Source: a virus
Taxonomy: Duplodnaviria > Caudoviricetes
Virus record (IMG/VR): IMGVR_UViG_3300005805_000129
Span: 1-49,116 of that record
DNA length: 49,116 nucleotides
Strand: one strand, 5' to 3'
Below, piece after piece: positions 1-49,116 of the stretch. How positions within the stretch are numbered: the first letter of the stretch is position 1; every line of letters starts with the position of its first letter. Both the position numbers and the translations under genes were made by a program. A model generated the notes under the pieces. The model ran no database searches. It had not been told where the DNA came from and saw only the letters and a program-made list of their open reading frames with translations.

Positions 1-81
1 GTGCGTAAATTTTTGGGCATTTCCAAGGAGGATGAGGTGGAGATCGGGATTATTCTGGATGAATATTTACGCGAGGATTAA
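1..81 (+). CDS. 3' end of a gene entering from outside the window (..VRKFLGISKEDEVEIGIILDEYLRED*)
   Basis: Open frame from base 1 to TAA at 79-81, ending just before the BRO promoter region. Confidence 0.5.
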   Translation: MRKFLGISKEDEVEIGIILDEYLRED

Positions 82-178
82 CACAAAATCGCCACAAAAT
101 CAAGGTACAATACTGGGATAGCGATCGCAAGTTTTTGAAGGTGCGATCGCGTAACACATACCTAAAAAGGCTAGATAT

Positions 179-938
179 ATGTCCAACACAAGTTTAACGC
201 AGTTTGATTTTAATGGAAGCAGCATCAAGGTCTTGATGATTAACGGAAATCCTTGCTTACGTTCTCCAGATCCAAGATGTTGCAAACATCTTGGATCTGG
301 AGAACGTAAGCAAGGCGTGCAATCCCCTAAAAGATCGCGAAAAGCAGGTGCTAAACTTGAAGGAGAGGGGTATCACTTTAAGTAACGAACCAGACATCAC
401 AAGGCTTCTAGCCATCTCCGAATCTGGTTTGTATCGTCTCACAATGAAGTCTCGCAAACCGCAAGCCGAGCCTTTCCAAGATTGGGTCTGCGAAGAAGTT
501 CTTCCAAGTATTCGCAAGACTGGCAAATATGAAACCCCTTCAGTTCCTACCTCAACTCCGTCTCCTGCGCTACCCTCTCGTGTAATTGCACTCGAAACAG
601 CGAAGTCGGTTTTCGAGATCAAGGATATGCTTGCCGATACCGATCCTCGCCTATGTCAAATGCTTGTAGATGTTGCGATCAACGACGCAATGGCTGTTAT
701 CAAAGCGATTGCTCCAGCCTCAGAGACAAAGTGGATGGGAGCCGTAGAGATTGCAGAGTCCTTGAAGTTGCCCGTGACTACTCAGAGCCGTACTACTCTC
801 GGCAAGTTCGTAAAGGCGACTTGTGGGGATCTTGGCAAGCAAGAAGAAAGAATTTGCAACGGTCGGATGATGCCGATCTGGTGCTACCCGATGCCCAACA
901 AAGACATAGAAGCGGCGGTCAGAAAGTTCTTCGACTAA
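179..938 (+). pseudogene. BRO-N family phage antirepressor, frameshifted
   Basis: Frame from ATG 179 gives the BRO-N start (TQFDFNGSSIKVLMINGNP). The +1 frame continues QDVANILDL..ISESGLYRLTMKSRKPQAEPFQDWVCEEVLPSIRKTGKY, a canonical BRO-N core. The junction lies inside the 251-315 palindrome. Confidence 0.85.
251..315. repeat. Perfect inverted repeat, 31-bp arms, 3-nt loop
   Basis: 251-281 ccttgcttacgttctccagatccaagatgtt is the exact reverse complement of 285-315. Confidence 0.95.
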
Positions 939-949
939 ACTACACCAAT

Positions 950-977
950 AAAAAGGGTCTCAACTGAGACCCTTTTT
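950..977. terminator. Bidirectional intrinsic terminator
   Basis: aaaaagggtctca-ac-tgagacccttttt between convergent genes. Confidence 0.8.
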
Positions 978-2881
978 TATGCTTTAAATAAACTCTCAGG
1001 AAACTCAGTCCGATCGCACCAACGAGCGACTAAATCTAACTGAGTTGGGTTCGCCACAAGATAATCACACCGATAGCCCAAACTTTTTGCCGCAACTACG
1101 ACCTCGCCACTGAAAGCAAATGGGTCTAAAAACGGCTCGTTAGGATCGCCAAAAGCGGTCAAGATATCGTGAACTGGTTCTAGTGCCATCCGAGGGAGGG
1201 GCGATCGCAATGGCAGAGGAGTATCATCCTGCGTAGTGAACAACAATAATTCTTCGTACTCTTGATGGATTAATGTACGGTTTGAAGCAGCGATCGCTAA
1301 CCTTGGTTTTTCATCGTCGGAATATATACCGCCATCCAAGCCTCGAAGGTGTAAGCGACTAGAGCTAGCTACCTTATACTCAAGCTCCTCAATTACCGCG
1401 AAGGAGTATTTATGCGGCAATATTAAAGCGAATACTCCGCCCTCGGTGAGTGTTCTATAGATATAGTCGGTATTTTGAAAGAAGTCCTCCATGCCGCTAT
1501 TACCAAGGCGAGAAAATATCAGCCCGTACTGTTTGCCATCATGAAAGGTGTAGTCTTCTAGGGAAGAAACGATACCTTTGGGTTGGTATTGCTCCTCAAT
1601 CCATACTCGTTTTTCGGTGTCGAGTTTAGGCTTTGGTTCCGTGATAGGCGATCGCGTAGATGTTGTTGGTGTGGATTTTGGCTTTGAGGTTGTCGGAGGT
1701 GCGATCGCAACAATCTCTTGCTCGATATGTACCGTATTTCCGATCTTCTTAAAGTTCTCGTATTTCTGTTCGATAAACGCATAGCGATCGATTACAGTTC
1801 GCGCAGCTTCGGCAACATCAACAAGCCTGTAAAACTTGGCGCTACGCCCTTCGATCTGCTTGATTAACTCAGTACGAAACTCCTCCTTGAGATTGGCGGT
1901 TCTCTCTTCAACCCTGTTACCAGTAACTTCGTGATAGTTATGAATAAATGGCAGGTCATCCGACTCGTAAGTTTTATTCGCCTCGGAGATTAGTTGAGGC
2001 AACAAACTTTTGGCTAGCTGTGATTCTTCGTTCGCCGCACACTGACTAGCCACCTCTCCGCGTATATATTCCCATCGAAGCCATTGGCTCCAGCGATCGG
2101 GGTAGGAGGTAGACCTGTTAAGCAAATCCTTTGTATCTTTGATTGCTTTGGCTAGATTGACCCGTTGCCTTGCCGAGATCTGCATGTGGTGGCGGAGGTA
2201 GAACTCCGCAATCCATAACCAGTCCTCTTGATCGAAGTACATAAATTCAGCGACGCGATCGACCGACCTAAATAAGCCATTTTTCGGTTCAGTTAAGACC
2301 TCGACATCTTGTAGCTCTTCAACTGGCGAGTTGGCGGAAATATAGTCAACAAATCGACAGGCTTGAATCAACTTAGAAATTCGTGGACCATTTGGTTTTC
2401 CGCCTTCAAGGACGTACCCCACCTTTGCCGCATACTCAGGCTGAGACATACCTTTCTCAACGCAAGTGTAGTAAGCCAATCGAGCTAACCGCCAACCCTC
2501 CATCCTGCGCTGAGTATTGAGCGTACTTAACTTGATTAGAGCGTCCTCTTCGGATAGGTCTTCCACGATCGCGGGAATATAGTCCTGCTCAAATTCCTTG
2601 AGAACCTTGGTGAGCATCCACATCGCCACAAATCGGTGGTTGCCCTCAACGGCTTGGAGACGATCGCTAACTGGTCTGAGCAGCATAGGCTTATTGGGGT
2701 TGTAGCCCTCCGCCCTTAGCAGTTCAATCAAGGACTCGACCTGAGCATCCTCAACTCTGACGGGATAGCCCAATATTTCACTATACCTCTGTGATATAGG
2801 AGCGGGGTTCTGTGGATGAGTTTCGATCAGATCGATGGGAGCTTTAACTAAGCTTCCCGACGGCAGGGCTTCATAGGACAT
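977..2881 (-). CDS. ParB/Srx N-terminal domain protein with a C-terminal degenerate DNA methyltransferase-like domain
   Basis: N-terminal IETHPQNP..PMLLRP..AVEGNHRFVA..IPAIV is a ParB motif. C-terminal FLDPFAFSGEVVVAAKSLG resembles MTase motif I. No DPPY/SPPY motif is present. Confidence 0.75.
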   Translation of the reverse strand: MSYEALPSGSLVKAPIDLIETHPQNPAPISQRYSEILGYPVRVEDAQVESLIELLRAEGYNPNKPMLLRPVSDRLQAVEGNHRFVAMWMLTKVLKEFEQDYIPAIVEDLSEEDALIKLSTLNTQRRMEGWRLARLAYYTCVEKGMSQPEYAAKVGYVLEGGKPNGPRISKLIQACRFVDYISANSPVEELQDVEVLTEPKNGLFRSVDRVAEFMYFDQEDWLWIAEFYLRHHMQISARQRVNLAKAIKDTKDLLNRSTSYPDRWSQWLRWEYIRGEVASQCAANEESQLAKSLLPQLISEANKTYESDDLPFIHNYHEVTGNRVEERTANLKEEFRTELIKQIEGRSAKFYRLVDVAEAARTVIDRYAFIEQKYENFKKIGNTVHIEQEIVAIAPPTTSKPKSTPTTSTRSPITEPKPKLDTEKRVWIEEQYQPKGIVSSLEDYTFHDGKQYGLIFSRLGNSGMEDFFQNTDYIYRTLTEGGVFALILPHKYSFAVIEELEYKVASSSRLHLRGLDGGIYSDDEKPRLAIAASNRTLIHQEYEELLLFTTQDDTPLPLRSPLPRMALEPVHDILTAFGDPNEPFLDPFAFSGEVVVAAKSLGYRCDYLVANPTQLDLVARWCDRTEFPESLFKA

Positions 2882-2908
2882 GGTTTCTTCGGGTGATTCA
2901 GATCGGAA

Positions 2909-3142
2909 TTAGATAGATATTTTTGCTGCTGTGACCTTGGTTCGCGATCGCTTAATCTTCAATTGCTCCTCAAGACTTAGATACGATCTAATAGCTTGGG
3001 GCAATACGATTTCTTCTTCGCTATGGGAGTTGAGCACTAAGACTAGGCCTGGTAACTCTACGACCGTGACTAGCAAAACGCCACTCTCATGGCTTTCTCG
3101 AATGATTGTACCAGTGAATTCGGGACTTGAATGAAGACTCAT
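2909..3142 (-). CDS. HicB-like antitoxin-domain protein (orphan)
   Basis: IIRESHESGVLLVTVVELPGL..EEE..QAIRSYL matches the HicB N-terminal pattern. It is coupled to the upstream gene by a 4-bp overlap. Confidence 0.55.
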   Translation of the reverse strand: MSLHSSPEFTGTIIRESHESGVLLVTVVELPGLVLVLNSHSEEEIVLPQAIRSYLSLEEQLKIKRSRTKVTAAKISI

Positions 3143-3699
3143 AAGTATTTCCCCACACCATCAGGCAAAGACAACCCTTCTGAACAATAAACGATCGCGA
3201 TTTTGTTGCGGCTGACATGTCGATACTTTTGAATACCTTCAATACTGCGTCCCAGATATCGGTAAGGAGCGAACGGGTCATTACTCTCCGCCAAGACATT
3301 TAACTCATCGGGGAAGAACGCCTCCATCGGTACGCCCAAGGCGAGGCTAAAGAGTCGTAGTTCGACCGCCTGCATGATGCGATCGCTATTCTCAACCTTG
3401 GACATCCAAGACACGTCGCCAGATACTTCAGTGTCTATGCCTGTGCTATGCAAGGTGTCGCGCAGTTTATTTAGATCTGCGGCTAAGTCTTTCTGACGTT
3501 TACCCCGAAACTCTCGAAACTTTGTCAGGTTTGCGGCAACAGACATTTCTAATGCGGCAATAACTTCTGGGGATGAGGTGACTCTGTGGATTTCGTCGAT
3601 AACTTCCTGCTGCCCGTAGTCGGCATCGGTACGTTCCTGTTCCAGTCTTCGCCCGATATACGCACCGAGCTTAACTTTACTTTTTACTGCCATATTCAA
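3139..3699 (-). CDS. XRE/Cro-CI family HTH regulator
   Basis: LTKFREFRGKRQKDLAADL..VSWMSKVEN..ELRLFSLALGVPMEAFF. It is divergent from the head operon. Confidence 0.75.
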   Translation of the reverse strand: MNMAVKSKVKLGAYIGRRLEQERTDADYGQQEVIDEIHRVTSSPEVIAALEMSVAANLTKFREFRGKRQKDLAADLNKLRDTLHSTGIDTEVSGDVSWMSKVENSDRIMQAVELRLFSLALGVPMEAFFPDELNVLAESNDPFAPYRYLGRSIEGIQKYRHVSRNKIAIVYCSEGLSLPDGVGKYL

Positions 3700-3736
3700 A
3701 ACTGGTAACTCTACCCAGATTTTCGCACTGAAACGC

Positions 3737-3758
3737 GGATTTGTGGTGGATTTGTGGC
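3737..3758. promoter_or_regulatory. Tandem GGATTTGTGGY direct repeat, candidate operator
   Basis: ggatttgtggt-ggatttgtggc in the divergent intergenic region. Related CCACAAA pairs occur at 81-101 and 41689-41708. Confidence 0.4.
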
Positions 3759-3863
3759 GGTATTGAGCGTATTTAAAGAAAGGCGATCGCTAATTTCCAT
3801 AAAACCGAATATTCATCTTGACAAAACAAGAAAGTAATGCCATTGACCTGAGTTATCGAGCCA

Positions 3864-5360
3864 ATGGCATTTCGTTTTGATGACGTAAGTTTCGCGACCC
3901 GCACCGAAGAACGTGCGGACGGGCTGTATGCGTACAGCACGGTTTGTCGTGACGGCATATTGACATACTTTCGAGGTGATGGGAAGAAAGTTCGTGAATT
4001 GCGACCTGCTTCGGCAAACCGCGATCGCGACTTCCTTGAGTCCCTAAAAGGATTGCCGATGACTGTCGAGCATCCATCTTCGCTATTGCGGGGAAAACGA
4101 GATAGCGCTGTTGGTGAATTAACAAGGGCGGGTGAGTACAACGATAACGAGGGGGTTGTACAGAATATTGCCCGAATCTCTAACCCCGATTTTGCCCAGT
4201 CCGTAAAGGCAGGCAAAAAAAACGGTCTTTCTCTTGGATATGAATGCGAAATCGTAGAAGCCCCGAATGGCGAATGGTTCGACGCGATCGACCAGATCAC
4301 CTATCGGGGCGATTTTGATCGCGTTCAAACCAAGATTCGACCAGACCATTGCGCCGCAACCGATAATCCACGCGGGGGGAGCGCTGTGAGGATGCACCTC
4401 GATAGTGCCGATACCGATGAGGATGAGGTTGTTGAGTTAGTTCGCTTTGACTCGATCCAGGTTAAAGCCTCTACTCCGAACAGCGTTGTCGTTATTCCAA
4501 CAATTAAAAATGAGGGTAGCTCCGCTATGTCCGATTTGAAAACAAAAACATTGCGCGTGGATGGCGCTGGCGAGTTTCAGGTGGAGGACATCGCGCTCTA
4601 CCCCCTGTCGCAAAAACTCGAAGAACTATCTAAATACAAGTCTCGCGTAGATTCCCTTGAGGTTGAACTCAAAGAGAAGGCTGATGCGATCGCCGATCTT
4701 ACTTCCGAGGTTAATCGCACCAAGGGTCGTGCTGACGCTCTTGAAGATGAGCTAACCGAGACCCTAACCCAACTCGAAACCATCCGTCAGGACGGCAACA
4801 TGTCGAAGTCAGAAGACGACAACAAAGATGCCGAAGATGATGGCGATGACGAAGAGGCTGAAGGTGAAATGCCTAACTTTATCAAGAAGAAGATGAAGAA
4901 GGGCAAGAAGATGGATTCTTCCGACCTTGCGATCGTTCTTGACTCCGATGAAGTCCGTGAATTTCTTGCCGAAGAAATTAATCGCCAGACTGCCGATCGC
5001 CTCGATGCAATTGGCAAGACTCATGAACTTCTTGCTTCCAAGGGCATCAACATCGAGGATGCAGGCATTGAAACCACGATGGACTCCACTGAGATTCGTC
5101 GCGCTGCACTGAAGGCTATTCATCCTGAAGTTGATTTAAGCGATCGCAATGATAGCTACATCGAAGCTCGTTTCGATAGCGCGGCTGAGTACGCAACTCT
5201 TGTTCCTGCGTCTAGCTACGCAGATCGCCTAGAGACCGTCGTGAAGGTTGGTCGCACTGAGCGTAAAGATTCCGAAGAGAAGAAGGATGCAGCAGCCCGC
5301 AACAACGAGCGCTACGGCAAGAACTACGCCAAGCCCTTAACTCGTTCTAACAAGAAATAG
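3864..5360 (+). CDS. DUF2213 head maturation protease / scaffold protein
   Basis: RDGILTY..VRELRP..SLKGLPMTVEHP..GLSLGYEC..QTKIRPDHCAATDNPRGG are DUF2213 motifs. An acidic coiled-coil scaffold follows. There is a possible internal start at ATG 4527 after GAGGG. Confidence 0.9.
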   Translation: MAFRFDDVSFATRTEERADGLYAYSTVCRDGILTYFRGDGKKVRELRPASANRDRDFLESLKGLPMTVEHPSSLLRGKRDSAVGELTRAGEYNDNEGVVQNIARISNPDFAQSVKAGKKNGLSLGYECEIVEAPNGEWFDAIDQITYRGDFDRVQTKIRPDHCAATDNPRGGSAVRMHLDSADTDEDEVVELVRFDSIQVKASTPNSVVVIPTIKNEGSSAMSDLKTKTLRVDGAGEFQVEDIALYPLSQKLEELSKYKSRVDSLEVELKEKADAIADLTSEVNRTKGRADALEDELTETLTQLETIRQDGNMSKSEDDNKDAEDDGDDEEAEGEMPNFIKKKMKKGKKMDSSDLAIVLDSDEVREFLAEEINRQTADRLDAIGKTHELLASKGINIEDAGIETTMDSTEIRRAALKAIHPEVDLSDRNDSYIEARFDSAAEYATLVPASSYADRLETVVKVGRTERKDSEEKKDAAARNNERYGKNYAKPLTRSNKK

Positions 5361-5372
5361 GAGCCACTTAAA

Positions 5373-6245
5373 ATGCAAAAAGTTTATCGCCAGTATTACA
5401 CACAGGCTCTCGCTGGAATGGTTGAGGGCATGGGCGTAGGTTCCGTTGAAGCCTATCACAACGACAGTGGCTATGTTAAGGAAGTGTGGACGGTTACAAC
5501 CCCCGCAACCCCTGTTACGGCTACCGTGTACACCATCACTCTTTACGATGATGAAACTTCCTCCAGCCCAATCACCATTTCCTTTACTACTACTACAACT
5601 GTTCGTGCTGATCTAGCCACAGGTCTGTTTAATGCTTTCCGCGCCAACCTTCGTGCTAGCCAGCTTGCCTCGGTAGTAAACAACACCTCCACCTTGGTCT
5701 TCACGCACCGCAAAGACAACACTCCAATGTTCGTCACGATTGGCGGTGGTGGTGCAGCACCTTTGACCGTGCCTACCACTCCAACCACAGCGGCGGCAAG
5801 TCCATCTCGCATTGGTTTTGGCTTGTTTGTCACCAAGATTGCTGGTGCAGCCCCTCGCGTACCTGGAACCCTCAACGGCGGCAGTATTCGCCTCCCCAAT
5901 AGTGGTGACGCAATTACCGCTATTTGCGGTATTACCCGCCTCAACACTTCCGTTCAAAAGGATCAAGTTGGACCTGCGGCAACTACGGCTTATGAAGCTA
6001 ACCAGTTAGCTGTTGACGTTCAACGCCGATTGGGTGATCTCTCTGGTATTTGGGTTCCTACCTTGGAAACCAGCATTGCTGAGTCCGATACCGTGTTTAT
6101 CTCTGTTGCTGCTGGTTCTAAGGGCTACGCCCAGAAGACCAATGCGAACAGCGCGATCGATGCTTCGACCCGCGCTAGTTTCCGCTCGGATGTTGTAACC
6201 GACATCAACAACAACAGGGTTGTCAAAGTTTACGCAAACTTCTAG
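5373..6245 (+). CDS. Head decoration / cement protein
   Basis: Lies between protease and capsid genes. Thr/Ala-rich beta protein with ALAGM, IGFGLFV and GIWV motifs typical of this position in DUF2213/DUF2184 heads. Confidence 0.7.
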   Translation: MQKVYRQYYTQALAGMVEGMGVGSVEAYHNDSGYVKEVWTVTTPATPVTATVYTITLYDDETSSSPITISFTTTTTVRADLATGLFNAFRANLRASQLASVVNNTSTLVFTHRKDNTPMFVTIGGGGAAPLTVPTTPTTAAASPSRIGFGLFVTKIAGAAPRVPGTLNGGSIRLPNSGDAITAICGITRLNTSVQKDQVGPAATTAYEANQLAVDVQRRLGDLSGIWVPTLETSIAESDTVFISVAAGSKGYAQKTNANSAIDASTRASFRSDVVTDINNNRVVKVYANF

Positions 6246-6255
6246 GAGGAGTTCA

Positions 6256-7167
6256 ATGACTACAGCTACTGAAATCAAAAATGATGACTGGTCAGTGGGC
6301 TACTTCAAGGAGCAGCTCGTTGAACTAGAACAGACCCTCGAAAAAGAAGAGTACGAACAGCTTTACTGGGCGAACGGTACTCTCATTCCTCGCGAAGACT
6401 GGAATAAACCCGAACTCGAAGAAACTGGCTATCGCAAGGTAACAGGTATCGGTCGGTGGGAAGCTGCTCGCGACTACACCACCCACGTTCCCAACGTTGA
6501 GATCGTGTCGAGAGAATTCCGCCAAAGAGTTTCTGAGCATATCGGTGCTTACACTCTCAATGACAAAGAGATCGAGCTTTCCCAGAAGTTCGGTACTAGC
6601 ATTGAAGCAGAAAAAGTCCAGATCGTGCTTGAAGCAGGTCAGCAATACCTCGACAAGATGGTATTCCTTGGTGACGGTCAACTGCGTGGCTTCTTCAACC
6701 ACCCCGACACCCTGAAGTCCTACTCGGCATTCGCTTTCAACAGTTCTACTACTGTCGCTCAGATGCTCGCAGTGTTGAACGATACTGGCAACTCGATGCG
6801 TCGCTTGACTCGTAATATCGAGACTCCTGACACCATCTTGTTTGCCCAAGCAACTCACGACGAAATCAGCTTCCGTCGTCTCAGTGACTTCAACAGCGAT
6901 TCTGTCCTCGACTACTACCTCAGCAAGGCAACTTACATCAAGGATGTAATGCCCTTACTCCCCCTCGAAGGTGTTGGTGATGGCGGTTCTAACGTTGCTT
7001 GCTATTACAAGCGCGACCCGAACAAAATCAAGTTCCGTATCACGGAGCCTTTCTCCTTCAAGAAGTGGATTGAGCTACCTCGTGGTATGCAACGCACCGC
7101 TCGCATGAAATATGGTGGCTTGATTATCAAGCGTCCCTACTCCGTACTCTGGCTACACGGATTGTAA
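6256..7167 (+). CDS. Major capsid protein (DUF2184, HK97/encapsulin-like fold)
   Basis: RBS AGGAGG precedes ATG 6256. Motifs: FKEQL, VFLGD..LRGFFNHP, PDTIL, LEGVGDGG..YYKRDP, KYGGLIIKRP. Confidence 0.9.
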   Translation: MTTATEIKNDDWSVGYFKEQLVELEQTLEKEEYEQLYWANGTLIPREDWNKPELEETGYRKVTGIGRWEAARDYTTHVPNVEIVSREFRQRVSEHIGAYTLNDKEIELSQKFGTSIEAEKVQIVLEAGQQYLDKMVFLGDGQLRGFFNHPDTLKSYSAFAFNSSTTVAQMLAVLNDTGNSMRRLTRNIETPDTILFAQATHDEISFRRLSDFNSDSVLDYYLSKATYIKDVMPLLPLEGVGDGGSNVACYYKRDPNKIKFRITEPFSFKKWIELPRGMQRTARMKYGGLIIKRPYSVLWLHGL

Positions 7168-7177
7168 AGCGATCGTC

Positions 7178-7214
7178 AATATCGAGCGTGGGAATACCTG
7201 CGCTCGATATTTTT
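7178..7214 (+). terminator. Intrinsic terminator after the capsid gene
   Basis: aatatcgagcg / cgctcgatatt stem followed by a T-run. Confidence 0.8.
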
Positions 7215-7228
7215 ATATTTATTGAATT

Positions 7229-7666
7229 ATGAAACAAAACCCTGACCACCTCCTCCTTAACGCACCGCTTCTGCGGAACTTTACCTATTGCGATCGCGTA
7301 ATTATCGGCACGATCGCCGATGAATTCGATGTTGTAATCAAGAACCACGCTGAAACCCTGCTCCATGCCAATCGCAATCATATTGGCGAGAAGGGCATTA
7401 TTATGTCCTGCATTAGCGATCAGTTCGGCGTAATTGCAAGGTTTATGCGCCCAGAAGCACTACGCGAACAGGCAGATGGCGTTCAGGGTGAAGCTCATGC
7501 AGCGCTAAGTAACTACAACCCATTTGAGGCGATCGTGGTGATGCACGTTGGCTGGGATAGTCAATCCCATACCGAAGCAGTGCCTATCACTAAGCTTTAT
7601 GAGTATGTAGCTAAAAGCAATGCGCTCCAAAAGCCAAAATCAGACCTTTTATACCTCCCAGCATAA
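7229..7666 (+). CDS. Hypothetical protein
   Basis: 145-aa ORF filling the gap in the head module. No motif recognised. Confidence 0.65.
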   Translation: MKQNPDHLLLNAPLLRNFTYCDRVIIGTIADEFDVVIKNHAETLLHANRNHIGEKGIIMSCISDQFGVIARFMRPEALREQADGVQGEAHAALSNYNPFEAIVVMHVGWDSQSHTEAVPITKLYEYVAKSNALQKPKSDLLYLPA

Positions 7667-7676
7667 AGAAGAAATC

Positions 7677-8300
7677 ATGCCTGAAGAAACTATCTCTCAA
7701 ACCGAAATTAAAACCCCCAAGGCAAAATCTACAACTGCCGTCTTGGAAGCACCCACTCCAGAGCCAGAATACAAGACTGAAGATCCCCATGCTTATGTGA
7801 TCTGGTCGTTCAAACACAATGAAAAACGCAACGCACCGTTTAACCTTCAGTACCCTCCAAACGATCGCGCCAGAGATATTCTTGCTGATGTTAATGTGCC
7901 CAAGGGTATGAGTTCCTTACCCCTAACAAGCTTGTGGATTAACTTTGGTCCAAACCAAATCCCTCTCGAAACCGCTCGCGCTATTCAATCCCATCGCCCT
8001 AGCGCCGAACATCTTGAGCGCCTAATAAAAGAAGGCGTTTTAGAAATCCTCACTCCTGATCGCGCAGACATCGAAGGCATTGCTAACGATACAGCAATGT
8101 CGATTCACTTTACCCCAGAAAAAGCAAAAGCACTGATCAAAGCTTCCTACGACAAGGCTGAGTTGGAGCTTTGGCATGGTCGTGAATCTCAGTCTCGTCC
8201 AGACGTTGCCCGTGCAATTAAGGCAAGACTTGAAGAACTCAAGAACGACGAACTAGAAAGCCTCCGCAGTGCAGAACGTGCTCACGTAGAAACAGTCTAA
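7677..8300 (+). CDS. Head-module protein with C-terminal helical (HeH-like) domain
   Basis: ATG 7677. C-terminal KAKALIKASYDKAELELW..SRPDVARAIKARLEEL resembles small proteins that follow capsid genes. Confidence 0.65.
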   Translation: MPEETISQTEIKTPKAKSTTAVLEAPTPEPEYKTEDPHAYVIWSFKHNEKRNAPFNLQYPPNDRARDILADVNVPKGMSSLPLTSLWINFGPNQIPLETARAIQSHRPSAEHLERLIKEGVLEILTPDRADIEGIANDTAMSIHFTPEKAKALIKASYDKAELELWHGRESQSRPDVARAIKARLEELKNDELESLRSAERAHVETV

Positions 8301-8304
8301 ACAC

Positions 8305-8724
8305 ATGGCAACATACCCCGTCGTTTCCGCAGATACTTTTACCTACGAGGCAGCATTCTCCGACTTTGTTGGGGAGTCGCCGATCTTTATGCAGAACTGG
8401 TTGAACTTCTATTCGCGGTTCTGTTCGATTGAGGAGTGGGGTGAGAATGCGGAGATGGCGGTAATGTTGTTGACCGCTCACTACCTTGCCTTGAACACCG
8501 AGGAAGGTACGGTGACGATTTCTAATGCTAAGGCGATTGATGCAGGTGAGTCTATGTCGAATCGGAGAACTTCCACTCCCGCAAACGGTAATGGCAGATT
8601 CTCCGATGTATATCTATCTCGAACCACCTATGGACAGCAATTTTTGATGCTCAAGGAGTTAGTCCTAACAGGTGGTTTTATGGGTGACAGTATTCCTGCT
8701 GTGCCGCCATTTATTGCCTTCTGA
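8305..8724 (+). CDS. Head-tail adaptor (DUF4054)
   Basis: EWG..AVMLLTAHYLAL..YLSRTTYGQQF signature. Confidence 0.85.
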   Translation: MATYPVVSADTFTYEAAFSDFVGESPIFMQNWLNFYSRFCSIEEWGENAEMAVMLLTAHYLALNTEEGTVTISNAKAIDAGESMSNRRTSTPANGNGRFSDVYLSRTTYGQQFLMLKELVLTGGFMGDSIPAVPPFIAF

Positions 8725-8746
8725 GTTATTATTTAAAGAGGACACA

Positions 8747-8995
8747 ATGACATTCTCCGAAGCTTTGGAAGCTATTAAATCGGGTGGCAAGGTTGCCAGA
8801 ACGGGTTGGAACGGCAAAGGTATCTTTATTCAGATTCAGCGTCCCGATGCACACTCAAAAATGACCCACCCGTATATCTATATCGACACTACTGGTTTAC
8901 AATCCGACAATCTGGATGCTCCAAGAAGTTTAGTACCTTGGCTTGCCTCCCAAACAGATCTTTTGTCCGACGACTGGATGGTTGTATCTCCTTAA
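8747..8995 (+). CDS. DUF2829 protein (family of the Thoeris anti-defence sponge Tad2)
   Basis: RBS GAGGA precedes ATG 8747. MTFSEALEAIKSGGKVARTGWNGKG..PYIYI..VPWLASQTDLLSDDW. Confidence 0.9.
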   Translation: MTFSEALEAIKSGGKVARTGWNGKGIFIQIQRPDAHSKMTHPYIYIDTTGLQSDNLDAPRSLVPWLASQTDLLSDDWMVVSP

Positions 8996-9030
8996 TTTAG
9001 CCCTATGTACCATGCGTACAAAAGGATCTT

Positions 9031-9065
9031 ACAAGCGATCGCTAAATCAACCAGCGATCGCTTGT
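9031..9065 (+). terminator. Hairpin built from two HIP1 sites, probable terminator
   Basis: acaagcgatcgct ... agcgatcgcttgt followed by tt. Confidence 0.55.
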
Positions 9066-9093
9066 TTGCTTATGAGCATCAAACAATAGCAGT

Positions 9094-9480
9094 ATGTCTC
9101 TAGCCAACAAACTTATTACTAAACTTCAAGGACTGCGCGATCGTCGAGCAGGAGATGCGATCGGTGCGCCTAACGTGCTGCCATTAACAGTGGTGACTCG
9201 CACTGCGTCGGGCGAAACAAGGCTAGAGATATTGCCTCACCCCACGATTCTACGAGTTAACCCTCGTACCGTCGCCTTGTTTGAAAGCACTAATATCAAG
9301 GTTGGTATTGACGACTATCAGGTGAGTGGTATATCTGCGGCATACACCGAGGCTCAGCTTACGGGCAAGGGAAAGTATTACATCGTTGACAACTCGATTA
9401 AGTGTAACGAAGTAATGGGGACTATCGAAAATAAGAGTTTTAGCTGGGAAATTATTTTAACGAGGATACCAAATCGATGA
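9094..9480 (+). CDS. Putative head-closure / head-tail joining protein
   Basis: 128-aa beta-rich ORF after the adaptor. Call is by synteny only. Confidence 0.5.
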   Translation: MSLANKLITKLQGLRDRRAGDAIGAPNVLPLTVVTRTASGETRLEILPHPTILRVNPRTVALFESTNIKVGIDDYQVSGISAAYTEAQLTGKGKYYIVDNSIKCNEVMGTIENKSFSWEIILTRIPNR

Positions 9481-11078
9481 GTACTGACAGATTAGATGCA
9501 CAGGTAGAAGTAAAAGTCCCAGCACAAAATGGGCGTAAGGCTTATTCGTATTATCGCAATGTCGGAATAGCGAAGAAAGGTGCTGCGGGTATTGGCGCTG
9601 CACTTACCTTGGGTGGATTGGGGGCAGCAGCGATCGCGATGAGGAAGAAGCCAGAAGAATCAAAAGCCTTACGAACACCAGTTGAGGTTCCCGCTCCTGT
9701 TGTAGCACCTCAGTCCACCGCGAGTCGGGTTGGTGAGTTTGCCAAGAAAGCTGCGATCAGGACTGGCGAGACTGTAGCTACACTTGCGGGAAGTATAGCT
9801 GTAAATAAAGCCGTTTCTTTTGCGGTCAAAAAGGCGGTTTCAAAAATTACAGAGAAACCTGAAGAGAGTGGCGAGGCCCGTCGAGCTAGGTATGCGGCAG
9901 AGGATGCTGCGGAGGAAGAAGCGTATGAACAGCGTAAAGCGGCAAAGAAAAACAAAACGACAGAGAGAGAGCCGCTAAAGCTCACCGATTTTGAAGATGC
10001 CCCGCGAATGAGTGGTGATAAAACAGATGAATCGATTCGGCAAGCCGTAATAAAAGGTAATAGACCAGCTCCCCCCGATCGCCTACCATCGCCAAAACCA
10101 AAAGTACAAGTCGGTGGGGCATTAGTCCCTGTCAACAAACCTGAAGCCGCTACACCTCCTCCCTTAACCCGATTGCCTTACAATCCTCCTGCACCCAAGG
10201 TGTCTACTGGTGGATTAACTGTTACTGCGGGTGAATCGGGTGAGAATAGTGGGAGTGCGATCGCTAAACCACAAAAAACACTACTAACGAAAGTCTCAGG
10301 TTCTGCTGGTGCTGCGCTAGGCAGACTTGTCCGTAAGGGCAGGGAAGGATGGGAGCGCGATCGACAAGCTGGCGGTATATCCTCGCTACCCGACAAAGAA
10401 TATGATGTGAATCAGTTGGCTTATAAAGCTGGTCAAAAGACGCGATCGGTAGCCAAGTCTGCTGCTTATAAGGCTGGTCAAGGTACGCGATCGGCGGCTG
10501 AGTCTGTCGCTAATTTCGCCCAAAGTTTTTACAGCACTTTTGTCGAGAACAAAGCGAATGACGTGCAAGCCGAAGAGGTTAAAGAACCTAGCAAGGTTCA
10601 GAGAAAGCTTGGAGGTATAACCATTAAGGCCCTGCCTCAAGGTGGAAAGAGGAAACTCGGTCGTCCAAAGACCAAGTTTGGTCCCAAAGATTTTATTAAA
10701 CCAGAGGATAAGCAAGTGAGAAATAATTCCGTTTACATGCGAATCGACAGCCTTGTTGAGCAGATCCGTGAAGATGCAAAGTGCGGCTCAGGGAGTAAGT
10801 CTTGCGGCAAGGTTTGCATCCCTCAAGAGAAGAATTGCTTAGGCGAAACCGCGAAAGCCTTTGGTGGTGGTGCAGTCCAGTCCTTAGCTGGCCCAATCGG
10901 TAGCGGCACTTATCGGGCGCTGCGTAAACGCGGTCATGGTCGAGGTATGTCCATTGGTGGCGCGATCGCTGCAAATACGGTTGCTACACTAACCCCTGCT
11001 GCGGGGGTATTAGCCTTGGGCGCTATGGCAGCAAAGAAGGAAGAAGACGAGGCAAACCGTAAAAAGGCTAAGAAGTAA
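9477..11078 (+). CDS. Putative virion internal (cargo) protein 1, low-complexity, two RxD-tag modules
   Basis: N-terminal DRLDA-QVEVKVP..GRKAYSY plus a Gly/Ala hydrophobic stretch. C-terminal MRIDS..IREDA-KCGSGSKSCGKVCIPQEKNC plus a second hydrophobic stretch. Confidence 0.6.
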   Translation: MSTDRLDAQVEVKVPAQNGRKAYSYYRNVGIAKKGAAGIGAALTLGGLGAAAIAMRKKPEESKALRTPVEVPAPVVAPQSTASRVGEFAKKAAIRTGETVATLAGSIAVNKAVSFAVKKAVSKITEKPEESGEARRARYAAEDAAEEEAYEQRKAAKKNKTTEREPLKLTDFEDAPRMSGDKTDESIRQAVIKGNRPAPPDRLPSPKPKVQVGGALVPVNKPEAATPPPLTRLPYNPPAPKVSTGGLTVTAGESGENSGSAIAKPQKTLLTKVSGSAGAALGRLVRKGREGWERDRQAGGISSLPDKEYDVNQLAYKAGQKTRSVAKSAAYKAGQGTRSAAESVANFAQSFYSTFVENKANDVQAEEVKEPSKVQRKLGGITIKALPQGGKRKLGRPKTKFGPKDFIKPEDKQVRNNSVYMRIDSLVEQIREDAKCGSGSKSCGKVCIPQEKNCLGETAKAFGGGAVQSLAGPIGSGTYRALRKRGHGRGMSIGGAIAANTVATLTPAAGVLALGAMAAKKEEDEANRKKAKK

Positions 11079-11080
11079 TC

Positions 11081-12295
11081 ATGTACGCGATCGCTGCTTT
11101 ATCAAAAATAATCCGTAGTGATGCCCGAAAAGAGGTGAAAGTCCCTGCTACTCAGGGGCGGAAAGCCTACTCCTACTTTCGCGAAGGTGCGGAAGGTGAA
11201 GCTGGTTCTTCGCGGAGACCTTCTCGGAAAGTTGTGGCGGGTGTTGGAGGTGCGATCACTGCTGCTGGTTTGGCTGGTTTAGCGGCGATCGCCATGAGAA
11301 GAAGCGAGTCCAACCGAAGAGGACTGCAATCCCCAGCTTTTGTGCCGCCGAAGATCGAAGGTGTTCAAGAGGCGATCGCGGAAAAACTATCTCCACAAGA
11401 AACAAGGAAAATACCTGTTGGAAGATATCTGTCTTTGGGTGTGGGCGGAATGATCGGACTACAGGTTGTCAGAGAGAAGACTGCGGATATCAGGGCGTTC
11501 TCCGAGTTCAAGAAAGATCGCGAGCAGTTGGCTAAAGACGGCATTCCTAATGAATTGAAAAAATCATACCAACATATGAACCCAGAGTTAGCGTTGAGCG
11601 TAGCTGCTGCGGAGGCGCGAATTAAAGACAACGATTTTGAGACGGTATACGCTTTTGATAAGGAGGGTAAACCTCTGATAATCAGAGGAGGAAGCAGGGC
11701 TGGTTTTGGGTACGGACTCACGGACTACGCAAAGCTATTCCCATTCGGGCAAAGGAAAAATATTAGCGTTATAACTCACAATCACCCCCTAGACGCAACC
11801 CTTTCAGCGCAAGACTTCGTTCTACTGGAAAAGCAGCAAAAAATGGGGTTTAACAGTCTCACGGAGTTTAGGGCTACCAGCGCAAAAAACATGTATAGCC
11901 TTAGAGCCAGAAAAGGGGAGTTCCTTGGGGAGCAAGGGACAAAAACTAGGACTTCTAAGGTTGTATACCCGTCTAGTCGCTATTTCGCAGGGATAGAAAT
12001 GAACAGACAGACCTCGAATGAGCTAAAGATGCTGAAGATAGCGACTATGAAACTAGATGAAGAGGTTTTAACAAAAAAGAGATCTGAGGGGCTGAAAGGC
12101 AAGGAACTGCTGGAGTCTGCTATTAAGGAAATTGACGAAAGGGGCGAGGAGAGGCATCAAGCTATTCTCGAAGCCTACAAAGAAATGAATCGCAGAAAAG
12201 GAACTGGAGAAACATCCGGGAATGCTAAAGGCGCGAAATACGAATCGACTCCTTCTCGTTTGATTTATACACGTATTCCTCGGAAGGGTAAATAA
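11081..12295 (+). CDS. Putative cargo protein 2 with JAB/MPN metallopeptidase-like domain
   Basis: N-terminal IRSDA-RKEVKVP..GRKAYSY is shared with the 9477 gene. FETVYAFD..VITHNHP..TLSAQD gives the E..HxH..S..D JAB motif. Confidence 0.7.
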   Translation: MYAIAALSKIIRSDARKEVKVPATQGRKAYSYFREGAEGEAGSSRRPSRKVVAGVGGAITAAGLAGLAAIAMRRSESNRRGLQSPAFVPPKIEGVQEAIAEKLSPQETRKIPVGRYLSLGVGGMIGLQVVREKTADIRAFSEFKKDREQLAKDGIPNELKKSYQHMNPELALSVAAAEARIKDNDFETVYAFDKEGKPLIIRGGSRAGFGYGLTDYAKLFPFGQRKNISVITHNHPLDATLSAQDFVLLEKQQKMGFNSLTEFRATSAKNMYSLRARKGEFLGEQGTKTRTSKVVYPSSRYFAGIEMNRQTSNELKMLKIATMKLDEEVLTKKRSEGLKGKELLESAIKEIDERGEERHQAILEAYKEMNRRKGTGETSGNAKGAKYESTPSRLIYTRIPRKGK

Positions 12296-12296
12296 T

Positions 12297-14930
12297 ATGT
12301 ACGCGATCGCACCAGCACCAGTAATTCAAAACACAGATCCACTCGCAGCTAGAAGGGTAATCGCGAGACTATTGACTCGCATTATTTCTCGCGCTTACGG
12401 GAGCATCGATCAGATTGTTAACATCAATATTGGCGATGACGGGCTAATTACCTGCCTGTTTCGCGATGACGATAAGGATCGCAAGCTGATTCGACTGGTG
12501 CTAGGCGATCACATTGAATACAAGCAAGTACTGGATGGACGCACTGATGCAGTAGATACTGACGCAGATCAGTACTTACTTGCGTATGCAAACAATATTG
12601 GACAGCGTGCTGACAAAATTTCTAAGCCTAAAAACTGTAAAGTTGGGCTGTCTTGTAAGGGAGCCTGCATCTCCAAGACCGATACCTGTCGTATTGACGT
12701 ACCCGAAGCTTTAAATAGGCAAGAAATTTCAGATCTGAATGATGCGGTAAACGAGGTCCAAAAAGCTAAGTTCGTCGGCGTTGCCCCTGTTGAGGATGAA
12801 TTAGATAACAAAAACATCCGCGAATTAAAAGATGAAGCTCGTAAACGTGGGGTTTATCGCTACTCGTACATGAGCCAATCCCAGCTACGCGAATCAATTC
12901 GCTTGCAAAAAGCCAACCCCGATCGCCAAAAGATTGTCCGAGAAGGGTTAAACCGTGCGGAGTCAAACAAGAAAGCTCTTAAGAGTTTATTACCTCAACC
13001 CGTAGCTGGTGCTTGGAAAGATATTGAGAAGGTTAGTAAGTTCTTTGGCGATAATCGTCCTGCGGCAGGGATATTGGCGGCAAGTATTTTATTGGGCATT
13101 CCTTCGTCGGTAATGATGTCGGCTCGCGATCGCTACAAGGAAGGATTGCCCGAATCGGCGCTAATGGCATACCAAAGAGCGCAAACCACTCCTATCGAGT
13201 CAACAAGCAAGCCTCAAATTACCTTTGCTGTGGGTGGATTTTCTAACCTTGGATCTTCGGGTGACAAGGTTGCTGAATACCTGAAAACCCCTCTGGATAC
13301 ATCAAAGCGAGAGCAATGGTTTAACAAGACTCAGGAAATCATTCCTTTTAACAACACTGAGTTCAATGTTCCGCCCACGAACATTGAACAAAAAGACAAG
13401 AATGGCAACTACAATCCCTTGTATTTGGGGTATGTCGCCAAGGAAAGTTTTGGCAAATATTTAAGCAATGCCGTGGGTGGCAGGAACGAGGCTGCGGTGG
13501 ACTTAGCCTCCAAGCTATATGCTTATGGCTCCAAGTATCGCGATAAGCCTCTAAACGTGGTTAGCCACGGCTCTGGAGGTAATGTCGTTGACGAGGCTGC
13601 GGAGATTCTTAGTCGAATCAAACCGCCCAAAGGTATTGACGGCGGCGAAGTACTGAAACGACTCAATATTGCTCGACTCGGAGGAGTATCCTTTGGGCTA
13701 ACAGGTGGCACAACTCAGGACGATAAGAACTGGGCAAATATCAATAACCGCACTATCACGTCTAAGAACGACCCCTTCTCGATTTTACCCAAGAAGTTTG
13801 CCCAGTTTGTTAGCTCGGTAAAAGGGCATGAGATTGAGGACTACTTGACGAATGGCGCAGTCAGGGACAAAATTCGAGAAACTTTTGGCTTCTTTTCTAA
13901 TTCTGTTGCGGGAAGTAAGTCTAGCGATAAGTCAAAGAAAGAGGTCTTTGAGGCAACAGGGACTTTGCTGAAGACTGTAAACCCCGCGCTTGGGAAACTG
14001 TGGAACCTGACTTCCGCTATTGGTGACAAATACAAGGATAATCCCACTGCTGCCACTATTAGCGCTGCGGCTGTATTGGCGCAAACCACGGTAGGTGCAG
14101 CAGTCCTTGCTAGAGTTAAATACAATGACAATATCCAAAGATCAGCGCTTGAAGCCCAAGCCATCGTCGCCAGTGGCGGCACAACATCCCCTGCACCGAC
14201 AAAACCCCAAGTAATCGTGGCTATTGGTGATGGTGAAACCCCTAGCAGTAACGTAGCCAAGTCAATTACCGACAACAGCAAAAAAGTCAAAGACCAGACT
14301 GATCGCGATATGTATGGCCAGAGCGATGTAATCGCTTTTGATCGCACCCTTCCACCGCAGTCGAAAGGTCGGGTTATGGGCATTATCGACACGATGGCGA
14401 AGAGTTACGAAGCCGTAATGAGTAAGTCCCTCAAGGCGGGTAGAGACCCCGAGGCGGTGAGGTTAGCTGCGGAGCTTTACCAGATTGGCAACTCCACTTA
14501 CGGTGGTAATACGACAGAGCATCCCGCGATCGCTATTGTTGGACTAAAGCAAGGCGGCGAGACAGCAAAAAGAGCCTTGGATATCTTGGAGTCCATGCAA
14601 AAAGTCGGTTCTCAGGGCAATGTTTCTGGCTCTTACATCGCCAAGCAGATCCACCTCGTAACACTGGGAACTCCCGAACTAGGTTTTGGCGGAGATAAGG
14701 CGGACTCCAAGAAGCCAGACGGAGATATCCTGAAGACTCCAAAAACTGATCTCTGGTCAGATGGAGATCTCTGGAGTCGGACTCCTTTTAGGGGTAAAAA
14801 TCCCGACAATTTCACTGGCTCCAATGGTAGTTGGGTGGACTACCTCTCGGTGGATGCTGCTGACGCGATCGCTAAGAAACTCAATGCCACATTAACTCAG
14901 CGCCGTAAAGCGAGGAAACAAACTCCATGA
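12297..14930 (+). CDS. Putative cargo protein 3: Cys-knuckle, Rho-N-like domain, two degenerate alpha/beta-hydrolase-like repeats
   Basis: QRADK..CKVGLSCKGACISKTDTC; LDNKNIRELKDEARKRGV..SYMSQSQL (Rho_N-like); VVSHGSGG..IARLGG and IVGLKQGG..LVTLGTP. Confidence 0.6.
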   Translation: MYAIAPAPVIQNTDPLAARRVIARLLTRIISRAYGSIDQIVNINIGDDGLITCLFRDDDKDRKLIRLVLGDHIEYKQVLDGRTDAVDTDADQYLLAYANNIGQRADKISKPKNCKVGLSCKGACISKTDTCRIDVPEALNRQEISDLNDAVNEVQKAKFVGVAPVEDELDNKNIRELKDEARKRGVYRYSYMSQSQLRESIRLQKANPDRQKIVREGLNRAESNKKALKSLLPQPVAGAWKDIEKVSKFFGDNRPAAGILAASILLGIPSSVMMSARDRYKEGLPESALMAYQRAQTTPIESTSKPQITFAVGGFSNLGSSGDKVAEYLKTPLDTSKREQWFNKTQEIIPFNNTEFNVPPTNIEQKDKNGNYNPLYLGYVAKESFGKYLSNAVGGRNEAAVDLASKLYAYGSKYRDKPLNVVSHGSGGNVVDEAAEILSRIKPPKGIDGGEVLKRLNIARLGGVSFGLTGGTTQDDKNWANINNRTITSKNDPFSILPKKFAQFVSSVKGHEIEDYLTNGAVRDKIRETFGFFSNSVAGSKSSDKSKKEVFEATGTLLKTVNPALGKLWNLTSAIGDKYKDNPTAATISAAAVLAQTTVGAAVLARVKYNDNIQRSALEAQAIVASGGTTSPAPTKPQVIVAIGDGETPSSNVAKSITDNSKKVKDQTDRDMYGQSDVIAFDRTLPPQSKGRVMGIIDTMAKSYEAVMSKSLKAGRDPEAVRLAAELYQIGNSTYGGNTTEHPAIAIVGLKQGGETAKRALDILESMQKVGSQGNVSGSYIAKQIHLVTLGTPELGFGGDKADSKKPDGDILKTPKTDLWSDGDLWSRTPFRGKNPDNFTGSNGSWVDYLSVDAADAIAKKLNATLTQRRKARKQTP

Positions 14931-15259
14931 GATTAGACACAACATGCGATCGCGGCAAACCATGCCAAGGCGAAGACGGACAAACGTACTGTATCCCTCA
15001 AGGCGCTACTTGCAGCAAAGGTAAAGTCGGCAGAATTATCAAAGGCGTTGCTGGCGCAGTTGGTCGTGGTGTAATTACTGGGCTGACTGCTGTGGCGATC
15101 GCTAAACTTACCAACAAGGACGAGGACGGCTTGAAGGGGAAGTTAAATACGGGGAAAGCCATATTTAACGCGGGTCGTGCCACGGGTAAAGTTGAATCTA
15201 GAGCCGCGAGTGGCGCTAAGGCTATTAGCAAGATAATCAAGAAGCGGAGTAAAAAATGA
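14927..15259 (+). CDS. Putative cargo protein 4 (minimal RxD + Cys-knuckle + basic amphipathic peptide)
   Basis: MRLDTT-CDRGKPC..YCIPQGATC followed by Gly/Ala/Lys-rich helices. Confidence 0.6.
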   Translation: MRLDTTCDRGKPCQGEDGQTYCIPQGATCSKGKVGRIIKGVAGAVGRGVITGLTAVAIAKLTNKDEDGLKGKLNTGKAIFNAGRATGKVESRAASGAKAISKIIKKRSKK

Positions 15260-16371
15260 CGGGGGATTTAGCCAACGATTTAGCCTACCTTGAAGGACAG
15301 GTATCTGTAGTTTTGCGCCGTGACAGCGGCAAGAAAATTAAATGTAAACAGGGGTATATCCAGCGTGGGAGTGCCTGTCAGAAGATTGGCGAAAAGAAGG
15401 CTGCTGGTGATTTAGCTCGGAATATTGGTGTAGGGCTAGGTACTGCGGCTTTGGTTGGTGGCGCGGCGGCGATCGCGGCAAAAAAGAGCGAAGGCGAGTC
15501 TTTATCAAGTAAAGCGACACGAAAATCGGTTGACGTATCTTTTGGTAATAACACGGAGAAGACCAACAATATTAAACTCCGAGGTGCTGCAACTGGGGTT
15601 GGAGTTGCGGCTGCTTTAGCGACTTCTTATATCGGTGTTAACGCTCTTGATAAAAAGTATCAAATAACAGATGCTGCTCTGCTTTCTGCCTACCAAGCAT
15701 CAATATCGCAGGGAGAAAAAGCGGACGCGATTATCGACAAAATGAATATCCCAAAAAAGCGAAAGGAAGAAGCGAAAGATCTAGTTGGAGCGACTAAAAT
15801 GTTTTTTGCGAAACAGATAGTTCCTAGATGGGGTTTTCAGTTGTCTTCGGTAGATACGAAAAACAACTCTTTTACTTACAAACACAAAGACAATGGTAGT
15901 GTTTACACAGTGGGTAGTGCAGGATCTGCGATTATTACATTTGGGAGTTTAAAAAGAGGTGAAAGAGAGGGCAGTCCTATATACGAAATGGGGTTTCAAG
16001 TTAACGAGTCTTTTGATAGAAAAGGGGGTATGGATTCAAGTACCGCTAAAAAAATAATAAAAATATCAAAAAACGCTTTTAAAGAACACCTAGATTTACT
16101 TCCAGAAGACTGCGTGATCAGGTGTTCTCCCTATGATAAGGATGACGCTGGAGAGAAAAGGAGAAGTATTTACGAAAAAGAAGGTTTTACCCCGTTGCCA
16201 AGTATGCCAAAAACTCAGTTGTACGCAGTAAAGATAGGAGGAGAGTTTACAAAGCTGGAGTCCGATTTCGAGAAAAAATACGTGGCTAACTTGGTAAGGA
16301 ATAACAAGCCTAGCTCCAGTTCAGAGCAAAAGAAAGATTCTTATCGCTTGCGAATACTGATCGCAAGATAG
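15256..16371 (+). CDS. Putative cargo protein 5 with possible GNAT-like C-terminal domain
   Basis: LRRDS-GKKIKCKQGYIQRGSAC, two Gly/Ala hydrophobic stretches, then YEMGFQVNESF..KRRSIYEKEGF. It ends KKDS. Confidence 0.55.
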   Translation: MTGDLANDLAYLEGQVSVVLRRDSGKKIKCKQGYIQRGSACQKIGEKKAAGDLARNIGVGLGTAALVGGAAAIAAKKSEGESLSSKATRKSVDVSFGNNTEKTNNIKLRGAATGVGVAAALATSYIGVNALDKKYQITDAALLSAYQASISQGEKADAIIDKMNIPKKRKEEAKDLVGATKMFFAKQIVPRWGFQLSSVDTKNNSFTYKHKDNGSVYTVGSAGSAIITFGSLKRGEREGSPIYEMGFQVNESFDRKGGMDSSTAKKIIKISKNAFKEHLDLLPEDCVIRCSPYDKDDAGEKRRSIYEKEGFTPLPSMPKTQLYAVKIGGEFTKLESDFEKKYVANLVRNNKPSSSSEQKKDSYRLRILIAR

Positions 16372-16424
16372 TGAAAACGTCGTTAGCGATCGCGCTATAA
16401 TGCCACAAAGAAATCGTAAAAACA

Positions 16425-16775
16425 ATGAAAAAGATATTTGTTGTACTAGCCGTCTTGGTGGGCGGACTAGGTGTGGTTAGTCTCTTTAATCATGCTCGCG
16501 CCGATCTAGCCGTTTCAGCGATATATCCAGACTACAAACTGTGTCGGTCAGGCTACAAACTGTTAGGAGAAAAAGAGCAATTTTTAAAAAATATTGCGAG
16601 CTTCAATGAAAGCGAGGAGAAATACAGGAACACAATAGAGACTATAAACAGGGTAGAAGATAGTTGCGCTAGGTATTACAAGTACCTTGGCGAGTGGAGC
16701 GATCTCAAGATTAAGCCGTCGGACGACTTGGTATGGGCTTTGGTATCTCGATATGAGCCAGAAAAAATAAAGTAA
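16425..16775 (+). CDS. Small exported protein (moron-like)
   Basis: Signal peptide MKKIFVVLAVLVGGLGVVSLFNHARA. TATAAT at 16396-16401 lies upstream. Confidence 0.65.
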   Translation: MKKIFVVLAVLVGGLGVVSLFNHARADLAVSAIYPDYKLCRSGYKLLGEKEQFLKNIASFNESEEKYRNTIETINRVEDSCARYYKYLGEWSDLKIKPSDDLVWALVSRYEPEKIK

Positions 16776-16823
16776 TGGTTGACGCTGCAAGAATAACCAA
16801 GAAGACTATTTTTGGTTATTCTT

Positions 16824-19800
16824 ATGGCTCCGCAGACAAATGTTGTCGAAATCTTAATCCAAGCCAAGGATCAAGCCTCAAAGACTATTGGCGTATTAAG
16901 CGACTCCCTTGGAACTGCGGGAGCGGCAGCACAGTTTGCTCAGGGAAAAATAACAGCTTTCGGCGGAGCATTACTTGCAACTTCCGTATCGGGCATAAAG
17001 TCGCTAGGGTTGCTTGGCGATGCTGTTCAGTCAGTGCGATCGGCGCTAGACACTCCAGTTGGTCAAACACTAATTCAACAGCTTTCGACCGCTGCGGACG
17101 AAGCCTTAAACAAGACCGCAAGGCTTTCGGTGTTAGTCAAAGAGGTCTCAGGGGTCTCTAAGGATTTTGGTTCGGGTTTTACCTCTAGATCCTCAAGTAG
17201 TACTATTCAGCTTTTTGATCCTGCGGTAATGGGCAAGCAGCTTGAAAATGTCGTCATCAAGACTGCCGACACATTCTCAAAGACACTTGAACAAAAAATT
17301 AAGAACTCCGATCTTGCTACCGCTTTTGAGTCAAAACTAGGTGTGAGTATCGACTCACTGTCGGCACAGCTAGACAGTTCCTTGTCAGAAACACTGTTAT
17401 CGGGATTTGTAGGCAAAACACTACCTAGCGCCCTCGATACTGCACTAGGTAGTGTTTTTGGGGTGAATTTAACTTCAAAGATCGTTCAATCGATTCAAGC
17501 GGCGGGGAAGTCAAACCTATTGGGTGGAGTAGCTGGGAAGCTCGCTCAAGGATCGGTTGTCGGAGCTGCTAGAGAACTGGCAGTTGGAGAGTTAACCCCG
17601 AACCTTGAATCAGCCCAGTTAGCTGGCGCAAAACTATCTAACGCATTTGGGAAAAAGGTAGCTCAAGCCGTTTTAGGTGAAAGAACCCCTGCAAGCGCAG
17701 AGTTTAAGGAGATAGACGCTCAACTTGGCGGCGCTTTGGGCGATGTTATTGATCGACTTGGACAGAGGTTCCCCGACGTTTTAGAAAAAGGGAACCTGCC
17801 TATCGGCAAGCTGCTTGCCACCAAGTTAAGAGGGGCTGCACAGGTAACTTCTAAGAATGAACTCCAAGCGGCGGGGAATTTTCTTGTAGAGACGGCTTTT
17901 TCTAATCTGAGGAATATTAGGAGAAATCTTTTAGACGACGATCTTAATGCGGTATTTGATCTTGTTGTTGCGCCCGCTTTTAATGCCCAGAAAGACAACT
18001 TAAAGAAGCTAATCGGAATTGATGCAGCGACTTTCTCTGTTGGGATTTTAGATCCCCTCAAAAAGACTTCAAGGGATCTAGCTAAAGGCTTTGATGACGG
18101 GCTTGGTGCTGGGCTTGACAGTATTAAAGGTGGTGGCGCGATCGCTGAATATATAGCTCAGGTAGACGAGTTCCTTGGCGGCGGCATTACCGAAGCTCTG
18201 ACTCTCGCGGGGAATAAAGCTGCTTCTAGCTTTGCTGAAGGTTTTCGCGCTGCTGTTTTTGAAGAAATTACAGGTGTTCTCGATAACATTGATGCGTTTG
18301 TACTTGGTAGCCTAGAAAAGATTTCTCAAGTACCCCAGAAGCTTGTTCAGCCAATCAGCTTAGTTTCTTTGGTGTCAGATCCGATCGCTGGCGCTACAGA
18401 ACCATTAGAACTATTTGAACTGCTAGAGACGGGTGCGAGTAAAGCGACCAACGCTGTTTTTGAGGTTTCGCAGCGACTTACTTTCCTGTCTTTTGGATTG
18501 CAAGCTTTACAGGGGTTTGTGCAGAACGGGCCATTCCAGTTATTAATTGGGCAAAACGCAAGGCTTCAAGAACAGTTGCTAGCGACACAAGCCAGCCTCG
18601 TTGCGACGAATCGTATTATCCAGAATGGTGTAACAATATCCGACCCAACCAAGGCTATTCAGGCTCTTGGTCCTGCGGTTGAAGGCGCGATCGCGAAGAT
18701 TCGTAAAGACTCATTGGAATTAGTGGGGGTAACTTCAAAAGATCTCGTCGATTTGTTTCAAATCGTCGCGGGTCAAGCCAGTTCGATTGGGGCAAATCTA
18801 GATCAATCCGCAAATATCGTTACCTCGACGGCTGCGGCGCTAGGGACTCTGGGAGTGCCTTTGTTCCAAGCAAGGCAAGAAATAACCTCAATTGTTCAAG
18901 GAACTATCGACCAAAACTCTGTGCTTGCGAAGAATCTCAGCATCAATAATGAGATGGTCTCAAAGTGGAAGGCGCAGGGGACTTTTGTTGATGAACTACT
19001 CAGGAAGCTGGAAGCATTTAAGGTTGGCAACAAGCTCGCAAGCCAGACGATATCAGGGATCACGAGCAACATCCAAGAGGTATTTGACGAGATTGGACGC
19101 AAAGCTGGGGCTAAGTTCTTAGCTCCCATCGTTAAGGAGCTAGACGGTGTTTACAAATTTCTTGCGGCAAACCAAGATGTTATATCAACACAGGTCGAGA
19201 AACTGGTTTCTATTTTCTTTCGAGCTTTCGACAAGATTGTTGTTCTGTTTAAGGCTTTAAGCGATCCCATAGCCCAGCTTTTTGGCGCAATTCCAGAGTA
19301 TTTGGTGGAGTCATTAGCGGGGGCTATTACAGCCTTCTCAGATTCAGTAGTCTTTGCTATTAATATCCTTAAGCCAGCGATCGCGGTTTTCCTTGAGATC
19401 TTTAAGCTGGTGGCTCCTTTGGGCGGCGCATTTATTACCGCTTCTGTCGGAGCTAAAGTATTGTCGGCAGGAATATTGGGGCTAGGGCAAGGCTTTGGGT
19501 TCTTGTCCAAGATTCTTCCAGGGGTCGGTGAGTTACTGTTTATAGTTGACAAGAGATCGAATAGTCTCTTCAATCAGTTCTTGAACCTTACTTCTGTTCT
19601 CGGAAATAGAGGTGCTGCTGGATTTTTAACCTTTGCGGCTAACTTAGACAAGATACCTGGGGCAGCAAGCTTCGCAACGAAACAGTTGCAGGGACTACTG
19701 GGAGGATTGGCTCCTTTGTCAGGGTTCTTGGTTTCCCTAGCTCCACAAATCGGCGGGCTAGGTATCAAGTTAGCTGGTCTTGCTCAAGCATTTCCCGCTT

Positions 19801-22800
19801 TAAAAACCGTTTTTGAGAAAGCGTTTATTGGCGCGCCAGGGGCTTTACTCGTTCTTTCTCGTATTGTCGGAAAAAGCGAAATCTTTGGTAGCCTCGCGCC
19901 CTTAATCAACGACGCTTCAAAACAACTTGCTAAATTTACTGGGGTCGCCAGCAATGCTGAAAAAGCTAACTCGCTCTTTGCTAAGAGCTTACAACTTGGA
20001 GGTGCGGCGGCGAGGGAATTTGCTGTTAATAGCGTACTGCTAGGGGCTGGGGTTGGAGTTGGTTTTGTCTTTTTAGATCAGTTAATCCTGAAAAACAAAG
20101 GCTTACAAAAGATAATTCAGGACTTGACGGCAGCAATCCGTAAGTTTGCCGATACCGTTGGAGCTATATTAGCTCCCGTCTTTAAGTTGATTGGCGACAC
20201 GATATTGCCACTCTTTACTTTTGGGGAGAATTCAAACCCCTTTCAAAAGATAGTTGGAGGGCTTTTAATAGCGATCGCCGTAGTAAAACTTTTTGGTGGT
20301 ACGCTTTCTGCTGTTTTTAAGGGTGTTAACAACAGTATCGGAACCCTGAGTACTGGTATTTCAGAAACATTCACCAAGATTAAAAGAGCTAACGACAGCC
20401 TCAAAGAAATCTTGGGCTTAGCCAAGGAGGAGGGGAAGACAAAGACTTTTGTAGCGCCACTGCTGCCCAAGGACGAAGGATTAAGAAAGGAGGTTTCTCA
20501 AACAAGTTTAAGGGAAGCGCTTAAATCAAAAAAAGAAGAGCTAAGTTTGTTGGCTCAAGAAAAAAAAGCTATTCAGGAAAACAATCTAGCCAGAGCTTCT
20601 GAGCTTAGGGAAAAGGCATCCCAAGCTAGAGACGCAAAAGAGGCTGCGACAAGAGTATCCAAAGAGTTTAGGGAAGGAAAAACCGAAGTTAGTATTCCTC
20701 AAAAACTAATAACAGACAAGGATGTAGCCCAAGCAAAGCTTAGGGTGAAAGAAATTGAGAAGGATATTATTCGAGCGTCAAAAGAGGCTCGGATAAATGT
20801 CAATATAGATCCAGAAGCCTCCAAAATAGCAAAGGTTCAAAGGGAATACGCGATCGCCCAAGTCAATGCGGTTAAGGCATCCATCGAAGATCAGAAGCTG
20901 GTAGCGCCACTTAGTCAACTTGTTTTAGAAAAACCTCTAGCCCAGCTAGCAAAGATTAGGGATGCGGTTGGAGTTGGATTGCTAAACAGCTTCCTAAAAG
21001 CGGGAGATCAGGTTCTTGCTTTTTCGGGCAAAATCGACTCTGCTCTGATAAAGCTCAGTCAGTTCGATCTAGGCAAAACTCTTAGAAATATCGGATCTTT
21101 TGATGTAGGAGCTTTCGTCTCGAAGGGCTTTGAGAATGCTGTTGCTCAAGCAAAAGATACTGGGAAGGCGATCGCTGCATCTCTTTCTGGAAAAGGAGAA
21201 AAAAGTAATAGAAACTTCTTGCAAGAATTAGACGTTAGAGCGGGGCAATTTATTGATCCTAATCGAGCTGAAAGGCTTAAAACCCTAGAGGAATTAAAAT
21301 CCTTTAACGAAAAGCGAAAAGCCCTTGCTGCTGAAGCTAAAACCATAGATCCGAGTACAGGGTTATCTGCTAACGGTTCTAGTCTGGAGAAGATAGGGAA
21401 AGACGCTCAGAATATAGACGCTAATATCCAAAGACTTAGCGCTCAAGCCGAACAGCTCGACATCCCTGTTAGAAAAGCAGCGAAGGGGCTTGTCAACTCA
21501 TTCAAGAATGTTATTGCGGAGGTTGGACCAACCCTGCTACTGACGGCTCTGTTTGCTGGTATTACCACGTATATCGGGTTTATTGACGAACAAAACAAGA
21601 CAGTGGCGAACGGGGCTGAGAGGCTTGGAAACGCACTTAAAGACACTAAACAAAAGATTGATATTCTTAATGCGTCCCAAGGTAAAGACGCGCTTGGCGA
21701 GCTTAATAAACTAACAATCGCTAGGCAGAAGTATGTTGACGCTATTCGAGATCCAAAAATCTTGGTTGACGATCCTACCTTGAAACTTTATGATCGCCAG
21801 ATAGCCAAGCTCCAACAACTCAGGAGCTTGCAAGCAACTCCAGTAGATCCCGAAGCAAGAATCAGGGCAGAAGTGGAAAAAGAATACGAGCAAGACTTTG
21901 GCAAAAAATTCATAGCTGGACTTGGCTCTCTTTCTGGGACGAATGCAAAAGAATCCGACATTCAAACAAGATCCGCTGCCGAAGATCTTGCTCTTTCTAA
22001 GGTAAGGGCGGAGATCAACCTCCAAAAAAGAGAAGGACTCGCCCAGCTAATTGCTGAACAGGAAGAACTGATCCGACTGGAGCAGAAGAAGAACGTCCTT
22101 CAAGAGAGGGGTGATGCTGAAGCTGTCAAGGCAACTGAGTTGGCGATTGAGACCAAGAAGGAAGACATTGCCACTAGAATTGGAGATATCGATACTATTA
22201 TTCAGCAGATCGAGAGTAACAAGAAGGCTAGCAGTCAAATAGCCAAAGACCTGATCGGTGAAGCCACAAAACTAAAAGAAGCCTTTAAGTCTGTTGATCT
22301 CAAAATCGCTCCGATCGATTTACCTCGCATCGGGAGTGCGATTGAGCAGTCAACGGCAAAATATAAAGCCGCCGAAGAAGCTCTGGCTAGATCTGCGGGA
22401 GACCCTGCGATATTCAAGACAAAGATGACTGAACTCTTGGAGGCTTCTACGGTCTTGCAGGAAGCTGGTATTTTAAGGGCTGACGAGGTTGCTAAAAACT
22501 TTATCAGTATCGCCACCAACGTCTCCGCTGATCGCGACCTCCAAATCAAAGCTCAACAAGCAATTACTGAGGCATACAACAAAGAAGCTCAAAAGCGCAT
22601 TGCCACAATCGACGTACAGCAGGCAAAGATTCAAGCTTTGCTCGCCACTGGCAAGATCTCCGAGTCTGAGGCTAGCGTCCTGACAGGTAAAAACGAGATA
22701 GACAAAATTGACGCTCAGTTTGAGGCTGAGAAGAAATCCTTTGAGGCGAGAAAGGTAATCCGAGAGCGAAATGCCAAGGAGCAGCAAGAACAGATTGAGC

Positions 22801-25514
22801 GCGATCGTCTAATAGCCGAAGCTCAGGTCGCGGCGGCAACTGGCGATCCATCCAAGATTGAAGCCTTAAGAAAGCAACAAGCTCCTGCTCTTGATCAAAA
22901 GATATCGTCTCTAAACACGGACTTAAAGGCTGAGAAGGCGAAGAAAGATTCTTTGGATCAGATTAATAAGAGTGGTCTAGGTACGGCTGAAACTGTTCGG
23001 CAATTCAATGAGGTTTCTGTCTCGGTCAGTAACCTAGAAAAGCAGATTATTGGCATAACCACTCAGAAGGGTAAGCTAGATGATGTCTTAAAACTTAGTG
23101 AGGGATCTCAGAAGGATCTGGATGATGTTACCGCGCAGCTTGGCGGTACTAGCAAAGCTCTTGCTGAAGCTAGAGCAGAGAGAGGTCGATTACAGAAAGC
23201 CGTTGAACGGGGAAATACAACAACTTTATCTCCCTCGGAGACAAAGGATCTATTTAAAGACCCTAGAGTTGTTGCGGCGGCGAAGAGGGGTCAGTTCTTC
23301 GACATAAACAAAATTGTCGAAGAACGAAGGAATGCCGCCAACAAAAAGGTTGCAGAACTAGAAGCTCAGGAAAAAGCCCAACAAGCCCGTAAAGAGCAGA
23401 TAGAGAATATTCTCAAGAAAAATCCTGAAGCCGAAGCTGCGGGTAGGGCTTCTTTAGCAGCTTCCAAGAAGGCTTCCGCTGATGCTTCTGCTATTGCGAT
23501 CGCGCAGAGAAAGGAAGATGAAAGAAGGTTTGCTGAGGTGGAACAAAAAGCCGCAGCCGACAGAGCTAAAGCTCAAGCCGAAGAAGCGTTGCGAACTCTC
23601 GATTTCCGCATCAAGGAGACCCTCCAAGCCGAAAAGGTTGGTGAGACCCAGCGACTAGCGCAAATTGCCCAGCTTCGCAAGTCGGGGGTTAAGCTTGAAT
23701 CCGAAATCAAGCTTCAGGAGGCTGCTGAGCGGAAGCGTAGTATTACTCTTGAACTTCAGCTTGAACAACAGAAGCAGAAGCAGATTGAAGATCTTAAGAA
23801 GAAAGGTGTTGGTGTTAGCAGGGAAACCGAGAATGCTAATCGATTAAAAGTTGCTGAGCTAACCAAGCAGCTTGCCGAAGCTGAACTCGCAGCAATTGAG
23901 GGACTGGTTTCCGCAGTACGCGATCGCCTAGTCCTAGAAGCTCAGAAATACGCAGTCACAATCGAGCAGCAAAATCTCAAGCTTGAGCGTCAAAAGCTAC
24001 TATTTACTGCACTGGAAAAGAGCCTTGAAAATCAAAGCCGCCTGTCCGAGTCGGCAAATAAACTAGCTCAGTCCACTGTGGCTTTGCGCGAATCTGAGTT
24101 CAGTGCACTCAACAAGATTTACGATCGCCAACAAGCTGCTATCCGAAAGGCTGGTGGTGAAGGTAACTTTGCTGACCTTGAACTTGAAGAGAGAAAGCTA
24201 ATCCTTGCAGAAAAATTGGCTGTACTGAAGCTTAACTCCCTCAAACAACAGCAAAAATTTGAAGCCGAGTCCTTGGAGCGTGAAATCCAGAAGCGGGACT
24301 TATTGCTTGAGCGCAAGAAGGTCGAGAATGACATCGCGATCGCCAAGAAGAAGGTGGACATCGCCTCACAGGATGCTGCCATCAAAGCCGCCGAACTTGA
24401 AGTTAAATTGCGTCCCCAGTCCGAGGAGGCGAAGCTTAAACTTGCTCAAGCCAAACTTGGTCAGGAAAAGAATTTCCTTGAATTAGGTGGATTGCAGCAG
24501 GAAAAGGGCTTCATTGCTGACGAAGCGAAGGTTAATGAGATTGTTAATAAGAACGATCGCCAAGCTCTCGCTAACAAACAGCAGGGCGAAACCAATACGG
24601 CGATCGGTGATGTTATCGGCGCAACCAGAAATCCTGCACTGCAAGAGCGCCTACAACGAGAGCAGCTTGCTCGCCTAACCCAGAATACGGGTACAGCAGC
24701 ATTGACTACCACGGATGTAAGTAATGCCGTGGCTGCGGCAAGTCAACCTGTTAATGTTCGCGGTACTTCGTTTAGGAACCCCACCTCAGCATTGCTTGGG
24801 CAGGTTGAGCAGGGCGGAGTATTTACGGCTGCACCTGAACCTAAACCTAATAACGCGCCGTTCGCCACTAGTTTTGAGGAGTTAGCCAAGAAGTATCCCG
24901 ACAAGGGCGTGGCAGGCAGCTTTGAGGAGCTTAACAAGAAGTATCCTGCTCAAGCTAACTCGTTTGAGGGGCTTAACGCTAAGTATGGTGGTAAACCTAC
25001 GGAGGAAGCAAAGCCAGAACAGGCGATCATATCTTCGTTCGACAAGTTAATTCAGCAAATCGATGAAGGCTTCTCCAAGGTGTTGGTTGCTCCAGATCTC
25101 AAGGTTAAAGATTTAACCGCAGGATTGGAGGCAGAATTCAACCGTGTGTCAAAGCAGATCTCCGAGAACCCCGTGACGCTGAAGATCGACGATAAGGCAT
25201 TTGAGGAAGCTCAGAAGAAACTCGACAAGCCGATCGCCTTGCTTGACGAAGCTCAGCTTCAAAGAGCAGAAGCATTGGCGCAGGCTTTTGGTAGTCTTGG
25301 CGGCAAAGATCTTGTTCCTCAGCAACAGGGCAATCCCACGGGCGCAGCTCTGGGTACAAGTGGGAATATTACGGTTAATGCCCCGATCGCTATCAATACT
25401 CAAAGTAATATCAGCTCTGCGGCGGGTGTGGGCAACGATGTTCAGAAGGCTGTTAATGACACGCTTAATAATGTCTTGAGACGAGTAGCGGGTGTTACTA
25501 GCGGAGTGAGGTAA
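16824..25514 (+). CDS. Tail tape measure protein (~2,896 aa)
   Basis: N-terminal VVEILIQAKDQAS is typical of tape measures. It has a TMP core (ARQEITSIVQG..SQTISGITSNIQE), a hydrophobic Gly/Ala/Leu middle, long coiled coils and a C-terminal NITVNAPI. Confidence 0.9.
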   Translation: MAPQTNVVEILIQAKDQASKTIGVLSDSLGTAGAAAQFAQGKITAFGGALLATSVSGIKSLGLLGDAVQSVRSALDTPVGQTLIQQLSTAADEALNKTARLSVLVKEVSGVSKDFGSGFTSRSSSSTIQLFDPAVMGKQLENVVIKTADTFSKTLEQKIKNSDLATAFESKLGVSIDSLSAQLDSSLSETLLSGFVGKTLPSALDTALGSVFGVNLTSKIVQSIQAAGKSNLLGGVAGKLAQGSVVGAARELAVGELTPNLESAQLAGAKLSNAFGKKVAQAVLGERTPASAEFKEIDAQLGGALGDVIDRLGQRFPDVLEKGNLPIGKLLATKLRGAAQVTSKNELQAAGNFLVETAFSNLRNIRRNLLDDDLNAVFDLVVAPAFNAQKDNLKKLIGIDAATFSVGILDPLKKTSRDLAKGFDDGLGAGLDSIKGGGAIAEYIAQVDEFLGGGITEALTLAGNKAASSFAEGFRAAVFEEITGVLDNIDAFVLGSLEKISQVPQKLVQPISLVSLVSDPIAGATEPLELFELLETGASKATNAVFEVSQRLTFLSFGLQALQGFVQNGPFQLLIGQNARLQEQLLATQASLVATNRIIQNGVTISDPTKAIQALGPAVEGAIAKIRKDSLELVGVTSKDLVDLFQIVAGQASSIGANLDQSANIVTSTAAALGTLGVPLFQARQEITSIVQGTIDQNSVLAKNLSINNEMVSKWKAQGTFVDELLRKLEAFKVGNKLASQTISGITSNIQEVFDEIGRKAGAKFLAPIVKELDGVYKFLAANQDVISTQVEKLVSIFFRAFDKIVVLFKALSDPIAQLFGAIPEYLVESLAGAITAFSDSVVFAINILKPAIAVFLEIFKLVAPLGGAFITASVGAKVLSAGILGLGQGFGFLSKILPGVGELLFIVDKRSNSLFNQFLNLTSVLGNRGAAGFLTFAANLDKIPGAASFATKQLQGLLGGLAPLSGFLVSLAPQIGGLGIKLAGLAQAFPALKTVFEKAFIGAPGALLVLSRIVGKSEIFGSLAPLINDASKQLAKFTGVASNAEKANSLFAKSLQLGGAAAREFAVNSVLLGAGVGVGFVFLDQLILKNKGLQKIIQDLTAAIRKFADTVGAILAPVFKLIGDTILPLFTFGENSNPFQKIVGGLLIAIAVVKLFGGTLSAVFKGVNNSIGTLSTGISETFTKIKRANDSLKEILGLAKEEGKTKTFVAPLLPKDEGLRKEVSQTSLREALKSKKEELSLLAQEKKAIQENNLARASELREKASQARDAKEAATRVSKEFREGKTEVSIPQKLITDKDVAQAKLRVKEIEKDIIRASKEARINVNIDPEASKIAKVQREYAIAQVNAVKASIEDQKLVAPLSQLVLEKPLAQLAKIRDAVGVGLLNSFLKAGDQVLAFSGKIDSALIKLSQFDLGKTLRNIGSFDVGAFVSKGFENAVAQAKDTGKAIAASLSGKGEKSNRNFLQELDVRAGQFIDPNRAERLKTLEELKSFNEKRKALAAEAKTIDPSTGLSANGSSLEKIGKDAQNIDANIQRLSAQAEQLDIPVRKAAKGLVNSFKNVIAEVGPTLLLTALFAGITTYIGFIDEQNKTVANGAERLGNALKDTKQKIDILNASQGKDALGELNKLTIARQKYVDAIRDPKILVDDPTLKLYDRQIAKLQQLRSLQATPVDPEARIRAEVEKEYEQDFGKKFIAGLGSLSGTNAKESDIQTRSAAEDLALSKVRAEINLQKREGLAQLIAEQEELIRLEQKKNVLQERGDAEAVKATELAIETKKEDIATRIGDIDTIIQQIESNKKASSQIAKDLIGEATKLKEAFKSVDLKIAPIDLPRIGSAIEQSTAKYKAAEEALARSAGDPAIFKTKMTELLEASTVLQEAGILRADEVAKNFISIATNVSADRDLQIKAQQAITEAYNKEAQKRIATIDVQQAKIQALLATGKISESEASVLTGKNEIDKIDAQFEAEKKSFEARKVIRERNAKEQQEQIERDRLIAEAQVAAATGDPSKIEALRKQQAPALDQKISSLNTDLKAEKAKKDSLDQINKSGLGTAETVRQFNEVSVSVSNLEKQIIGITTQKGKLDDVLKLSEGSQKDLDDVTAQLGGTSKALAEARAERGRLQKAVERGNTTTLSPSETKDLFKDPRVVAAAKRGQFFDINKIVEERRNAANKKVAELEAQEKAQQARKEQIENILKKNPEAEAAGRASLAASKKASADASAIAIAQRKEDERRFAEVEQKAAADRAKAQAEEALRTLDFRIKETLQAEKVGETQRLAQIAQLRKSGVKLESEIKLQEAAERKRSITLELQLEQQKQKQIEDLKKKGVGVSRETENANRLKVAELTKQLAEAELAAIEGLVSAVRDRLVLEAQKYAVTIEQQNLKLERQKLLFTALEKSLENQSRLSESANKLAQSTVALRESEFSALNKIYDRQQAAIRKAGGEGNFADLELEERKLILAEKLAVLKLNSLKQQQKFEAESLEREIQKRDLLLERKKVENDIAIAKKKVDIASQDAAIKAAELEVKLRPQSEEAKLKLAQAKLGQEKNFLELGGLQQEKGFIADEAKVNEIVNKNDRQALANKQQGETNTAIGDVIGATRNPALQERLQREQLARLTQNTGTAALTTTDVSNAVAAASQPVNVRGTSFRNPTSALLGQVEQGGVFTAAPEPKPNNAPFATSFEELAKKYPDKGVAGSFEELNKKYPAQANSFEGLNAKYGGKPTEEAKPEQAIISSFDKLIQQIDEGFSKVLVAPDLKVKDLTAGLEAEFNRVSKQISENPVTLKIDDKAFEEAQKKLDKPIALLDEAQLQRAEALAQAFGSLGGKDLVPQQQGNPTGAALGTSGNITVNAPIAINTQSNISSAAGVGNDVQKAVNDTLNNVLRRVAGVTSGVR

Positions 25515-25598
25515 CGCAATTTTATGGTAGTATTGTTGTGGCTTCGCGGTATGCGACTACCCAAGCCTCTACCAACTTAATACGGAAGTGATAGCATT

Positions 25599-25772
25599 AT
25601 GTCGATTGTACTACGCCACAAAGACGAAGATGGTGTTGAATTTTTTACCTTAGACTCCACGGGTGAGTCAGGTTTTTTGATCGCGAGGTTACTAAGCGAT
25701 CGTTTACCAATACTACAAACTTATGACAGAAGGAATCACTATCGGCAAGGAGTTCATTCCCTGCGACCCTAA
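25599..25772 (+). pseudogene. Truncated cyanobacterial antirepressor-like ORF
   Basis: MSIVLRHKDEDGVEFFTLDSTGESG resembles the start of cyanobacterial antirepressor-like proteins, then the similarity stops. It is preceded by TGgTAGTAT (25525-25533) and small hairpins. Confidence 0.4.
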
Positions 25773-26100
25773 CAAAATTTCCGATGGCTACCATACCTTT
25801 GAGGAACTCTACGACCACCGATGTTTGTTGTTCATCCAACTTCTTGGACTACATCCAAAACTATCTTTCGCCTCTCATTTTCATGATGACGGGACTCAAT
25901 GGGATGGATGGTTTATTGCGGGATGCAAACTTGATGGCGGCATGGTTACATACCATCTACCAACAAAGTTCGTTGGCTTAATCCCTAAGTCTCTGTGGAT
26001 ACTTAAAGCGCCTACTTGGGACGGGCACACCTCGAAAGATGTGTGCGATCGCCTAATTGAGGAAGCAAAAATCAAGAAAGCAATACTAGATCAGGACTAA
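25723..26100 (+). CDS. WDGH-domain phage protein
   Basis: SDGYHTFEELYDHR..WFIAG..TYHLP..WDGHT. Confidence 0.8.
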   Translation: MTEGITIGKEFIPCDPNKISDGYHTFEELYDHRCLLFIQLLGLHPKLSFASHFHDDGTQWDGWFIAGCKLDGGMVTYHLPTKFVGLIPKSLWILKAPTWDGHTSKDVCDRLIEEAKIKKAILDQD

Positions 26101-26188
26101 CTATGCTTACTCCAAAATATCACGTCGCCGAAACCGTTGAATGTGGTGTTGACATACTCCCCCGTTTAGAAAACGGGGGATTCTAGTT

Positions 26189-27316
26189 TCAAGCAGCAAT
26201 AGCAACCCTTGCGGATCGACTTACATCGCCTAGACTAAATGTTGATGCCCCAACATTTTTAATATTTATAGCAGCATTCTCATCTCTATTATTAACTTGC
26301 TGACAGCAAGGACAGCGCCACATTCTAGTTTCCATTTCCAGCTTTTCTAGAACATGACCACAATTAGAACAAGTTTTAGAACTTGGATACCAGCGACTAA
26401 TAAAGTGAACTACCTTATCTTTTTTGAGCGCTACCCATTGCAGGATTTCTAGGAACTCAGCAAAAGCCAAATCATGAACTTTACGTCCCCATAGCTTAAC
26501 CATCCCTTTGAGATTGAGATCTTCAAAGAATAGATAGTCATACTCATCGGTTAGTCTATGGGCAAGTTTCCAGAAAAAGTCCCTGCGTTGATTGCTGATA
26601 TCTTCGTACAATCTAGCCAGATCAAGTCTAGCTTTGTTGCGGTTGTGAGAGCCTTTACGCTTGCGAGAATGCGCTTTACTTAGTCGCCTAAGTGCTTTGA
26701 GATTGGCTTTTAGAAATAGAGGTGATGCAATCTGCTCGTTGTCTGAAGTAGTTAGGAATGTTTTTAAGCCAAAATCAAATCCTGCTATTTTACCAGTCTC
26801 GAATTTGTTCTCAGCTTGCCCTAACGCATCAGTTACCACGACTAGATATAAATCACCTGTAGGAAATCGCTTAATTGTGACAGTTTTTATTTTGCCTTCA
26901 ATATTCTGTGAGTTCCAGAATTGATAAGTTTTAGAGCCAATCTTTACACGATTACCGCCTAAAAATTTGTACCCTGCTTGCTTTAAGGTGAAAGATCGAT
27001 ACTTCTTGGTTTTCTTAAAACTAGGAGGTCTAACTCCTTTCTTGTGATGATCAAAAAATAACTTATAACCACGTTCTATCCTTTGACAAATATCTTGCAC
27101 AGCTTGAGAGCCAACAAGTTGCCAATATGGGTTTCTATTACGCAGTTTAGCAATATGTTTCTGAAGTTTTGCACAGTTTAAAGTTTTGCCAAACATCCTG
27201 TAATAGCGCTTATGCAACGCTATACAGTGGTTATAGATACTCGCAGACGCATTAATGGTGCGCTTTAAGTATCTATTCCGTTTGTGCTGATAAAACTTAA
27301 ATCTGTACGTTTTCAT
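26189..27316 (-). CDS. tnpB: RNA-guided endonuclease TnpB
   Basis: MKTYRFKFY start. RuvC motifs GFDFG, FEDLN and NRDENAA. Zn finger CSNCG..CPCC. Confidence 0.95.
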   Translation of the reverse strand: MKTYRFKFYQHKRNRYLKRTINASASIYNHCIALHKRYYRMFGKTLNCAKLQKHIAKLRNRNPYWQLVGSQAVQDICQRIERGYKLFFDHHKKGVRPPSFKKTKKYRSFTLKQAGYKFLGGNRVKIGSKTYQFWNSQNIEGKIKTVTIKRFPTGDLYLVVVTDALGQAENKFETGKIAGFDFGLKTFLTTSDNEQIASPLFLKANLKALRRLSKAHSRKRKGSHNRNKARLDLARLYEDISNQRRDFFWKLAHRLTDEYDYLFFEDLNLKGMVKLWGRKVHDLAFAEFLEILQWVALKKDKVVHFISRWYPSSKTCSNCGHVLEKLEMETRMWRCPCCQQVNNRDENAAINIKNVGASTFSLGDVSRSARVAIAA

Positions 27317-27366
27317 AGTTCCTATGATAGCATGATTTTGTAGATAATTACAAGCTATATACATAA

Positions 27367-27768
27367 ATGGAAACAAAATATAAACATTACAATCATGCAA
27401 TAGGACTGGCTACAGTACATTTGGTATGGATACCGTGCAGACGGAAGCGAGTGTTTGCGAGAAATGAAGCGTTAAAGCTCCGATGTGTTGAGATATTGCA
27501 GTCGGTCGCCAGTGACAAGAAGTGGTTTATCAAGGCTTTGGAGGTTGCTTCTGACCATATCCATTTATTGGTTGAGTACGATCCTCATCACTCAATTGCT
27601 CAAGTGGTCAAGGCTTTCAAGGGTAGAACTTCTAGGTTTTTAAGGCTTGAGTTTCCTGAATTATTGGTACTGCCTAGCCTATGGACTCATTCTTATATGT
27701 TTGATACCACTGGAAAAGTCAGTACTCAAAAAGTTTTGGAGTATATCAATGATCCGCATCATGGCTAG
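27367..27768 (+). CDS. tnpA: IS200-family HUH/Y1 transposase
   Basis: HLVWIP.RRK, DHIHLL (HUH), FKGRTSR, LWT.SY, EYI. Confidence 0.95.
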   Translation: METKYKHYNHAIGLATVHLVWIPCRRKRVFARNEALKLRCVEILQSVASDKKWFIKALEVASDHIHLLVEYDPHHSIAQVVKAFKGRTSRFLRLEFPELLVLPSLWTHSYMFDTTGKVSTQKVLEYINDPHHG

Positions 27769-27971
27769 ATAAATCTAGCTCTTTCGCTTGTATCCCCCGC
27801 TTGAAAGACGGGGGCTTTACTCTTCACCCTCGTAAAACGGAGAATGTATGACTATGAAGCAAAAGATATTTTTTATATTTGTTATAGAAAAGGCGATCGC
27901 ACCATGATTAGAGAGTCCGATATCACGTCGGGTAGCCACCAAGCTTCCTAATTCCGCAATAATCGAACATC

Positions 27972-28011
27972 AAAAAAGCGATCGCACATTAAATAAAGCG
28001 ATCGCCTTTTT
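27972..28011. terminator. Hairpin built from two HIP1 sites with A/T tails
   Basis: aaaaaagcgatcgc ... gcgatcgccttttt. Confidence 0.5.
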
Positions 28012-28020
28012 GATGCGCCA

Positions 28021-29472
28021 ATGATTTCGCTTTTACAATTTGATGGATTCGCGATCGCGCCAGATGGTATTCAGTTTGGCGAGGCGGAGTCTAGGGAATT
28101 CACCAAGCAGGACGGGGTTGCGCTCCAAAAATTCAAAGCCTATCGCCCAAACATCGGGATAACCATTACTGGGGTCTCAGATGCCGATGTGCTTTACTAT
28201 CAGTCCGCAGTAGAAGCGGGATCTGATTTTCGTGACAGCATTTCTTACGGTGGTCGCAGTTTGTCGGGATGTCGCCTCGTTTCCGCAGAAGTAACGGGTA
28301 TTTTGCAGGTAGGCGAAGTTCAAATAGTTGAGACTTTAAGACTGCTCTACGAAAGCAATACTTGGACGCACGGCGTAGCCTTCGACTACTTTAAAGGCTA
28401 TACGGTCGAGCTAGATGGGGTTCAGTTTGGTGACGGCGATTCGATTAGTGTTCAGTACGCCGATGCGGGCATAGTTCGCACTGCCGTAGTTAAGCGCCGC
28501 AAGGTGGCGATTACCCTGAAAGGTACTTCACCAGCCGATTATCAGAAATTTTTAAACCTACTGAACACCGACCTGCTTGCACCACCGACTGAAGACATTA
28601 CTATTGGCGGTATTACTTTAAGTAATGCAGTACTGACAGCAGTAACGCCAACCGCTTCAATCACGACAGGGTTGGGTAAAATTAGTGACTCTCTGGTACT
28701 AGAATATGAGACTCGAAATTATGATGTCCCGTTCTCTCAGGGGACTTTCGATGGCTACCCGATCGCGAATATCAATGTTGGCGCTGATACAAAGATATTT
28801 GTAATCAACCAAGCAGGGTCAGGTCGTCGCGAGGTTCCAACCTTTAAGCGGCGGATATCCTTTTCGGTAATTGGCACACCCGCAGAGTATGCGGTTAACT
28901 ATATCCATAAGGTTGAAAATGTTACTGACGCTCTTAATCCCGCCACCATCTCGTTAACTGTTGCTGGCTACACAATACCCTCGGCAATTCTCACCAATGT
29001 CATTCCCTCAGAAACCGTAACCGTAAGCGGGCGGGAAATACGCGCATCAACCCAACTCGAATTTATTAGCAAATACTGGTCTTACGATCAAACGGGTGCG
29101 GGCGCAGCAAATTTCTTTGATGGTTATGAAGTTGATTCAATCTCTTTTCCCGATGCCGACAACTCACAGATCTTGCTTAATCGCAATGGAGTGCAAACAC
29201 AGGTAGCTCTCGCTCGTCAATCGGTGACATTGGGATTATCAGGGGTTAAGGCGAGTGACGTGATTGCATGGCGATCGCTAGCTAACGCATCTCGTACTGC
29301 CCTATCAAAAGGGTCTACTCCCGCGCTAAGATCTATCAGCTTGCTCGGCGCAACATTAAACAACTGCTACCTGATTGGTGTTACGCCGTCAGGCAAGGAG
29401 TATTTTATTGGCGCGGAGAAGTTAATCGAGTCAATGACTTTGGTTTACGAATCACTTGACTGGAATTACTGA
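28021..29472 (+). CDS. Tail protein made of four tandem tail-tube-like (~120 aa) domains; Dit/tube-initiator candidate
   Basis: Four repeats, each with F[DK]G[FY]..(R/K)R.i.it..G..i...G.tL....L..V.P....L.[YF]E. The same pattern occurs in 39279-39677. It is the first structural gene after the TMP. Confidence 0.65.
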   Translation: MISLLQFDGFAIAPDGIQFGEAESREFTKQDGVALQKFKAYRPNIGITITGVSDADVLYYQSAVEAGSDFRDSISYGGRSLSGCRLVSAEVTGILQVGEVQIVETLRLLYESNTWTHGVAFDYFKGYTVELDGVQFGDGDSISVQYADAGIVRTAVVKRRKVAITLKGTSPADYQKFLNLLNTDLLAPPTEDITIGGITLSNAVLTAVTPTASITTGLGKISDSLVLEYETRNYDVPFSQGTFDGYPIANINVGADTKIFVINQAGSGRREVPTFKRRISFSVIGTPAEYAVNYIHKVENVTDALNPATISLTVAGYTIPSAILTNVIPSETVTVSGREIRASTQLEFISKYWSYDQTGAGAANFFDGYEVDSISFPDADNSQILLNRNGVQTQVALARQSVTLGLSGVKASDVIAWRSLANASRTALSKGSTPALRSISLLGATLNNCYLIGVTPSGKEYFIGAEKLIESMTLVYESLDWNY

Positions 29473-29486
29473 CACAAAACCAAAAC

Positions 29487-29534
29487 AAAAGTAAAGGGGT
29501 TGAACCAGAAAACCAGTTCAACCCCTTTACTTTT
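29487..29534. terminator. Strong terminator, 19-bp perfect arms
   Basis: aaaagtaaaggggttgaac / gttcaacccctttactttt. Confidence 0.85.
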
Positions 29535-29554
29535 ATTTCTTGGAAAGCTAGAAT
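29526..29554 (+). promoter_or_regulatory. Sigma70-like promoter TTTACT-N17-TAGAAT
   Basis: -35 at 29526-29531 and -10 at 29549-29554. The predicted start (~29561) coincides with the first base of the first stem of the structured region. Confidence 0.6.
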
Positions 29555-29560
29555 CGATTT

Positions 29561-30045
29561 ACCACAATAAAAACTACCATCCAAGTAAAATCCTTATGTA
29601 TTAGATATTAGCAGCTAAAAGTATAGTTTTGCAAGTATCGGCATAAAGATTTTACTTGGTTTGTGGTCAGCGCAGGATATTGGGTAGCTGTACTCCTGTA
29701 AGGCGAAACTTGCGATGACTCAGTGCAGAGCTGTTTTAAGCTTTACCCCGTGTTGAAAGAGCCTAGCAAAGCTCTTACTGAACTAGACACGGAGGCAATA
29801 TGTCGGTGGTGTCCGAATAGCGATCGGAGAGATGAGCGCAGTTAGTAGAGCCTGAAAGCAGCCACCCGCAAAACGAAGTTCACCCAGTAACAGCAGTTAC
29901 AGTGCAATGGGTTGATATATCTACTTAGGCGATTAAGTGAAAGGCTTAAAAATTGTTGAGTATTGTAATTACTCAGCTAAGGACTCTTCATGCTCAAATC
30001 TAGTGCAGTCATGAAATTCCGATCTGAATCAATACTCAATTAGAC
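29561..30045 (+). ncRNA. Candidate large structured non-coding RNA (~490 nt)
   Basis: No ORF of 60 aa or more. At least 12 nested stems are visible, several with G-U pairs on the + strand. It has its own promoter and an upstream terminator. Confidence 0.7.
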
Positions 30046-30056
30046 AAGATTCTAAG

Positions 30057-30908
30057 ATGTTTAAACTCGCTTCCAATGATTTGCCTACTACCGCACTACC
30101 TAGTCCATCTCAAACCAGCGCTAGTGTTATGAGGTTGTGGCAAGGCTCATCGCGTAGCATGGCTCCGATCGCTAGTTGTGACTACACAGTACTTTATGCC
30201 AACGCGATCGGATTGCAGCCCATCGTTTACCATGCAGCCAACCCTATTTATTCTGGACTTCACTACCGACACACATTCCCTTTCAATGTTGAAGCGGTAT
30301 CGGTAACAGGCTCAAACGAGGTTGAGCCAAGACTCGCTGTACCCAATTCGTTTTGGTTTAATGTTGATTCCAACACTGTACACATGTATGAAGGCAGTAA
30401 AGCAGTCAGTATCTCAGTAGATATGGCAGTGTCTGCTACCGCGATCGCTACTGGCAGTACAAACGTATATCGTATCGACACCTCGACATGGGGCACATTT
30501 ACCAGTCCCAGCCCCGTTGCCGTAGACGGTATTTTGTTTTTGTACTCGCCAACTCTCGGCGTAACAGGAACCTATGGTATTGATACCGATGCAATCTTTG
30601 TCTATCCAACAGCCCCGTTTCCCACTGGTGCGGCAATGCTGCATTTACGTCAAGATTTAGCATTGGAACCTGTCGCAGCGATCGCTACCTACGAACTGCC
30701 AGAATTTACACTCGTTTCCGACTTTGCGGGGCGCACTTATTTGAGAGCTTTAAACTTGCGATCGCCCGAAGTCTATGAATTTTTATCCGATGACGAAAAG
30801 TATGTGACGCTATACATGCCAATGACATTGTTTGCGGGATCTCAGGTTGAACAGCCAGCGCCTGTAAATGGCAGGCAGACGGTTAGCAGCATTACTTACA
30901 ATGCGTAA
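30057..30908 (+). CDS. Putative tail/virion structural protein
   Basis: Beta-rich 283-aa ORF in the tail module. Confidence 0.6.
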   Translation: MFKLASNDLPTTALPSPSQTSASVMRLWQGSSRSMAPIASCDYTVLYANAIGLQPIVYHAANPIYSGLHYRHTFPFNVEAVSVTGSNEVEPRLAVPNSFWFNVDSNTVHMYEGSKAVSISVDMAVSATAIATGSTNVYRIDTSTWGTFTSPSPVAVDGILFLYSPTLGVTGTYGIDTDAIFVYPTAPFPTGAAMLHLRQDLALEPVAAIATYELPEFTLVSDFAGRTYLRALNLRSPEVYEFLSDDEKYVTLYMPMTLFAGSQVEQPAPVNGRQTVSSITYNA

Positions 30909-31112
30909 TCACCAAGGCTTCTTTAAATAGCCAATCACACCAACAACCTCGCGCCTTTGGACTTTGACCCCAAAACAGCGATCGCCAAAACAAATATACC
31001 GCAAACAAACATCTCGGAATATGCAAGCCTATAGGGAAGATTTTGGGGTCATTAATGCAGCGATCTCTGTCAAATAAATTGATGTCGAGACTTTTGGCGG
31101 TGGAACTAAATA

Positions 31113-33572
31113 ATGTCTGCGATTACTCAGCAACTTACCAGCTATCCAAACCTTCCCTACCCGCTACAAGTAGGTAATTTGCAGTGGACGGACAAGCTCG
31201 AAGATTATCCATCTGGGACGATCACTTACAAGGGATGTACATTAGATCTCGCTAACGATATTACTACTAAATACCCCAACCTAACACCGATTACTATTGA
31301 GGGAATCGGCTTCGTGGTGATGCCTAGTGGTGTGTCGGTTAAGCGATCTCGCTATGGTCGCGGCGATATCGAAACCTATGAGGTCGTAATTAATCTTGAC
31401 TCGAAATGGAAAGCCAAATGTCAGCGCAAGTTTAGTGTCAGTCCATTCGTGCAACCCGATAATTTTTCGCGGTTTCGATATGCCACTGGGGTGAATGTTG
31501 CGGCGATCACGTCGTTCCTTGGCATCAACTATGTTGGACCTGCAATATTCTTCTCTCCAGACAATCTTGAAACAACATTCGAGGAAATCCTAAAAACTAA
31601 TTGCCGCAGATTAGGGTGCTTTGTACGGTTTTCGGATGTTGATGCGGTGAAGATGATTGCGATCAACAATATAGGTAGTTGGGCATTCCCCGACAATCTC
31701 GTAATTGACGACGGCAGCAGAAAACGGAATCCTGTATTACCAATCATTGACAATGTTGCTATCACGGGCAAGTTCTCTAAAGACCCCTTCGATCAGGAAG
31801 ATAAGTTATTACTCCCGATCAACCCGCAGACCGAAATAGTAATTCAAAATGGTGGCGGGGATACGGGAGATGACGCTAGTACTTTAAGTTATTTAGAGGC
31901 AAGTGGGAGGTTAGCGTCTCTAGACATGAACTTTGATGTATCTGGCCCTAAAAAAGTTTACACTCGCACCGAAATTGTTGATGGGGTTGTGCAGAGTGAG
32001 TTGACTCGCATCTACGGCTATAAATTTAGGGCGGTTGACGTTGCCGAGTTTCAAACCATTGAGGGGAAGAGAACTGTTTTGCGTTTAAACGGCTCTCCTA
32101 GTTTATGGTGGACTCAGGTAGAGGAGCAGGAAGTAACTTATGAGTACTCTTCAATTCTTAGCTACTTTAATGTTTATGCGACCTCTACGGGGCGGGTCGT
32201 CCCGATCTACATCAACCCCGACTCAGCAAATATTTTAAGGGGTAACGGATATCAAACGATCCTCGATAATGCCAAGTACTTGGTGGGTACAACGACTCGG
32301 GGTTGGAAATACGTCAGACTACAAAAAGAGACTGAGGGAAAATACGAGTCAATACACAGTACTCCACCTGCGGTTTCCGCAAACCTCTACAACACTTTTC
32401 GCTATGCGGCTGAGCTATGCGACTGGAAGAAGATCCCTGTTAACGGTAAGTCTGGATTTCAGATAGCCCCCCTGCGATCACTATACCCTGCGTCTACCCC
32501 CACGCCTTTCCAAGTTGAAGTTCAGAAGTATACCGACATTCCTCAAGATATTGCTTCTAGGGGGAATATTCCTCCTAGATATATCACTCAGAATGGGATA
32601 GCCGTAATAGATCCTGAATATGTTATTGGTATTGTTACAGCAAACCCAACGGACTCTGAGCCGTTTTGGATTAAGTCCGAGAGCAGTTTTAAAAGTTGTT
32701 TTGCTTACGCCAAAAGCCCTGCCTTTAACCCGTACCTGCCAACTGTAACGAGGAAGGCTGGAGATAATCGCCCTGAGTTTATTTTTGCTGGGGAAGAGTC
32801 TTACACGAGTGTGATCCGTAAGGTTTTTGACTACGACTCAAGTAAGCCTCGCACTTTTAGTACAGGAGCTTCTCCATTGGCTAGGGACAAGGCTGAGAAA
32901 TTCGAGGAATTAACAACAAACGATACTGCCCAAGGTCGGTCGTTTTTGGACGCAGCTCAGGACGCGGTTAAAGAAGTTAAAAGAGGTAAACCTCCAACGG
33001 CTCAGGTAATGCTCAAGAGGTGGGGAACAGCCAAGGAAAAGGCAAGGATTGAAGCAAGAGCGGACTACAGTGCTTACACCTATAACAAGTACTACGCTTC
33101 GTCAGATTTGATTGGGGCATATCCCGCCGATATCGTCCTGAAATACACCGATAACAGCGAGTTGAATCTGCCCTATGCCAATACTGTTGCCGAGGCAAAA
33201 ACCACACTAGAAACCGATTTGCGAATGGTTGCAATGCAGAACGTGATCGCATCGAAAAAGCTTGCATGGTATTATCCGTCGCTAAAGTCAGGCGATCGCG
33301 TCACATTTAGTAGTGGACAGCTAAGAATCTCTGGTGTCTCCCAATCCCTTGAATATCGGGGCTTGCAAAACGGCTCATTGGTTGTCGTCTCCGAGGGGAC
33401 GCAGGTAGAATGTGGCTACGATCAAGCACGAACCGTTAACATCTCGCAATCAACCTATAGTCGGAATAGTGATGGCGCGATCGCTCCCAATGTGCGAATA
33501 TCAAGCTTTGACACAAGTTTGCGTGGTAATTTTGTCTACAATGAATCACAACGCAGGAGTTTTAGGTCGTGA
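31113..33572 (+). CDS. Putative baseplate hub / tail-tip protein
   Basis: 819 aa. C-terminal YPSLKSGDRVTF..LRISGVSQSLEY resembles hub (gp27/Tal-like) ends. Synteny supports the call. Confidence 0.6.
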   Translation: MSAITQQLTSYPNLPYPLQVGNLQWTDKLEDYPSGTITYKGCTLDLANDITTKYPNLTPITIEGIGFVVMPSGVSVKRSRYGRGDIETYEVVINLDSKWKAKCQRKFSVSPFVQPDNFSRFRYATGVNVAAITSFLGINYVGPAIFFSPDNLETTFEEILKTNCRRLGCFVRFSDVDAVKMIAINNIGSWAFPDNLVIDDGSRKRNPVLPIIDNVAITGKFSKDPFDQEDKLLLPINPQTEIVIQNGGGDTGDDASTLSYLEASGRLASLDMNFDVSGPKKVYTRTEIVDGVVQSELTRIYGYKFRAVDVAEFQTIEGKRTVLRLNGSPSLWWTQVEEQEVTYEYSSILSYFNVYATSTGRVVPIYINPDSANILRGNGYQTILDNAKYLVGTTTRGWKYVRLQKETEGKYESIHSTPPAVSANLYNTFRYAAELCDWKKIPVNGKSGFQIAPLRSLYPASTPTPFQVEVQKYTDIPQDIASRGNIPPRYITQNGIAVIDPEYVIGIVTANPTDSEPFWIKSESSFKSCFAYAKSPAFNPYLPTVTRKAGDNRPEFIFAGEESYTSVIRKVFDYDSSKPRTFSTGASPLARDKAEKFEELTTNDTAQGRSFLDAAQDAVKEVKRGKPPTAQVMLKRWGTAKEKARIEARADYSAYTYNKYYASSDLIGAYPADIVLKYTDNSELNLPYANTVAEAKTTLETDLRMVAMQNVIASKKLAWYYPSLKSGDRVTFSSGQLRISGVSQSLEYRGLQNGSLVVVSEGTQVECGYDQARTVNISQSTYSRNSDGAIAPNVRISSFDTSLRGNFVYNESQRRSFRS

Positions 33573-33745
33573 GCATTTCTGAAGATGTAATTGTTGCTAA
33601 GTTTACCGAGTTGATTAAGAATGCGACTCCTTCGATTGTTTCAACCCAATCAGGGTTGGAGATCTCTCAAAACGGGAAGATCTTTGAAATCCCTTTTAAT
33701 ATTCAGGCTATCAGTATCTCCAAATCAACCTTGACAAAATCGTGA
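33569..33745 (+). CDS. 58-aa protein missed by the ORF track
   Basis: GTGA overlaps with both neighbouring genes (translational coupling). MSISEDVIVAKFTELIKNATP.. Confidence 0.65.
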   Translation: MSISEDVIVAKFTELIKNATPSIVSTQSGLEISQNGKIFEIPFNIQAISISKSTLTKS

Positions 33746-35388
33746 CTCCCGAAGAAAGATTAATTGCGGCACTAAAGACTCAAAAAAAGATTGTCTTTGG
33801 CAATACCATTGGTGTTGACGGGAATGGTGAATGCACCGTCGTTGGAGAGGATGCGACGGTAAGAGCGATCGCAGGCACACCCATTTCCGCAGGTAGTTGC
33901 GTTGCGCTGCAAACAGATGATGGACAGTGGTACGCAGTGTCGGCGCGAGAGTCTGGCACTGTTCAGAAGAGAACCCTGTATAAACGCAAAAATAAGCCAC
34001 CAGCATCGGACGAAGAAGGCGGACCAGTTAAGATACTCTATATCAAGGAAAGCGTATTTTATGTTGGAGGCGATCGCTCGGAACCGACTGAGGTTTATCG
34101 ACTACCAAGCAATTACGAGCTTTTTGGACTTGTTTCAATCAACAACTTGGGGACAGGATTAAACGATTGGATTGTCAATATCAGACTAAAGAAAGCCGAC
34201 AAAATAACTTTGATTTCTGTAACGTCAGAGACGGAGAATCGCGTTGAAGATATTGATATTCCCAAAGTGTACGGAGGGTTTGGCGGTACAGACCCCAGCT
34301 ACCCAGATAGCAATAAGGGATTTTCCCCCGATCTATTCCAGTTACCATTCTTTCGGTGTTTTCAGAACGGGTTTTACACTGCTTTTGGTCACGCATTAAA
34401 GCGTCGGAACAATAGTCTGGGGTTTTTAGAAGCGGTTCAGATTAAGTATGTAACCTATTACGGCAACACACTTACATCTACAGCAGGAAATCTGGATTAT
34501 TCGGATACTCAAACAATAGGGATTCAGTCTGCATCATTTTCTCTTAGTGCTATTAGTCCTATTGTTGGTGATTCAATCACAGTTACTATCACCACCTACG
34601 CGATCGCTCCTGATGGAACTTTAGAGACTACTCCTCACTCTTGTACTTACACTATTACTAGTGATGATCGCTCTGAGATCGCTGTTGCGACGGAACTGGT
34701 TGAAGTTTTAAGTTCAGTATTTAGTTTCACCCTTCCCGACTTTGGCTTCTATGCAGACACCAATACAAGTCCATCACGGATTGTTATTAGAGGTACTTAC
34801 ACTAGCGATCAGTTTACTTTTACCACGTTTTCAGATAGCCCGCGAATAATACTAGGGGATAACACCGAAATTAGTCCCGCGATAAAGCCCGTAGATCAAT
34901 CAATCCGAACCTTTTATGCCGAAGATCAAAACCAGACGGTTAAAGTGGTTTTTGGGTACAACTCTCTTGAAGACGGCTATTATGTCGGCACAGATCTCGA
35001 ATACACGATCGCGATCGGAGCAAAACAGGAATCTGTGATCTTTATCAAAAAGATCGGCGACCAGCACAAAACCTTGCTGATCGAGGGTAACAATATAAGG
35101 GAGTTCCCCAGAGCGAAGTTTAAGAATCCGCTTGACTCCGACAATGATTTAACCGACATATTGAAATACTTTCGACCAAATCTTGTGGGACAGACACTTT
35201 TTAATGTGCCATTGCAAGCGTTGACTAAACAAGATCCAAAAACAGAGCAGCAAATACCAATCGACTCCCTTGACGTGTTTATTACCGACCTATCAAGGAG
35301 CGATCCTAAAACCACGAAGCAGACAGTTTCTATAACTCAACCCGATACTAGTTATGTTGCGCTTGATGTGAGCGCCTATATTGCTTAG
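33742..35388 (+). CDS. Putative tail-tip / spike-associated protein
   Basis: N-terminal OB-like beta domain (GECTVVG..VRAIAGTPISAGSCVAL) and position in the tail module. Confidence 0.55.
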   Translation: MTPEERLIAALKTQKKIVFGNTIGVDGNGECTVVGEDATVRAIAGTPISAGSCVALQTDDGQWYAVSARESGTVQKRTLYKRKNKPPASDEEGGPVKILYIKESVFYVGGDRSEPTEVYRLPSNYELFGLVSINNLGTGLNDWIVNIRLKKADKITLISVTSETENRVEDIDIPKVYGGFGGTDPSYPDSNKGFSPDLFQLPFFRCFQNGFYTAFGHALKRRNNSLGFLEAVQIKYVTYYGNTLTSTAGNLDYSDTQTIGIQSASFSLSAISPIVGDSITVTITTYAIAPDGTLETTPHSCTYTITSDDRSEIAVATELVEVLSSVFSFTLPDFGFYADTNTSPSRIVIRGTYTSDQFTFTTFSDSPRIILGDNTEISPAIKPVDQSIRTFYAEDQNQTVKVVFGYNSLEDGYYVGTDLEYTIAIGAKQESVIFIKKIGDQHKTLLIEGNNIREFPRAKFKNPLDSDNDLTDILKYFRPNLVGQTLFNVPLQALTKQDPKTEQQIPIDSLDVFITDLSRSDPKTTKQTVSITQPDTSYVALDVSAYIA

Positions 35389-35462
35389 CGATCGCCAAAA
35401 AAGCTACTCCTCGAAACTCAAAAACAACCTGTGGAAGCGTAAAGAAAAAGTATTTATCTTTT

Positions 35463-38400
35463 ATGCGCTACCAATACCAAGGCACTCCCGCTACCCCTCC
35501 TTCGCCACAATTAGGATTAGGCAGTGGTAGTATCACCTCCGACAAGACTGGTACAAAGTATTTTTGGTTGCAGTATCGTAACCGAGCGGGATACAGCTCT
35601 GCTTCTGCTGTCGCGTCGGTAACGGTTGCCGCGGGGCAAAAGATTGTTGTTACAATCCCATCGGGAGCAAAGCCAGCAAGTGTGGGCGGCATCAACGGTA
35701 CAGATATCCATGAGTATGTAATACTGATGTCGGTCAGTAATGATGTCAGTACCGCAGTAACTGTTGCCACATTTCCTGGATACCAAACTGACGGAACTCC
35801 CTATGGATTGCCAGCAAACATTGAGTTAACACAAGATCAACACCTTGCAACTACGGGGTTAACCGTCGTAAATGAAGCTGCGCTACCTGCTAGTCCTATA
35901 CATGGAATGCGTCGGGCGATCACCTCACCAAGTCGCTTTGTTGCTTACGACGCAGTATTTGCGCCAACGGGATGGAAAGATGTTTACCCACAAGTGTTTT
36001 CTACCTATGTACCCAACACGACCGAATTAAATGGCGCAGACGTAGCGATCGTTGATATCTCCGACACATCGGTAGTCCTAACTCCTGATTATGGGGTTGA
36101 TGGCACTGCAAGCAAAGCGATCGGTTTTTGGTTAGTCAATAACGAGTCAAACCCTATCCCCAGTGGTACTCGAATTGGGTTGTCCTTCGATCTTGACAAC
36201 GTTGACGTGTCGAGCCAGTTTGTCGGGCTTGCTTCAATCATTTTTCAGGGCTATGTCAACAAGACTACTGGCGAACTCGATACTTCAGCAATGGTAGTCA
36301 ACACTGCCATTCCTTATTCTGGGGCGCAAACAGGGATGGTGCTTCAGAAGGCTTTGCCTGTAGGTAGCGCCGTTTTTTTACAGGTAAGGCTTGAATTTCG
36401 AGCTTTTCAGTTAAAAAATCGCCCAGTACAGGGTTCTGTTTTGCGGGCTTCACCGTATTTGTACGCCGATTTTGCTCAGTACAATGCTGACTCCAGCCTG
36501 CTCGGATCTTTTATCGCCGCAGAGTACGATCGCCGCAGAATAGTTCCCAGTTCTGGCGCAAACTCAGCAAAAGCGCTTAAGGGTTCTGGGACTATCTCTC
36601 TATCTTCTGGAGGTGGATACACATTTCAAGCTGTTCCAGAGTCAAGCGTTGTTGGACTAGAAGCAAATACCGCCAATCAGGATGTATTTATGGCGATTAA
36701 CGGGTCGCTCTATGTTGCTGGCTCTACGATTGAAGGCGCGGTACTAAGAGCGATCGTTGGTACGGTTAATGGTTTGGGGCATATAAAAACATGGTCTGGC
36801 AGCTACGCCCTAAGTTCTTCTAATCTTCTTCAAATTATTGTTACTTACCCACTAAATATTAGTCCTGATTATCCCGATGTGATTGCGGGATCTGGGGCAG
36901 GATATTTTAACCCTTCGGGAGTGAGATTCTTTGTTCGACCCGTTGGCGGGGGTACGATTAGATACTTTGATGGGGTAGTCCTAGCAGGAGCGTCACAGAC
37001 TTTTACAATCGGATTAAGCGGCACGGATACAACGATCGGGTCTCTACCCAGTAATCCTGCGGCAAGTTTTGGGCTTTACCGTGCTACTGATGCTAGCTAT
37101 GCGATCGCGCCAGTGTCAGGTAGCAGTGTATTCTCGTCTACCAACTACGAGGTGGCGATCGCGTTTGTCTACACTGATCGAGTTACCTCGATCAGTCATT
37201 CGCCCTTGGATGGATGTGTACTTGAGGCTGATTCGACCATCGGCGAATTATTTGAAAAGACTAAATATAATCGCGCACCCGTAACAGATCTTAATGCTCT
37301 TCGCGCCGTGAGTTCCACAACTACACCGAACCTTCAAAAGTGTATTGTTGCCAGTTTGCGCTGGGAGTATCAATACCAGAATGACTCATACTTGGTTGAC
37401 GATACAACCGACTCATCCTATGCCGCAAAGCCAAATGATTTGACTTCAATCCAAGCAGGTCGATGGATTCGACTTCAAAGGTTTGGAGTGGGCACGGTAA
37501 CTTTAGGTGTAGACGAATACGACTATGCAATGACGCTTACCGACAGTAGCGGCATTCAGAATATTAATCTAACAATCCCTCGCGGTGTTCGAGGACTGAG
37601 GGGCTTTACGGGTACTCCAGGGGACAAAGGCGAGCCAGGTACTGTTGGTACAAATACTGGTGTAATTATCACCTCTGGCACTGTTCCGACCACCACAGGG
37701 AGCCAAATCGCTCTCTACAATGACACCAATATTCTCAAGCTAAGAAATGCTTCTGGCGGTACTTCGGAGCAGATTGCGACCTTAGATAGATCTCAATCTT
37801 TTACTAAGAGTCAAGCAACCACCCCTAGCAACTTGACCGATGCCTCAACAGTTGCTGTAGACGCTTCTCTGAGTAACAACTTTAAAGCTGGGCTGACCAC
37901 TGTTGTAGGCGCAACAAGAATGTTGGGGAATCCAACCAACCTAATTGACGGTCAAGAACTAACGTTTTTGTTTAAGCAACCTGTAGCAGGTGGCTGCGCT
38001 CTGACCTTCGACACTAAATACAGGTTTATTGGTAGTGACAATATTTCTGTAACCCCATCAACCAGAAGCCTAATTACTTGTTCCTACGATGCGGGCGACG
38101 ACATTTTGGACTGTATGGTATGGGGATCTGGCGGCGCAGCACAGGTTAATACCTTGCTTGCCAAGACGCTTGCTTACTGGAATCTCAATGAAGCTAGTGG
38201 CGATCGCTTAGATACTTTGTTTGGAGTAGCACTGGTTGATGGCTCCAGCGTCGTTACCTCTGCTACGGGAGTATCAAACAATGCGGCAGTATTTCACGAC
38301 ACAGGAGGTTTGGTCGCAACGACTCCATCTAGTTTTGATGTAGCCTCAAACCCTCTTTCATTCTCCTTTGCGGTAAAGATTGCGTCTTTGTCTTCTGGTT

Positions 38401-38783
38401 ATTTTACACTCTTGGCGACAAGTCAGTGGTATCTAGTCGTTGACGGCGATGGAACTATTAATTTGACGGCTGGCACAGTCCCCTCTGGAGCCGTCGGAGG
38501 TACGTCAACACATTCTTTCCCCGAAGGATCGTGGGTTTCTATTATTGGTCAGTTCGATAAAGCCAACGATATTATTGCGCTAAAGATCAACAACAACGCT
38601 GTAGAAACATTCTATGGTATCGGCGCGGAAACTCTCAACGCCTTTGATGGGAGCCTAGTTGTTGGCAGTTCGGGTAACAACCTTTTTATTGACGAGCTTG
38701 GCTTCTACAATGCTCGCCTAACCCTGTCAGAAATGGCTCTGATTTACAACTCTGGCTCTTTTACTACTTATCCCTTCTCTTAA
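35463..38783 (+). CDS. Tail fibre / receptor-binding protein with short collagen stretch and C-terminal LamG/ConA-like domain
   Basis: GVRGLRGFTGTPGDKGEPGTVGTN Gly-X-Y run. C-terminal LAYWNLNE..IDELGFYNARLT..IYN is LamG-like. Confidence 0.75.
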   Translation: MRYQYQGTPATPPSPQLGLGSGSITSDKTGTKYFWLQYRNRAGYSSASAVASVTVAAGQKIVVTIPSGAKPASVGGINGTDIHEYVILMSVSNDVSTAVTVATFPGYQTDGTPYGLPANIELTQDQHLATTGLTVVNEAALPASPIHGMRRAITSPSRFVAYDAVFAPTGWKDVYPQVFSTYVPNTTELNGADVAIVDISDTSVVLTPDYGVDGTASKAIGFWLVNNESNPIPSGTRIGLSFDLDNVDVSSQFVGLASIIFQGYVNKTTGELDTSAMVVNTAIPYSGAQTGMVLQKALPVGSAVFLQVRLEFRAFQLKNRPVQGSVLRASPYLYADFAQYNADSSLLGSFIAAEYDRRRIVPSSGANSAKALKGSGTISLSSGGGYTFQAVPESSVVGLEANTANQDVFMAINGSLYVAGSTIEGAVLRAIVGTVNGLGHIKTWSGSYALSSSNLLQIIVTYPLNISPDYPDVIAGSGAGYFNPSGVRFFVRPVGGGTIRYFDGVVLAGASQTFTIGLSGTDTTIGSLPSNPAASFGLYRATDASYAIAPVSGSSVFSSTNYEVAIAFVYTDRVTSISHSPLDGCVLEADSTIGELFEKTKYNRAPVTDLNALRAVSSTTTPNLQKCIVASLRWEYQYQNDSYLVDDTTDSSYAAKPNDLTSIQAGRWIRLQRFGVGTVTLGVDEYDYAMTLTDSSGIQNINLTIPRGVRGLRGFTGTPGDKGEPGTVGTNTGVIITSGTVPTTTGSQIALYNDTNILKLRNASGGTSEQIATLDRSQSFTKSQATTPSNLTDASTVAVDASLSNNFKAGLTTVVGATRMLGNPTNLIDGQELTFLFKQPVAGGCALTFDTKYRFIGSDNISVTPSTRSLITCSYDAGDDILDCMVWGSGGAAQVNTLLAKTLAYWNLNEASGDRLDTLFGVALVDGSSVVTSATGVSNNAAVFHDTGGLVATTPSSFDVASNPLSFSFAVKIASLSSGYFTLLATSQWYLVVDGDGTINLTAGTVPSGAVGGTSTHSFPEGSWVSIIGQFDKANDIIALKINNNAVETFYGIGAETLNAFDGSLVVGSSGNNLFIDELGFYNARLTLSEMALIYNSGSFTTYPFS

Positions 38784-38785
38784 TT

Positions 38786-39103
38786 ATGACTATTACTCGT
38801 AAAACTGAATCGATTGACTTGACCTCAACTCTGACAACGAACTTATTAACGGCTGGCTCTGGAGAGGTTGTTGAAATACTCCATGTGATCGGCACAGTAT
38901 CCGCCGACGGCGGAACAATCAGTATCGGTGTCGCAGATACTTCTACTAGCGTTACAGCTTACGCATGGAATAAGACTTCTATGTTTAAGAATCAGCCCAG
39001 AGAGGTTGCTGATCTTCGACTAGAAACAGGCGATTCGCTGGTTGGCGGACATACCTCCGCTACCGATGCGAAGCTCTACGTCGTTTACAACGTTATTACC
39101 TAG
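38786..39103 (+). CDS. Small beta-rich virion protein
   Basis: 105 aa, ending LRLETGDSL, a pattern common in small fibre-associated proteins. Confidence 0.6.
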   Translation: MTITRKTESIDLTSTLTTNLLTAGSGEVVEILHVIGTVSADGGTISIGVADTSTSVTAYAWNKTSMFKNQPREVADLRLETGDSLVGGHTSATDAKLYVVYNVIT

Positions 39104-39128
39104 AGGCGCAGATTAATATCCACTACTT

Positions 39129-39209
39129 TTGATTCTCGGTCTTTGCTTGGCTGTTGTCGCGATCGGGTACATCCTTTGGCTTCTGTACAACGGTATTCTA
39201 GATCGCTAA
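39129..39209 (+). CDS. Possible 26-aa single-TM peptide
   Basis: TTG start, MILGLCLAVVAIGYILWLLYNGILDR. The start is weak. Confidence 0.3.
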   Translation: MILGLCLAVVAIGYILWLLYNGILDR

Positions 39210-39278
39210 TCGAGCAAGCTCCAATGAGGTTTTCGAGTATCTCGTGAAGATAAGGGAAACTTATTGGTAGCTACCACT

Positions 39279-39677
39279 ATGACTATTGCTATTACTCTCC
39301 AGTCAGTCCCGGATTTGCCTGGAAGAGTCTGCCAGCCAAGCGAACTGTCATTAGGCGAAGGCAACTCGATTGCCTTCAACGTTAACTATGCAGGAGATAT
39401 CACTCCTTTTAACGCTGCGAAACGAACCATCCAGTACTCTGTTAGTGGCTTGTCTGGAACAGAGGTTACAACCCTTCAATCTACTGCTGAAGCCAACCTC
39501 AGCAATTTGGTGAAGAAGACTGACCCCAGCTACTCAGACATTTATGTTTCTGGTTTCTTACTCGAAAAATGCTTTTTGCGATCGGTCAAGCCTTCGGGTT
39601 CTTTGACCGTGGATTCTGAAGCGATCGTTGAGAAGACCGACTTGGTATACGAAACTAAGGGTCGTTACCTCGTTTAA
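39279..39677 (+). CDS. Putative major tail tube protein
   Basis: 132-aa single copy of the domain repeated in 28021-29472. It ends LEKCFLRSVKPS..IVEKTDLVYE, like tube-fold proteins. Confidence 0.55.
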   Translation: MTIAITLQSVPDLPGRVCQPSELSLGEGNSIAFNVNYAGDITPFNAAKRTIQYSVSGLSGTEVTTLQSTAEANLSNLVKKTDPSYSDIYVSGFLLEKCFLRSVKPSGSLTVDSEAIVEKTDLVYETKGRYLV

Positions 39678-39693
39678 TTCTGATCTGAATAAC

Positions 39694-39728
39694 ACAAAAG
39701 CCCGTCAATTATATTGACGGGCTTTTGT
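39694..39728. terminator. Bidirectional terminator between late and early modules
   Basis: acaaaagcccgtcaat-tat-attgacgggcttttgt. Confidence 0.9.
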
Positions 39729-39952
39729 TAGCAATAAGTAACGGAAACAATTTCACAACGATAGTATTTACGTTTAACTTCCTCGGCAGCTAGATCGTGA
39801 TGAGCTTTACCTTCAGTGGTTAAGACATTCTCCACAGCTCCAAACACCCATATATTTTGTACCCGATCAAAGTAGTTGAACTTAACTTGGTATAGATCGT
39901 GGAAGACGAAGGGTTTTAGGCTTTCTTTCCGCTTTTTGCCTTTCAAGGTCAT
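39728..39952 (-). CDS. Hypothetical protein
   Basis: 74-aa ORF with a 4-bp overlap to the upstream gene. Confidence 0.65.
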   Translation of the reverse strand: MTLKGKKRKESLKPFVFHDLYQVKFNYFDRVQNIWVFGAVENVLTTEGKAHHDLAAEEVKRKYYRCEIVSVTYC

Positions 39953-40377
39953 GTTGCCCCCTGTTTTTCCTTACCAACCAAATCTTCTATTACGATCGCA
40001 CTGCGATAAGGATCTCCAAGTGCATACAGCTCGTATTCGTAAGCGGGATGGTATTCCACAACACCCCCGCCATACTCAACTTGAGGACTTCCAGACCAGT
40101 GGCACTTACCTGTTTGGACGGCTTTTTCGAGTAGGTATTGAGGTACATGCTTGTCAGGATGATCCTCTCTATAGTATCCATACACCTCGGAGATCTTGAC
40201 CGACACCAATGGCTTCTTAGGGTTGTCGGGGTAGCGCTCCTTGATGTACACGGTGTCGCCGACTTTAAATCGGTGTGCTGGAGCTTCTAGATTTGAACAG
40301 GCGATCGCATTCTGCTCATCGCTATAGGTACTCCCGCAGATTGGACATTGCCATGTAACGATTTTTACTAGATTCAT
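39949..40377 (-). CDS. Hypothetical protein with CxxC zinc motif and SH3/KOW-like domain
   Basis: WQCPICG..AIAC..HRFKVGDTVYI. Confidence 0.7.
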   Translation of the reverse strand: MNLVKIVTWQCPICGSTYSDEQNAIACSNLEAPAHRFKVGDTVYIKERYPDNPKKPLVSVKISEVYGYYREDHPDKHVPQYLLEKAVQTGKCHWSGSPQVEYGGGVVEYHPAYEYELYALGDPYRSAIVIEDLVGKEKQGAT

Positions 40378-41411
40378 GCCACTCTCTTTTGTTGGGTTTT
40401 AACATCTTCTAGATCTTCAAGATATTTCTGCAACTGAGTAGCAGTCATATCCCTAAGATACAGTCCATTAAAATGTGTTGCCGAATACTCCCTTATCTTG
40501 TCCTTAAAATTGTCACCCCAGAGCGCTTTGGCTCTGGCTATGACTTTTTCGTTGAGTAGGGTTTTAGGGTCTTCCACCTCCTCAAAATCAGCTTCAATCG
40601 CATCCTCTCCATGCGGCAAGGCTAATTGACTGCGATCGCTATCATCTTCCTCGTAAGCAGGAAGGCTGGCTTGTGAGTTATAAGGCTGTTGAGTGTCATG
40701 CAATTTTCGGATAGTATTCCCAACCTGCTCAACTCTTTGTCTCCAAACCTTAGCCCACTCCCTTGAAGTTATTTGATTTTTTTCGCCTACCCAAACAGGA
40801 TTGTCGCCAACGAAGACTTTTGCGAAGGTCACTTTCCGCTCTGAGTCCCTGCTACTGGCTCTCATCTCTGGGGCTACTTTTATCGGCGATTTAAGCTTGT
40901 TCGGAGAGCTTGAGGTCAGCACAGAAAGCTGATTGAAGAGAGACATCGTGAAGTTATTAGTGGGCTTCATTCTCAACTTATAAGATCTTTCTCTATCCTT
41001 GAAATAGAGGTAGACATAATGGTGGCAGTCGATCAACTCGGAGTGCTTCTTCTCAAGGTCGATCTGTTTCCTTTCTCTGCGATTAGGATCTCTGGCGGCG
41101 GCAATATCGTCTTCAAGCTCTGCGATCGCCTCGTTGATCTTGGCTAGTTTTTCGGGCTTTGGGGCTATATCTCGAATTTGATAGTTAATCAGTGTAGCTT
41201 CAAGGCACTCCTCATCTAAGCTGGGCCATGCACCTCCATTCCCATCATCGTACTGCCAGCCATAGTTAGATCTAGGATCGATCGCTATTTCAAGCGCACT
41301 CGAACCCGATGGTATTTTGCAGAAACCTTTTCCCAGAGATCTCTCGTGGGGAGGTGTCCCCATTAATACCAACAATTCTCTCAGCACTTCTTCTATGGCT
41401 ACGTTTTGCAT
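40374..41411 (-). CDS. Hypothetical protein, possibly ssDNA-binding or recombination
   Basis: RBS AGGAG. Acidic linker plus a C-terminal helical domain (LRDMTATQLQKYLEDL) like those on phage recombinases. The function is inference. Confidence 0.55.
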   Translation of the reverse strand: MQNVAIEEVLRELLVLMGTPPHERSLGKGFCKIPSGSSALEIAIDPRSNYGWQYDDGNGGAWPSLDEECLEATLINYQIRDIAPKPEKLAKINEAIAELEDDIAAARDPNRRERKQIDLEKKHSELIDCHHYVYLYFKDRERSYKLRMKPTNNFTMSLFNQLSVLTSSSPNKLKSPIKVAPEMRASSRDSERKVTFAKVFVGDNPVWVGEKNQITSREWAKVWRQRVEQVGNTIRKLHDTQQPYNSQASLPAYEEDDSDRSQLALPHGEDAIEADFEEVEDPKTLLNEKVIARAKALWGDNFKDKIREYSATHFNGLYLRDMTATQLQKYLEDLEDVKTQQKRVA

Positions 41412-41520
41412 CTGATTTCTCCTTTTGTTGTTTTAATTCTTCGTCACTCAGCCATAGCAGATGGCTAACCTCTGGACTTACCTGAGTCCAGTCTGTATCT
41501 AAATACGGTTCATAGTTCAT
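41290..41520 (-). CDS. Hypothetical protein
   Basis: ATG overlaps the upstream stop. The 3' part overlaps the next gene, so the extent is uncertain. Confidence 0.4.
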   Translation of the reverse strand: MNYEPYLDTDWTQVSPEVSHLLWLSDEELKQQKEKSDAKRSHRRSAERIVGINGDTSPREISGKRFLQNTIGFECA

Positions 41521-41657
41521 TAGAAATACTCCTTGGCTTTATCAGCCAGTACTAATAGCTCTGGTGTGGCGATCTTGTTCAACTTAGCTTGGCGCTCAGC
41601 ACACAATTTCCTCTGCCGCTTTTGCGCTGAGCTAAGGGCTTTTTGTGTTATTTTCAT
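41520..41657 (-). CDS. Small basic protein (MKITQKALSS..)
   Basis: ATG at 41657 lies downstream of a TGTGG-TAGTAT extended -10 on the minus strand. Confidence 0.5.
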   Translation of the reverse strand: MKITQKALSSAQKRQRKLCAERQAKLNKIATPELLVLADKAKEYF

Positions 41658-41695
41658 AGGTTTTTGAAAATTCTTTGAATTAATACTACCACAAA

Positions 41696-41731
41696 AATAC
41701 GCCACAGATCTAATTAGATCTGTGGCGTATT
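41696..41731. repeat. Perfect 36-bp palindrome
   Basis: aatacgccacagatctaa|ttagatctgtggcgtatt. Confidence 0.9.
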
Positions 41732-41758
41732 GGGTGATGGGTTTTGTTGGCGCGATCG

Positions 41759-42037
41759 CTACATATCCGAAATCTCTTCGACTAGAATCGAGAAAGGTAA
41801 CGACTCAATAGCTGTAGTCTCAACCTCTTTCGGTCTGATTACAAAACTCTTGCCTCGAACTTCATACAGCCCATCATTCTGAATAGTGAGCTTTGTTGAA
41901 GCAGGATCGTCCCAGTAAAAGCTGATGTCGTTAACACGGTATGTTTCACGATCGCTTGCTTCTAGAGAGACCTCATAGATAGTGTGATAAACACGGGTAA
42001 CTTCGTTTGGAGTCTGGGAGATAGTTTTTATGTACAT
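41759..42037 (-). CDS. Hypothetical protein
   Basis: Likely start MYIKTIS after AGGT. Confidence 0.6.
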   Translation of the reverse strand: MYIKTISQTPNEVTRVYHTIYEVSLEASDRETYRVNDISFYWDDPASTKLTIQNDGLYEVRGKSFVIRPKEVETTAIESLPFSILVEEISDM

Positions 42038-42087
42038 TGTTTTACCTGTTTGATCTATTGATTTTGATTGTTGGTGCGATCGCTTGA

Positions 42088-42420
42088 TTAAGCTATCCAA
42101 GTCGGTCTTTTAGGATTTGCATCCCATTCAGCCAAGATTTTCTTAGCCCTACTGAGAGCTAGATCAACATCATTAAGCTCTAAAACAAAATCTTTGCAGT
42201 TATACCCTGCATAGTTTTGCAGCCAAAGAAACCCTCTGCCTGAACGAGTTTCCGATGTCCAGTGACCAACGGGACGGCCATCCCTTGTTATTAGTCGCCT
42301 ATTTGCAGCCCAACCGTAATAGTTCGGTTCATTCAGAGGGTTAAGACAAAACCAAGCACCAAGAGTTAGGTGTATTTCTGGCATACGAGGAACCTCATTG
42401 TTTAAATAATAATGCAGCAA
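42088..42420 (-). CDS. Hypothetical protein
   Basis: ORF in the early-gene block. The start is uncertain (possibly MPEIHL after GAGG). Confidence 0.55.
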   Translation of the reverse strand: MLHYYLNNEVPRMPEIHLTLGAWFCLNPLNEPNYYGWAANRRLITRDGRPVGHWTSETRSGRGFLWLQNYAGYNCKDFVLELNDVDLALSRAKKILAEWDANPKRPTWIA

Positions 42421-42876
42421 AGCGATCGCGTATTAAGGCGATCTTTGTGAGTGATAAAAAGTAGTTGCCTATTGTGTCCAGCTAGCCCAAAGATTGAAAA
42501 AGTGGAAATCTAAAACGAAGCTAAGAAATTTCGGCTTCCTTTTTTCTTGAGTATTTTAAAACCCGCTTCCTGAGCCAACTTTGAGAGAACAACCCTTCGG
42601 GGCTGAGATCATAAATGTTGGGCAGAGCTTTAAAATCTCGTCCATTCTTCTTGCGGTAGTAGCAGTTACCCAAAGCAGTTTCTAATTGCAGGAATTTATC
42701 TAGGTCAGGATTGTGCCGATCGCTATGTTGAAAAACTTGAAGCGATCGCACTGACTCTAAACCTTTGATAGCTCTTAGATGCTTGCGAAGGGTTTGCGGT
42801 GTACGTTGGATTAGACTAGCAACAGTGCGCTGTGATGCGCCATAGGCTCGGAAAGACTGGTTTACATTTGAAACAC

Positions 42877-44061
42877 TCACCGCGCTGAAGCAACGGTGAT
42901 TCTTAACGCATCACTGAGACTTGCTACCGAAGCAGTCTTATTGTCTCTCCGCGTTCGTTTAGAGTCGTGGCAGTTCCCTATCCCGACTTTGTCTATATTT
43001 TTAGCAGCATTCTCATCGCGGTCATGGGTAGTACCACAATTTAGGCAAGTAACAGTCCTGATACTGAGATCTAACTTGCCCCATTGGTAGCCACAATGCG
43101 AACAGACTTGACTGGTAGGTTCCCATCGACTAACCGTTGAGAAAGTTCTGCCATACTTTTTGGATTTAGCCTCGCAAAGAGTTCTAAATTCTCTCCATCC
43201 TTGCTGACTAATTGCCCGTGCAAGTTTGCGATTTTTGACCATGCCAGAAACATTGAGATCTTCTAAAGTGATTGCTTGGTTTTTGCGTACCACTTCAGTA
43301 GAGACTTTATGCAAAAAATCGCTTCTAGTATCAGCAATTTTGTTGTGTTTTTTTGCAATTCTCAAACGAGTTTTATTCCGTCTGTTAGAGCCTTTAGACT
43401 GCCTTGCTAATTTGCGCTGTAGCTTTCTAACCTTTTTATCCAGTTTGGAGTAATCAGGGCTTTGAAACTTTTCACCCGTACTGAGTACAGCAAAAGTTTT
43501 GATTCCAAGATCGATCCCTACTGATGGATTAATTGGCTCTATATGTTCTGGTTCTATGTCAACTACAAAGCTAAGAAAATATCGGTTAGCGCAGTCTTTA
43601 ATCACTGTTACAGAGCTAGGCTCCGATGGTAGTTTTCTAGACCATACTGGTTTGATATCTCCTATCTTGGCTAAATAGACGCTATCACCCGAAAGAGAAA
43701 ATGCTGCTTTGGTAAACTCAGCAGATTGATTATTGGTTTTCTTTTTAAATTTTGGAGATCCAACTTTTTTACCTTTGCGCTTTCCTTTTAGAGAATTAAA
43801 AAAGTTCCGATAGGCAACATCTAAATATCTTAGGGACTGCTGCAAAGGTACAGCCGACACATCTTTAAGCCATTGCCTCTCTTCAGTCTTTTTGGACTGA
43901 GTAAGCATAGCCGAAAGCTTGTTAAAGCCAATTGCCTTACCAAAAGCCTTGCACAGCGCTAGAGCGTCATTCCAGACCACACGGACACAGCCAAACAATT
44001 GAGCTAAGCTCTTTTGCTGTTGGTCAGTTGGGTAAAATCTGTATTGATATCTAGCTTTCAT
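42877..44061 (-). CDS. tnpB: RNA-guided endonuclease TnpB
   Basis: MKARYQYRFYPT..LFGCVRVVWN. RuvC motifs GIDLG, LEDLN and HDRDENAA. Zn finger CSHCG..CLNCG. Confidence 0.95.
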   Translation of the reverse strand: MKARYQYRFYPTDQQQKSLAQLFGCVRVVWNDALALCKAFGKAIGFNKLSAMLTQSKKTEERQWLKDVSAVPLQQSLRYLDVAYRNFFNSLKGKRKGKKVGSPKFKKKTNNQSAEFTKAAFSLSGDSVYLAKIGDIKPVWSRKLPSEPSSVTVIKDCANRYFLSFVVDIEPEHIEPINPSVGIDLGIKTFAVLSTGEKFQSPDYSKLDKKVRKLQRKLARQSKGSNRRNKTRLRIAKKHNKIADTRSDFLHKVSTEVVRKNQAITLEDLNVSGMVKNRKLARAISQQGWREFRTLCEAKSKKYGRTFSTVSRWEPTSQVCSHCGYQWGKLDLSIRTVTCLNCGTTHDRDENAAKNIDKVGIGNCHDSKRTRRDNKTASVASLSDALRITVASAR

Positions 44062-44112
44062 TGCTTGTGCTAAAATTGGTCTGTAGTTTTATTGTACATC
44101 GGTCTGCTTAAA

Positions 44113-44514
44113 ATGACAACCAGTTTACGCAAAGAAAGGCATAGTGTTTCCGACCTTAAAATACATTTGGTCTGCGTTACAAAATATAGGCGAAAAATCT
44201 TTACTTCTGAAAGTCTCGCTGTAATTGAAAAATCGTTTGGAGAAGTGGCAACAAAGATGGATTTTCAGGTACAAGAGTTTAATGGTGAGTCAGATCATAT
44301 TCACGCTTTGATTGAGTACCCACCTAAGCTGTCTGTGTCTCAAATAGTCAATGCTTTAAAAGGTGTCTCAAGCCGAAGATATGGTCAAGCTGGCTATACT
44401 AAGCCTTATGGGAAAGATGCGCTATGGAGCCCCAGCTATTTTGTGTCTTCTATCGGCGGCGCACCCTTGGAAATACTCAAGCAGTACATTCAAAACCAAG
44501 AAAAGCCGTGCTAG
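44113..44514 (+). CDS. tnpA: IS200-family HUH/Y1 transposase
   Basis: HLVCVTKYRR, DHIH, LKGVSSR, LWSPSYF, KQYIQNQ. Confidence 0.95.
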   Translation: MTTSLRKERHSVSDLKIHLVCVTKYRRKIFTSESLAVIEKSFGEVATKMDFQVQEFNGESDHIHALIEYPPKLSVSQIVNALKGVSSRRYGQAGYTKPYGKDALWSPSYFVSSIGGAPLEILKQYIQNQEKPC

Positions 44515-45176
44515 AAGCACGGGGTTTTAAACCCATTTTTCTGATAACGAATGCCCTCGTTTTTCAACGATACTTTTAGACCCCGAACACATGACAGAGC
44601 CAGCATCATCGAATATTTTCTCAGGCGATCGCGTTAACCATAAACCATTTTCCTTGGATTCTTTGTCTGCTAAAAACCGAGAATGTTCTTGCTTGAGTGC
44701 GAGCGTGTATCGACTTACCTGTGGACGTAATGCGTCCAGATTATCCGACCACTCCTCAAATATTGCGCCAAGTTTGGTGATTCCCAGTTTGCAGCAAAGC
44801 TTTTCGGCGCTGACATAAGCAATTTGCACTTCCTCGCCATCCCATCGGATTGCGTAGAAGAAGCCCGACTTTACAGCCAAGCGCAAAATGTTCTTAATCG
44901 TGGCAACCGATCTATCCAATGTCTGCGCCAATCGAATGATATTTAAGGTTGCATACCCTCTACCCTCGCCAAAACATATATCAAACGACCGCACAGTATG
45001 CCACATAGCCTTCACTAAAAAAGGTGCGGAATTTTGCGCGATCGCTGTGTATATTCTTACGGGAAAATGGTATACTTGGTTCATTCGACTGCTGTTGACA
45101 GTTGGATATCCCGCGCTTTTACAAGTAAGTCAGTTTTGAGGGTGGTATCTCATCTCTGATTAGCGGTGAATCAATC

Positions 45177-45226
45177 ATAACATAAAGCCCTGTCAGATCT
45201 CTCGATTCGACAGGGCTTTATGTTAT
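45177..45226. terminator. Hairpin with 18-bp perfect arms, probable terminator
   Basis: ataacataaagccctgtc / gacagggctttatgttat. Confidence 0.75.
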
Positions 45227-45251
45227 TTGTGTGTGAATTTTGTGGCGATCG

Positions 45252-45710
45252 CTATGAGGCTTCTTCTTCTAAGATCTCTTTTGTCATGGATTCTAGGTCG
45301 TAGTACTTGGACCAGTAATTACCCCACTCCCCTTTATTTAGGGGGAGTTTAAATTCGGATGCTACAGTCCTGTAGTCCTCAGACCAAGAGAACACATCCC
45401 AGTCGGTTGTTGTCGAATCCAAGGCTTCTTCAAACTCATCAACAAAGGCTTGCGCTGTCTCGCGACAAAGCTCTTTAATCCTGTTAATGATATCTGGTGA
45501 ATCTGGAAACTCTCCAGTGCGATCGCTTAACTCAAACTCAATATCTACCTCTGCATACGCCTCATCGAATTCATCCTCGTCTGCGTAATATTCGTCACCA
45601 CTAACGGGGTTAGTAATGACGTGACGACCATCTTCTAGTACAAGTAGTTCAATCGGAGGTTTTCTATTGTTAGGAAAGTTTTTGCTTGTGTAGATTTCTA
45701 CGATTTTCAT
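45252..45710 (-). CDS. Hypothetical acidic protein
   Basis: 152 aa with RBS GGAGGA. Confidence 0.7.
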   Translation of the reverse strand: MKIVEIYTSKNFPNNRKPPIELLVLEDGRHVITNPVSGDEYYADEDEFDEAYAEVDIEFELSDRTGEFPDSPDIINRIKELCRETAQAFVDEFEEALDSTTTDWDVFSWSEDYRTVASEFKLPLNKGEWGNYWSKYYDLESMTKEILEEEAS

Positions 45711-46115
45711 TTAAAGTCCTCCTGCGATCGCTTGGGCTTGCTTAATACCTTCACGAATCGCCTCCGCGCAGTCATCATAGGCAGTCCATTCATAGTTGTT
45801 TGGAGTGCCCACACAAACGCGCTTGTAGTCCAAATCAAGCCAAGAATTTTTACTGAAATAAATATCCACTTCGCCCAAATCCAAAGAGTCGGGATTTGTC
45901 TGAATTCCAAAACTTAGAGCGAGATCCTTTTGGTCTTGCCAGAGATCAGCGTCTTTTTTAAAGGCGTTTACAAGGGCTTCGACGCTCCACTGCGATGCTT
46001 TGTAAGCAGACCCGACTCTAGCTACCATGCCTATAAGATTGTTGCCTGCCCACTTTTTAGCAAGATACCGACACGATTCTAAAGAGCCAATTGAGCTGTA
46101 TTGAATTGCTTTCAT
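45711..46115 (-). CDS. Hypothetical protein
   Basis: 134 aa with RBS GAGG, abutting the next gene. Confidence 0.7.
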   Translation of the reverse strand: MKAIQYSSIGSLESCRYLAKKWAGNNLIGMVARVGSAYKASQWSVEALVNAFKKDADLWQDQKDLALSFGIQTNPDSLDLGEVDIYFSKNSWLDLDYKRVCVGTPNNYEWTAYDDCAEAIREGIKQAQAIAGGL

Positions 46116-46261
46116 TACGATTTCCTCGTTGTTTGGTTTACATACGCTCTTTTGAGCGATCGCCTGACGGCATCTGAGGTTTATTAAGTATATATAGACA
46201 ACCCTGCAAGATTTTTGCAGGGCGATCGCTTAGAGAATAACAAAGTCAGATGCGATCGCTA

Positions 46262-46618
46262 TTAAAAGCTGTATTTAAACCGATTCTCCCATAAAGCCTT
46301 CAAAGCTTCATCTCGGCTTTCGCCTTCGTAAATAACCTCAGAATCAGTACCAACCTCCTCGTTCCACTCGTGATGCAAGTCTGCTCTCCATTTCTTGTAG
46401 CCGACAATTTCGCCATCATCAAAGATTGGCTCTCTCCCATCGACTCCGCCAACGCACTCCCACCTGGAAGGAGTGTCGATTGAGTGACATAGGTAACAAT
46501 TTCCGAGACCCTCTGGGTAATTAGTATTTTCGTCAATCCAGTAGCTGTAACCAAGGTCGTGGAAAAGGACACGAATATTTCGATTCATCTTGTAATAGCT
46601 AAATGTTGCGGTAGTCAT
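46262..46618 (-). CDS. Hypothetical protein
   Basis: 118 aa with a 4-bp overlap to the upstream gene. Confidence 0.7.
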   Translation of the reverse strand: MTTATFSYYKMNRNIRVLFHDLGYSYWIDENTNYPEGLGNCYLCHSIDTPSRWECVGGVDGREPIFDDGEIVGYKKWRADLHHEWNEEVGTDSEVIYEGESRDEALKALWENRFKYSF

Positions 46619-46902
46619 AGTCGTTTTACCAATAATTTATTCTGCTGTTTCTGCGCGATCGCCTTAGCCTCCATCCGTTTCCGCCAGTTAGCTTCACGGG
46701 CGAGATCTTCGGCGATCGCATCTATCAACAACTGCGGATAAAGATTACCCGCATCATCGACAATCGCATACTTGGACATATCATCCTTATCCCGCAAGCG
46801 CCACAGATTCCACTTGAGTATGCGGATGTTATCTGTGGCACATTGGGAATATAGGCGATCGCCGTTAGGGAGTATTTGGCGGATTCGGTACTGCTTCGTC
46901 AT
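46615..46902 (-). CDS. Hypothetical protein
   Basis: 95 aa with RBS GAGG. Confidence 0.65.
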   Translation of the reverse strand: MTKQYRIRQILPNGDRLYSQCATDNIRILKWNLWRLRDKDDMSKYAIVDDAGNLYPQLLIDAIAEDLAREANWRKRMEAKAIAQKQQNKLLVKRL

Positions 46903-47236
46903 CCTCTAGCATGTCCTCCGTAAAAATCTCCAAACCGACATACTGGATACCCCAAGGGCAGACCACAGCAAATACGCGATCAGGTTCGCTTAGGATCTTG
47001 CCAGTGACATCTTCAACCCCATTAGGTAGATTGTCGGGTAACTCATCATCAGGGAGTTCATAGATATCGCAGCCCTGCTGGTTCCACTCCCGTTCAAATT
47101 CTTCATAGGTCAGCAGATCGTCGTCTGAAGGGTGTAAAGGTATTCCGCCATCGGCAATCCACTGGTCAAAACCCGAAGGATCGGGCTTGATTGTTACGGG
47201 GTAATAAAGGGACTCTGTAGATCCTAAAATTGCCAT
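46865..47236 (-). CDS. Hypothetical acidic protein
   Basis: 123 aa with RBS AGGAG. Confidence 0.65.
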   Translation of the reverse strand: MAILGSTESLYYPVTIKPDPSGFDQWIADGGIPLHPSDDDLLTYEEFEREWNQQGCDIYELPDDELPDNLPNGVEDVTGKILSEPDRVFAVVCPWGIQYVGLEIFTEDMLEDDEAVPNPPNTP

Positions 47237-47294
47237 CGATTTTCTCCTGATAATATTTACAAGTGATCGCCTGACGCAGACGAATCGCGTTTGA

Positions 47295-47504
47295 TCATCT
47301 CATAGACTCAAGTTTTTGAATGCGACGGCGCAAATCCCTTACTTCGCTTCGCAGGCTCTCGATCTCACTGTCTGCACACTCAAAGACAGTTGACATCCAT
47401 CCTTGCATTCTGCCGACTGGGGCTTCCCGTCCTCCGACTGGACACTGATTGGTCTGATAGTGATGAAGATCCTCTGGAGCACCACAGTTTTTGCATTGCT
47501 TCAT
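47295..47504 (-). CDS. Small Zn-binding protein with coiled-coil tail
   Basis: CKNCG..HH..C; IESLRSEVRDLRRRIQKLE. Confidence 0.65.
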   Translation of the reverse strand: MKQCKNCGAPEDLHHYQTNQCPVGGREAPVGRMQGWMSTVFECADSEIESLRSEVRDLRRRIQKLESMR

Positions 47505-47537
47505 AGTTTTAGTCCTTATGTTTATAATCGCAGCTAA

Positions 47538-47873
47538 CTAATCCGAACCTAGAGCCACTCGAAGCAACTCCACAACTCCGTAAACCACAAGCCCTGTACC
47601 TACAACACCCTTAGCTCCGTGACCAACGGCTTTAAGGGTGTTGCCTTTTCTGTGCGATCGCGCCATGTCCATAAACTCGTTGATAGCCAGTTCAGTGCAA
47701 TCACCCATAGAGTCGCTTACGTGATCACCAAAGGTTGCTAAGTCCATGCTGTCGTAATCAGGCTCTACAGTCTCAACGAACACCTTCTTCTTGCGACCTC
47801 TCTTTGGCTTCTGCTGAGCAGCTCGAACGGTAAGATATCGATCAAGTTTTTCCGCAAATTCTTCGTCTGTCAT
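47538..47873 (-). CDS. Hypothetical protein with C-terminal hydrophobic helix
   Basis: GVVGTGLVVYGVVELLRVAL. Confidence 0.65.
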   Translation of the reverse strand: MTDEEFAEKLDRYLTVRAAQQKPKRGRKKKVFVETVEPDYDSMDLATFGDHVSDSMGDCTELAINEFMDMARSHRKGNTLKAVGHGAKGVVGTGLVVYGVVELLRVALGSD

Positions 47874-47952
47874 TTTCTACCTGTTGTTTTGTTGTTGTTT
47901 TGTGTTATTCAAGGCATGGGTAGGGTGGCGATCGCGGATTGTTGTTCATGAC

Positions 47953-48267
47953 TTAGCTGGGGACTCCGTACCTTTCAATAGCTCTAGCGATCGCACTCTC
48001 AGATAGGGGCATAATCTCATCCGCTTCAGGAGTCCAAGAAGGGACATTACAGCGATACCAAACCTGAATATTGTCAATCGCAAAGTCGCCGAGAAAAGCT
48101 CCTAGTATTTGGCTTCGCTCTAGCTCGCCCGATGTAGATGGGTAGTAAAACTCGAACCCGCTTGGGTAGATGCGATGCTGTTCCGCAAGCTCTTGAAGTT
48201 TTTGTTGTTTTACCTCTTCTGCCCAAGCTATTACGCTGTTCGCAGCATCGTGCAATTCTGGATTCAT
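47953..48267 (-). CDS. Hypothetical protein, paralog of 48268-48585
   Basis: Shared R.YP.GFEF, YRC.V..W and P.SE.AI. Confidence 0.75.
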   Translation of the reverse strand: MNPELHDAANSVIAWAEEVKQQKLQELAEQHRIYPSGFEFYYPSTSGELERSQILGAFLGDFAIDNIQVWYRCNVPSWTPEADEIMPLSESAIARAIERYGVPS

Positions 48268-48585
48268 CTAAGCCTCCTGTGAAAAGCGTTTAACAAATGA
48301 AGTGATCGCCGTCTCAGAAATAGGACTCGAGTGTCCAGACCACGAGTTCCACGCTGAGACTTTGCAACGATAAAAAATCCGAGCATCAAGAGTAATGTCA
48401 GCGCCAGAGATAAAAGCCGACACGATCCGAAACCTCTCTACCCTCTCGCCTATGTTGCGGGAAAACTCAAAGCCATCGGGATATAGTCGAACACTCTCAA
48501 CAAGTGCCTGAAGCTCAACTCGTTTGAGTCCTTCAAAGTGGTCGTCGATTTGTTGGACGATCTTGCTTAATTCTTTTGAGTCCAC
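48268..48585 (-). CDS. Hypothetical protein, paralog of 47953-48267
   Basis: Same shared motifs. GTG start after AGGAG. Confidence 0.75.
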   Translation of the reverse strand: MDSKELSKIVQQIDDHFEGLKRVELQALVESVRLYPDGFEFSRNIGERVERFRIVSAFISGADITLDARIFYRCKVSAWNSWSGHSSPISETAITSFVKRFSQEA

Positions 48586-48711
48586 CTAAATCTCCTGTTT
48601 GTTGTCGTAAGATTTGACGATGATATAAGTAATCCCGTTGCGACGAACGGGGTATCGGGCTGAGCGATTAGGCGATCGTTTGTTATTATGATTCACCACT
48701 GTTTTAGCCAT
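48586..48711 (-). CDS. 41-aa basic peptide missed by the ORF track
   Basis: GAGGA RBS plus ATG, duplicated as a 12-bp tandem repeat at 48709-48732. The stop abuts the next start. Confidence 0.45.
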   Translation of the reverse strand: MAKTVVNHNNKRSPNRSARYPVRRNGITYIIVKSYDNKQEI

Positions 48712-48722
48712 TAGTCCTCTCA

Positions 48723-48911
48723 TTAGTCCTCTACGGTTACGAGTTCATTGGGGGCAGAATAAGCCTTACCCTTATCTGTGTAGACTTTCCACAGCCCATT
48801 AGGTCTGTTGTCGTTAATTGGCTCAGGGAGACCGCTTGCTACCTCCCAGTCAAAATCTGGGATTAAGAAGCGATCGCCTGCTACGAGATCTCGAAACTTC
48901 TTGAATTTCAT
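48723..48911 (-). CDS. Small SH3-like hypothetical protein
   Basis: KKFRDLVAGDRF.. Confidence 0.6.
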   Translation of the reverse strand: MKFKKFRDLVAGDRFLIPDFDWEVASGLPEPINDNRPNGLWKVYTDKGKAYSAPNELVTVED

Positions 48912-49115
48912 TCAACTATCTAAGTATGAAAGTTCACGAGGCGAAAGCTCTGCTTCTTCATAGAACTCAAGAGAACCAAAGCTGTACGAAGCGGTCTGTT
49001 TCCAATCGTCTCCATACTCTTCAATCATGAATTCTTGAGCGTCTTTATGCGCCTGCTTTAAACCTTCAGAAATTTTCTCGGAACGATTGTCGTCACCCTC
49101 TAGTGTACAGACACT
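48912..49115 (-). CDS. 3' part of a gene entering from outside the window
   Basis: Open frame ..KQAHKDAQEFMIEEYGDDWK..YLDS*. The stop abuts the next ATG. Confidence 0.55.
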   Translation of the reverse strand, partial: SVCTLEGDDNRSEKISEGLKQAHKDAQEFMIEEYGDDWKQTASYSFGSLEFYEEAELSPRELSYLDS

Positions 49116-49116
49116 G

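Follow-up and report, generated by a model that had tools for sequence, protein, structure and literature searches.

Large, ornate non-coding RNAs are few in number and their functions have long been an open question; those of phages, as a kind, are longer than 350 nt, contain many covarying helices and pseudoknots but no ORF, and are made as discrete, abundant transcripts. The closest described systems are ROOL (RF03087) and GOLLD (RF02032). ROOL is large, phage-borne, multiply pseudoknotted, without a known protein partner, dispensable in at least one host and assembled as an octameric cage of RNA alone. According to PMC12286853, its covarying ‘tertiary’ pairs proved to be inter-chain, and for both ROOL and GOLLD the covarying long-range pairs include bridges between chains. 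GOLLD is a stand-alone gene of lake phages in which conserved blocks are combined with variable inserted domains, many members being longer than 800 nt and variable in their 5' half. The HEARO/OMEGA RNAs (IscB, IsrB) are large, structured and tied to an endonuclease gene; group I introns (RF00028) combine a comparable size and a pseudoknotted core with a phage habitat and a nearby endonuclease. Finally, in phage T4 (PMC2988022 and PMC3984707) the gene for the SegB nuclease occupies a locus of RNA genes (the tRNA region), excluding the alternative allele.

The stretch of DNA analysed here (the ‘window’; all 49,116 nt of IMG/VR record IMGVR_UViG_3300005805_000129) derives from a tailed phage, and its 49 kb encode a major capsid protein, a maturation protease and a 2900-aa tape-measure-like ORF. 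A cyanobacterial phage had been proposed from the letters alone, and this can be narrowed to a Pseudanabaena phage; the window's TnpB is 93% identical to that of a Pseudanabaena MAG, making Pseudanabaena the likely host. Two IS605-type elements (TnpA plus TnpB) are seen at 26189–27768 and 42877–44514, the former separating the tape-measure-like gene from the 483-aa gene of Table 1, and missing from the close relative G001. We also see a Thoeris anti-defence Tad2-like protein within the head gene block (8672–8995; PF11195, E 4e-23); a repeated tail-region domain, with PHROG 35535 matched by three stretches of 28021–29472 and one of 39264–39677; and a 128-aa ORF (16775–17161) that overlaps the start of the 2900-aa ORF (16812–25514) in a different frame, an overlap that presumably resembles the frameshift arrangements of tail-assembly chaperones.

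As first reported, the gap at 29473–30056 holds no plus-strand ORF of at least 60 aa (the longest being 40 aa on the plus and 59 aa on the minus strand), and neither ARAGORN nor Rfam finds a tRNA or tmRNA in the window. We are highly confident that a gene for a structured non-coding RNA lies within this gap (Table 1). Comparison of homologs, collected by pattern scans, profile scoring and BLAST, supports the central claim of the original prediction; namely that the plus strand of the phage encodes a large ncRNA with extensive structure. Instead of the ~490 nt suggested for it, the conserved unit is ~447 nt long: homology stops at 30007 in the alignment and, independently, divergent DNA contigs stop there in two of the three runs with cover. 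No terminator is visible after this point, as had been noted.

All 14 pairings originally listed are present in the window (29581–98/29642–59 at 17 of 18 positions), and the stems that we now call P1, P3, P5, P7, P9 and P11 hold in the homologs. Two others (29956–65/30030–39 and 29987–92/30010–15) extend into the non-homologous flank and are not conserved, and the pseudoknot put forward at 29844–49/29920–25 holds, in that register, in the window copy only. Reading from the 5' end, the elements follow in the order P1 (enclosing the first strand of pseudoknot PK1 and the hairpin P2, which is reduced to a short hairpin in PA-SR01), P3 (with the second strand of PK1), P4 (around a conserved unpaired block), P5 (enclosing P6 and the first strand of pseudoknot PK2), P7 (around a variable domain), the second strand of PK2, P9, P10–P12, and the tail with P13. 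The unpaired block, at 29700–29727, is the most conserved in sequence and has no consistent pairing partner.

An unbiased scan for helices fully paired in all eight aligned copies ranks PK2 and PK1 first, then P5, P7, P9, P4, P1 and P11; neither pseudoknot figured in the original list. Seven helices carry at least two compensated columns, against a mean of 0.3 (maximum 1) in 30 column shuffles; a control that understates the background, with the minus strand still yielding three such helices. In an independent MAFFT alignment of eight copies, 15 of the 50 named pairs are changed on both sides and 98% of cells are paired, compared to 1–3 two-sided pairs and 33–44% of cells in slid controls, the basis being about five independent lineages with helices picked from the same sequences. 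Folding energy by itself is weak evidence: none of 100 shuffles of 29555–30056 folds as well as the plus strand (z −3.28), yet the minus strand does equally well (z −3.73), so that energy does not give the strand, and homologs reach only weak z-scores, from 0.0 to −1.9 with 12 shuffles each. A count of G-U pairs (43 versus 0 A-C) was discarded as a test of strand, being circular.

Table 1. Predicted features of the RNA locus; positions are those of the window unless a locus is named.
Feature	Position	Strand	Remarks
Upstream flanking gene, 483 aa, tail region	28021–29472	+	PHROG 35535; 96% identical in G001
Cassette of 542 bp: hairpin terminator, promoter, RNA gene	29473–30014	+	Missing from close relative G001
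A-tract/stem/U-tract hairpin, predicted bidirectional intrinsic terminator	29488–29533	.	One per RNA copy; compensated stem changes in homologs
Predicted sigma70-type promoter	29526–29554	+	−35 29526–31 within hairpin U-tract, 17-nt spacer, −10 29549–54
Predicted non-coding RNA, ~447 nt	29561–30007	+	442–474 nt in 8 copies
P1, 29561–67/29661–67, around variable long hairpin P2 (29581–29659)	29561–29667	+	3/7 P1 pairs compensated
Pseudoknot PK1, 29574–78 with P3 loop 29683–87	29574–29687	+	3 compensated columns, four compensated forms
P3 hairpin, 29672–77/29694–99	29672–29699	+	Homolog alignment
P4, 29699–703/29741–45, around most sequence-conserved block	29699–29745	+	Homolog alignment
P5, 29748–53/29787–92, around variable P6 and PK2 5' strand	29748–29792	+	2/6 pairs compensated, all cells paired
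Pseudoknot PK2, 29779–84 with 29877–82	29779–29882	+	4/6 columns compensated, four compensated forms
P7, 29801–03/29868–70 and 29805–10/29861–66, enclosing variable domain	29801–29870	+	3/9 pairs compensated, all cells paired
P9	29882–29912	+	30-nt hairpin insertion in PA-SR01
Three-way junction: P10 29924–27/29978–81 (invariant), P11 29935–38/29944–47 (GAAAG loop), P12 29955–60/29972–77	29924–29981	+	
Conserved 3' tail, closed by the short hairpin P13 (29991–93/30005–07)	29982–30007	+	No U-tract
Near-palindromic motif, outside the RNA	30015–30029	+	Retained in G001 empty site (its 16 nt)
Downstream flanking gene, 283 aa, no family	30057–30908	+	90% identical in G001
DUF559 endonuclease gene with hairpin-rich 5' leader, in the RNA's promoter slot	L233: 3024–3596; L247/L248: 2501–3067	−; +	

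Upstream of the RNA, the reported 19-bp-arm terminator is present, its arms pairing at 18 of 19 positions in the register 29488–506/29515–33, and the hairpin recurs with compensated stems in all copies except that of PA-SR01. The promoter read as TTTACT-N17-TAGAAT is likewise present and conserved in homologs, but a scan returns 6 such sites against 5.1 expected by chance, and the site alone is therefore not significant. Its geometry is more telling: a TAnAAT-type −10 box sits exactly 6 nt before P1 in 8/8 aligned copies, although those 6 nt themselves vary, and a TTTACT −35 box with the N17 spacing is found in 7/8, supporting the predicted start near 29561 on the RNA's own conserved promoter. 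The notion that hairpin and promoter form a generic repeated cassette (an idea we take to be PeSL-like) was rejected: 8 of 10 records have a single one for each copy of the RNA or of the endonuclease gene, and G001 and PA-SR01 have none.

Four metatranscriptome runs, chosen for containing the stretch, gave five contigs over 27800–31500; four within 29663–29929, and one in the upstream gene at a depth similar to those in the RNA gene. Given this preselection, and with contigs giving neither strand, ends nor level, they show presence in RNA libraries only. Two contigs (X17 and X19) represent a ~90% variant from another phage, with paired changes at 29814/29826 and on both sides of PK2; a third (X15, depth 2) has one side of PK2 changed and one pair broken.

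Ten distinct full-length variants of the RNA were recovered, with identities to the window copy of 86% (four copies), 69%, 66% and 59%. Their carriers fall into three lineages (G000/G001, G004/G005/G476 and PA-SR01), with G476 sharing just 2/130 ORFs with PA-SR01 and 4/130 with the window; G004 has two paralogous copies. The most distant copy, reached through BLAST with the L021 copy, occupies an unannotated 900-bp gap in the cultured Pseudanabaena phage PA-SR01, where it lies behind a TATAAT box on the minus strand of MT234670.1, at about 88193–88653; its presence in the cultured pair PA-SR01/Pseudanabaena KCZY-C8 makes expression, structure and assembly directly testable. In a ~80-kb phage lineage (L020, L021, L113, L207), we see an A-run 20–28 nt after the 3' end of the RNA, a feature not seen in the window.

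BLASTN with the window copy gave no match among phage and plasmid records, an exact 22-mer search of GTDB returned nothing, and the cyanophages kac65v151 and PaV-LD have no match to the RNA. Matches from the pattern scans were mostly due to chance, with 5/33, 4/17, 6/52 and 11/13 genuine after profile scoring; a further scan gave 12/15, plus the endonuclease locus described below. Cyanobacterial genomes (0/71 with model R2, 0/401 by BLAST, 0/151 with R3) are to be read as ‘not found’ rather than ‘absent’, few candidates being scored per genome and the sets holding no positive control; among 71 Pseudanabaenales genomes, 3 have BLAST matches of 33–42 nt only, and the one examined (L211) is without a profile match. 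CL131, with just 14–16-bit matches whose two halves lie 25 kb apart, was rejected.

Rfam gives no gathering-level match in the window, and cmscan of 29300–30300 at E up to 10, a search proposed with the original prediction, returns neither ROOL nor HEARO. E-value scans of the window region, four homolog loci and the PA-SR01 locus produce sub-threshold matches only, nearly all on the terminator hairpin. At E up to 10, the ROOL model matches 0/4 records (its positive controls being silent too) and that of the conserved GOLLD 3' domain 0/4 (controls matching below the cut-off in 5/14); the group I model has no match at the element in four records (controls over the cut-off in 2/14). Of the two class assignments offered originally, a new class is supported and membership of ROOL or GOLLD is not.

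The likenesses are nonetheless considerable. The RNA shares with ROOL the properties set out above, dispensability in at least one host included, but is shorter (447 nt versus 574 model positions), lies outside a tRNA island, belongs to cyanophages and would form multimers only putatively. It resembles GOLLD in its lake-phage setting, stand-alone gene and conserved blocks with variable inserted domains, yet its eight measured copies span 442–474 nt, and its 5' and 3' halves are both conserved and tied together by long-range pairs. The tRNA-island context of both families is mostly missing here: a tRNA lies near the RNA in 1 of 12 loci, 2.2 kb away, and those of PA-SR01 are 30 kb off. HEARO/OMEGA RNAs differ in that the endonuclease at our locus is of the DUF559 type and stands in place of the RNA, not beside it; nor is there an Rfam match, or an IscB, IsrB or TnpB partner next to the RNA among the loci read. 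Unlike a group I intron, the element is intergenic behind its own promoter, matches no model and reveals no P7-like core by eye.

With more than 350 nt, many covarying helices plus pseudoknots and no ORF, the predicted RNA has the size and structure of a large ornate phage ncRNA; apparently a new and uncatalogued family within that known kind, smaller than ROOL or GOLLD, with a comparative structure resolved to two knots. An earlier description was not found in the literature open to search without subscription. The main text of the PA-SR01 paper, in its accessible part (PMC10286775), contains none of ‘noncoding’, ‘non-coding’ or ‘ncRNA’; candidates in an IMG/VR survey are at most 151 nt long in the accessible portion of that source (PMC10690425), six of whose supplementary files hold no match to these records, though fragments may stand in the other three.

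Turning to the surroundings, the RNA occupies at least six gene neighbourhoods; at every locus read it lies between genes, preceded by a promoter of its own, and interrupts none of them. That the neighbours vary, with the next gene convergent in 2/9 loci checked (L207 and L209), argues against a role in cis. The complete 134-kb relative G001, whose flanking genes show 88–89% nucleotide identity, has only 16 nt between the stop of the upstream gene and the next ATG, and no RNA element was found anywhere in its genome. Both junctions of the cassette carry TGA (29470–72 and 30012–14), forming a 3-nt junction repeat. Either the cassette was gained in the window phage or it was lost in G001; no empty-site joint was found in the window's own population in three DNA runs with cover. 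The position of the RNA in the tail operon is incidental.

A second type of exchange is seen in G478 and G479, whose flanks match the G005 RNA locus at 94–96% identity as far as the −10 box and then again downstream, the RNA being swapped for a 2.3-kb block that begins with a gene for a 188-aa DUF559 endonuclease. In G475, the DUF559 gene stands behind the same hairpin-promoter, and the 3'-terminal 33 nt of the RNA, inside which its stop codon falls, are kept along with the downstream flank. The protein has 13 close relatives and the JGI name very-short-patch-repair endonuclease; we take DUF559 to be a Vsr-like/EDxHD nuclease. The endonuclease was found in 0/12 records searched (11 with the RNA; most of them fragments), and the 5' half of the RNA in 0/3 endonuclease records. 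This allele is consistent with intronless homing, with a free-standing endonuclease acting at the locus of an RNA gene, by analogy with SegB, although DUF559 cleavage is here a proposal. Together with the near-identical pairs of phages with and without the RNA (G000 versus G001; G005 versus G478/G479), an endonuclease allele at the same promoter offers comparisons for both the role of the RNA and the gain and loss of genes. As for a phage protein that might travel with the RNA, G476 and PA-SR01 have only two ORFs in common, neither of which is lacking in the RNA-less G001 and G479.

On balance, we lean towards a stand-alone, trans-acting ornate RNA that would work like ROOL and GOLLD without being a member of either. 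The upstream hairpin would stop incoming transcripts, insulating the cassette, and host sigma70 polymerase would start at ~29561, meaning that the RNA could be made without phage proteins. The ~447-nt product is predicted to fold unaided into a compact, doubly pseudoknotted particle (the lack of a co-occurring phage protein pointing to folding without a dedicated phage partner), with its 3' end at ~30007 probably arising, given the lack of a terminator, from trimming back to the folded core. It would then probably act in trans on a host component, as is thought for ROOL and GOLLD; the partner-less block at 29700–29727 could, at a guess, bind the target. By analogy with ROOL (PMC12286853), PK1 and PK2 might conceivably pair between chains and so build a multimer, but no conserved palindromic loop is found among the aligned copies, leaving multimers without direct support. 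The distal tail genes would rely on read-through or on the motif at 30015. The RNA would be accessory, spreading by recombination within a shared host and being displaced in some phages by the DUF559 gene, which takes over its promoter. A bolder version is a new class of RNA-only machine, ~450 nt long, in which PK1 and PK2 would link chains to build a small cage, or would make up a catalytic core unlike known ribozymes. This we consider rather doubtful; if true, such a machine would have reached unrelated phages that share one host, and would be valuable enough for a homing endonuclease to target it specifically and hijack its promoter.

The reading nearest to a trans-acting ornate RNA, and overlapping it in all but assembly state, is that of a decoy or scaffold, monomeric and dependent for its folding on a host protein (e.g. 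a defence nuclease, toxin or ribosomal component), which it would neutralise early in infection. A host-type promoter, an accessory and patchy distribution like that of counter-defence genes, the conserved unpaired block, weak folding energy and the lack of a phage partner all suit this; thirteen helices and two knots, however, would seem to exceed the needs of a simple decoy, and no protein partner has been identified, such that we hold it to be rather unlikely. Less probable again is a selfish or catalytic element, be it a new ribozyme or a descendant of an intron, which would pass from phage to phage, at times with the DUF559 endonuclease assisting its mobility. Many insertion sites, the two copies in G004, a clean indel with its 3-nt repeat, and the endonuclease at the same promoter in three records would all be expected of such an element, but the RNA interrupts no gene in the loci read, matches neither group I nor any other Rfam model, and is never found in full with the endonuclease (in the 12 and three records given above).

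The alternative offered with the original prediction, a structured leader or antiterminator for the distal tail genes, does draw on the missing 3' terminator, a next ATG just 50 nt past the 3' end, and a cassette hairpin that would otherwise cut the operon. It has fared badly: the downstream genes vary among loci and can be convergent, G001 joins the same two tail genes without the RNA, and a separate, oriented motif precedes the downstream gene; we judge it improbable. An OMEGA-like scaffold, serving an RNA-guided nuclease in trans and using the 3' flank as its guide, would account for a 5' start that is fixed and a 3' flank that varies and often has an A-run behind it, and has a precedent for endonuclease-linked RNAs in HEARO (PMC12286853). 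TnpB genes are indeed present in both the window and PA-SR01, but also in the RNA-less G478 and G479, while none was matched in the complete, RNA-bearing G476; furthermore, every match of a 20-nt flank elsewhere in 10 phage records has at least 4 mismatches, and Rfam returns no HEARO match. This reading seems very improbable. An ordinary spacer with chance stems would explain both a promoter scan at chance level and strands that fold alike, but is already contradicted by homologs that, down to 59% identity, retain element order, promoter spacing and compensated pairs, and we give it next to no credence.

The near-palindromic motif that lies just past the RNA recurs at four sites in the window (2896–2910, 12726–12740, 30015–30029 and 39676–39690), giving 8 strand matches against 0.3 expected. 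Being 14–15 bp long, it is found at 11 sites in G001 and at none in eight other phage records. Sites are mostly at gene boundaries, oriented with transcription and often followed by a CACC-like tract. As a repeated, gene-oriented motif confined to one phage lineage, it is best seen as a phage regulatory site outside the RNA, with that at 30015–30029 likely serving as a late promoter or operator for the distal tail genes.

Some further features were seen around the homologous loci. Two tRNA T-arm-like repeats, for which ARAGORN makes no call, lie ~2.3 kb downstream of the RNA in L208 (5817–5850 and 5914–5947), with a tRNA-Pro at a similar place in L210 (11125–11198). The same two loci (L208: 9461–10138; L210: 7026–7712) encode, divergently from the RNA gene, a protein of 225 aa that contains two CxxC motifs, belongs to no Pfam family and, we take it, resembles the Csf1-like proteins of type IV CRISPR systems.
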